DNA from: Lingula anatina
Taxonomy: Eukaryota > Animalia > Brachiopoda
Direction: 5' to 3'
Assembly (NCBI GenBank): GCA_051362555.1
Contig: CM120648.1
Span: 3,282,587 to 3,346,586, forward strand
Length of the DNA stretch: 64,000 bases
The notes under the pieces are model-generated. The model had not been told where the DNA came from. It saw only the letters and a list, made by a program, of their open reading frames with translations, and did not search any database. This document shows positions 1 to 64,000 of this stretch, one piece after another (position 1 is the stretch's first letter; the number at the start of each line of letters is the position of its first letter). The position numbers and the translations under genes were made by a program.

Positions 1-2311
1 TCGAGTTAATGAGCCTTAAATGATTCCTCTACACCTGCTTGGTGCATCAATATCCGAATCCATTTCCAGGATATTGTATCGTTGAAAACAGATGAGTTAA
101 GTTTTCTATAACTAGTAAACAAAAAATTATCTTGTCCATTTCTCAATGGCTTTGTCCTTTTAAATATTCCTTAACATATGTCAATGTACACAATCTCCTA
201 TCTGGAGGGTACAGTTTAAATTGTATAGATATTGTTCAGTACCAATTCCTGGTCTTGTTTGTTTCAAAGTTTCTTTGGTTTTTAAACATAATCTTTGTGA
301 AGTTCTAACTCTTGGAACTTCAGTTAATGCAACAATTTGTGCTCTCTGTGCTGATGTAAAAAACATAAGCATGATCAGCTTCATTGTTAGATCTTTCAGT
401 AATAACTGCCTTGCTGGCGACAGTTTCCTCATGTAGTTCAAAACAAATGTTACATCCCACACTTGTTGATATCTGGATGCAGTAGGTCGAGTGTTAAAAA
501 CTCCTTTTAAAACCTATGATATAATTATGACTCCCCACTGTTGGAGCACCAAAAGTAATAAATGTTGATAATGCACATCTAGCAGTGTTTATAGCACTGT
601 AACTTAAGCCATCTTCACAGAGATGTACTAAAAAAAAAATCTAGCACTTTTGCTACAGTTGGTCTATAAGTTGACCTTCCTTCATTTGAAAACATTCCCC
701 ATTTTTTAATATAGACTGATAATGGTTCTGAGAAGATTTCCTCCATGATTTGAATATGATTTCGATAGCTCTCTCTGAAAATCTATCTGACTTGAGAGTT
801 TTCTGATACTTTGCATGCCAACAGTTTCAAACGATTTCCCATTGAGTGTGTCACCCGTTTCTAGTGAGGAAGTGATAAGTAATACTGTTGTTGTTGGCGA
901 TAACGGAATAAAGGATGTCTACTAACATATCCATTAACGGAGTGAATCATACTTGTGTCAACCAAAAAAGGTATCACAACTAAAAACATCTGCCTGATCT
1001 TCCCGAATCTTCTTGATTATCCTGGGAATCAGACTCTACCGGTGCCACTTCTTGCACCTCTAAAGCTCTTAGGAAAATTTCTTCCTCTTTCTCTGGGAGT
1101 CCCAGAATATGATAGACCAGTGTTTTTAAACACTTGGTAATTCATTTTGTTGACATCAGACATGTCACGGATTCTTTTTACTAGTTCATCCCCAAAAAGC
1201 CTATTTGTATATGGGATGGAACTTGCACACAAATGCGAATATTGCTTATCAATGTGAGGTCTTAAAGCCTCTTTCCTTCTTGTGCAAAGTTCAAAGTTTG
1301 TGCAACCAAATGCTCGAAATGCATTCGTAGCATCATGGATTATTTCTTCAAAATGTTCTTCCTCTAAATTTTTAGTATCTGAATCCCATTTACTAATGAG
1401 TTTGTTCATTGCAACTGCCAAAGAGGAAACGCCCTTTATCAAACAATTTTGCACTCTCTGAACTTTAAATCTTGTGTTTTAGCATCATGACTAATGCTAG
1501 GCCATATTTCCTCATTTATGATAATTGGTTGCAAACCTTCACAGTTGGAAGGAGTTAAAATTTCCTCAAAAAATGCTTTAGCCTCTTCTTCCATAGGTTT
1601 AGACCTCATGAAAGCTGTAATATTACCAGCTAAGGTTGTGTTAATTTCAGGCCCTTTGGGCTCAGGTTTTTTAGCTGTTTCAGTCATTTTCTTCAAGACT
1701 TTCATTTTCTTTTCTGGAAGAAGTTCTTCCTCTATGTGTCTTTTACTTGTACTGGGCTTTTCATTATGGGCAGTGTCTGCCATCTCGACTACTTGGTCTG
1801 AATCCCGAGCCTCACTAAGTACTGACGTGTCGTCATAAATTTGCTCTTCATAATACTCTTGAGGATATTCATACCTTATTTCGTTTTTAAAATCCTCCAT
1901 TTGCTTTTGAAGATTATCTTGCATATTCTTCATTGTGCCAGCTATCAAGTCTAGTGCTGCACTAATTTTATGATCCACAGTCGTGGCATTATCGGCACTA
2001 GTGGACGCGCCATTTTCATTTTCAACGTGAACGTTAGTCTGCGTCAAAGTTGGAATCTCTGTTAGAACTTGTGGTGAGTCCTTTTGACTTCCCGTCGGAA
2101 GATTTTTTGTGGCCGTGCGTACTTTTCTTAACTTTCGGTATGCTTTCGACCTTTTTAGCCATGTTACTCTTGAATTTTTGTGCCGCTATTTTGCCACGCG
2201 TGCCGTGCTCGTTCGACAAGAAACCGGAAGTGAAGATATGCGCAAGTGCGCATATGCTCTCGCATAAAACGGGAATCTCGTATGACCTCATTTGTATGGA
2301 AACGAAATAGA
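1..2311 (-). mobile_element. Degenerate DIRS-like tyrosine-recombinase retrotransposon (gag-like ORF, end of RT/RNaseH ORF, YR), internally deleted; runs off the left edge
   Basis: A gag-like ORF1 is split by frameshifts (2034-2291, 1439-2047, 1029-1454, e.g. ELCTRRKEALRPHIDKQYSHLC...NRLFGDEL). The ~800-1020 region reads as the C-terminus of the pol ORF (IPRIIKKIREDQA...PMGNRLKLLACKVS). The 1-790 region reads as a broken YR (SAINTARCALS...GVFNTRP...WDVTFVLNYM...TMKLIMLM..TSAQRAQ...LKQTRPG...FKAH). No RT core is seen. Confidence 0.85.
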
Positions 2312-3758
2312 ATCATTTATATATGCTTCTTTAAATTTGATTAATGAGATATTTCAAAATAGTCAGAATACAACTTGAATAAAACTTATGGTGAGCCTTG
2401 GTGCAATATTTAAACACAAAACCTAGAGCTACTTCCACAGGTCCTTAGCTTCACAGCACACATACACTTAAAGTTGAGCAACCCCTACTGATCTCTTAGT
2501 TGTTCAGTCAGAGAACATTCAGACAGTACATGCTCCTTTGTTTGCGCTGATGTCCAGAAAACACAGTCTATTCTGTCTAGTAATCGTCTCTTCATGAAGG
2601 GTTCAGGAGAATGGAATGACTTTTTATTACTCAAATAATTACAAACTTTCTTTTATGTAGAAAAAGGTGAAGGCATTATAACGCTCGCGCAAACTTATTT
2701 AGTTTGCATTTTTCTTTGTTATTTGTGAATATCTGCAAACAGTTTTCGATTTGCTTTTCTTCTAGAAAATCACACATTGGAAAGAGGTGGCAAAAGAAAA
2801 CACAATGTTTTACGATTCCATGGTACTTACCTGTAAAGTTTAGTTCCTGTGGAAGTTGTAGATTTTGTTTAAAACGCATTTGCGTGTATATACATGTAGT
2901 TAGCCGCTTTTTTGTTATGAGCTCTGTGTACACCGTAACAGATAAAAAGCTACTGTATGTAGCCAAATGTTCATCAGCACAACGAAGCTCTGTTTTTGCT
3001 CAAAAATAAGTAACATTAGTCCATATGACTGAAAATTGTCAATTATTAATGACGAAAACTAATAAGATAAAATGTTACAAAACTGGGGAGATAATATAAC
3101 ATACCCCAAACTATATAAGTGTCATAATATAAAAATAATAAAGTATGTTAATGAGTGTAACCAGGATTTATGAAAAATATGAGAAATCACAACGGCTTTA
3201 AGAGCAAGAAGTTAGCACAAATGAAAATAAAAGGCTTAAGATGTGAGAGAAAACACAGGGATATCTGGTAAAACTGACTAGGCAAACGAACAAACAGAAC
3301 ATAAATAGTTCCCAAAATATCTTTCATAAAATATAAATGTGTGTGCCTATACATTCACAGCAGCTAAGGCATTTCATAACCCTGGAAATCTGTTATCACC
3401 TTGCCTGGGTCAACTACTTAAGGTCAAAATGTGCAGACACAAGATCCAAACTAAGACTATTTCCTATGAACAAAACGTTGATGTATTATCGAAAAGTTAT
3501 TACCACCACTAAAAACAAACCATTTCCTACATAAATACAATAAATTATCTTAGTTGCAGTTAATAGTGCTGGGTAAAGAGCTTTAGAAGTCACATATTGC
3601 ACGTTGCTTTATAAACCAACATCTGATCACAACACAGCCAAAAGGGTAAATATGTCACACGGCACAATGTAAATAACTCAAACTTGTCTGAATAATTCCT
3701 AAGACCGTAAGGATCTTGTTCACAAGACTGTTTTCTTGACTACAATTTGACTCAGGCA

Positions 3759-6700
3759 TCATTCGTGGTCTTTTAGCAGGCACTGAATGTGAGCTTCATC
3801 CACCGGTATCCACTTTAATTGAGTCATCTTCTCCAGCTCCAAAAGACCAACACTCAGTAGATAGCATACAGAAGCATTAGGATAATCCCCATTTAACGCT
3901 TTTTTGTACTTAAGTTCACCACCCATAACCATGGCGAGGAGTTCATGGCCGTCTTCCAAACGAACGAATGACCCACTGTCGCCCCCAGCGCAGAAAGTGC
4001 CAATAATACCGTCTACGATGACAAACATCAGTTCATTGCCTTCTTCGTCTGTCGATCGCTCAACATCTTTAACTCTGCCATACGTAAGACCTGTTTGTGC
4101 CCCATACTTGAAAACCAATTCCCCGATTACGTTATCGATGTTTTCCCTAAAAATACTTTCCCCGGGACCGTCCTTAATTCCTGGGCGCCATCCAAGCGTT
4201 GGAACTACGATGGCTGCTATGTCGACATAACGAGATGGTGTTGACCCCGTCTTAATGGCCCAACGACATGTCCCATAGTGCACTTCCGTGCACGTGTCTA
4301 CGGTTCCAGCGTCACAAGATTGGATCACACGGACGTCATCGTCTTTGTTAGCAACATGCTCATTGGTGATCACATACACTGGTGAGTCCACCGCGCTTGT
4401 GCGGAAGTAACCACCAAGGGACCCGAAACGGTCCTCGTCTTTGCCCTCTATTACAATCTTTGCTCCCGGTCTTGATGGTTTCTTGCCACACATGGATGAT
4501 ATCCCCTTCGAAGTTGCCGAAACTATGACGTCACAATCCATCCCATGGGCTTTCACCAAAGACTTTAGCATTTCTTTCACTGCGAGCTCGGTGTGTTTTC
4601 CGAGGTGCTTTCTGAGGACATAAACCTGAACGCTGCCCTCGTCGAACCCCAACATGTGGACGAAATTAAATCTGAAACAAGTCCGTGAACATCATGAGAG
4701 ACATCCGCATTTATGTTTTCGTCTGTCTGTTCAGTAAACTCAAGGATCGAGTTATATTTACAACTCCTTGGTAAATATCAAAGCAAAAACTAAAGCACAT
4801 ATAAAATTGAATAATATTATATTTTACGGAGCTCGTACATCACAATTATTAAGTTGACCAAAGTAACTCACTGCCAAAGAATTTTTTCCAGACGTTCAGG
4901 AATGGCTATTGGGATGGTAGTTGTGCACTCCGAAGAATCGTCAATATTGTTGGTAACTGGAAGTAAAACTTCATCTGTGTTTGGCCATCTAAAAGAAATA
5001 GACAAGGCTGATTCTGCATCTATAAATCCATCATACAAAGGTGTGTGGCATTGTCTCTTTGTGTTTTGAATTTTTAAAAAGAAAACAACTTTCTGAACTC
5101 ACTCAAAGTTTCAGAGCACTAATGGTTAACATCTAGTACGGCAAAAATATGCCGACTAATAGTATTGGCAAATTCCCCTTAAATTTTCAAACTCGGGATT
5201 ATGCTGAAAACATCAAACTTAAAACTTTTAATTGGAAATTTTTCGTCTAGTACTGGCACTCTTTGCATTTTAATTAATAAAAATGTATAAAAAAGACAGA
5301 TAATTTTTACGGCCTTACGCTTTAAAATCTGTCATGTGTTCTGTCTTTTCATCTTGTGACACCCTTGGGTGTAAGAATTCACTGCGGCGAATCGGTGTGT
5401 GGTCTTTTGCAGTCCCTCGTCGAAGAAGTAAAAAGTTACCTATTACAACAATAAGTTTATTTGAAACACTGCAGCCAGAAATAAATGAGTACAAATAAAT
5501 GAGTTATATTTCAAAAATTGAAAAGTAATCATTTCATAAAATAAAGGATTCACACTAAGATGAAATTGAGTTCGAAATAAAACACAGCTGTAAAAGTTTT
5601 ATAAAGAAAGCTAAATGTTTGTGTTTGGGTGTTAAAATGCTAGGCCTTGAATTTTGTTACACTGAAGTCGAATTAGTTATGTCTTAGTTTTCTGTGTGTT
5701 CTGAATGTTAAGAGGTAAATTAGCTTGTCGTTCTTAATTTTCTCGTAGAAAGATTTACGTAGTTATAAGCTTTTTTTGAAAAAAAAATTAAATTTTGCTT
5801 TTTACCGGGGCACCAACGTAAGATAAATTGGGAAATAAAATTCTGACTGCCTCGACTGTATTTTTTTTTAAATAGGGACAAACGGTAATAACTGCCATTG
5901 GCTATGTGTCAGCTTTATGACATTAGGCCAATGATAGTAAGCCAACGCGAATGTTTTCGTTGGCATACCAAAATTGGCCCAACATTGGCCAAAGGTTGAT
6001 AAGCCAACAAAAACATACCTTCATGGGCCAAACGCGTGTCTAACGTTGGGAACCCAACGTCAACCAAATGTCAACCATGCCAACGTTGGGCCAATTTTTT
6101 TTCTATCTGGGAGCTTAAACATATAAACACAAATACTAGAACTGTTCTGTACAATAGCCTACTTCCTTATTGCTTGATTTAGGGAATGTAAATGTGGATC
6201 CTTTCATATTTCTTGATATCTTTATAACATTGAAAAAAAGGATGAGATGTGAGATTACAGTACCTGCAGCAATAGTAAGGAACACTACGTGTAAAACCAT
6301 CAATACATGCAGGTGTAAATATCTGTTCTCTATGTGGCTGGCAGACACAATGCCTGAAAGACGAATGAAAAGATTTTAAAGGTCAAAATGCAACACATGG
6401 CAATTAATGTGACCATAAGTGACGGAATTTATATTAACTTTCATCACATTACGGTCTCTCCGTCATAACCGTGATAAAACACCTTGCAGTTGTAAAATTT
6501 TCATAAGCCAGTTGATATTGAAATATTAAAATATTCAAAACTGTTGATTTCACGGGATTAAAATGGTGTCTTTTATAAGATTCTTAGCATAGATTGCACA
6601 GTGCACGTAATATAAAGGCATAAAAATCGACGAAAAATATATAATAAAACCCTTCATGCCAATACCCGCTTGTTGCTGATCACAACACACATTATCATCT

Positions 6701-9700
6701 GTGGCATTTCCAGGAATTCGGACACAACGGTTGAATTTTTCACATCTGAAAATAAGTAAGTATGATGTAGCAAATATAAGGAATGATGTATCGCCGTAAT
6801 ATTGGGTAGTAATTAGTAGAAGCAATATAAAATAACTATTTACAAATGTGGACATGATCAGAATGCCCTCCCCCTTCGCAGTTTTGTATTTTTATATGTA
6901 GGCCTATCAGTTTTACTATCATTATTTGTGGCACATATTAAGAATTATGTTCTTTATTTGTGGTCAAAGTAAGTCAATCTCTTTTCATTTAAGTATTATC
7001 TTTTTCAAAAACAGACACCCATTAAGTCCCATTTAAACTATAGTTCTACGTGGATCGATCTAACTCCGCGGGGACTCTTGCTGAATGCAATCAGATTAAC
7101 GCACCCACTATTGTTTTCAATGTACTCGTATAATCACCAGCTAACTTTTTGTATTTTACTCAACCCTGGAGGGAAAAATCATTCAGTTATGCTGATTGCA
7201 TTCAGTGAGATTCCTTGCAGACCTGGATCAGTCTACGTAGAACAATAATTCCATTGGGAATAAGCCTTAAGAAATAAAAGCCACCACTCTACTATCACCA
7301 TACTTCTACCACTACTGGAAATGACAAATACTTGCTGATACATCGTAAACATGTAGTAGAAAGGTGAATCTACTTTATCCTCTAAAACTCTGGGCTCTCA
7401 CAGGTTAAGTCTGGACTATTATGTAAGGTCGTCAGTTCAGAAAAACATTTCGGGGCACAAATAAAAGATATTTACTTACTTGGTGTGAGGACGACATTTT
7501 TCCAAATTGTCGTATGTGTCGGAAAAAGTCCCAGGGCTACATTCCATGCACCCGCCTTATATACATGCAATGTGAAACAAACAGATACATCTGATGGTTA
7601 TTTAAATATCACAGCTGAACTAGCCAACTTGGGTATCAAAACATGTTTGATAACATTGTTCCATTCAAGGTATTATATACGGTAAGTAAATTTGGGTCGG
7701 CGAATAATTCGTTGGTTGTGTTTTATTTAAAGGTGGCGAAGAATTCGTCTTCCCCCAAGGAACCTACGCTCTTTCATCATGCATGCATGCATTTCTACTA
7801 ATTGCTTGTAACATTCAAAATACGTTTAACTTGTTTAACTTTACAAGCTTTCCAGTTTTTAAATGTTGAGAAGAATGGACCTTGATTTGACTCCTACCCC
7901 CCACCAAACGACCCATCACCCCAACAAAAAAGAAAAGATAAAAAACTAATAACGGTACATGTACTGGTAGGCTGAAAGACGGTCAAGACCGACTTCACTT
8001 CTTACCTTTGTCATCAATCTCATATCCTGGCGGGCACAGTTTATTCTTTTTACAAGTGGAAGATTCCTCATTCCAATAGCATCCTTGCTTACACTCGCAC
8101 TCCGCGTTTTCGGTCGAAGTCCCTCGGTGGTTATATCTTGTACACAAGCCATCGCATAATTTCCTAGAAATAGGAGAAGGTGACTGAAATTGTGCAGTGC
8201 TAAATTTTAGCTTATTCTTTCCACGCCACATCTAAATTATCAAGTTAAAATGTATTTGCATTCGGACTATATATACCGGTGTGACAGGTAGTCCTAGGAA
8301 TAAAAGTCCGGGGCCCAATATGATTAGAACATGGTGGGGGTTAGTTCGAATATGAGACAAATGTCACCTGTACAAAGTAATGGGGAACGGACTAGAACTT
8401 CTAGCAGAGTACCATTCCTGCCACACCGGTAATTTTAATTAGTTAAAACTAAAAATTACAGGGTGGCTTTTTTACTCTTTCTTTATAATATCTGCCACCC
8501 TGGTACAGGCCTACCCAACTACCAGACTCGGCACCGAATGATCCTGAATTCACCGGTAGTTCAGGCCACAATACCCGTTTTCAAGGTGTGCGTCAGTACA
8601 CGCTTCGAAGTATCAGACGCGACACCGCTCTTGCCCAGTGTGCGATGTGATAGTGATGATTCTCAACGGGGTTGGAAAGTAGTGCATCTCAAAATTTGTT
8701 CCAGGGCATGATACTGTGAAATGCATACTGACGCACACCTTGAAAACGGGTAGTGTGGTCCGATCTACCGTGAATTCTGGACCATTCGGTGTCGAGTCTG
8801 GAAGTTGGGTAGGCCTGATATTTATTTATTTTTTTAAATGGACAAAATGACATCAATCTTCTTATGGAACAATTTCAAACACTGTCCATGGTACCCCACA
8901 ACCGTCTCCCATCCTCCAGGGGTCTCTCAGGTTGTCACAAATTGAACCAAAAAAATCCAAAGATTAGTAACAGCTAGATAGACACCCGGTGGAGGGTAAC
9001 TGTTACAAACCACGGCATTTAAAAGCCTAAATCTTTACAGGCATCTTAACTTGAAAACCCTGCTTTACACTACGTGTACGTGTTTCCCCGTTTGTGTTTT
9101 AATGCACATTCTGCAGTTAAGCCAGCATTTTCTGAACGATAAACGTACTTTTTGATACACTTGGTGCCCAGCTGGTTAGGTATGGGTTGAAATGTCCCTG
9201 GGGGACAGGGACGACATGTAGTGGACTCGGGGTTGACAGAGCTACATGGTTCGGCATAATGTCCTGTAAAAAGTGACAGGATAACAGGTTTAGGGGTTAT
9301 CCATTTTCTTATCATAGTTTTCACAATTATACAAAGCGTAGTCTTTGTCCAGACCCCTGCCCATTCAGAGCGTAGAGGGTGACAAGCTTAAAATGGTGAA
9401 GTTTGATAGCAATTTGGATCTTCGTTTTTATTATTTTTATAATCATACAGAAGGCATTAGCTAGACTCCCCCCTACGCTCCAACGTGCGGTTTGTAGACT
9501 TGTGAAAAAAGGTCAACAAATTTATGTAAAGTGCAAGTTCATGTATGTTGCCCCATATTTGTCAATATTTGCAGAGCAAAATAGAATAATTGACAGTTTA
9601 ATCAATGTAGAGTCTTTTCATACATAAAGAATTGACTTATTTTGACAAATCGCTCTAGATGCAGGGTTATCGTTATAGTGTATTGTACATGCACTCGGGA

Positions 9701-10008
9701 ACGGTACTTTGCTTGCTGGGATATTACAATGCATGTCATAGTACAGAGTTGCTTAAGATCATGACTGGGTTGTGACAGTCTTGCACAATGTACGCACCAG
9801 GTGGACATATACGTTTCCTGCAACAGACCTCTTCTCCTGTTGAGTGAAAGACAGAAGCATAATCAGTCGAATCGAAGCCACACTGGTTCAGTCTTGGTCC
9901 ATTCGTTGTTGATAAAAATAGTGACAATAATAATAACAGTAGGAAGGAACCAAGAAAACGGACTTGGAAGTAATACACTGGATACAGGGATGCTTTACTT
10001 GAAATCAT
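3759..10008 (-). CDS. TNF-receptor-superfamily-like membrane protein with an intracellular trypsin/chymotrypsin-fold serine protease domain (626 aa, 9 coding exons)
   Basis: Exons 10008-9798, 9263-9149, 8163-8006, 7555-7480, 6745-6666, 6353-6264, 5439-5319, 4988-4872 and 4671-3759 all have GT-AG boundaries with matching phases (1,2,1,2,1,1,2,2) and total 1881 nt. The product has an N-terminal hydrophobic leader (FLGSFLLLLLLSLFLS), TNFR cysteine-rich repeats (CCRKRICPPGHYAEPC..TTCRPCPPGTFQ; CMECSPGTFSDTYDNLEKCRPHTKC..GNATDDNVC), a TM segment followed by RR, and protease motifs TNEHV / VDIAAI / GDSGS. Confidence 0.85.
5920..6111. repeat. Truncated non-autonomous DNA element with repeated CCAACGTTGG-like palindromes
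   Basis: Repeated ccaac/gttgg motifs end in ctatctggg, a common invertebrate MITE terminus. Confidence 0.5.
7022..7270. mobile_element. Foldback/MITE-like element, related to 27720-27926
   Basis: Inverted arms gttctacgtggatcgatc..gctgaatgcaatcag / ctgattgcattcagt..gtctacgtagaac, with TTAA at both outer edges. Confidence 0.6.
8274..8431. mobile_element. Small MITE, related to ~27500-27685
   Basis: Terminal inverted repeats taccggtgtgacagg ... cctgccacaccggta. Confidence 0.6.
8506..8817. mobile_element. MITE with ~90-bp terminal inverted repeats in intron 2 of the TNFR-protease gene
   Basis: caggcctacccaactaccagactcggcaccgaatg...ttcaaggtgtgcgtcagta pairs with tactgacgcacaccttgaa...cattcggtgtcgagtctggaagttgggtaggcctg. 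Confidence 0.85.
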
Positions 10009-10638
10009 GTCTACCTGAAGTAGAAGATAACAGAAATTTGAATGAATAATATTAACTTAGTCAACCTGCAAACTTGCCGTTGTGTTCGCTCCGTTAGATT
10101 TAGATTCCACCCCTGCTGCAAAGAATGTGTAAGGAAAAATTTAATCACTTCACTATTGCAGTGGCGGATTCAGGGATTCAGGATTATTTGAAGTGTGTGT
10201 GTTGGGGGGGGGGGGGGGTGTCCAGAAAGACAGGCCTTGGATGCAAAGCCGACCATCGTCTCCTTGGTGTGGGGTTCGGGGCCTGTTCACGGACCCCTAA
10301 TTTTGTGTGTGTGTGTTTTGGAGAGCAAATAATAGTTTTAAACTATAATATAGCTAGTCACGTTTCTAATTTCAAGAGGGAAATATTGGTGTTGTGTACA
10401 TTTTACTTTTTAAACTACAAATCTATAAGATAAAGTGAACATGCAGCGCTCCACTCTACTGATCTCAGTACAGTGGCCCACATACTGCTTTTGAGGAACA
10501 ATGTACAAAATATGGCGACCCTATTTACTTCCTTTTTTCCTAACGCCACATTTTCTACATAGCCATTCTATTTAACAAGAGAGCGAACTCTTACATTATT
10601 TATCACTTTCTTGTGCAGTGAAGTGATGGCAAACTTAC

Positions 10639-11000
10639 CTGTTGAGAAGATACCTCAAGGTAACCAACCTCTGCACGAACTATACTTTCAAATATACAAA
10701 TTAGGCTTTGGGCGTGTCAGAAATACGAAGGTGACGCTCGAGTGCACGATTTATTACATGAAATGACGGGGCATTTTCTTTTATGTTCATTCCAGAATGC
10801 CCCCTATTGTTCGCCTGTACAGGTAAGCGTAGACTATGTAGGCTATGGATGTGGCTCGTGCGTGCTTGTGACATGGAAAATTTAATAAAATACAGTATGT
10901 CGGGCCAACGCTTCGCCTTTCGCCATCAGTATAACAGCCCGGGAGCCACTGGTCTGCCGCTAGGTGGCTATTAAACAAACCGGAAGTTCGAGAATTTGAA
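10639..11000 (-). promoter_or_regulatory. Putative 5' UTR exon and promoter of the TNFR-protease gene
   Basis: There is a strong donor (CAG|GTAAGT) at 10639/10638 and an acceptor just before the ATG (exon starts 10014). A kappaB-like GGGGCATTTTC lies at 10768-10778 and an ETS-like CCGGAAGT at ~10980. Confidence 0.45.
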
Positions 11001-11669
11001 TTGGGCAATATTTTTTTAGATTTATAGGGTGTCATACACGGTGTATTATCTCGGCTATTAACGTACTTGGGGTTACAATATGTACATTGTCATATTGAGA
11101 AATAAATTTCGAATAATGTGAGATGACCCAAAAGTTGATCTACAGCATATTTAATGTTGAAAAATGAGTTTGAAATCGAAATTTTATTAAAGCTATTACG
11201 GAAGTTCGTTTTTGATTTTGATTTTTGTACCTATAGAGGCCTCCGCACAACTTGAAATTACTACAAGTTGGGGAAAATTTATTCAGCTTTCTGTCAATGT
11301 AAGCATGTAAAGAACTTTGCCTTAAGCTGTGAATGGCACAAATCAATTCCCGGCCATGTCAGCCTGAAAACTCTCACTTACGATATCCGCAAATAAGCCT
11401 CGCTTTGACTTAGTGCTTTCTCATGAGCTTCAGTCTCGTTTTAGTTTTTCCTTCACACAGTATTACTTATATAGAGCAACTGGGTATTGGGGACAATGAA
11501 ATAATTTTTTTCTTGGCACTTACCACGGTGCTAATACAAATGAACTTTAACATTTTTTTTTCATTGTAGATAAACCTTTTTATTACATGAGGCCAACTGA
11601 TGAGGGTATTCCTTTCATTAAATATGAAAAATAACAAATGAAAGACAATTTACATTTAATCACATTGCT

Positions 11670-13560
11670 ATATATTTTATTTTAATTTTACATAAAATTC
11701 AACTAGCCTGAAATATTTTACCAGTGAGACATGTACATTGCAAAATAGTTATTTTACATTACATTGTACATGAATTACCCAGTAGGTGATAATTCAATGC
11801 TACTTTACTTGATTGGTACACATTTAAATATATTTAACCATCTAACACACAATTTCCCTTTACACAGTGGACCAGAATTTTTACAAATAATATAATTTCA
11901 TAAATTTTCCCAAAGATGTCATGTTAATTTTCTTTCAGTGATACCAGGTATCAATCCATATTTGCATTTGAATAAACTTGTTTTACTTGTATTCTGATAA
12001 GTAGATACTGTATTATCTATAAGCTACACATATATAAAAAAACCTGCACAGTAAAAATAAAACAATGTATTGTTAACTTAGTTGCACATACACTTTTAAC
12101 TAACTTCATGTGGTTAAAACCTTAATTGATTTTACAAACTGCATTTCTATGTACTGATAACCAATAACTATTTATATTAGCAAGAGCACATATTTTTCAT
12201 CCCTTAGAAGTATCCCAGATGTTGTGGTGTTCATTGCCACACAGCATTTGGAAATGATGGGCACTTTTGTTATGATAATTGCACGGCAAAAGGAATAATC
12301 CTGGTCCCATTCATGCTATTCAAGCCTAGAATAAATAATAGAGTTTTTAAAAGAATATCATAAAAAAATTCTAACTACATTTATCAATTGCTCACACACA
12401 TACACACTGAAATTAATCATAATTTATTGCAATCTTTGTAATAGGTAAACTGTAACAATCAATCTTAAACAGCACTATATTTACAATCTTTACCTTAAAC
12501 TGCACTATTTATACTTAATTCATAACAGTGATTATTAAAAAAACATTTGAAACTGAACTTTGGGCAAAGTTGCACACCCATCATAATTCAAAAACCCAAT
12601 TTGAATCAAGGCATGAAAAAATTAGAAAACACATGCAAGTCAGAGCACCACATCACTATCATATGCCCTCATCATTGAAGAGCCTGTTTCATTTAATGTA
12701 CATACACACATACATATATTATTCACCTTTTTTAAACTTGCATTTTTATGACATTCTTCTCCTCAAAACCCCCAACCAATGCAATAAAACTTATTTTGTG
12801 TTTACCCCGCCCCCAGCAAAAAAGACATAATTTACAATTCATATATTTCAAAACATGCCTAGGTTAGTTTACAATACTGTATCTTTCACAACTACTGGTA
12901 CCAATGCCCCCCCCCCCCCCCCTCCCCACCGCTTTGCAAACAAGTACTGGTACACCACGATATGCACATACGTATACGTGTATGCAGGTTGGATGACAAT
13001 GTTATTTCGCAATCCACTTCATCCTTTTCACATTAAAACACGAAGAAATTGCATGAGAAGCCAAGATTCAAACATTTCACTTATACGGTGACATTCATTC
13101 CATGCATGAGACCAGAAAGCCACTGCCATCACTCGATCAACTAAATGATAGGTACCCGGCACGGTGAATATACAGCTTGTTGGAAATGTTGAAATTCTAC
13201 AAATTACAGGCCATCGCACATCTTAAAAATTTGATATGTTCAAAAAATATTGCCAAACTATGAAAAAACAGGAACAGATAAAGAAAAAAACCCTTAAGCT
13301 GCATTTGGCACAGTTCAAAAGTCAATGTTTACAATGACGTTTTGTGTGCGGCCATTTTGCTAATCGCCAGTAACTTTAGAGAATACTCAGTGAAATCGAC
13401 ACACGAAGACTTATTCGGTGTATAAAATGTAACTTCAGCATATACTGTATTGTCCCGTCAAATTCATTAGTATTTAAATCTACTGTTCATTCCACAAACA
13501 CATGTACAACTTACCTGTCTCTATGCCTTCGTCTCCCGCCAAATTTTTTTGGGGCTACCA
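11670..13560 (-). ncRNA. Possible spliced non-coding transcript divergent from CDK11
   Basis: Strong donor ACAG|GTAAGT at 13515 just downstream of an E2F-like TTTGGCGGGA, a candidate acceptor at 12326, and AATAAA at ~11680. No convincing ORF. Confidence 0.3.
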
Positions 13561-14085
13561 CTCCACGTTTTGAAAACGAGGCCAAATCTAATATTTTCCA
13601 AAATAACCGTCAAATCAGCCAGTGGCTCCCGGGCTGATAACTACAGTTACTTAATAAGAAATAATAATAATAATAATAATAATAAAGGCCCCACATCACT
13701 TTTCGACAAACTAAGAAACATTAAGAAAATCCCAGTATTTTTAAAAAGAGAAGGGATCTTACTCCTGATTTTAATTAATTATTTTAAAGAAAGACTGTCC
13801 ATTTTACTTTAATATTATACAAATAGCAAGACACACTAGAACTCTTACAGCCAGTGGTCAAATTTAACTAATGCAAAAAAATACAAAAAAGATGCACACA
13901 ACATATGGTCAGTTTTGAGAGTTTTGAGACTGGTGGTACCAATTTTATGGTCCAATTTTACTAACAAATCAATTGTTGCTCATAAAAACTCTTATCACTG
14001 GAAAAGAAATTTAAAGACACCTTCGTTTAAAGAATATTTCGATACGTTTCTGTCCTTTTAGCCTTTATTAATTTTATAGTACTTT

Positions 14086-14137
14086 TTATAATAGGCCCTT
14101 TTTATAATAGGCCCTAATAATAATAATAATAATAATA

Positions 14138-14185
<48 letters not shown>

Positions 14186-14231
14186 TGTTGATATTGGTCA
14201 TGGATGCTAAAAAGTCATGAGTTCGAAGAGG

Positions 14232-14274
<43 letters not shown>

Positions 14275-14296
14275 GGCCCTAATAATAATAATAATA

Positions 14297-14341
<45 letters not shown>
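14086..14341. repeat. (AAT)n/(ATT)n head-to-head microsatellite blocks with repeated aataggccc
   Basis: Two (AAT)n-(ATT)n palindromic tracts at ~14116-14185 and ~14280-14341, plus an (AAT)n run at ~14235-14274. Confidence 0.9.
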
Positions 14342-15321
14342 GAGCTACATCCTCCGGTTGTTCGTTTGTAAAATTAATCTTTGAAATCCCCAGAATCAGC
14401 GCCGCTTCTGATCAGACGACTGTGCTCTGCCTCCCGATTGTGTTTACAAACATCTACAGCAATCACAAACCCGAAAATCAGGGCTAAAATAGTGCTGGCT
14501 AACATCATACTTCTATGCTTACATGAAATGGAGCTTTTTATCCGAAAAAAAAAGGCATTCAAATATTTTTCAGTTTCATTTATTCCATACGTAGATTTCA
14601 CAATGCAGAAATCACTAAGGTGAGTGATTATAAGAAATAGAAATACCGCCCTCCTCATTATGAACAGCGCCATCTATCCACTTTTTCACGCCAGTGGAGG
14701 TGGCCATATTGCAACGACTGTAACACGCACCTGTTGTTAAGTTGGTTGAAATGATACATACAATACTGCCAAGTCGTGTATGACGACATCTAGATATTTT
14801 GAGAAAAAGACTCGTACCCTTGGGTATTGGAGGTACCCAGGCATACATGTAACTTACAGCTGGGTTGTTGAACACTCGTGAAACTAATAACGACCGGCTT
14901 CTTGTTGAAAGAGGAACTGTTGTAGTGCTTTTGTTGGGGTTATTACAACGGGTGAGTAATATCAAGTCCAAATATGTATGCTTTTGTTATACCTTATTTG
15001 GGGGGTGGGGCTGGATAGTTTAAATGCTAAGGAGTGGGGTATAGCTGTACCCTCTCTAACTCTTCTTGCCTCAGTTTTCGGCCTTACGTGAAAATGTTTT
15101 TCGTATCATTCCACCCATTGTTTCAAACTCTTGAGGCTATTATCCACATCTCATAATGCGCCCAGGAAGGAAGAGGGGTACAAGATCTTACCCACAGCTT
15201 GTGAGCCAAAAGTGTGGCAACTGCCCCCCAACCCGCACCCCTTTTCCCGTTACCCCATTTACTAGTAGTTGGACCTGCCATTGATGAAGTAATTATGCTT
15301 TCAGGCATTCTCTGACATAAA

Positions 15322-18300
15322 ATGTCTGACTCAGAGCAGGAGCAAGGAGAGTTGTCAGCGTCCCCAGACAACAGTCCTAACAGGCGTGTGGTGATACAGG
15401 ATGAGGAGTCTGCCATTTCCCAGCATTCCTCAGCCTCTGCTGGCAGCGACAGGGAAGATACAAGGAAGGAGGGAAGTGTAGAGAAGGAGGAGAGGTACGG
15501 AGTGAAAAATAATAAGTGGGGAGTGAGTGATGGTTGAAGAAGGGCAGAGAATATTAGAGATTGAGGGGGGAATGTGAGTGCGCGTGTGTGTGTGTGAGAG
15601 AGAGAGAAATATAGGAAAAGAGAGAAAAAAGCTTTCAGGAATGAGGGTAAGAAGAATGACTAAAGGACAAGTAAAGGAGAGTGAGTGAGATAAAGAAAAA
15701 AAAGAAAAGAAAGACAGATGTAGCAACATGTATTTCAAATACCCAAGTGATAACAATTTTAAAAGAGAAGGTAATGTAAAATACTGAAGCATTTTCCATT
15801 ACTTTTCAGACACGAGGAGCAGGAATCTCTTGACATCAAACCCCCACAGTCTCAGGCAGGCAAGAAAGAAAAACACAAACATAAACGTAAACACAGAGAA
15901 GACAGAGACAGGGGCAAGGACTACAGTAAGTAAACATAAATATAGTAAAGCAAAGAGAAGACAGAGGCAGACTACATTACTTCAGAGCTAGAACAGTTTT
16001 CGCCCTGTTTCTCTTAATGAGACTGCAAAAGGATTTGCCATATGTTAACAGAAATATTGAAAGCCAATTTTCAGTCTTTTTACCATATTTATTTAATTTG
16101 AAATTTTTCAGTTTGATTTACTTTGTCATTTAGTTTTTTATTTTTGTTCATATATTTTCCTATGTTTTTATCTTTTGGTGAAACAATGTATATTTCTTGC
16201 TTCTTCAAGGAAAGAGAGGCAGAGAGGGAGAGAAGGAGCGTGGAGAGAGAGGCAGGGAGGGAGAGAAGGAACGAGGGGAAAGAGGACGGGAGCAGAGGCA
16301 GGAGAAAGGCCCGGACCAGAGAGAGAGGGAACGCATGAGGATCAAAGAGGAAAATATCAGGAGGGAGGAGTCTAAACGGGAAAGGTCAGTCGGTGGATGA
16401 TATACATAATTAGGAATTAATTTTTGGGAAAAAAACTTAATAGATAACTTAATTGTTTATATATATCAAATACAGTAGGGACTATTATTTACAATTCTGT
16501 AATAATGATAATGTCTGTTTTGAGAAATGATGACAAGATTTCAACCTTATATGTGTTCATTTGTCAATTTGGAAACAAGAATACATAGTTTAATTAGTTC
16601 TGTCATTAAGTCAACATTATCATTTGACATTAATTGCATAAACTTACTTAGATTTGGCCCTCAAACTCTCTTATCTGTAATCGTCAGACACATTAAAAAA
16701 AAATACAAAGTTTTCAAAAAAAAAAGTTTTATTCATTAAAATGCAGTTTTCTCTTTGTACCCCCAGGGAGAGGTTGGAAAACATGGAGCGAGAAAAGCGA
16801 CGTGAACGTGACATGAAGGAGAGGATGGCCAGGGAGAGAGAGCGAGATCTAGAACGCAGGCACAGAAAGGGGGAGCCACGGTCAAGAAAAGCAGGCGAAG
16901 GTTACTTTTGTATATATATATATATAAAGCTTTGTGTTTCTGACCTCGGTCAGTGACAACATGATTTTTATCCAAATTTCCAGAAATTTTTAATCAAACA
17001 GAAGACAACTTAGGAAAAAAGAAGTGGTATTTGTATTTTGCATTATCTCATTCAGATTAAAGTATGTAGGGAATTTGGATAAAGCGTTCTCTCCCAGCTT
17101 ATTGCACCCAGCTCCATGTTTCATTCAACACCTTAATGAAAAGAATTGTAAGTACCCTGTCAATTTATTTCAGATTCAAGTGAGCGCAGACGAGAAGAGA
17201 GGAGGTCAGACAAATCACGCCCTGACCGCAGTCGCAGCAGACACACAGACAGACAGGACAGAGAGGACAGTCGCACGCGGGGTAGTAACCAGCGCGGGAA
17301 CACGAGGGAAGAGGGTGGGTATACTGAAGTGTGCCTTAGCTCTTTCAACACCCTTAATGTGAGACTCTACACCTAAAAATTGGGAATTTTGGACCTAGCT
17401 GAGACACCTCAAAATGTTTACCAAATGTCTGGGTATGATGAAAAATATTAAAATTAACAATTTTAAAATATGCAAATTAGGTTAATTATGCAAATTAGGC
17501 TAATTATGCGTATTTTTGGGGAAAAATTAAAATCATTATATCTCAAAAACCATAATACCTTTTTTAATTCTGTTTTTTTATTTTTGCAGAAAACGACTTA
17601 AAATAAATAATTAGCCTAATTTGCATAATTAACCTAATTTGCATATGATAATGAGCTTTAAAAATTGTTAATTTTAATATTTTTCATCATACCCAGACAT
17701 TTGGTAAACATTTTGAGGTGTCTCAGCTAGGTCCAAAAATCCCAATTTTTAGGTGTAGAGCCTCACCTTAATGTGTTAAAATTTATCTTACAGAGTTACC
17801 CTTATTGAAAAACAGCCCAGTTGTGAACTTAAAAAAAATATGGCAATAATTTATGTTTAAAGTTGTGTGGGGTTACAAGGTTTATTACAAATTACATAGA
17901 CTTTAGAAACAGTATTTCATATACTATATATGTAAATACCTTAAAATGTATAGCAGCACACTGTAGGGTACCTTAACACCTTATGTAGAATTTCGTTCAA
18001 TTAAGAACCATCTATGAATTTAGATTATCAACTTATGCCTTAGATGATTTTTAAAGACACGTAACTGCTTCTAAATCTAATTTGTTTTCTGTATGTTAAA
18101 AGATTAAGGGTAAAAAATTACAAAGTTGGCTTCACATTCCAGAAAAACGACCGTCCCCAATCCTGCCACCAGAGGTCACCCCTGAGCACGCTGAGGAGGC
18201 AATGGAAACACAAGAAGTGACAAATGACAGGCAGTCTCCAGAATCTAGCGAAGAGTCTGAAAAAGAGGCCACGGAGCAAAGTGAAAGCGAGGCAGAGGAG

Positions 18301-21300
18301 CAACAAGTGGCAGAGGAGAGTGGGAGCGGTGAGTCGGAGTCCGAGTCTGGTAGTAGCAGCAGTGGAGAATCTGAAGACAGTGACTCAGCAGAGGAGGAGG
18401 AGGAGGAGGAACAGAAACCTAAGCCAGGTGTGCATATCTAACATTATTGTCAAACACTGGAATAGAATTTTTCTCTGGTTGCAGTATTTGATGAAATTTT
18501 GGTCAAATTTAAGAAAGTATACTTACTTAATTTATTTGAATATCAGTTAATTTTTGCAAATTCATTTGAATACTAATTCATTTTTCGGTTTGTCACCTTT
18601 CTTGTGTAATTTTCTATCAGCATTGTCAAATGCAGTATGTGTTTCACGATTTTTAAAAAAGAAATATGAAATTTGAAATGTTAATAAGTAAAGAAAAACA
18701 AATGTGATTTGAAAAAGAAAATTTACTTTTTGCCTTGATGAAAGTTGGCACTATCTGAGTTGATAGTTTGAAAAAGTACAATGTCTCCTCTTTGTTCATT
18801 TCAGAAAAAGTACGCTCTAAATTCGATGACCAGTCCTCTCCAGAAGAGAGTGAGACTGAGTCAGTCCCTGAGCCATCGGAGGCAGCGTATGCCGAAGGGG
18901 TCCTTGACGACACCCCACCTCAGTCCCCCGTGGAACTAAAAAAGGAGCTCCCGTCCTATTATCCCGCGATCCAAGGCTGTCGCAGTGTGGAGGAATTTCA
19001 CTGTCTAAACAGGATAGAGGAGGGAACCTACGGGGTGGTGTACAGGGCCAGGGATAAGAAAAAAGGTACACTGAATTTAACTTTATTGAGGAAATTTTGT
19101 TTAATTGAAGAAAAAAGTGGATTTAAAAACGTATCCAGGGTGTTTTGAGTTTGTAACGCAATATAGATTCCTTGATGGTTGGAACTGCTGCTGAAATTTC
19201 ATAAAGTTAAAGAAAAAAGTGGATTTTAAAACATCATTTTTTTTTAGTTTGAAACACAATTTGGTATTCAAGGGTAGATTCTTCAAAAGTAGGAGATTGA
19301 TCAAAATTCCTGAGTACCCCATAATATGATCCCTATGTATTGCAGTACCTATAAAAAATTGTTTTTTTTTTTTTTCCAGATGAAATTGTAGCACTGAAGA
19401 GGTTAAAGATGGAGAAAGAAAAGGAAGGATTCCCCATTACCTCGATAAGAGAGATTAACACCATTTTGAAGGCGCAACATATGAACATAGTCACAGTTAG
19501 GGTAAGTCCGCTACACCATTGTTCCTGTACAGTATAACACATGAATATAATAACTGTAACTCTCACCTTTGCCGAAGCCTACTTTACAACTCTCACACAC
19601 ATACACCAATACTTTCCCTTCAACTTAAATGCGCTGCGGCTCACTCCCACTGGTGGTACAATATCAGTATCAGTTTGAAAGTGAAAAATACAGCATAATA
19701 TCTGATTATGTGAAATGGTTATCTGTAGTAAGGAAATAATAATTTTTGCAGGAAATTGTTGTTGGAAGTAACATGGACAAGATCTATATTGTGATGGATT
19801 ATGTGGAGCATGACTTGAAGAGTCTGATGGAGTCCATGAAACAGCCGTTTATCATGGGTGAGATTCATTTATCAATTACTTGTTTGTACATGGCTCTAAT
19901 CGATATTGAATGAACCTTTATGGAACCAGCTCAATACATGTTAAAGAGATAATTATAAAATTTGATTTTATAGATTATTTTATGTTCAAACCCTATTTAT
20001 TTGAACAAGATTTGACCAAGAGAGCTAGTTTTGGTCATGTGCTGAAGTTAATTTCATGAAAATTAGAATGATAATAATCATGACTATACTTCTTCTTTGA
20101 ACACTGATTCTCAATGTTACAGGAGAGGTGAAAACTTTGATGCTTCAGTTGCTAAGGGGTGTGTCTCATCTCCATGACAACTGGATTATCCATAGAGACC
20201 TAAAAACCTCAAACCTTTTGCTGAGTCACAAAGGGATCCTAAAGGTAAACTTTATAGACAAGTCCAAATATTTGTTATTTTAGACTATTCTCCACTATTT
20301 CCCCATATGGTTAACTTAATTTATAAACTGCATATATCAGGCCTATGCTAGGGAAAACATTCTTTGCTGGCATAGGCGTATGTTGTTCAATAGCACCCTA
20401 GTGTTAGCGCTTAAATTATTTTAAAATGTATAATTTTGGTAGGAGCTTGAATTAAATGATTGACCGTAACTTAAAGTTTAGAAAATATCAGCTATTTCTT
20501 ATTTGGAAATTCTATTTCCAGATTGGTGATTTCGGATTGGCGCGGGAGTATGGTTCTCCCCTCAGGGCATATACTAGTGTTGTTGTCACATTGTGGTATC
20601 GCGCTCCAGAGCTTCTGCTTGGAATTAAGGTGTGTATATGATGTTGTTATTGCTATTGTCAGGTTGTGGGATTGCTGTCCAGATCTTCTGCTTGGGTTAA
20701 TATTGTCGCTGTTTAGGAGACGTTACTGTATTGTTGTCTGTAATTACTGCTTAGAATTGTAAGGTGTGTATGAGGCTGTTACTGTTACATTCCTGATTTT
20801 AAAATTTTCGAATTTATAAGTCAGATAATTTAATGTAGTTTATCATAAATTTACAGCAGTATTCCTCACCCATAGAGATGTATTCAGTTAGCTGTATATT
20901 CTTTGCTAATATTTGCTCTTTACAGTAGTATTCAATGTCCATACGGAAATAGGCTGTTGTACTTTGTAAATATTTTATATTTCCAGCAATATTCCACTCC
21001 CATAGATATGTGATCATTTGGTTGTATATTCTTTGTTAATATTTTATATTTCCAGCAATTCCACTCCCATAGATATGTGGTGGTTTGGTTTATGTTCTTT
21101 GTTAATATTTTATATTTCCAGCCATATTCCACTCCCATAGATATGTGGTCGTTTGGTTTTATGTTCTTTGTTAATATTTTATATTTCCAGCAATATTCCA
21201 CTCCCATAGATATGTGATCATTTGGTTGTATATTCTTTGTTAATATTTTATATTTCCAGCAATTCCACTCCCATAGATATGTGGTGGTTTGGTTTATGTT

Positions 21301-23539
21301 CTTTGTTAATATTTTATATTTCCAGCCATATTCCACTCCCATAGATATGTGGTCGTTTGGTTTTATGTTCTTTGTTAATATTTTATATTTCCAGCAATAT
21401 TCCACTCCCATAGATATGTGATCATTTGGTTGTATATTCTTTGTTAATATTTTATATTTCCAGCAATTCCACTCCCATAGATATGTGGTGGTTTGGTTTA
21501 TGTTCTTTGTTAATATTTTATATTTCCAGCCATATTCCACTCCCATAGATATGTGGTCGTTTGGTTTTATGTTCTTTGTTAATATTTTATATTTCCAGCA
21601 ATATTCCACTCCCATAGATATGTGGTCGTTTGGTTGTATATTCTTTGTTAATATTTTATATTTCCAGCAATATTCCACTCCCATAGATATGTGGTCATTT
21701 GGTTGTATATTCTTTGTTAATATTTTATATTTCCAGCAATATTCCACTCCCATAGATATGTGGTCATTTGGTTGTATATTCTTTGTTAATATTTTATATT
21801 TCCAGCAATATTCCACTCCCATAGATATGTGGTCATTTGGTTGTATATTCTTTGTTAATATTTTATATTTCCAGCAATATTCCACTCCCATAGATATGTG
21901 GTCATTTGGTTGTATATTCTTTGTTAATATTTTATATTTCCAGCAATATTCCACTCCCATAGACATGTGGTCGGTTGGTTGTATATTCTTTGTTAACATT
22001 TTATATTTCCAGCAATATTCCACTCCTATAGATATGTGGTCAGTTGGTTGTATATTTGGGGAGTTGCTGACAATGAAACCCATTTTTCCTGGGAAGTCTG
22101 AAACTGATGAACTGCAGAGGATATTCAAGGTAAAGTTGAGGGATTTTATTGAAATAACACATTTCAATAAAATAAGTGTTCTGTTTGAAACTGTTGTTTA
22201 ATTATTACAGAGAATTGTGAGTAACTTTAGAGAGGTTGTACCCTAGACTATTTAGAGATTTTTCTATACAATTATGTATGTATGTCTGCCTGCATGTGTG
22301 TGTACATGCATGTGTGTGTCATCATGAATATGTTTATACATAATCTATGGCTGATTTACATTTTTAAACCAAAAACCTGGGTATATAAAAAGTACATATA
22401 GATGAATAATTGATAGTTTGATTGATTTGCTTGTTTTTCAGGATCTTGGCACTCCAAATGAGAGAGTATGGGAAGGTGTGACAGAACTACCTCACTGGAA
22501 GAAATACACCTTTGCCAACTACCCATTCAACTCAATAAAAAACAGATTTGGGAGTTATCTCTCAGAGACTGGTTTTCATCTTCTCAACAAGTAGGTCAAG
22601 GTCAAGGTTGTAAATTGTTGAATATAAGCAACTTGACTTTGTTGTTGAAAAGAATGAGAAAGATCTCACTTTGAAAAATGAGTTCAGATTATCATGAAAA
22701 GTTTGCTAGTTGGCTCCACATCCATTAAAAAAGTGACTCAAAAAAAAACTGATTATAATGAACTGAAATGGGTTTATAGAAATTAGGTTTGTAGATCTTT
22801 ATTTATTTATTTATTTATTAATATTATTTTGTCTGTGGGTTTGAGTAATATTATATTCTAACTTGGGAGTTCCCGGAAAAAAAAGTGCAGTGTTTTTTTT
22901 AACCCCATTACTTTTTTGTTCTCGGTAGATTCCTGGCGTATGACCCAAAGAAGAGGATCACAGCGGAGGAGGCGTTGAAGCACGAGTTCTTTCAGGAGTC
23001 TCCCCAGCCTGTGGACCCTTCGATGTTTCCAACATGGCCAGCCAAGAGTGAGCAACCACGTCGCCATGGAAACACGCCCAAGCCGCCATCTGGTGGCAAA
23101 GCCTATGACCTACTTGTGAGTTTACATAGCTTTCAGGTCCTAGTTTGAAAATAACTTGAGTGGGTTCCTTGGCTTACGTCTTTGTTACCAAGGTTACATG
23201 ATCACATGCACACATCTTACCCTATCAGGAATAGTGTTACAGCACTCTCATGGACACGTGCACACATCCAAGAAATTTTTTATGAAACCAGAAAAACAGA
23301 ATTTTTCAGTAGTGAGCAACTATTTTAGGTTTAAACTTGATGCAACTATTTAAACAACTTGTTAAGAGGCCATTTTATTTAACTGATTGAATATTTATTT
23401 ATTTATGTAATTTTTATATTTTAATTTTTTTAATTTTTTTCTTGTCAACCAGGGAGATGATGACGATACAGGGTTCCAGTTCACACATGCTACCAAAGGT
23501 GCCTCAGCTCAGGGTCCAGGATTTAGTCTAAAATTCTAA
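15322..23539 (+). CDS. CDK11: Cyclin-dependent kinase 11 (PITSLRE family)
   Basis: Exons 15322-15494, 15810-15925, 16210-16384, 16767-16900, 17174-17314, 18143-18427, 18805-19065, 19380-19501, 19752-19857, 20123-20244, 20522-20629, 22013-22129, 22442-22590, 22929-23115, 23453-23539. The N-terminus is RE-rich and acidic. Motifs: [74 protein letters not shown], and C-terminal GPGFSLKF*. A 5' UTR donor is probably at ~14619. Confidence 0.96.
17358..17767. mobile_element. TTAA-flanked palindromic non-autonomous DNA transposon (Kolobok/piggyBac-type target) in a CDK11 intron
   Basis: Near-perfect inverted arms of ~150 bp (gtgagactctacacctaaaaattggg... / ...cccaatttttaggtgtagagcctcac), with TTAA at 17354-17357 and 17768-17771. 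Confidence 0.9.
20836..22050 (+). repeat. 69-bp tandem repeat made from the CDK11 intron/exon acceptor junction
   Basis: Unit ttaatattttatatttccag|caatattccactcccatagatatgtggtcatttggttgtatattctttg. There are 15 near-identical copies before the true acceptor (22012/22013) plus 2 diverged copies, and a 204-bp (69+66+69) higher-order repeat occurs three times. Confidence 0.95.
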
Positions 23540-23825
23540 AGATTCATAGCCAAGGATTTAGTCTTAAATTCTAGAGACTCAAAGCCAAGGATTTAATCTA
23601 AAATTTTTTTAAGACTCAAAGCCAAGTATTTAGTCTAAAGTTCTTAAGTCTCAAAGCCAAGGATTTAGTCTAAAATTTCTTGAGACCCAAAGCCCCAGAC
23701 TTAGTCTGAAATGATAAAGACTGAAGGCCCAGGATTTAGTCTGAATTTCTGAAGACACTACCAGGGATTTAGTCTAGAATTCTAAAGACCTGAGGCCTGG
23801 GATTTAATCTAGAATTTGAGAGACT
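23513..23825 (+). repeat. Degenerate ~35-40-bp tandem repeat of the CDK11 stop-codon region in the 3' UTR
   Basis: About 9 copies of ccaggatttagtctaaaattctaaagac; the first copy encodes PGFSLKF*. Confidence 0.85.
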
Positions 23826-24900
23826 CGTGATTTAACAGAAAATGCTAGACCATGTCTTTGTGTCAAAGATTAAGCTGGAAGTTCAAGGCTCATGGGATAG
23901 GAAGTCTGTAGTCTGATACACATGTTTAATGGTCCAAGGCTCATGAATCGACCTCCTAGTAAATCCTTCTTCAGGGGCCCAGGATTTGACCTTCAAGTTT
24001 TAGATAAATGCACTCAGAAGAGAATTTGTAATTGTAACCTAGCGACAAGTTAAAGTGACTCAGTTATGACATTTGACAATGACATTTAACATTCTGCTTC
24101 ATAATTGTCGAGGTTCAGACTGAAATGTTTTAAGGTCGCGGCTCATATATTGTTGCTAAAAGACGAGCAGCACAGTTTGCCGTCAGCTTATTGCAAATAT
24201 AAAATAAATGCATCCTGTGAGCAAAAATGGATAGGGGAAAAGATTTTTTTTCTTCCTCTTTTTGTTATCAGCAGGTTCCATCAGATGGTATTTTTTTTTT
24301 AACAGGAAATGAGTAAATTGTAAGAAATTACGACATTTTTAGTATCGTAACATTTGTATTTCCATATTGAAAACAAATTTATATTTCAATAAATTAATTT
24401 AAATTGAACCTGTTTTTCCTTTTGCTGCTTAATTAGACAAGTTATTTGAAGCAGAACAAGGAGGATATTAATGTCTAAGTTGCAATATCTCCGATTGTTG
24501 CATTTGAGCACTTTAAATTAAACCTTTCCTATACTGAGGAGTTAAAATTAAAACTGATAACATCTGGATGCCTTTAAAATTTCATTTGGAAATGTGGACT
24601 GAAATATTGATATACGTTTTAGCAAATAAAAATGTAAATGACATTATTTACCCATCCGATTGCACAATGGTCCTGAAAAGTCCGAAAAAAACAAAACAAG
24701 GCATAGCAACGAGATAAGGGACAGCCGCGCAGAAATGATTGTGTCGTCATAGTGTAAAGTGACGTCAGCATGCGCGTGATGTGTTCTGTGACGAAATGCA
24801 CAACGTTAGCTACAAGATTTGTTATTCACAGGAAGCGACGTGGGGGTTCGTTTCCTCTCATTGATTTTATTTTTATATAATTTTATTTATTTATTTTGCA

Positions 24901-27067
24901 ATGTCTCTATGTGAATCGATAAGAAGCGCCGTGAGACAGGCCCGTGTTAGAGCCAGCCAGGCTGTGGCACATATAAAAACACGAGTAAATCGGAGACATC
25001 GCCGCGGCAGAAACCAAACCCCAGTATTTGTGACCTCTCTTACTCCGATACTGTGCAACGAGGATGCAACCAATCATAAGGTAATAGTTCATTTTTTTAA
25101 CTTTGTTTGCTAACAGTGACCTTTTCATGATACAGATTTATGTATAATTTTGCTCAATGTTACTCGGAAATAAAAATGCGATTCAGGTCTTACTTTTTTT
25201 CTAAGTTCTACTCATGTAGGTAAAATTGATAGAAAACTCTGCAAATTTGCACATTTAGATTGATACAGAAGTGCACTTTTGAATGATTACACTGAATTAT
25301 GACTCGTTACATTGCAAGCCACTGGCAAACAAAAAGATATTTATTGAAAGTTTTGTGTACTATTCTATTATCTATTAATTCTTTATTATCATTGGACCGA
25401 AAGTAAATATAAATCAAATTAACGAGATCCCATATAATACTGTTCTGTCCTCATTCTATCTAGTAAAAAGCACGTTTCTCAGAAACTCTTTCATTTACGT
25501 GCACGGACTCAACACTGACACCATCACGTAATGATTACAGGTGCCACATTTATCGCAGAAGAAATGTGCTCAAAAGTATAATTCCCAGGAGAAAAGGTGG
25601 GCTCAAAAATGAAAAAAAAAAATGTAGAAAAGAATCCTTTTTTGAAGATGGCTATATCTAATTGCTGAGTAATTTTACGTTAAACGTTTATTTATATTGT
25701 TCTAGATGGTTCTATTGTTCTTTTTAGTTGGTTGTTTTGTCAGTTAACTTAAAGGTAAATAATTGTGAATGTAAAAGTCTTTCGGTCTTGCGTTTTGTCT
25801 AATGGGAGATTATTCATTTGCTCATGGCCAAATTACATGAATGCGCGCGTGTTTGCATCTACATGTATATTTGGCGAAGTGTTATGACTCGCTCAAAATA
25901 ATGTGCCAGACAAATAGGACAAGCACCATTCACCACCGAATTTAACCATACTGAAATGTACAGTAGTCTCTATCTTTATTTTTTATTTTTTTAATTTTCA
26001 ACAGTTCTTCAACCACTCTAAACCAACCCCCCGCCACGTGTCTCTCCCCAGTCACGGAGAGACGAGAGAGACTCAAGGCTTGGCGTGACGAGCTGAAAAA
26101 GATCAGAGAAGAGTACGAGCGCGTGCAGGATGAGAACTGGGCCTCAGAACCAGTGAGAAGCACTTTTAATTCACTCTTAAAGCGCTGTTTGCAGTGGCGT
26201 TCTCGTGAACGAGGGCGCACGTTGCCATGTACTTAGGTCGTAGGTTTAACACGTGTGGTGTAAAGTCCTTACTGGTCATTTCGTGTTACATCGTGATCTG
26301 TCGTCATAACACCTGTAACAGAAGTGTGGTCCGCTAGTAATTGTCGCCTGAGTCTATTTTCCAATAGTTTTAGTCGTGTTCACAACCAGTTGATTCTAGT
26401 TAGTCCGAGGGTCAAATATGGTGCACACTTGACCTTCCACGTGCGCCGTCCTAGCAGGGGCAGATCTATTAAATCTCGACATGCTTTCGGGTGGGTCGCA
26501 CCATATTTGATCCGCGGACTAGTTAGAACCCAAGACGTCCACTCCCAGCCTACCATACTCGTCACAAAGACAATTTTCCTTTCCCAAATTAATTCATTTG
26601 TAAATGTTTACTGCGGCTAATTAGTGATCATTGTCTTCTGGTTAGCTTGAAAATGTAAATTTATATTGAATTGTTGAACGAGTACTTCATGTTTATGTAT
26701 TATAATTATTATTATTATCAAGGCTGAAATTCACGAAACGTTTGACGATATAAGCAGCGTACACAAAGACATCAATGAAAGTAGGCCTACATGTACATAT
26801 CTTGGAAGTAGCTCACATTGTGACTGAAATTTGCTCCTTACATCATATAATCACCCGTGTTGCTTTATTCGTTCACAGACTGTGCGCAAAAATCAAGAAC
26901 TGTACGAGGCACTCTGCACACTAAATGCAACGGGAGGTGAATTCATGGCGAGTGAAGACGGGGAGATACCGGAGCCTTCGGGATACTTCGGCTCCGTCCG
27001 GAAATCGCTGAAAATTCCGCGCAAACGTGCGCGTCGCCCAGCAGTCTCCGAGAGCAACTATGAGTGA
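24901..27067 (+). CDS. Small uncharacterised multi-exon gene (exon chain not fully resolved)
   Basis: ATG exon 24901-25080 ends at AAG|GTAATA. GC-richer exon-like blocks with splice signals lie at ~25483-25540, 26005-26152 (ERRERLKAWRDELKKIREEYERVQDENW, coiled-coil-like), ~26722-26780 and 26879-27067. The phases could not all be reconciled. Confidence 0.45.
26393..26530. repeat. Inverted repeat / MITE core
   Basis: ttctagttagtccgagggtcaaatatggtgc pairs with gcaccatatttgatccgcggactagttagaa. Confidence 0.7.
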
Positions 27068-28191
27068 CTTTACAGTATATTTTTGTTCGATAGTATTAAA
27101 ATTTTGTTTTAGGTATATACGTCAAAATGACAGTGGAAACAAAAAAGAAATGATGTTCGTTTAATTTCTATCATGAAAAATAAAGACAGTGTTGATTTAC
27201 AAATTAATACAGCATACAGATTGCAAATGTGAAGAAAAACAGACAAAATAATAATCTAAGCATTGTACTTGCTGTTTGCTGTTGTTTGTTTGTTTATTTA
27301 TTTATGTATTTATTTAATTATTTATTTTTGCCTAAACTATACACTTTTGAAAGTATTTATGTCCCTAAAGCCTGGGTTACAATGCGCTTTCAATCTTTTG
27401 GCAAGCTTTTAACAACCACAAAATCTGGCGGTCGCTTGCAATCACTTTGCAAGCTAAATTAGAAGCTTTGGCATATTTTGATAGACAATCACTCTCAAAA
27501 CAGTGTGACAGGAGTGGTAGTCCGCTAGGAACCGTGGTCCCCATTACTTTGTACAGTTGACATCCGTCCCATATACTAACAGTAAAATCGTACCCCAATA
27601 CTCCTACTAACCCTAACCTGTACTAAGCATATGGGACCCCGGACTTCCATTTCGTAGGACTACCACTCCTGTACGTCACGCCGGTTGCAACAAGGTTGCA
27701 GTACGGTATCTGCGACCTCTTAGGCTCTATTCCCATAGATTTTAGATCGATCTATCCCCGCGGGGAGTCTCACTAGATTACTTTCAGATAATCCGACTTA
27801 AATGTCCGTCCCGCCTACTACAAGCTGTGAGGGGGTAATTAACTTTCGTGTCCGTCCGGCTGACAGCTATTTAGCGTGAACCCCCAGGGAGTTAGGTCGA
27901 TCTAATCTATGCAAATGGGGTGTTAAAGACCACATTCAAGGTTAAGTTTACCAGTCGCACACCTGTCAACAATAATTGAAAACTGGTTGGCCAGTTAGAA
28001 AATTTTATGGCACAGACTGACCGAGTAGCCACAATATACATATCTTGACTTTCTTTGTCTCAAATGAGCTTATACAATATGGCGCATGTGCTGAGCTTTC
28101 TTACATGTAGACCCGGTTTGGTGAGCTTTTCAATGCACGCTTAAAATTGGGGCCGAAGTAAGTTGGTATGTTTATGGATCACTTTTTTCCG

Positions 28192-28358
28192 CAGGGGCGG
28201 ATTTAGGCCGTCTTCTGGGTCTTCCGGATGACGGTCAGATTTTCAAGTTTACATTAACGGGTATCTAGTTTTTCTGTAGGAAGACAGTCAAAAATAAAGA
28301 ATGGATCAACAAAGATAATTTGGAAGACTGTCAGAAAATATCTCTGAATCCGCCCCTG
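28192..28358. mobile_element. MITE with CAGGGGCGGAT termini
   Basis: caggggcggattt ... gaatccgcccctg, flanked on both sides by TTCCG. Elements with similar ends occur at ~10158 and ~32057. Confidence 0.8.
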
Positions 28359-28608
28359 TTCCGTGTGTGCTTTGGGAATACAAGGGGAATTACAGTATAG
28401 TGGCAGTGAGAAGTTGTAGAATTGGTTTCGGGTAAAAATGACACAGTTTCAACTATTCATATCCGTTCATATGTTTTGGTAAACATTCATACGATTTACG
28501 ATTACTTCAACGCAGATATTATAATTTATTCATTAAAGACAGCAAAACGTCGGGCACTTATGAGGGCGTCTAAGAAGTGAGTTAATGATACAATAAAAAT
28601 CAGATTGA

Positions 28609-29119
28609 GGCAAGGCAAAATTGATAAATTGGTTAACGAGCACGACCGACCCTAAAGAAATCGATTTTTATCAAAAATTTTATCACCTCACTCTTTACAA
28701 TTGAAACAAAATTGAGGTTTAATATCTATCGTTCATAGAAAAAAACCCTTTCTGATAATTCGTGGGTTTCTTTTCACCAGAAATCAAATAATATTTGCTA
28801 GCTGCTGTATTTCAGAGTTTATAAATCTTAGCCCCATTTTCATGTTGCAAATGGTGTTTCACCTACCCGCTTTTTGAATGTGCGTTCGTGCGTCTTCGAT
28901 TTTAAACACATTTTCGTGTACCTAGTATTTTAATTAAAAAAAATTGTTTGTTTAATTTTTAAATGCATGTTGATATTTTAAGGGCTATAGAGTTACTAAA
29001 AGTGCTACTGATCCTGCTTTCTATAAGCATCATTTATCATTAAAAAAAAAAGAAACGTCTGCCGAACCTGTTTTCAGAGAATCTCCAGTTGTAAACCAAC
29101 TTATCAATCTTGCCTGGCC
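28609..29119. mobile_element. Non-autonomous DNA transposon with ~30-bp TIRs and TTGA/TTAA flanks
   Basis: ggcaaggcaaaattgataaattggtt ... aaccaacttatcaatcttgcctggcc. Confidence 0.7.
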
Positions 29120-29885
29120 TTAACGTTCAGAGCACGTCGACACATATGTAGGTGATTGTGACCTTAACGTAATACGTGTACATTCCACGTAGGAAGACGG
29201 TGCCATCTGATCTTAAATCAGGATGCGCTCTTTCACCGAAGAATTGAATAAGCATCATTAATCGATATATAACGTAGATTCATTGGATCAATAGCTACGA
29301 TTTTATGAATCATCAGCAGAGCCTGCCAGACACGGACACGTGTGTAACCATATAGCCTAAGTTCAATGGCAGCCTGGATACCCTTGAGGTCATGATCCCT
29401 GACCCTTGCGGTCATATACACTATATGTATATAACCAAGTCAGACAGTTTGATATTACAAAGGCTCCATCCTATTGATATCTTGGATTTATAGCATCCAC
29501 TGGCACTTATAGGTATAGCAGACGAACTATCCAAAAATTGGGACAGAAAAGTACTGGGGACAGGAAACCAGAACATCTCATCTGGATGTTAATATGAGGC
29601 ATTGAGGCATATTTTCTTGGGAAGAGGCAAAGAGACATTCTTATTTGATCGAGCAAACAGGGTATGGTTTATTTCCGTGAAGACATTCTGACAAAGGTGA
29701 GCAATTTACTTCCTCCACAAAAAGACAACGATAACGTCACAACATTCCCCTTTGGGAGAAACGGGTCAACTAGTCACTGTCTTAGCAATCTCTGAAACCT
29801 CACGTTTACCTTTGAAAAGGCCGCTGGAAATTATCAAACAAAATAAAATAATCACGCAGCTGTTGGCATATTTCCTGGTGTTGAC

Positions 29886-31865
29886 ATGAAGTCCACAGTT
29901 TTCTACCTAGTGCCTTACAGAAAACCAACGGCATTATCAAGGACGTTTTCTATTTACATATGTGTGACAATACTATTTACTGCTGTTTATATCAGTATAA
30001 ATTGGCAATTTGACGAGTCAAAAAACCGGCCTATTGCCAAGGCGTCCTCCAATAAACCTGACGTGCCAGATTGTGTTCCGCCTGATCTTAAACTCTTCCC
30101 TCCTGAAATCATGGCGTTTAGGAAGAAAGTAGATACAGTGCGATGTAACCGGGATGCACGCCCGAACTGGGTTTACGTCGAAAATGGAAAATATCGCATT
30201 TCTCGAGAAGCTTGCGAGAGCCAGGGCAAGATAAGTTGCTCGTATGTTCCAATACTACGGGATATTGATGACTACACTGTGCGCTTGGGAAGTAAAACAG
30301 ACTTCGTTGATGGAGATCCGTTAAAGTTTGATTTTTCTGAAGTACATTGTACCTCTCCAACCACAGGAGAGAATTACACAAACTTAGTGTCTGGGATAGC
30401 GTACAACGCTTCTCTTTTCGCACGTGCCAATAGCACGCCAAGCGGGCGCAACGCCATGGGTTTTAATCTTCTGATGATAGGCTACGATAGCGTTTCTCGT
30501 CTATCTTGGATGCGCAGCCTGCCAAAGACTTATCAGTACTTCACCAAGAACCTGAATGGGACTGTTTTAGAAGGATACAACATAGTTGGTGACGGTACCA
30601 CACACGCGCTTTTCCCTATTCTTACGGGTCTCACTGAAGAGGAGCTTCCGGAATCCAGGCGCGGGAAACCCGGCGCTGTGTCTGTTGAGGGATTCCCATT
30701 TGTCTGGAAGGATTACAAAAAGCATGGCTTTATCACTCAGTGGGCTGAGGATGAACCCAACCTTGGGGCTTTTCATTACAGATTGCTTGGGTTTAATGAA
30801 ACACCTACAGACCACAACATGCGTGTGTTCTACTTGAGAAAAAATGAAGTATCGAAGATGTTCCAGAGATTTTGCCTTGGTTCCGTGTCCAGCCACCAAA
30901 ACCAGTTAAACTGGATCAAAGAAGCTATTTTGATGTACCGGGACAACCCCAAATTTATTTTTAGTTTTCACGGTGAATATAGTCATTATAGACATGACAC
31001 AAAAATTCAGAACGCCGATGAAGAACTTGCTGAATTTCTTAAGAACCTCAAAAAAGATGGTCATCTTGATACAACTGTGCTTATTTTAATGGCAGATCAC
31101 GGTGCTCGCTTTGGAATTTTGCGAGAGACTTTTCAAGGAAAGCTGGAAGAACGCTTGCCCTTCTTTTCATTTCGTTTTCCTATGAAATTTCGAAAGCTTT
31201 ATCCCGAGGCTTATAGAAATTTTCTTATCAATGCGAAGCGCCTGACATCCCCGTTTGATATACACGCCACTTTTATGGACATGTTGAATTATAATAAGCA
31301 CTCAGAGACTGAGAAAGGGAAACTAAAACGCGGCATCAGTCTTTTTAAAGAGATTCCTCTTCAACGGACATGCGCTGATGCGGGGATAGAGCCTCATTGG
31401 TGCGCGTGTCAAAAATGGGAAAATATAACCATTAGTCACTCGGATGTCACTAAAGCTACTAGTGAGGTTTTGTCAACAATAAACAAAATGACCATAGAGA
31501 AGAAGGACGAATGCGAACGCCTAAGAGTAGAACGAGTGATTTCAGCCATAAAAATGTCTCCAGATAATGCGAAAGTATTGACCTATTTAATGGCTTCTGA
31601 TTATGACGGTCGAGTGCCTAAATATTCCATAAATGAGACAGTCTTCTCGATCGAAAATGGCACGTTCTATCAAGTTACCATAGAAACACACCCAGGACTT
31701 GGGCGTTTCGAGGCTACGGTATACCAAATGCCAGACGGAAAAACCTTCAAATGCAGTGACAGCTCCATCAGTAGAATAAACAAGTATGGCAAGCAACCAC
31801 ACTGCGTAATGAGGGCTTTCCCACATCTCCGACCTTACTGTTACTGCAAAAAGCAGAAAAACTGA
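29886..31865 (+). CDS. DUF229-family type II membrane protein (alkaline phosphatase/sulfatase superfamily), intronless CDS, 659 aa
   Basis: N-terminal TM segment. Family-typical motifs: IGYDSVSRLSWMRSLPKT, GYNIVGDGT, WAEDEP, PTDHNMR, MADHGARFG, QGKLEERLP, RLTSPFDIHAT, RTCADAGIEPHWCAC, SRINKYG..PHC..LRPYCYC. Confidence 0.9.
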   Translation: MKSTVFYLVPYRKPTALSRTFSIYICVTILFTAVYISINWQFDESKNRPIAKASSNKPDVPDCVPPDLKLFPPEIMAFRKKVDTVRCNRDARPNWVYVENGKYRISREACESQGKISCSYVPILRDIDDYTVRLGSKTDFVDGDPLKFDFSEVHCTSPTTGENYTNLVSGIAYNASLFARANSTPSGRNAMGFNLLMIGYDSVSRLSWMRSLPKTYQYFTKNLNGTVLEGYNIVGDGTTHALFPILTGLTEEELPESRRGKPGAVSVEGFPFVWKDYKKHGFITQWAEDEPNLGAFHYRLLGFNETPTDHNMRVFYLRKNEVSKMFQRFCLGSVSSHQNQLNWIKEAILMYRDNPKFIFSFHGEYSHYRHDTKIQNADEELAEFLKNLKKDGHLDTTVLILMADHGARFGILRETFQGKLEERLPFFSFRFPMKFRKLYPEAYRNFLINAKRLTSPFDIHATFMDMLNYNKHSETEKGKLKRGISLFKEIPLQRTCADAGIEPHWCACQKWENITISHSDVTKATSEVLSTINKMTIEKKDECERLRVERVISAIKMSPDNAKVLTYLMASDYDGRVPKYSINETVFSIENGTFYQVTIETHPGLGRFEATVYQMPDGKTFKCSDSSISRINKYGKQPHCVMRAFPHLRPYCYCKKQKN

Positions 31866-33655
31866 GACGCGGTAAGCGCAGATACTCAAGACATTCTTCA
31901 TTACGCGCCATACTAACTAAGTGAAGATGTCTTGAATTCAATTACCTTAAAATGATCTCGAGAAATTAAAACTTAAAAAGCTATTTAATTTGTGCCGGTG
32001 TGGCTGGCAACCGTTTTGTTCACTGGGCAAGGTGCCAAGCAAGATTATCATAGATCAGGGGCAGATCCAGGATTATTTGAAGGGGGGAATCCAGTTTTAT
32101 TTTAGGAATGACAGGGTGGGGAGCTTCAGCGGGCCCCCGAACCCTTGGGGTGGGGTTCGGGGCTGAAGGGACTCCGAAATTTTGGGTGTTTTGGAGGGCT
32201 ATTTGGTACGGTTGACAACTATGATTCAGCTAGTTAAAATTTTAATTTCAAGAAGGGACTACTGGTGTGTGTGTGTGTGTTTTTCAGAAACCAAAGGAGG
32301 GGGTGTCAGGACACCTCTGACCCCCCCCCCCTCACCCCCACTGCAGATGATGGTGCAGGTTTTTAGATAATCAAAAATAAATTGAAATCTTGAAATACTT
32401 TCTTTTGTTGTGTTATCGTAAGTATTTTGCAGGTCCAAATGAAAGACAATATAAAGGTTCTTTTGGTTGACTCTTATTCTTTTTGGCACAACCGTGTGAT
32501 AAAAAAACATAGGTAACCAGTTAGTACTAGTACACATGTACGTGCACATTTTGCTGGCAACCTCTTTACAACTGGAATCTTAACATGGTGAGTAAGGGCC
32601 TTCCACACCGACTTTCTCTAGATCTAGGACTACAGCATTCCAGTCAATAAGTATATTGCGTTTGTCACATAATCAGTATTACTGAAATGATACTTCTCCA
32701 CTCCCTTGTCTCTTGCGTGCACTGACGACTGAAATTAGTCAAGAAATAAATAAATAAAACAGAAGAAATGACATCTTTGAAAAGGCTACTTTCATTGAAA
32801 TAGCACTACATTTTCAAATAATGTGAATATCATTGCACTTTTCTATGCACTAAGTTAAAATTTAATTACCACTACTATCGAGGCTAATAATATTTAAATT
32901 ATGTACGAAAATGAAAATTAAGCGGCTATGTCGGCGTCTCTCTGCTCAGTCAGGGTAGAGGACTTGCAGTGCGCAGACCACGAGGGAACGAAATCATGAA
33001 ATTATTCGTCTTACAGACTGGGAATTTTTGCACTGCGGCGAGTGCCGTACTGGTAACCGTTATTAAAGACATGAAATAACAAACTACTTACAAGGTGTGG
33101 GGGCCACGTCAAGCAGGTGGCCTTAAATATGCCGCGTTTCGCCCACAAGGTTCGTCATCTCGATCTAAAATTCTCTGCCTTCCAGCGTGGCATCCTGAAT
33201 ACCTGTCCCTTGGAGTTCGTCTTATTTGAATAACAATACGATAACAGGTAAGACTGATCGCAGACGAAGGATTGCGTTAGAGAAGACAAACCTGTGACTA
33301 AAACACATTACTAGGAGCCAGCGCACCCGATACTTAAAAACTTCCTTTTACCCATCTTACTCTTTTTCCTAAAAAAATTAGCTCAGTTAAGATACCATGC
33401 GTTCACCTTTTTCCCCAAAATCAATTAATAGGCTCGAGTAAAGTGAAATTTAGTAAATCTTAATAAATAAATGAAAATAAAATAATCAGAGACATAATAC
33501 ACACCAAGGTGGTACATTTTAATCATTTATTCCACGGCATTTTGAATATTAAAAAAATCTAGTTAGTAGTGCATTGCAGAAGCCTGGCAAACAGTCAAAT
33601 AGCCCAAGCTAGTTATGGCACTGGTACGTGGCACTATCTTACAGCTCGCCGACGG

Positions 33656-36600
33656 TTATAACGACAGTTTTTTGTTTTTTGTGGCAGCCCTTAAGGCCTC
33701 TTCTGCAGCAGCATGCCCAACTTGATGGACGTCCATGTAGATCTTAATTAATGCCTCTGGGAGGAGAACTTTCATCAGATAGTCCAAGTACTGAAAAAAA
33801 ATGGAATTTTTGTGTATTGGTAATTTCAAACCTGATTGCAATTTGTCCTAAGAGGCGTTATTGCCCAGAGTGTCAATGCTGGTTTATAGGTGGCGCCATA
33901 TACATTACTAGCAAATGACTGGCAGATTTGGCCAAACATGAAAAAAAGGATCTTTCAAAGCTAACTAGACCAGCACAAATGGGAAATTTTAACAGACTGT
34001 GGCTTTGGATTAATTTTTCTATCATCTATAAATTACATCATCAGATTTGTGTCAGTTTTCATCGGAAATGGTATTTTTCAGAGGTCAGATTTTCTCCTAG
34101 AGACCAGCGGACTGAAAAGTAACAGGCACGTACAGCCCAGTGTACAGGCAACATGTTACTACTGTACCTTGTTGTGCTTCTTGCAGAATATCTGTATCAA
34201 TGTTTCCATCACTGCATCGTTCTGGCTCTCAAGGTACACACACAGGCTGGCCTGGTTGTGGTCCAAATTGTCTGCAATAGAAAAGAAAATACACACCGAG
34301 CTAAAATAGAAATGCCCAACACAATACTTTAATAAACTAATCAACAGTTACATTTAGGGTTATACAGTTATACATCTTAAATTATACAATGTGAATTTTG
34401 TTTAGTGTGCTACAGATTATCGTACAGTTATAGGAAAACATCATCTCATTTGGACTTGCCCATTACGTTACACAAATAATTCACAATGGGCATTTAAATT
34501 TTTGCTCAGCCAGTAATTGTTCCTTCTTCCAGGACCTAGCATATGGAAACTTTATCACTTAGTCCAGACATTCATAAATATATCTATGGAACTTAATACA
34601 CTTAAAAACTTTTGTATAAAAAGAATGTCGTCCAGCTCACGTTTCAAATCATCAGAAAAGTTTGTACTGTACATTAGCAGTGTCCGGGCTCTCGGTGATG
34701 CATTTGTATTAGCTATAGATTTAATAATTTCATTCATAATACATAAAGTGTGCTATACTAGTATGCATGTTAACAAATTTCTTTGTTAACCACGTTTGAA
34801 ATTAACAATGAGTAAGATGTTTGCTTTTCAATGAAAACAAATGTGTACTACAAGAGTGTTTTTCACTTATTACGTATAATTCCACTGTCAACTTCAAACT
34901 TTTGTATATACAATTATTTTCCATTTTTCAACTCACATCTGGAAACACCGCCTTTCTTGTACTCTTCATGTCGAAGGCAGGACCTCTGAAAATCAGAATC
35001 AAGTTTCATCATTTTTTTTTTTTTTTTGCTTAATCATATAATGGTTTTAGTCATATTACACATCAAAGAAAAAAGACACGAGTGGCATAATATGCTTTAA
35101 ATAATATTTGTTAATAATGAGATAAACGAAATGCTATTTTGAAGCTGTTAGGGGTATTTCATTTAGCAGCTTCAATAGATGGGTCGATCCTGTTAGATGG
35201 AAATGGGTATGGGCATGGGGTCTAATAGTAGTTATAGCCTAAGCACAAATCAATATTGTTTAAGGCAAGACCCCAATGTTTCCCTGTTTCTCACCTTGCC
35301 TTCAAAGATCTGCCTCAGATATTTTTCATTTTTCTCCACCATGTATCTCAGCTGATCATCTTGAAGTTGATTCACATTCCTGAAAGAACTCACCGTCATT
35401 TAGGCTGCAAATCTAACTCTCAGTTCAAATTTAAATATGTTAACTGTTTCCCCCTTTTGTGATGTAATATCAGTAATGTAAAATTATTGATTGTGTCAGT
35501 TGGACTAATGTATTGGCCCTTTCAGTAATTCCATTGTTATACAGTTACTGTAATGATTTTATATTTATCTTAAAACATTTAAACACCTAGCAGCAAAGGC
35601 ACTGCGTATGTGTGATCCTGATCTATAAACTGTTTCCCCCTTTTGTACTGTCAGTGCTAGAACATGCAGCCGCCTGTGATAATTTCTGTACAATTTTAAA
35701 TTGCTTTCCTTTTTGTAATCAGTTCTAATCTATATAGTGCTGCCTCCTATTGTAATATCAACACCACACTATGTACCTGATATTTCTAATATCTTGCTCC
35801 ATGGCATCCACATCAGAGTCATCTTCAACATGAATCACTTCATCTACACTACCACCAATCCTGCTCGGGGACCCTGTCTCCCTCTCCAGACTTATGACAT
35901 CACTGTGAGGTTTTACTACATTTCGAGAACTACATGTATGCCCAGTGCTCTCTACATCAGGAGTAAAAGACATTTGTTTGTCTGATACAGTCTCTTGTTT
36001 CTTATTGCACAATTTGGTTTGATTACCATGCTTTTGTTGCATCGAATCATGGTTCTGGCTCAAGTCTATTTCTGGCAGTTCTTCATTCTGTTTGGATAGT
36101 TTGATTTTCTTGGAAGGATATACAGTGGAGGACTTGCTGTCTTCCTCTGTCTCTTCTAATTCACCTCTGGGGTCAGCATCATAGGCATTTACATCATCAT
36201 TATTAAAATCAGACACATGCTCCAAACTTTCTTGTACATGATGCTGTTGTTTGGAATGGTTGCGAAGTCTCTTTGTAATTTTGATGTGTTTCTTGGACAT
36301 CTTCTCTCCCTCTGATAACAAACTACTACTCATCTTACACACTGAATGGCTTTGTCTGATGGGTTTATCACTATTTGCTTGCTGTGTTGCTTGGGGATGA
36401 CTTAAAGCAAAGGCATTGGCAGTAACAGCCTTCTCAGTGTGATACCCCACAATGCGACTCTGCGACTGCTCACTATTTTCTTCATCTCCTGATTGTGTTT
36501 TCTCAAATGCTTCACCCGGAACATCGGGGGAAAGTAATGGCAGTCTAGTCTGAGTGGATAATTTAGTCTTCCTGAACTTGAATGTCCTCTTTGCAATGTT

Positions 36601-39083
36601 GTCTACGCCCTGTGGATCAGATGGGGCATTAGTAGAGTGGGACTTGTCTTCCTTAGGTTGTGTTGTAAGCTTTGGCTGCACCGTCAGCCGACTTTCTTTA
36701 GATATTTGATTTCGTACAGATAACGCTGAAGGAACACTCGCTGCAGATGGTGCTACTGGGCAACTTTCTGGTGATGACCTCCCAGGCCGACTTCCTGTAA
36801 TAGATGGCGCTGACAACCGACTTCCATTAAATGGAGCTGACAACTCCCTTTTAGTAGATGGTGCTGAAAATGGACTTCCTGTAGATGACAGCTGTCTGCT
36901 AGAAGACTGCTCACTGACATAGCCAGCTTGTGTGTCTGCACTCTCTAAATTCACTTCTGATATCTGCTTCCAATCTGTACTAGTTTCACCTGAACCTAGG
37001 TTTTCAATGCCCCTATCATTTGTGGTGGCTGAAAGAATTGGTTGGTTACTGTCTTTCCTGGGGGCAGATTTTTCAGGGTTCCCTGTTTTGCTCGCAGTAC
37101 TTCTTGTCCTCTTTACCCTTTTCTTGATATTCTTAGCTTTCCCTCTGTCTACTCTGAAAGAACAATAGCATTAAATCTGAAATAAAGGTCACACTACTTT
37201 TTAAATTGCCTCGAAACAATGTCTAACATAACAAACTGTGATAATACTTACATTTCTTTTAATTGAACTTTAGTCTTGCTGGCAGCATCTTTGCCTGGCT
37301 GGAAATATCCACTGAGCTGTGAACACTGGCCCTGTTTTTGTAGGGAAAACAGCAAGCTTAATTAAGAGTTGGCCTGCTGTAAACAGTTTAACTGATAAAT
37401 TTAAATGAGGTCCAATTTCAAAAATTACGGCAACCCAATGCTACTGATCTTTAATTTATTCATATCTAATCTACATGGTAATTTTACAAAAAAAATTAAC
37501 ATACACAAGCCTTCAGGTAACTCTACAGAAGTTGTCACCATATAACTTAAATTAACTTTTATCTAGAATAAAAGTCATGAAACAGATTTTTTTCTGTGGT
37601 ATAACCTAAAATCACTGTGAACATTAATTTTAAATTATATCATAAGTGGAACAAATTTAACAGTGCCAGTGTCCAAGTTATGCTATTTAATATTTACCGT
37701 CTCTGCCACATGACAGTCCTGACTGACAACTGCTCTCACTTTACACCTCCCAATATAATAAGACATCCTTTTTCTCTGGTTTCCATCTGAAAAAAAAAAA
37801 AAAAACAGCACCTTGTATTAACACCAAAGACTAAGAAATGTTATACTTCAAAATATATGGTTCTTGTGTAGTGTTAGCTGAGCTCACCAGAATGCGTGAC
37901 AAGTCAAAGTTCCCATTGGATTCTGGTGATGGTAAAAAAAAAAGTAACGGGTTGATAATTTCAATCAGCAAGTTTCCTAATATGAACTGATCTATCACTC
38001 ATTGAAATGCTCATGTTTAAATATTAAAAATTTGAAAATAACTGATAGGCCTTGCATTATTTGTGTCTAATTGATAAATGAAAAGATTGTAGAGTGAGAT
38101 AAGCATATCTGTTATAGATAAACAATGTTGCTTTCAGAGTTACAATCTTTTAACATTATGGTGACTTCAAAATATATATTTCAATGTGTTGTCATATGGC
38201 AGTAAAACCTTGATAGTTTTTCATACAAAAACCAAGCAACTTTTAAGTTCTCTTTCACACATACAAGCTGTGGTAAAAAGGAAAATCCTAAAAGGGAAAT
38301 TAATCTTGCCATTTCCATCTTTGATAACTTTGGCTAACTTGATTATTGTTTAACTACTGTATATCAAATCAAAAATTTATCTAGACAGTTTCCAGAACAT
38401 CTATTAGATACTTACCTTGCTTAGCATTAAGAAGAAGGCTGTGCTGAAGTCTTGAGCATTTTTTCACAGTATACTGAATATTATAACCCATACCTAAATG
38501 TATGTACAAATTCAAAGATATGACTAAGTTCTCATATTTGACCAAGAAAATAGGACCAAAATTGCTATTTCATCTTGGTAATTACTAGTTTTAGTTAAAC
38601 TTATGGTACTTAAACTAGATAGTACTTAAGGTCATTTGACTTTTTCCTGCATTTTTTATTTCCAAAACTTTGCTTTTCGGTTCTGATTTGCTCTCAAAAT
38701 CGATTTTCTGATTTCACAATATATCTGGGAAAAATTAACAACAAATCATTCATTCATTCATTCATTCACTCATTCACAAAAAATTTCATAGTTTTAACAT
38801 TTAACTAATCAGTTCTTCAAATTCAACCAGTGAAAACTGTAATTACAGTTTGATTCATTATTTTCATTTTATTTAAAATACACTGAGTTTAAATTAACTG
38901 TTTCTGACCATGTGCCATTCACCTTTCAATTCGCCAGTCACACAATCAGGCAATTTCTTATTTTTCTGTTCTTCTTTGGGTTTGGTCTGCCACCGCTGAC
39001 TGTCCTGCCAGTCTTGTAATACAGGCTTCAACAGGGTCAGGGTCTCCTGTAACAAAGTGAGAAATCAAATTGAATTTATTTCT

Positions 39084-39114
<31 letters not shown>

Positions 39115-39374
39115 GATTGCTAAATAAACAGTTTTTTTAAATCCATAAATTCATATGTACAATAACTAAAAATACGAGGACAGATTATGTTACAAATGCT
39201 ATACAATGCAATAAGGGGAAAATGAGAGAGAATAAAAGACATAACATATAGCTTATAAAGATATATGAAATCCTGACACAGATACCTGTCTTGTGCCGTC
39301 GTTCCACCAGGAGCTGTCATTCTTCTCTTTCCTCCCCCGCACCACACATAGCTCACACTGTACTGCTGTGTAGC
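33656..39374 (-). CDS. Protein with an SLX4IP-like N-terminal region, a long disordered linker and a PWWP3A/MUM1-like C-terminal helical domain (5' end unresolved, probably ~39800)
   Basis: Exons 39374-39286, 39046-38923, 38493-38416, ~37786-37698, ~37343-37253, ~37153-35777, ~35378-35295, ~34985-34937, ~34271-34167, ~33790-33656. N-terminus: NDSSWWNDGTRQETLTLLKPVL...ELKGMGYNIQYTVKK. C-terminus: EKYLRQIFEGKRSCLRH...YLDYLMKVLLPEALIKIYMDVHQVGHAAAEE. Confidence 0.7.
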
Positions 39375-39799
39375 CTAACTAAACACAAGGCACAACTGGG
39401 GATACATAACTGATCATTAAGAAATCAAATATTTGTTTCTTCTTTTGTTTTCGAACATCTTTTGCTTTCAAACATACAATATTTTTCTCCAGTTGAGGAC
39501 AGGCATTTTTCTTTGTTTATTTTTCTTCAAATTTTTATCAACCGATGCTCAAAATCCCTGGATGACAGTTTCTTGAAAGGATGTCATGAGAAATCCTTTC
39601 GGTAATTGAAATTGTCCATTTAATATTGAAAACCACCCTCACGCCTACTTGTACATCTATTTGAAAATTGTATAAACAAACAGACAAACAGGGGTTATTA
39701 AAGTAAATGCAGGTTATTCAGAGTGAATCATATGCTGCTTACTTTAATGTACAGGTTCTCTACTTCTGTCAGATCTAAACCATCTTTACGCTCACAAAT

Positions 39800-40995
39800 C
39801 ATCCCGTGCTCACTTTCGCTTCTCGAGCTCCCTTTTTAAAACTGGCGGATTTTTTTAGTTTATTATCGGTGCGTACTTATGCTCATGAATTTATATCGTG
39901 CACACTTTAATATGCAACGCAAATGTGTCTACAATATTATTGACCAAGTTCCATGATTGATGTTAGTTCTTTTCAACAAAACAACAATATACCATTCTTC
40001 TCCGGAACACTGTACGGCACAGACCATATCTGGTCGGGCATTACTGGTCAAGATAATCTTTATTTTGCAAATGGCGGATGTGGCATCTCAGGCCACGAGA
40101 AGGGCTATGATTGGCTGCAGCCTGGAGACATATCATATCAGGTCAAAAGGTGACAATGCATGTCATCTCAGGCCAGAGAAATTTTTAATTGCCATTTATA
40201 CTTCTTTCAAGTGAAAACATGCACAGTAATTTTATAGCAGTTTTAAATGATATTACAGCAGATAATCTGATAAATAAATAAACATTTTAGGAATTCAATT
40301 TATACTACACAATATGTCATTATAATTGTAGCTAGTGTAAACTACATGTAAATGCTGTTACTTTTTCATTTATCGATGACAATATTTAAATTGAAGGTGT
40401 TTGTGCCCTTAATGTAATCAAGAAATATTCAACTGACTTTTCCCTTCAATCATATGATATGATTGAGGCATTATCAATTTTAGATAAAGCTATATAATAA
40501 TGATAACGATAAAGTATAGTACTGCTACATGTACACTGCACTTGTACTACATGCCCAGCCATTCATGTTAATTTCTGCAAGGGGAAGTTTTTCTTTATAT
40601 ATAACAGTATATGTTATATATATATAGTAGAAGGCATTTGAATTTCATTAGGTGATATTAAATAAATAAATAAATAAATAAATAAATGATATTGCTTATT
40701 TGTTTTATTAATTGCTTTATCAATTAGAAAATATTTTCAGATGCAGGTGAAGTACGTGAATCTTTGTTTAGCAGAATATCAGAGCACAGTCAAAATCCAA
40801 TAAATGGGTACGTATTATAAGCAAAATAATCTGTAGATGAAAGACAGGGTGAAGTTTTGGAAACAACTACATCTTTATGAATCTGTAGACGTCTATAATT
40901 TTGAAAGCCACTCTGCTTACTGTCTTGCTGAAAACATGGAATCACTCTTGAACTTCTACCAATGTTCTTTATCTCAAATTTCCACCTTATATTAA

Positions 40996-41053
<58 letters not shown>

Positions 41054-41340
41054 TGATAAATTATGTAACTTAAAAGTTTCATCATTACAGAGGTATGATA
41101 CGTATATGCATGACTTACTTCTGAGGTTTTTCCACTCACTGGTCTGTAGTGACATATTCCGCCATCTTGAAGCCTGCCATGAAATGCTTTTAAGCTTCAG
41201 TCAGCATCACATTGAAAGCAAGACGTTACTGTTCACGTAATCCAATGTAGCTCTGTGAATAACTTACTATAGAGGGGGAAATGACCAATTATACGCCCTG
41301 AAACTCGCCTTTTATTCTGGTAGACGTTCAAGGTAAGAGT
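39800..41340. promoter_or_regulatory. Divergent promoter region between the SLX4IP/MUM1-like gene and PEX5
   Basis: YY1-like AAATGGCG (~40068) and CCGCCATCTTG (~41159), a CCAAT box GATTGGCTG (~40109), an (AAT)n microsatellite at ~40996-41052, and a UTR-exon donor AAG|GTAAGA at ~41332. Confidence 0.45.
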
Positions 41341-42061
41341 ATTCATAAGCATGCAAAATGAAAAGGGTGAAAAGTGAGAAGTCTGTCGCATTTAACGATA
41401 ACGGTTCAAGTTGGGGTCAAATTGTGGGATCACTGTGTGACCCGTTTGACAGTAATATAGGATTGGTGTCTTCTGGTTTTAATTCCTCGACTGGTTTAAG
41501 TGTCAAGGACCTATACGACATAATAAAAATTTTCAATATTTCACAACTCGGCACAAGACGCAAGTTCTCAAAATTAGCCCAAACATGTACTAAAAGTTCA
41601 AGTAGTAACTGGTGATGATGTGTGTGGTTCTCCCCCGTGAACTTTAAACTTAGCCAATCCTTTCAGCTTTGAACAAATATTGGACACTTATGCAGTATGC
41701 CTTCAAAATAACTCATGCAAGTGTTAACTAAAAAGTTGAATTACCCTTCGCTTTGTCAGGCCCATAGCCAGCAATTTTCAAAGGCGATTCCTTATCTTAT
41801 GAAACCTACACTGTATAAGCTTTGTGTACCAAGTTAAATTTAACCAATAGCGGACCTTAGGCTATTCCAGCAAAAATGGGCAGTTCATCCCCCCCCCCCC
41901 CCCCCCCCCCCCCCCGATTAATGATGTATTTCAGATCCACTACATGAGTTAAATACTGAAAGATAAATAAAGAAACTGTTAATGTATAATTATTATGATA
42001 AGATCTTAAACCTGTTTCAAAAAATAATAAAATTGTACAGCTATATTTTAGAAGTGCAATC

Positions 42062-42158
42062 ATGGCCATGCGGGACTTGGTGGAAGGGGAGTGTGGTGCT
42101 GCAAACCCACTCATGAAGCTTACCACACACTTCACACAGGACAAGTCGCTGCGACAGG

Positions 42159-42200
<42 letters not shown>

Positions 42201-44958
42201 TGCGCATGTGGGCGTGTGCTCTTAAGTTTGTTTTAGCTACATACAGGTAGTCCACGATATTAGTCAAATCACATTTGGTGAAAAAAATTTTCTCTAACTA
42301 TATTAAGAAATATAAAAGAAACATAAAGAATTTTGAAAAGGATTGGTTTTCATAATAATAATAATAATAAAAATAATTATGATGATAATAATGTTTTTTG
42401 TCATTGACAGTTTAACTCTATATATATATATATATGTGTGTGTGTTTTAGGAAGGGTTCCAGCATGCCAGACGACCTGGAGTGGTCAGCAGACCTTTTGG
42501 AGAGGCCAGGGAAGAAGAGGTCAGTTTTTGGGCCATTTTATGGCATTTGGTTGCCAGTCCTTAAAATTATAGAATTTTCTATGTTCCTAATTACAAAACT
42601 CATGATCACTGACAGATACATTTTATGTATGTCATTAGGATTTTATGACATTTTAGTCAGTCTGCTATCTTACCACTGGCCCTGCACCAAAAATTCCATT
42701 ACATTTTTAACTTGGTGAGTAAAATTTTTTAATTTATCCAGTTGCTAGCCATTATTTTTGCCTTGGGCCACTATAGTTCACTTTCATAAGTTAAAAAAAA
42801 ATCTATTTTCAGCTGGTTCAGGAGTTTCTCCAAGAACAATATCGACAGATGGCGCCACAGACATTTAGCATGTCTGGACTTCTGCAAGAGATGCAGGACA
42901 TTGAGAAGTCCCGATTACGACAGGGCCCACAAAGAGGTGAATTCTCCAATTACGTAATACATAGTCTATCTATATATTTATCAAATTCATTTTCATAAGA
43001 GCCCCATTTTGCAAGCATGTTAGAAGCACAAGACTATAGATATTTGGGTTTAGTATGGCTTCTTATTGTCTTTTATATAAGGGAAGAATTCTTATCTAAG
43101 GAGAAAGCATGGCTTGCTTAAGGATGTCAAAAAAATGAATAAAATCATTTTAACATTAGACATAATTATAGGGCAGATTCAGATGTAGTTAATAAATCAA
43201 TGGTAAAATGTACTATGTGCCATAAGCGTTTCAAGAGCCCAAAAGGAGAGAATCCTGGGAAAATTTATTATGTCACTTAGGTTACATAAATTATGATAAT
43301 TAGTATAAAATACCCAACAATGATAATACATCTTTCAAAGAATCAGAAAAAATTTAAAAAAAAATATTTTATATATTTATTATTCAAATTACTTGCTTCT
43401 CAGGGCCAGGAGTGGCAGATCTAGCCAGACAAGAGAACTGGGCACAAGAGTTTCTGGCCACAGAACATCCAGTAGGGCTAGATGACCATGCGTGGTCCAC
43501 TGAGTTCCTGTCCGAGCATCCACCCCCACATAGTCCTGAGACACTGGCCGAAACCAAGTGGGCACAGGATTATTTAGACCAACATGAGCACCGGACATGG
43601 TAAAATACTTCTGTGAAAATAATAAATTATTAAACTGCTGAGTTGCCAGATATACTGATATTTTGTGTATATTGTTTGCTTGGCAACCTTCATGTGTTAG
43701 GGGCTGCTCTACTATAAGTTGTTCAGATCATTTTAATGATTGAGAAAATGTTTTGTATTATTGAGAAGCATAAGGTGGGTAATTTATTTGCTTTATTTAT
43801 TTCTGTTACACAGGACAGACGAGTATGGACAAGATGTCTTAAGCGAACAGAAGTGGGGGGATGAATACCGCCAAGAGGATGAGGACGAGTTAGCCAAGAC
43901 AGCCAGAGAATTTGCTGGCAGTGTGTCAGATCCAAAGTTAGCAAACTCAGAGGTATTTATATATGAATATTCGGACAGTGCATTGGTAGTAATGTTATAC
44001 TTTTGTACCTTGATCCAGGCGTGAGATGCAATTTTAATGGCAAATAACTACTTGTCTTTGGTGTTTTGATTTTTAAAAAACAGAATAGCAGAATAATATG
44101 TTATTTTTTCCAAACTATGGGTAAACAGATACTTCTTGTGTGTATTTTGTTAAGAAATTATAGTAATAATTTTTAGGTAAGCAACAGCTATATGTTTATA
44201 ATTTAGTAAATGCTTGACAACTATAATTATACTTATACTTGCCTTTCACTATAATGGGTACCTGATATTAACAAGAATGTTTAAGGGAATTTGAATATGG
44301 TATTTCATCATTTGAATGTGAAAATGTTTATTATTTTCTTTTAATTTAAAAGAAGTATTTGTTTATACTGGATGATAAAAGAAGTGATGACTTAGGCTAT
44401 CAAATGGAACGGAAAGCTATGTAATAGTAATTTATTAAAAAAGTTAACCAAAAGGTCAGCATTTTAAATTCATAGTATAAATACAATGACCTAAGAATAT
44501 TGAAAAAACATGAGAATCAATTAAAATGATTGTATGTTTTAATGATGTATATTTCATTAGAATTATTCTTAAACTTGAATTAAAAAGTATATATTTCACC
44601 AATATTTTAAAAGGAAAATGTGGGATAAAGTAGTTATTTTATGAAGAAAAGGAAATAGTTGTATAATGTGATTTATGGCTTCTTACTTCAGGGGGACATT
44701 AGTGTTGAAGTGTATGTAAAACACTTCTTGTAATCTTTTGCACTCTTGGTGGTCCATGTATTATCTTAGGAACCCATCCCAGCCTCTTTTTAGCATGAAA
44801 AATCTTCATCTGATTTCCAGTTTATGAAATTCATCCGGAGGCTTGGTGATGGAGAGGTCACCATTAAAGACAACGAGGTCGTAGAGAGGGGTGGCGTAAC
44901 GAGTGAAGCGCGAGCAGCGAATGAATGGGTGCACGATTATAACGTGCACGATGAGCAG
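42062..44958 (+). CDS. PEX5: Peroxisomal targeting signal 1 receptor PEX5, N-terminal six coding exons (no TPR exons in the window)
   Basis: Starts [32 protein letters not shown] with the conserved Cys11. Also [15 protein letters not shown], WxxxF/Y motifs (WAQEF, WSTEF, WAQDY, WGDEY, WVHDY) and [14 protein letters not shown]. Exons 42062-42157, 42451-42519, 42813-42936, 43404-43599, 43814-43952, 44821-44958. Confidence 0.95.
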
Positions 44959-45335
44959 GTATACTCAGAATCATGCAAAATGATTTGTATGAGGAATTTA
45001 TGGTTTCCAATAGAAGTATTTTCCAAAAAGAAAAAAAAAAAAATCAGATTCTTCAATTGAATATCAGTATGTAGAATGAAAAATATTCCATGTGATTTTG
45101 AAATGGTAGATAACTAATTTCAGTTTTAAGAAAAGATGGAAAAAGGAGAAAAAAAGCCTTTGATTCAAAATATGATGGGGACACTTGTCTGATACAGATG
45201 ATTGAAGGAACATTTAAATGGGACTTTTTGAATCAAGTTGGTACATCTCTACTAGCACAAAGTTTAGGGGGAAAATGAAAGAGACTTGAAAAATTGAAAA
45301 AAATTACTCAGAATTTATCAGCATTTTCTTTATTT

Positions 45336-45388
<53 letters not shown>

Positions 45389-46170
45389 AAATTTTAAGAA
45401 TTAATTTGGATAACTATTGAATAATTTATAATTTTTTCCTTTCCCACCTGTTGTTACAATATTGATTTAATAGTGTTGTTTTATGTTTCAGTTTTGCTTT
45501 AGATTTGTTTGTTCTTCTGTTTTCCTCTGGCTGGTTCTTTTATGTATAGTTCCTTAACATTTTCTGACATTGTAGTAGAAAGGTGTTCTGTCTTTGCCCA
45601 TAGTTTCTGCTTACAGCATACTGATTAAAGGACCCTGAAAAAAGCTTTGTGGGGGATCTTTTTGATAGGCACTCACACATTGCTATTGTGTTCTTTCCTG
45701 CATATGTTTTTTCCCTTCTTGCAGCCTTTATGTTCTGTAGATTTACTTTAATTCTTAATAATTTTTTTTATTCTTTCACTGCATTGTTGTATCTTGTGTT
45801 GTTTCTGTGTACTAACTTTTTTGCGAAAGCTTTAGAACTTTTTGTTTTGTTTCATAAGCAGTGTAGCTTAATCCTATTACCTTAGACAGATGTTGTTTTA
45901 AGAATCATGTACAATGGAAAAGAAATTGAGTTAGATGAGACATAATTGTGTTAGTGTGTTAGGTGAGATAGGATTGTGTTTCCTGTGGTGTGGCTTATCC
46001 ATTGGTCTCTTTGTTGTGCAACCCCATTGTTTCTTGGAGAAGAGAGAACCCTGACAGCAAGATTGCATGATTCTGAGTGTATCTGCTCCCATGTCACCTC
46101 TGATTAATTTATTAGTACCACCAGCGTGTACGCTGGCGGTACTCATGGTTTTAGTCCCGACCCGTCTCGT

Positions 46171-46252
46171 CCGGCTCCGCCGGCTCCGCCGGCTCCGTTG
46201 GCTCCGCCGGCTCCGCCGGCTCCGCCGGCTCCGTAAGCTCCGCCGGCTCCGC
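46171..46252 (+). repeat. 9-bp minisatellite (ccggctccg)n near the Helentron end
   Basis: About 9 tandem copies with a few variants. Confidence 0.9.
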
Positions 46253-49200
46253 GTACTGGCGCCGGATACAAGTCACCGTTACCGCTTCTCCTCCTAGACC
46301 ACAAGTACCCCTGTCCCCATCTCTTGGATTTAGGTCACATATAACCTCAACTTGAACCCCCAGGTTTTTTTGTCTCAGTTGGTGCATTGACCTGGGCGTG
46401 ACGCTCGTTGAAATGCACCCTTGTCAAAATTTTTGAAAATTCAATGCCAATTATCTACCCTACCGAAGGACTTATGGGAAAATTTTCTACAGACGGCTGA
46501 CCGAAAGTCATATGTGGAGATTTCAAATATGCCCTTGGATTTGATCTTTGACCTTTGCTTCAAGGTCAAACGGGCCAAATTTTTCAAAAAAACCTAATTT
46601 TTTACGAAAAAGAAAATGTTTGCCCTGATATTCAGAAACTACACAGAGTTAACCAATAATATTTATGGAAAGTGTTACCCTTTGGGTCATCTTTCATCTC
46701 CGTGAATTTGGGGTCAATCGGTGCATTTTCACGGGAGTAGGGGCCATAAGATACCGAAACTGAAAACTGTCTCTAATTCGGGAACCGTTAATGCTAGAGA
46801 CCCATTCTTTTTTGCATTTTGTAGAGCATGTAAAGCCCAACACTGGAGGTCTCCGTTTTCTTGTATTTCATACGGTTTTCGTGCTATGCTGTATTAAAAA
46901 GTACATTGTGGTGAACCACACTTTGCAAATTTTCTGGCCTTTATATTTCCAAAACTGGCAGTGATATGTTCATAGTTACTGTTGAACTTGAATAGGAAGT
47001 CATATACTGGCAATCAATCTAACTGTGACCTTGAAATTGACCTTTGACTTACTTTTCCTCATGAACTGAACCTTTCAAAATTTTGTCTTTTTTATCTCTA
47101 AACCTGGCAGGGATACACCCATAGTTACAATTGAACTTGAATAAGAAGTCATATATTGTCAGTCTAACTTTTACCCTGAAATTGACCTTTGACCTACTTT
47201 TCATTATCTCCAAAAGTGGCAAAGATGCACCCACAGTTACTTTTGAAATTGAAGGACTTATGTTAATGAGAGGCAAAGATACACCTGAGGTTCCTATTGA
47301 AATTGAGTTGGATATGTAAATGTAACCTTACATTTGATTTGGACTACTTTGTACCAGGAACTGTATTTTACAAATTTTCCAGTTCTCATATCTCCAAATT
47401 AAGCTGCAGAGATACACCAGTATTTACTGTTAAAATTGAAGATGAAGTCATATGCTATACAAAATAAGTCATTTCTGTAATAAAAAATGTTTTATTTTCA
47501 TAAGCTACACTTTTAAGAACTATGTTTTGACAAAAAGTTATGAATCAATTAATCAAAGTATCTATTTCAAGTAAATACATGTTAAAACATATAAATGTAA
47601 AAAGTATTAACATAATAATTATCCATTTCAAGTATAATAAAAATTTAAGGTATGATACATATTAAATTAAATAATCTAACCTCTTTGTTAGTCAAAATTT
47701 GCCAATCTATGCATGCGAGTATAATATATTTTAAAATTATAAGATTAAAGTTCTATGTTAATCAGAAATAAATAAAACATACCAATATATATTAGGATTA
47801 TGTGTATATAAAATATCTATTTATAAACATATATTATATAATTTAACAATGTAAAAACAATTGAAGAGAGACCCCAAAAGATTTCCCCACTGAAAATGTA
47901 CCCCTTCCCCCCATAAAATAATAATTAAAATCAATTTTCGTGTTAAATAAATTTTAAAGGTGTTTTTTAGAGCTGTGGATGGCCACAATAAACAGTGACC
48001 CTTTTACCAAATTAAATGTATCAAATATAATACAAATTATCTGTTTATCTTTTTATATTAAACACTTAAAGCATCTCTTTACATACATTTGTTATAAAAT
48101 AAAATCACAACATCTGTCAATCTTAATTTAAATGTTGAGGTCAAAAAATAAGAGTGAATATATTATCATGATTATTTGATATGTACTAACTATAATACAA
48201 ATTAAAATATTTTACAATCAATCTGTGCATACATGTGTAATACATATTGTTAAATAAATCTCTTTACAGATAAAAAAATTCATATTGTGTTATATATTAA
48301 GGCAATCATTTATATTAGAAATAAAACCAAAATATGTTTATATACAGTTTAAAATGCAAACTATATGTACAATATCCTAGCAAATACATTAGGCCATTAA
48401 CATCTGAAGGAATATATTTACAAATAATTTATATTAACAATTCTTACATATATACAATGTTTTTTTTACAAATAACTCCATATTTAATATACTATGCATT
48501 GATGGGTATAACAGCGTATACAGGATCATGGTCGCTGTAATATGTGCACAGTGTACCTGTTTCTATAGTGCTTACATTTTGTACATAAATATGATCTAAC
48601 AGGCTAGTGTACCCTTTAACACCTCTAAATGTTGGAGAGGCAATCATTTGCTTATGGTGTTGTAAACAAGGAAGACAAACAGAGGTTTGAGGAGCTTTAG
48701 ATAGATCAATATTGAAATCACCTAACAAAATTGATGGTTTAATGGGCTTTTTGTTTTGGCTTAAAATTTCCTGTATTTTCCTATTAAAAGCTGGGCCTAC
48801 AATTGATGGTGAACGGTACACAAAGCTTACGTAATAACCATTGATTGTTAAAGTTACGCTTTCAAAACCTGGCTCTGTAACAAAGTTGTTTTTGACCTCA
48901 GTTGCTTTCAAGGTGTTGCGAATGTAAACGGCTACCCCCCCTCTAGAGGTGTCATTTTGACGATCACATCTTATGAGCTGAAAACCAGGAATAGAGTATT
49001 TAGCAGAGGGGACATTACTATTTAGCCAACTCTCAGTAATACCTACAATATCTGCCACAGCCATCTCTGGATTACTTTTTAAGTCTTTGAAATGAGCTGG
49101 TAGAGATTGGATGTTGTGACATACAATTGTTAGTGTTTTCTGTAATGGTCTTAAAATTGGTAATGTGTCTGGGTTGACAGGTTTCATGGCCTTCATTGCA

Positions 49201-50394
49201 TCATCTACTTTAACGTCACAGTACAAGTTTGCTTCATCAGTTTTATCAAAACTTAAAAGTTGCAGACCTGATAATTTGGTTGCACGACTAAGTGCAACAT
49301 ACCCAATACCAGGTGCAAAGACATGCTTCAACGAAACCACAGCATCAGTGACAGTTTTACCTTGAGTTTTATGGACAGTGCAGGCCCATGCTAACTTAAG
49401 AGGGTATTGATAACGAGCCACTTTTACTGACTGATGGTCAAAAAGTTCTACATGTGGCTTAAGTTGTACACTGTTTGTTGGTATGTTTTCAGGTCTTACT
49501 GTTTGTTGCCTGGCATTTGCACCTATTTTGGGGTTATCAAAATGTACCCAGATGTACTGAGGTTGATTTAATGGTTTTGTACCTTGTTCTATCTTAACAA
49601 CAGTACCCATGACACCATTTGAAAGTCCATCACTGACATTAAGATTTGTGGTGAGCATAACTCTTGCATTTACAGCAATTTCTATCAGTGGTTTTAACGC
49701 CAAAGAATCTTTAGCAAAAGGAACCTTTTTTCTTTTTGATTGTCCTGACCTTGAATGGATTATATCAGCTGCCTCTATAGTAATTATGTCAGAACAAAGT
49801 GTCTCCAAGAGATGTTTGTTATGTTCATCAACTTCTTTGTTCCTAGGGAAAATATACAGTTTTGTTGAATCTGCTGTAAGTTGATCATTCACACGTTCAA
49901 GAAGCATAGCTTTATCATGAGGTTTTAATTGTTCTTCCTTTTTCTTTGTACGGATAGCATTAAGCAAATTAGCAAATGGTTGATCGTCTTTTTGTCTCAT
50001 TATTATTGAAAGCTCAAATTTTAAGAAATTATTCCATTCTGATTCATAAAGTTGGCCTGGATCAGTAACATAAAGAGCTTTATCTGCTACAGGAGCCACT
50101 TGATAAAAATCTCCTACTGCTAAAACACTGATATCTCCAAAAACCGATTGGGCAGAGTTGGTCTGTTTGATTTGATTCAGTCGCTGACTTATATTCAGCA
50201 TCATGTTTTGACCAACCATTGAAATCTCATCTATTACTAAAATTTGGAGACTTCTGTATCTTACACGAAGCTCTGTTAATAACTCTTCTCCCAATGGGAC
50301 ATATTTTTTCCTATCTTTACCTTTTTGACTTCTTATCGCAAAAGCAGAATGAATAGTTTGACCCTGTATATTAAATGCAGCTGTTCCAGTGTAA

Positions 50395-50617
50395 AGCCCC
50401 CTTTACACTGGACGGCGTCCTTTCTGCGTCCAGCAGTCCGGCCCCATTTGAGAGTTAAAAAATTATAATATTTTACGTGCCGACAACTGGCCGATCATTG
50501 AGCATTCATTCTGATACAAAATTAATGCTCGTGCCTCCTTATTAAGACCACAGCGATGCCAAATTTCATGGTCGCAGAAAGGACGCAGAAAGGACGCCGT
50601 CCAGTGTAAAGGGGGTA
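50395..50617. mobile_element. PIF/Harbinger-like MITE inserted in the Helentron helicase
   Basis: TIRs ccccctttacactggacggcgtcctttctgcgtcc / ggacgcagaaaggacgccgtccagtgtaaaggggg, flanked by TAA and TTA. Removing 50394-50619 restores VAYTGTAA in frame. Confidence 0.9.
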
Positions 50618-53600
50618 TTAGCAACTAAAAGCACTTTTATATCGTCTGGATTTTCATTAGGTGAATCTAATGAAGTCAAAATGTTTTCTGCTTCATACCG
50701 AAAAGCATTTATAACATGGGTCTTACCTGTCCCTGCTCCACCAGTAAGAAAAATGTGGAAGGGTTTTGGATTTTTGCCTTGACTTTTTTTTAGACACCAC
50801 TTTCGCATGTAATTGAATATTTGTAGTTGTTGACTGTTCATAGACCTTAGCATTTCTTTTGCTTGTTTTGTTGAAATCTGCAACTGAAGTTTTTCACATG
50901 ATAAGTTTGATTTCTTATATGCAATTTTATCTGGTAGAGCAGCATCTAAATCTGGAAGATGAACTTCCTCAACTGCATCTTCACCTAGAACTGGAAAGTT
51001 TTGTTCCATTTTATCATCAATCCTTTGTTCTTCAGCCCCCGGAGCAATATCAGCCCACGCATCCTCATGATCATCATGGGATCGTTGTAGAGCACTATCA
51101 ATTACCTCTGCATCTTTTTCAAAGGGTGCACTATTTCTGTTCACTAATTCATAAATAGGGATCTCTTCATCATTTAAAACAAAACTAGCATTGTTGTGAA
51201 AACTTTCATATGATGTAAATGCAGAAGGTAGGATTTCTTGCCCTCTATGAGGATAAAACAAACGCAATCTATTTTCAAAATATCTTTCTGGGTCACGGTC
51301 TATTGACCCTTTTAAATATCTTATGACGATGGGTCTGTTGCGCAGACTAATAAATCCATAGTTGTTTAATAAGGTAATGTCTTTACCTTCACTATCACTA
51401 TGTTCATTTTCACTATCTGAGTTATCTTTGTTTGTTTTGATTTGTTTTGAACCATACATTCTATAATTGGCAACAAAATGTGCAAGGGACATAAACTCAA
51501 ATGTTTTATTATCAGGCCTATGCCAATACCTTTCTAAGTCAGACTTGGCCCAGATATTATCCAATCGTTTTTCCTTGGCTTGTTGTTTTAAAATGTTTAG
51601 AGGCAAAGACAACCTAGTTGCATCTTTATCTGCTGCTATCCAGCGTACTTCTCTACTTGAACATTTGAGTTTCATGCCAGTACATCTGTAGATAGCCTCC
51701 ATAACACTAATTTCCCTGTGAGTAATGTAAACTTTTCCTAATGTTTTGAGCTCATTCACAGCTTCAGTGTTTCCTTGTCTAGCCTCTTTTTGAGCAGCCT
51801 TAAGAAGTTCACCCTCTTCACTCTCTTTTTTTGAGATGTAGGACACTATATAACAAATACATGCATAAGCATCTACTATATACTGTATATCTATGTTAGC
51901 ATCCCAAGCTTCTAATAAATGTGGGTTATACTGATTAACCCAACATTCTTTAGGTTCTCTTTTTAAAACAATGATAGTTTTTCTAGCTAAAACACCCATG
52001 GAATATTCAAGACTCTCTTGTGTCATGCCTGCTAATTCTAAACACTGGTGGGCGGAAAGGGATATGTTTTTCTCATCACTAGTGATTTTTGCCAACTTTT
52101 CCAAAGCTTCTCTAGCTTCTTTTCTTATAATTTGTTTAGGTTGTTCTTCATCTAGCTTGATTGGTTTACATATAAAGGTTCTGGTAGATACTTGTCTTGG
52201 AAAATTAAACCTACAAGTTTGATTCCCCTTCCTGCAACTACGTGAATGATTTTTACTATGCATTTGTAATTTGGATACTTTTTCATACAAAGGTTCCTCT
52301 TCATGTGGTAACTGGCAAGTAACATACTTGTCAATAAAACTAACTACATCTGTTGGCTCAGATCTATCTAGAATAGGTGCATCTTGAACCCAAAACAAAG
52401 CATGAATATGTGGCCACCCCCTTTGCTGAAATTCTATTCTATAGAAAAAATCAATCACATTGCCTATTGGATGTGAAGCAGACTTGATCAGGTCATTTAT
52501 TAGATGATGACTGCGTTTATCAAACATGGCTGCAGCAATAACTGGGTTACTGTTAATAACCTTACAGTGTTCTGTCCAATCCATCTCATCAGGGACTACC
52601 TTTCCCTGAGATTTAAGAATAGCATGAACAATTTCCTTCCATCGTCTATCTGCTGCAGAAAAACTACAAAACCAAGTTGGGATACCCAGTTGTTTTACCA
52701 TGGCACATAAATCTTTCATTGTTCGCTCCCAGTATGGTGCAGATCCTCTAACTTTTGATAAAAACTTATAACCTTCATTATTTTTTAGCATCTGTTTTAA
52801 TGAGTTTTCTGTTTCAAAACTATCTATATTAATCTTGCCTGATTTTGCTGAACCTTTTCTTTCACTTATTTTTGCAGAAGACAAAACTTCTTGAAATTCT
52901 TTTATGTATTGTAAGTAAAATATATATTGTGTGTTCATAGCAAATTTGGTATCTGCAGAAAACAGTCTGCTTTTGATATATTGACTAAATGACAACTTGT
53001 ACTTCCGGCTTTCAGAAAAGGCGTTTTTTCCATTTGGAAACAAAGTTGGGAAGGACTGAACTTCCTTGTTGAATGTAGACTCAGGATGCTGATTTTCCGA
53101 TGGAGCAAAACATAATATTTTGTCTTCGTACTTATCTGATATATGCTGAGCCAAATCTTCCGGTTGTAAGCACGTTACAAGTGGAACACTTGTTTCTGTA
53201 ACTTCATCCTCTGTATTATCTGAAAAAAACAACAACAAATAATTACATTTGTTAATATATCTGATATATAAACAATAACAAAATTATAGCAAAAATTACG
53301 GAAAATAATGAAATCTGCACATACTGGTACACTACCTTCTCATCTGTGTACTTATACAATCAACAAATAATAAATCAAGGTATTTTTAATAATACAAATA
53401 ACAAACAAATAGAACTATATGTCTGTCTGTCCACCAGCATTATATTTATGTCTATACAATCTACAAATTTAAACAAAGTAACTTAAGTGAAACTACAATA
53501 TAAATTTGGTGCTTACCATTGGATTGTTCCCTACTCGAAATTTCTTGACTCTCTCCCACAGTTACTCTGGTTTCCACTGAAATTACAAAGAACAAAACCA

Positions 53601-56239
53601 TCTACAGCTGAGTACTTTTTAAGGCAGCTACTTTGTATACATATATAAACCATCAACAAATAATAATAATGATAACATAAAATCATTTTGTGTCTGCCCA
53701 CTAGCACTTTATCTACATGTTTATACAATCTATAAATTATAATTAAGAAACTTTAGCAAAACTACAATATTATATTTGTGCTTACACTTGGATTGTTCCC
53801 TACTTGAAATTTCTTGACTTGCTGTCACAGTTACACCGGTTTCCACTAAAAATTACAAAAAAAAAAAAAAAAAAAACATCTACAGCTGAGTAATTTTTAA
53901 GGCAGCTACCTTGTATACATATATAAACCATCAACAAATAATAATAATAATAACACAAAAAACATTTATTGTTAATGTGCAATTTAATTTTCATACTTAC
54001 TGTTTGATTCTTTCCTACTTGAAGTTTCTGGACTCCCTCCCACATCTATACTAGTTTCCACTAAAATTACAAACAAAAAATCCACAGCTACAGCTTGAAT
54101 GTTGGCTATTTGAGGTTACAATCTTTACTTTTCCAGCCTTAATGATATGCACTCAAGTACAAATTAAAAAAAAAAAAATTAAGATATATTCAACATGTCA
54201 TTATTATAAATTTACAATAATACAGTCAACATATTTTTTTAAAAATTACAAAAAAATTCTTGCTTACAGTTTGGTTGTTTCCTATTAAAAGTTTCAGCAT
54301 CATCTTCAACACCCACATTGCCCTGTACTAAGATTATAAATAAAATAATTTTCAATTCAATTCAATTTATTTCTGTACTGGTACATAGATTGTCATGACC
54401 TTGTACAATATGATATACAAATGATGATACAATACAGTTAGTGTATTACCATCTTTATATAATGAAGATAAGTACTAGTAAAATAATGACTACTTTCAGA
54501 CAATAGTAAACTAATTATTAACACAGGTATTTTGCCTATATATTTACAAAAGTGACAACTAATATAAAAGTGAAAATATAAAATGCATAAAAAATGAAAA
54601 AAAACAATCCTACCACATTACTTTAAATTCAAGAAATCACTGTTATCCACATTAAAACAGTAAACAAATTAATTAAAAAAAGCTTCACAATCAAAACATT
54701 TATTTACAAAGAAATAATTTTCATGCTTACATTGTTCTGTGCTAAAATTATAAAAAATAGTTACTTGGAAAAAACTGTAAACTATTTCTTAACACAAAAA
54801 TTTTGTCAATATACTAAAAACATGATAGTTATTATGCAGTACAGCTTTTATACTTACTGTTTGATTGCTGTTTACTTAAAGGTCCTTGACTCTTTCCCAC
54901 AGTTGTACTGTTTTCCACTAAAATTACAAATAACAAAACCATCTACAGCTAGAATTTAATTATTACCTGCTTGAAATTAAATAATTATGTTTAATAGCTG
55001 TATGAATCTACACTACATATGCAAATAAAAAATCCTAATACATTCTGTATTATTCAAGCAATTACATTTCTTCGTTATTCCTACTTGATATAATTACATA
55101 TTTATCAAAAAAAAAAAAAAAAACAAACAAAAAAAAAAACAAATAAATATTACTTGACATTCTTTTATATTTACACCATAACTATCAAAACTTTCATTTA
55201 CTCTACCTGTTTCATCGCTGTCCTCATTTCTAAGGTGTTCCATAGTAGTTTTGACTCCTTCTTCATCATAGACAATACCTACAAATCATTTTAATTTTTA
55301 CACATACTTCCTAAAAATATTTTCTTACCTTATATCATATAATATTTATAATTTTTTATTCTTGTGACACATGATATTTTAATAATGCACACCCTTGATA
55401 TAAATTTCAATTAACAATAAAGCAAAATTTTACTTTTAAATTGTTATATATTTCTCAACTTACCAGAAAAATCAGGATGGTGTTTCGAAAGAAAATCAAA
55501 TGCTTTTTTCACTGTTCTTGGACTTATTTTCTGATACAGATGATGACCTTTGTATCCAAGCTTTCTTTTTAGTTTAACTCTAATGAGTCCACTTTCACGT
55601 GGAGAGGCAGGTAATTTTGTAATTGTTTCCTTCACATTGGCTGGTACACACACAATAGGGCCATGGACTCCATGCTGTTGGCTTTTAGGCAATGAAACAA
55701 TTTTCATAAAAGGTATTACTGGAGTTAAAAGTAACTGTTCAATTGGATTTAAAGTACCAATATCTCCTGGCATGTCCATAGATTTAATGCTATTTCCATT
55801 ATAACTAATTGGTGATACTTTCTTCTTAGACATTTTCTGATGGCAGTAAGTGCATATCTTTTTCTCTGCTCCCATATCAATAATTTTGCTCAAAATTAAT
55901 GTTTCCTCCTGATAGTTTTGTTCTCTAAAAGCTTGTACTTGGTTCCTAAAGCGAAGACGATTACAACAACAGCAAACAAACTCGGGGATTTCCTTACATT
56001 TCTTTTGGAAATTTTGTATGGCAAAATGTACATTTGTTTGCTGTTCTTTTAGCTTTTCCATCTTGAATCTTTTGGAATATATTCCTGGACTGCTCTTCCT
56101 CCAGCGTCTCTCACTTTCCCTTCTTTGCTCCTTAATGTGTTCTTGTGCACGATGTTTTTTCACTCTTTCTTGTATTTTCGTTTGTATTTTCTTCTGTGAA
56201 TAGTATAATTTTCTTGCAATTCTTCTCTTTGCTTGAACA

Positions 56240-57460
56240 ATTTTTGAAGCCAGATATCTTTTTTCCCTCTCTTGTATTTTTCTTTTCACTTCAATCTTAG
56301 AACGGTGCAATTTTTGTTTTGCCTGTTTCTGTGATGATTTTTCTGCATCTGCTAAGTATATCTTTTCCCTTGCTTGTCTAGCTGCTTTGACATCTTTTTG
56401 TGCACGTCGTTTACTGTCCCGTTCTTGTATGTATTGTTTTACTTCCCTGTCAGATCGATGTAGCTTCTGTTTTGTCTGTTTCTGTAATGATTTTTCTACA
56501 TCTGCTAAATATTTCTTCTCCCTTCTTTGTCTAGCTTCTTTGACATCTTTTTCTGCACGTCGTTTACTGTCCCGTTCTTGTATGTATTGTTTTACTTCCC
56601 TGTCAGATCGATGTAGCTTCTGTTTTGCCTGTTTTCTTGATCTCGTTTCTACATCTGCTAAATATATCTCTTCCCTTCTTTGTGTAGCTGCTTTGACATC
56701 TTTCTGTGCACGTCGTTTACTGTCCCGTTCTTGTATATACTGTTTTACCTCCCTGTCAGATCGATGTAGCTTCTGTTTTGCTTGCTTTCTTGATCTCTTT
56801 TCTGCATCTGCTAAGTATATCTTTTCCCTTGTTTGTCTAGCTGCTTTGACATCTTTCTGTGCACGTCGTTTACTGTCCCGTTCTTGTATATACTGTTTTA
56901 CCTCCCTGTCAGATCGATGTAGCTTCTGTTTTGCTTGCTTTCTTGATCTCTTTTCTGCATCTGCTAAGTATATCTTTTCCCTTGTTTGTCTAGCTGCTTT
57001 GACATCTTTCTGTGCACGTCGGTTACTGTCCCGTTCTTGTATATACTGTTTTACCTCCCTGTCAGATCGATGTAGCTTCTGTTTTGCTTGCTTTCTTGAT
57101 CTCTTTTCTGCATCTGCTAAGTATATCTTTTCCCTTGTTTGTCTAGCTGCTTTGACATCTTTCTGTGCACGTCTTTTACTGTCCCGTTCTTGTATATACT
57201 GTTTTACCTCCCTGTCAGATCGATGTAGCTTCTGTTTTGCCTGCTTTCTTGATCTCTTTTCCGCATCTGCTAAGTATATCTTTTCCCTTGTTTGTCTAGC
57301 TGCTTTGACATCTTTCTGTGCACGTCGTTTACTGTCCCGTTCTTGTATATACTGTTTTACCTCCCTGTCAGATCGATGTAGCTTCTGTTTTGCCTGCTTT
57401 CTTGATCTCTTTTCTGCATCTGCTAAGTACATCTTTTCCCTTGTTTGTCTAGCAGCCTTC
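56240..57460 (-). repeat. 153-bp (51-aa) coding tandem repeat, about 8 copies, in the Helentron N-terminal region
   Basis: Unit AARQTREKIYLADAEKRSRKQAKQKLHRSDREVKQYIQERDSKRRAQKDVK; identical positions lie 153 bp apart (e.g. 56701 and 56854). Confidence 0.95.
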
Positions 57461-60439
57461 ACTTCTGGTACTTTATGACCTTTAGAATCACGTTCTCGTA
57501 TCTTTTGTCGCACTTCTTCCTTAGATCTATGAGATTTCTGTTTAAGTTGCTTTTTTAATTTATTCTCTGGGCTAGCAAGAAACATATGCTCCCTTTTGCG
57601 TCTTGCATCTTTCACTTCTTCTTGTCCAAAATGGATTGCATCTTTTACCTTTCTTTGCTCTTTGATGTGTGCCTGTGACCTGTATACCTGTCCGCTTTCT
57701 TTCATCTTCTCCTGGACACTTGGCTTAGAAAGGTAGGTCCTTTTTTGCTCTTTTCGTTTCAACATTACTGCTATTTTCCTTCTATATTGTGCATCTCTTT
57801 TAATACTTTTTGTTTTAGTTATTGGCTGGGATTTGTAGGCTTTTACTTGTTCCTTTCTTTTTTCCTTTTTTTGCATATCTTCGTATTTCCTCTGCTTTTC
57901 GAAATAAGTTTTCAGTTCAAAGGAAAACAGATCATTTGTAAGTCTAACCTTGCAGGGTGTCACCTCAAAGGCAGTGCTATCATTTAAATTTAAAGAAGAT
58001 GCTAAAGCCCTTAGATAGATAACAAGTTCACTTCGTGACCGCAGTTCCAAAACTGTGGCCTTCCCATTTGGGTCGGTCAGTCCTCTAGAATTTCTGCTAT
58101 GAGAATCAAATATATAGTATCTGCCATCATGTTGTCCTAAAACCATTGTAGCATAACTTAATTCTTCTGAACCCATAAGAAAATAAAAATTCCCTGTTTG
58201 AGTATACCCAAGATCTACTGCATCTTCTAAATTATAAAATGGAGGACATGACTCCTGCATGCCCAAAGATCCATTCAAAGCTTCTTCTGTTCCAATAATA
58301 TAAGTACTCTCGTTGTACTCAACTTCAGTCGGCAACTCTGTAACAAGCAAGAATGTTTTTTCTCCTCGATTCCTTTGATAAAGATCATCACCAGCATACA
58401 AAATACTTTCTACATCTGTACTGTCCCACTCCCTGACATTCTTCACCTCGTTATATACAAGTGCCATCAAAGCCATGCAAGTACACTGTGAGCCAGCATT
58501 GCCCTCTAAAAATATCTCACTTCCTTGATGAATCCTGCCTTGCACAAAAGAAACAATGGAATATCTCGAACTACGCAGAGCTCTCATGCTCTCTCTTTTT
58601 TTTGCCAAACTCTGTTTAGCACCCTGTTTGCTTTTTCGTGGCATTATCTCCTTTTTCTTCTTTACAGCTAACTAAAAAAAATAATAATATATATATATAT
58701 CATCATATGCTTAAAGTTTACTAGAGCAAAAAAGTTACAAATTGTTTTATAATATTCCACATTTGAAAATTATACATTATTGTTTTACAATACTATTGCC
58801 AAATAATGACACTTGAATGTAATTCACTGACTTACTACAATACCTCATATCTATAGCTACAATGAAAAAAATGATTCGCTACATTACCTGTCTCAAAAAT
58901 ATTAAATCATTATTCTCATAATCATATCTAAAACATTATTTCCTTGCCACTGCTTCACATCATTTTCAAAGTACTTGGTTTTTCCACTCTTTTCTAAGTA
59001 TGTAACAAACTTCCCACTAACTCAGCCTTACATAATAATGTACAATATGTGACACACTCCCCTTATAAACCTTCATTTCAATATATACCAAATGAACAAA
59101 AACATATAAATAGAATTATTGTGTACATTATTTCAAATTCACACAACAAAAAATTATCTTTACTGCCATCCACATGTTCCATTTATACAAAAATTACAAT
59201 CTTACCTTAATATCTTGTCTGCTAAAAACTAGCTTTTCTTTTCTCTTTCTTTAAACCTGGGCCTTATATCTTGCTTTCTGCTTTCCAGACTTCTTTCCTT
59301 CTCTATAATCCAAGCAGTCAGTACACTGTAAAATATTTTTATTTCTACAGTTTTCCCCCAAAGCTTGGTATTCCTTCTTCTAGCTGATTTAAGAACCATG
59401 AAAGCTGTTAGGTCTCCCTAGACTGCACATTTTTATAACCCATGCAACAAAAAACCTTCATTGTTTGGAAATACTGTATAATTATGCTAATAATTTCATA
59501 AAGATCTTTATTTCAAGAAACACTGTAAGCCTATAACAATCTATCACCATATTGAATAGTACACTGTATTCCCATTGTAAAATATGAATAGTTCATCATT
59601 TAATGCCCTCATTTAAATGTATCTTATCATTTCTCAAAACAATATATTCACGGTGACACACAATGAAAATGTCTCTCTGTTCAACCCAGGTAAATTAGAT
59701 GTAAATTGTCACTTCAGTGAACACTGAGTGTCCAGTGTACACAGCTATCTCACCAATTAAACCCTTCATTTAAATATAAATAACCAATTTAACATAACAA
59801 TGTGTCCAGTGGTATAATATATGCTTTTCATGCAATTAATCTCTCTCTAAATGTATAATAAGTTTAAATGGATAATAACTCTTCATTTTGGCCAAAAAAT
59901 GATTTTTCCTAAAGAAACAACAATTTTCCCATACTTATCAATGGTTAATGGATCTATTTTAACATTTCTTATTGAAGTGGTTCTAAGCAAAACTTTTCGT
60001 ATTTTGTTGGTCCATATCATGTTTGAGGAGAATATGAAGTTATAAGTTCTAAGCTTTTGTAGTTACTGGGTATACTTAAAAAATAGGAACCAAGATGAAT
60101 AAATATTAATTAATCCATTATTTTATAATCAAATATTTTTGAATCTAATGCACTTGACTAGGAAATAAGTTATGTTTAATGTATTTAGCCTTTATTGTTT
60201 AGAATGATCACAATTATAAAAAAAATATCAAAAATAAAAATGTCCTTCCATAACACTATTTTATAAGTTTTCCCTATAAAATGTCAAAAAAAATCATAAT
60301 TAATCATCAAAATCTAACATTTCTTTTGGATTCTGATGTCTTGTTGTGTCTGGTTTCAGAAATTAGAAGTTTTGTAAGTAGGATTCTTTTTTTAAATTTT
60401 GATGTCTGCCACCAAATACCACGGAGTGGCCCTTAAAAG

Positions 60440-61585
60440 CATTTTAAAATCCCATTCCTATTCCTACAAAACCTAATAACTTTATATCAAAAGCAATCAG
60501 AATATATTTTCTTCATTTGTTTACATTGATTATATATGTTTAAAAAGTATAAAGAGGGCACTTTTAATATACTTTAATATGGCAACAACTATTTAGAAAA
60601 CTTCATGTTTCACAAATAAAATACCTATAACCATTAAAAAATTTTGATAATCATTTATAGTTAGAATTCAAGAATTTTAAAACCCCATCCTTATTCCTAG
60701 AAATACTAAAAAATTTATATCAAAAGTAATCAAAATATATTTTCTTGCATTTCTCATAAAAAACAGTTGTAAACATTTTTTACTAACTTCAAAATACAAA
60801 TTTGATTACATAATTTTTAGTATGGTAACACCTCTTTACAAAACATGTTTCCCAAATAAAAAGACTATAACCATTAAAAGTATTTTTGATAATCTTTTAT
60901 AGATAGAATTCCACGACTTTTAAATCCCATCCCTATTCCTAAAAAACCTAATAACTTTATATCAAAAGCAATCAAAATATTTTCTTCATTTGTTTACATT
61001 GATTAGATATGTTTAAAATGGATAAAGTGGGCATATTTAATTTACTTTAGTATGGCAACACCTCTTTACAAAACTTCATGTTTTACAAATAAAATGCCAA
61101 TAACCATTGAGAAATTTTGATAAGCATTTATAGTTAGAATTCCGGAATTTTAAAATCCCATCCTTATTTCTAGAAATACTAAAAACCATTTATAGTTAGA
61201 ATTCCATTTATAGTTAGAATTCCAGAATTTTAAAATCCCATCCTTATTTCTAGAAATACTAAAAACTTTATATCAAAAGTAATCAAAATATATTTTCTTC
61301 ATTTTTCACATTGATGAGATATGTTTAAAATGGATAAAGTGGGCATATTTAATTTACTTTAGTATGGCAACACCTCTTTACAAAACTTCATGTTTTACAA
61401 ATAAAATGCCAATAACCATTGAGAAATTTTGATAAGCATTTATAGTTAGAATTCCAGAATTTTAAAATCCCATCCTTATTCCTAGAAATACTAAAAACTT
61501 TATATCAAAAGTAATCAAAATATATTTTCTTCATTTTTCACATTGATGAGATATGTTTAAAATGGATAAAGTGGGCATATTTAGT
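60440..61585. repeat. AT-rich tandem repeat, ~240-bp unit, about 5 copies, one with an internal partial duplication
   Basis: Recurring tttaaaatcccatccttattcctagaaatactaaaaactttatatcaaaagtaatcaaaatatattttct...tatagttagaattcc. Confidence 0.85.
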
Positions 61586-63663
61586 ATAATTTATCTTCTC
61601 TTCCACTATTTTGTTAAGTATTAAACATTTTTGTCACTAAGACATCCTTAAACTATGACAATTATACAGCAAAATATTTAATTATACTTATTTCTGAAAA
61701 TGTTTATAGTATTATTTCAATTATTATATTTATAGCAATAAAGAATTGTATTCTTCCTTCATCTGGTGACATTTAATAAAGTAAACACATTTTAAATACA
61801 TTATTAGTACCACCACCATGACTTCTGGCACTACTCTTGGTTTTCAAAGAAAACATTCAACTCACCCTTATACCTTGTATCCTGCCAAACCAGCTGTTAT
61901 TTTCCTTCTATAAGCTAACACAGTGGGTTGACTACAGAGATTCCTCTATTTCTACAGGTGTCAGACAACCTCTGAACTTCACTTCTTCACTGACTGATAC
62001 TGAGATTGGGACAATTTTTATACACTACAAACAAAGACATCTCTCATAACAAATGAATTCCAGTTTATTATACTGCATATAATGTTATCAGTTTCATACA
62101 TATGTAAAGTGTCACTTCAGCAGACACTATGTCCAGTAGGAAACTACAGTTATGTCTTCCCAGTGTGATATGAAAATTAAACTTTCAGATGTTTTAGATA
62201 AGACACAATGTGACAGTCATAGTATAATTAATGCAACTAACAACAGACATTATTACCATTAATTGTATGGTTGCATGATCATGTATGACTAACTCTCATT
62301 AATAAACAAAGTACCCTGTAACAAATAAACATAACCTGAGATAAAGATATTAATTGGTGTAGTTTTTGACAAAATATGCCTGAAGGTATTAAAACACACC
62401 TGAAGTGTAACTTTAAACCCTCAGGTACGAGGCTGAGGTAAAAGTGATTTAATTTTACTGACTCAGCTCTCAAATCTCCTACTGACTTGGCTGTCGAATC
62501 TCCCATTTTAAGTATATGCATCACTTTTTTCAGATTTGTCACATAGAAAGGGAGGAGTTTAAAAGGACAAAGAACACTTCTTTGTTGCTTAGGGGTGATG
62601 CAACAAGAGCTACTATTACAATTGAAAAGGAAGCCAAATATTTGCAGTTTCAATCTATTATATTTATTATAATTTAAGTTCAATTAAAACTCTTGTACTC
62701 ACAATCATACTGCAACCTTGGATTATGTATATATCAAATTCATGCCATCGCCATGCACTTTCAGTGATAACACATTAAGTGGAAAACGGTTTTGTCTTCT
62801 GTCTTCAATCTTATGGAACTGATGTTTATTTGTAAAATACAGTTTAAAATTGAGCATGATCAGGCCATTTTTTCAAAAATTACGCTGTTTTTCCCCTTTT
62901 TTAGCATATGTGCAACACTGATAAAAAATTTCAAGGAAAACGAATAGGCCCATTGTCTTGAAAATCACAGGAGTAATTAATGTTATGAATATACGGGTTA
63001 AGTATGAAAATGGCCTTGATCTAACCATTTTTACAAACGTCATGCAGTTTTTATTTTAATTCTTTTGGCAAATTTTGAGAACTGGTTCTTTGCAGTTTGT
63101 AGAGTTTGTCAAGCACAGCACTGGTAGAGGTGGTGGTGGTAGTGGCGCTTACTCCAGCTGGTGGTACAATATCTGGAGGCGGTATCGCCTCTCTGATCCT
63201 CTAGTTTGATTTTGGTTTTGATAGAGTTGGAGATAATATGTAATAAGATTATAACCATGATTTTAGCACCACTGTGTCTAAGGGGGTGAAGGTCTCTTTT
63301 TGCATTTATAAACAAGGTTGCTTTGAATTTAAAGAAGGAAAAAATGGTACTTATTTTCATTTGAGGATTAACGAACAAAGTCACCTTTTTTTTTTTTTTT
63401 TCATCAAAATTAATAATGAGCATTTTTAAACGAAACAAAGACCTAACAGAATTTCTTTTTACTTGAGACCATTATATTATATATAAAAGACTTAAATTTT
63501 AATTCATATGTTGGCTGGCTCCAAATAATGTTTTCTTCATTGTTTATATATATTTGATAGCTGCTGATTAAGAGCGCATTCTCAACGAATTAAGCCAAGC
63601 TTTACAAAGCCGGTAACCTAAAAATGGCGGATGTACATGAAAGAAAAACTGCCTAATCTTTTA

Positions 63664-64000
63664 ATAGTCTCTCCGCCTCCCCACACGTCGTCCCTGCGGG
63701 GCACAGTAATTAAATCGCGTCTCCGTTCGCCATGCGGAAGCTACCTGAGAAATATTAAGTGCGCATGCTCATCAGTTAAACTCGTGGTGAAGAAAGCATG
63801 GCGGCTGAAGGCGATCGAAGGAAAAAAGCTCTTCTGTTCTATTATCTTTGAAAACAGAGACGAAAAAGGAATAATTTGGCCCGTAGAGCAGCAATGAATC
63901 GACTATCTACGGAGATAATATCACCAGAGATATTCACGGAAATGTTAATGTTCAGAGCCGAGATTTAATTACTGTACCCCGCAGGGACGACGTGTGGGGA
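63664..64000. mobile_element. MITE with long inverted arms, right end cut by the window edge
   Basis: tccccacacgtcgtccctgcggggcacagtaattaaatc (~63678) pairs with gatttaattactgtaccccgcagggacgacgtgtgggga at the window end. Confidence 0.8.

Follow-up and report, generated by a model that had tools for sequence, protein, structure and literature searches.

A candidate TNFR-type receptor with a predicted cytosolic NAL1-like serine protease in the brachiopod Lingula anatina

A gene of the brachiopod Lingula anatina appears to encode, in one chain, a TNFR-like Cys-rich ectodomain, a single predicted transmembrane (TM) segment and a NAL1-like serine protease. We interpret the product as a single-pass receptor whose cytosolic protease would be activated by ligand-driven clustering, a reading to which we give about even chances. 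The tails of TNFR-superfamily members, as characterised, are non-enzymatic and signal via death domains or TRAF-binding motifs. Receptors that act as kinases, phosphatases or cyclases are familiar from textbooks; single-chain receptor proteases with an intracellular enzyme are, to our knowledge, barely known in animals.

The gene lies on the minus strand of the window, the whole 64,000-nt stretch of contig CM120648.1 analysed here, as a chain of nine exons (Table 1). All eight introns have a GT donor and an AG acceptor, and the spliced reading frame of 1881 nt encodes 626 amino acids and a stop codon with no internal stops, which bears out the in-phase, nine-exon GT-AG chain of the initial annotation. 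A bridging exon is required between exon 6, whose end is in phase 1, and exon 8, which like exon 9 begins in phase 2; of 16 stop-free candidates for this bridge, exon 7 is the one that has RNA depth. The predicted TM helix crosses the exon 6/7 boundary, and the RR that follows it is encoded in exon 7. Intron 6 is 824 bp long. We found no second copy of the gene within the window and no Rfam match in its positions 1-20000.

Table 1. Exons and catalytic codons of the candidate receptor protease, in window coordinates
Feature	Position	Strand	Residues and content
Exon 1	9798..10008	-	aa 1-70: start codon, hydrophobic leader aa 11-37, Cys-rich region begins
Exon 2	9149..9263	-	aa 71-109: TNFR-type Cys-rich segment (PDB search)
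Exon 3	8006..8163	-	aa 109-162: Cys-rich segment (Pfam RANK_CRD_2 below cut-off)
Exon 4	7480..7555	-	aa 162-187: TNFR repeat segment (PDB rows; TNFR_c6 below cut-off)
Exon 5	6666..6745	-	aa 187-214: last Cys-rich repeat ends (RNA depth)
Exon 6	6264..6353	-	aa 214-244: stalk and most of the predicted TM helix (hydropathy)
Exon 7	5319..5439	-	aa 244-284: end of predicted TM helix, RR stop-transfer, juxtamembrane tail (RNA depth)
Exon 8	4872..4988	-	aa 284-323: linker and first protease-module residues (homology to XP_013421530.1 from aa 304)
Exon 9, intronless	3759..4671	-	aa 324-384: small alpha/beta unit (model); aa ~385-620: NAL1-like chymotrypsin-fold protease (model)
His428 codon, exon 9	4358-4356	-	catalytic
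Asp473 codon, exon 9	4223-4221	-	catalytic
Ser555 codon, exon 9	3977-3975	-	catalytic
Stop codon, exon 9	3761-3759	-	

Twenty-two cysteines within aa 43-208 suggest a tandem TNFR-like Cys-rich ectodomain. In PDB searches, TNFRSF members filled the top 11 of 18 rows for exon 2 (best E 0.033), and for exon 4, 25 of the 27 rows carried a TNFRSF or HVEM name (best E 0.0013). Together these results support the proposed TNFR-type ectodomain. The proposed number of about four repeats fits the cysteine count, but Pfam scores, obtained exon by exon, all lie under the curated cut-offs (RANK_CRD_2 for exon 3, E 0.0022; TNFR_c6 for exon 4, E 0.02). Only two hydrophobic stretches exceed a Kyte-Doolittle value of 1.6 in a 19-residue window, aa 11-37 (best 2.08) and aa 224-250 (best 2.29); the latter contains the polar residues His235 and Asn245 and is directly followed by RR at aa 250-251. 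Hydropathy agrees with a signal-like leader and one TM helix ending in RR, and would fit a type I topology with the ectodomain outside and the protease in the cytosol.

The C-terminal part carries all of the catalytic motifs listed in the initial annotation (GSLGGY, VITNEHV, VDIAAI, VFKYGAQTGLTYGRV and FCAGGDSGS). Exon 9 scored 56.1 bits against a profile built from only 7 bacterial Nal1_C proteins; the highest score among the 1360 reported of 2000 shuffles was 5.8 bits, and hhalign gave 99.2% to a bacterial profile built without the query. Against the Pfam Nal1_C model exon 9 reached 21 bits, under the curated cut-off of 26.1, and its closest relative, Lingula XP_013421530.1, reached 40.6 bits, above it. 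His428, Asp473 and Ser555 are invariant in 8 of 8 aligned rows, and the corresponding columns of a 50-row alignment hold H in 44, D in 50 and S in 50 rows. The catalytic residues are intact.

A double beta-barrel chymotrypsin fold of NAL1-like type is predicted by an AlphaFold model of the protease (pLDDT 79.8, pTM 0.74), which took a 50-row alignment of NAL1-like proteins as input; a single-sequence run gave pLDDT 33. Rice NAL1 fills the top Foldseek rows (E 7.7e-14 to 8pmg), and VIA returned Lysobacter L5 at Z 17.2 and NAL1 at Z 16.9 (7y77; rmsd 4.2, 205 aligned). Mature alpha-lytic-type enzymes align to the model from their first residue at aa ~385 (5mrt_B 1..205 to model 64..293). Exon 9 also gave a weak match to Pfam Peptidase_S64 (E 0.016; 14.1 bits against a cut-off of 23.6), which covers positions 589-649 of the 692-position model; neither a full-model match nor the long pro-domain of S64 (Ssy5) was found. 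The bacterial profile, Foldseek and VIA results support assignment to a NAL1/S64/alpha-lytic-like rather than a trypsin-type protease, and on this point, as on the chymotrypsin fold, the first proposal has held. Scans of exon 9 with NCBIfam and PADLOC were uninformative, and tblastn against plasmids and phages gave no match. TAL effectors among the PDB matches were rejected as sums of weak repeat matches.

The segment of about 130 residues between membrane and protease, initially described as a linker, is one only in part: aa ~304-384 are conserved in the alignment with XP_013421530.1, and aa 324-384 are modelled as a folded unit. The bacterial Nal1_C HMM match reaches back to aa 334. The small unit alone gave no Pfam match, and its comparison on its own with the trimer-forming domain of NAL1 was not significant (P 0.24). 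Vertebrate TNFRSF members (RANK, TNFR2, HVEM, DcR3, DR6) have the same Cys-rich repeats and single TM, whereas the tail found here is an enzyme: neither a death domain nor another Pfam family was detected in exons 7-8 or at the start of exon 9, and aa 250-330 gave no match to TRAF2 or TRAF6 consensus patterns.

The closest relative among 33 matches, XP_013421530.1, combines LRRs with the protease (41% identity over 337 columns) and is the sister row in our tree (as P0001; SH-aLRT 98). This tree, a quick search over 55 of 57 rows (P0018 and P0037 were dropped as too short), resolves only that pairing and leaves deeper branches unresolved, and we claim neither origin nor transfer. Two of the 22 representative matches (P0002, P0004) were repeat-driven and were left out of the alignments. 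In another Lingula gene model, XP_013402192.1, the same C-terminal module follows CARD, a weak NACHT and TPR; like XP_013421530.1, it has no TM or TNFR part. A gene model of the oyster Saccostrea, XP_062598269.1, carries the module behind a different ectodomain (signal, Cys-rich, TM, weak DED) and has, as read from its sequence, Ser at the expected site of the catalytic Asp motif. All three of these sensor-type relatives are uncharacterised gene models. Many other animal relatives are recorded as stand-alone proteases of 230-335 aa.

No second TNFR-protease protein was found among the 22 + 11 matches (7 of the 11 Pfam-scanned); the same module occurs on LRR, CARD-NACHT-TPR and TM-DED proteins. 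From these sequences, the protease is likely to be a mobile immune effector module shuffled onto different sensors in marine invertebrates. Word-indexed homolog searches with exon 9 returned nothing (0 of 1896 and 0 of 1013 candidates); since even the Lingula protein with 41% identity escaped them, they carry low weight. One LRR protein and 14 others, the latter presumably enoyl-CoA-hydratase-like, were picked up by shared 8-residue words and rejected as chance matches.

RNA reads from seven of nine runs that carry the species label contain six of the eight junctions in 2-7 reads each: exon 1/2 (2 reads of X7, letters checked), 9149/8163 (4 reads), 8006/7555 (3), exon 4 to 6745 (4), exon 5 to exon 6 (3 reads of X8, exon start diverged) and 4872/4671 (3 of X8 and 4 of X7). 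These reads support expression with splicing into the protease exon. Of the three junctions singled out in the initial annotation, 4872/4671 is present; 6264/5439 and 5319/4988, which join the TM exon and the exons for the cytosolic part, are not among the junctions listed in either read alignment. Over 3600-7000, 0 of 252 reads were at least 99% identical, and therefore the reads derive from other alleles or paralogs; they show copies that differ in stalk exon and in 3' end. In the first read alignment, 3 of 4 runs were almost without depth on exons; in the second, exon 5 has depth in 4 of 4 runs. Exon 7 has depth in X7 and X8. Depth falls off where exons 7 and 8 end and is zero at 5082-5309. 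Run X7 has no depth over exon 6, and its loose ends suggest a different stalk/TM exon.

The two unlisted junctions favour an alternative in which the chain is an in-silico join of two neighbouring genes, one for a TNFR that is a decoy or has a short tail (exons 1-6, read on for 42 residues to a stop in intron 6) and one for a separate soluble NAL1-like protease (exons 7-9, from Met279). Run X9 covers exon 9 with zero depth over exons 6-8, stand-alone relatives are common, and intron 6 carries some depth (0.77 at 6108-6221 in X8; 2.75 at 5994-6107 in X7, where a loose end resembles a repeat). Nevertheless, we regard two genes as quite improbable: the TM helix and RR extend into exon 7 with exactly fitting phases, intron 6 is short, and depth respects the exon 7 and 8 ends. 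Moreover, reads in exon 7 carry loose ends (median 98 letters in X7, 82 in X8) whose beginnings match an exon-7 variant and whose length could take them past that exon.

Even as one chain, the gene could be a young or low-value shuffled copy, or a scaffold with an unused protease, and have no selected signalling role. The lack of another TNFR fusion among the matches, the variable stalk exons and 3' ends of the read copies and the Ser of the oyster relative are in keeping with this, as are the exon 9 read differences, 16 of the 25 displayed (156 further rows lie beyond these) changing a residue. None of the 25 falls in a triad codon, however, spliced RNA is present, the frame is open over nine exons, and although identity to the Lingula protein is only 41%, the triad and the glycines of the motifs are conserved; we judge it the least probable reading. 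Rather better placed, although still unlikely, is an Ssy5/alpha-lytic-like mode in which the chain cleaves itself constitutively near aa 385, the small membrane-tethered pro-region holds and inhibits the protease, and ligand would release it instead of assembling it. In its favour, the modelled protease domain starts where mature alpha-lytic-type enzymes begin, it has a precedent in Ssy5, where autolysis is followed by inhibition by the pro-domain (PMC6761765), and it accords with the weak S64 match. Counter to this, the pro-like unit is small (about 60-80 residues), and NAL1, the best Foldseek match, is described as an active cage that retains its N-terminal domains (PMC12012508).

Returning to activation by clustering, binding of a multivalent ligand, which could be a TNF-family trimer or a foreign surface, would gather several protease modules; unclustered modules would have low activity, and gathering would switch the protease on. 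The active enzyme might then cleave itself or a substrate in the cytosol that acts in immunity or cell death, with no adaptor-caspase step. In favour of this mechanism, rice NAL1 depends on oligomer assembly to set its triad; against it, NAL1 trimers alone are inactive and hexamers are required (PMC12012508). We infer that a single transcript contains junctions 6/7 and 7/8, that the topology is type I, and that the protease is catalytic, has low activity when unclustered and is activated by clustering.

Rice NAL1 (7Y77, 8PMG, 8PN2; Pfam Nal1_C, PF25819), an intracellular serine protease and the best Foldseek and tied best VIA match, shares with the query the H/D/S order and the GxLG, KxGxxTxxTxG and GDSGS motifs. 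In contrast, NAL1 forms a soluble hexameric cage that includes an ATP-binding domain, lacks a receptor part and is ~20% identical to the query. Yeast Ssy5 (peptidase S64, SPS sensor) is likewise an alpha-lytic-like cytosolic protease under a plasma-membrane receptor. The initial comparison with Ssy5 fits in fold but not in mechanism: Ssy5 is a separate subunit whose large pro-domain is removed via phosphorylation, ubiquitylation and the proteasome, not by clustering (PMC6761765), whereas here receptor and protease form one predicted chain. Closest in layout is the amphioxus TNFR-caspase (JGI Brafl1_82667), a cDNA-validated single chain of TNFR, TM and cytosolic caspase (PMC2575513; Zhang et al. 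2008), which is evidence that a receptor with a built-in protease can work. Both layouts can be interpreted as bypassing adaptors, and an LRR-protease form exists in parallel in both; the amphioxus enzyme is a QACxG caspase, a motif absent from our translation, whereas the enzyme here has a chymotrypsin fold with H428/D473/S555, and the fusion is independent. The initial annotation knew of no described receptor with this architecture, but the concept of a TNFR with a cytosolic protease of its own has one precedent among the literature found, the amphioxus protein. What is new is the class of protease: in mainly open-access literature, no fusion of a TNFR with a protease of the trypsin fold was listed.

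We suggest, more tentatively than the clustering mechanism itself, that marine invertebrate innate immunity has a second, caspase-independent proteolytic arm, in which a NAL1-like protease is plugged into TNFR, LRR, CARD-NACHT-TPR and TM-DED proteins and the present gene is the ligand-gated surface form. If this is true, a TNFR carrying a serine protease of plant/bacterial type would solve independently the problem that the amphioxus receptor solves, and it could act as a natural template for proteases gated by a ligand. It would also give a first handle on the uncharacterised invertebrate proteases that end immune sensors.

The nine-exon chain proposed in the initial annotation is borne out in the DNA: all 8 introns are GT-AG, and the spliced frame of 1881 nt encodes 626 aa with a single stop. 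The protease motifs quoted there are likewise present in the spliced translation. Exon 4 (76 nt) was identified by listing stop-free candidates with the required phase. By hydropathy, a hydrophobic leader (best 19-residue window aa 14-32, score 2.08) precedes an ectodomain with 22 cysteines in aa 43-208, and a second hydrophobic stretch (aa 230-248, score 2.29) is followed by RR. Hydropathy and the positive-inside rule together predict a topology with the protease in the cytosol, where it would still lie if the leader were retained as an anchor. At 10015, an in-frame AG that resembles a splice acceptor precedes the ATG by six bases and may leave room for an upstream exon adding 5' UTR or residues.

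Features of the window, with strand and basis
Feature	Position	Strand	Basis
Exons 1-9 of the probable receptor-protease gene	10008-9798, 9263-9149, 8163-8006, 7555-7480, 6745-6666, 6353-6264, 5439-5319, 4988-4872, 4671-3759	minus	GT-AG ends and open frame in DNA
ORF fragments, presumably of a degraded DIRS-type retroelement	1-2185	minus	resemblance of the ORFs
Kinase exons	18100-22198	plus	Pkinase (Pfam)
Intronless DUF229 gene	29847-31862	plus	E 1e-109
Helitron-like element	48495-58671	minus	Helitron_like_N, PIF1, endonuclease domains

Elsewhere in the window, the DIRS-like fragments had no Pfam match and lie about 1.6 kb beyond the 3' end of the protease exon, which has no intron. The kinase is, we assume, CDK11-like; a 14-residue kinase exon start recurs in many tandem repeats at about 20935-22140, and these repeats result in long open frames on both strands. 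An upstream ORF in the Helitron-like element has a weak Herpes_teg_N match just under cut-off (E 2.8e-5), a tandem repeat and DUF6570.

The ectodomain resembles TNF receptors. TNFRSF chains fill the top 11 of 18 PDB rows for exon 2 (best E 0.033) and 25 of 27 named rows for exon 4 (best E 0.0013, RANK); the remaining pair, ELR1 and CrmE, presumably also belong to the TNFR family. Pfam scores, taken from single exons whose borders split the repeats, all fell under cut-off (TNFR_c6 E 0.02, RANK_CRD_2 E 0.0022, Ephrin_rec_like E 0.00018).

Exon 9 also scored under the Pfam cut-offs (Nal1_C E 2e-4, S64 0.016, Trypsin_2 0.021). In the Atlas it ranks with an unnamed eukaryote cluster (0.98; commonest phylum Mollusca, phylum known for 5) and with Nal1_C/trypsin clusters. 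Seven bacterial proteins, chosen via Nal1_C with the query playing no part, align along exon 9 with His428, Asp473 and Ser555 invariant, and their profile gives it 56.1 bits, where the shuffles reported (1360 of 2000) reach no more than 5.8. In the catalytic columns of a 50-row alignment, His appears in 44 rows, and Asp and Ser in all 50. The AlphaFold model built on those rows (pLDDT 79.8, pTM 0.74) leans on its NAL1-like alignment; Foldseek places rice NAL1 top (E 7.7e-14), followed by alpha-lytic-type enzymes, and in VIA Lysobacter L5 (Z 17.2, rmsd 3.0, 174 aligned) and NAL1 (Z 16.9, rmsd 4.2, 205 aligned) are tied. The catalytic domain spans aa ~385-620. In the model, aa 324-384 form a separate small alpha/beta unit, which may be related to the NAL1 N-terminal domain, though by itself it gives no significant match (P 0.24). 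Five bacterial NAL1-like proteases (L028, L029, L031, L047, L053) have long open frames of 663-1481 aa with C-terminal extensions.

Among 1.84 billion representatives, HMMER found 22 matches at E <=0.001, short Mytilus and Saccostrea proteins among them. The one strong match, Lingula anatina XP_013421530.1, carries LRRs and then the same module (41% identity, 337 columns). Its alignment starts at aa 304 of the query, so the module begins in exon 8. This uncharacterised protein has all three catalytic residues, and a quick tree pairs it with the query (support 98), deeper branches being weakly placed. Another uncharacterised Lingula protein, XP_013402192.1 (1786 aa), combines CARD, a weak NACHT, TPRs and Nal1_C above cut-off, an NLR-like layout that includes its own serine protease. 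A second profile, of 11 animal-type rows, gave 11 matches among 7990 longer candidates, mostly fungal Ssy5-like. One was Saccostrea XP_062598269.1; on inspection, its C-terminal module follows a leader, a Cys-rich region, a TM and a weakly matching DED (E 0.035), and has Ser where the catalytic Asp is expected. In the Atlas, the mollusc cluster at rank 14 (888 aa; DUF4559 in 48% and HEPN_DZIP3 in 32% of members) has 123 features in common with exon 9 (score 0.83) and possibly represents another fusion partner.

From nine raw-read runs matched by species label, RNA reads of seven were compared in two sets (X1, X4, X7 and X5 at 90% likeness; X8, X9, X7 and X6 at 85%), with junctions listed at three or more reads and some rows of the listing not displayed. 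In the first set the exons were covered by X7 only, which spans 9149/8163 (4 reads), 8006/7555 (3), 7480/6745 (4) and, from a separate table, 9798/9263 (2). Intronic repeats at 8350-8900 (inverted structure 8529-8812) and 7050-7120 attract most reads in every run of this set. In the second, X8 supports 6666/6353 (3 reads, exon start diverged); X9 lacks depth across exons 6-8 and X7 across exon 6, and intron 6 has some depth. None of its 252 reads is at least 99% alike to the window. Loose read ends at 3600-7000 reveal several diverged copies, with other stalk/TM exons at ~6660, an apparent in-frame 12-nt insertion in exon 7 (~5379) and differing coding or 3' ends at ~3768-3814. The gene family appears to shuffle its ends. 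We therefore interpret the RNA as stemming from a polymorphic family, which backs the exon structure for the family more than for the window's exact copy.

That the TNFR and protease parts are two separate genes is a less likely reading. Of three junctions the initial annotation had flagged for checking, 4872/4671 was recovered (X8 3 reads, X7 4), whereas 6264/5439 and 5319/4988 were not among the junctions listed. Exons 7 and 8 carry depth in X7 and X8; none of the four runs of the 85% set has any at 5082-5309. The case for both junctions is that the TM helix crosses the exon 6/7 boundary, RR lies in exon 7 and an exon running phase 1 to 2 must bridge 6 to 8; 16 stop-free candidates do so, and of the five whose donors are best, four use exon 7's donor at 5319. 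An unselected fusion is also less likely. A TNFR domain occurs in none of the 22 HMMER matches or the seven scanned of the 11 longer-protein matches. We regard a single chain as very probable, and it is probable that this chain has a protease active in the cytosol.

TNFRs signal via ligand-driven clustering, the tail yielded neither a death domain nor a TRAF consensus, and the module ends other sensors that oligomerise. Thus the most likely reading, held at about even confidence, is that clustering of the receptor would switch on its own protease. Its main rival also assumes one chain, but with autolysis and release like those described for Ssy5 (PMC6761765). In rice NAL1 (PMC12012508), the triad is set only in the assembled hexamer and trimers are inactive. 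Control by assembly thus exists within the family; that a receptor trimer suffices does not follow.

In the literature searched (main texts), no TNFR-serine-protease receptor was found, and parts of the ctenophore genome paper (PMC11797021) hold nothing bearing on a receptor-protease. According to Kaur et al. 2021 (PMC8195603), oysters have receptors that combine a Cys-rich ectodomain, TM, DED and TRADD-N with effectors that vary at the C-terminus, an expansion that XP_062598269.1 resembles; sections 10-11 of that paper name neither a NAL1-like nor an animal trypsin-like effector. Among its supplementary files searched (12 of 13), three Branchiostoma rows pair TRADD-N with trypsin, one of them also having a Death domain; TNFR is joined to trypsin in none of the rows. 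Amphioxus has cDNA-validated TNFR-TM-caspase and LRR-caspase proteins (Zhang et al. 2008, PMC2575513), the latter mirrored in layout by XP_013421530.1. The Lingula gene is real, expressed and unusual. The receptor-protease shortcut is already known from amphioxus; what is new is a different protease class, with a serine protease as effector where the amphioxus TNFR protein has a caspase.
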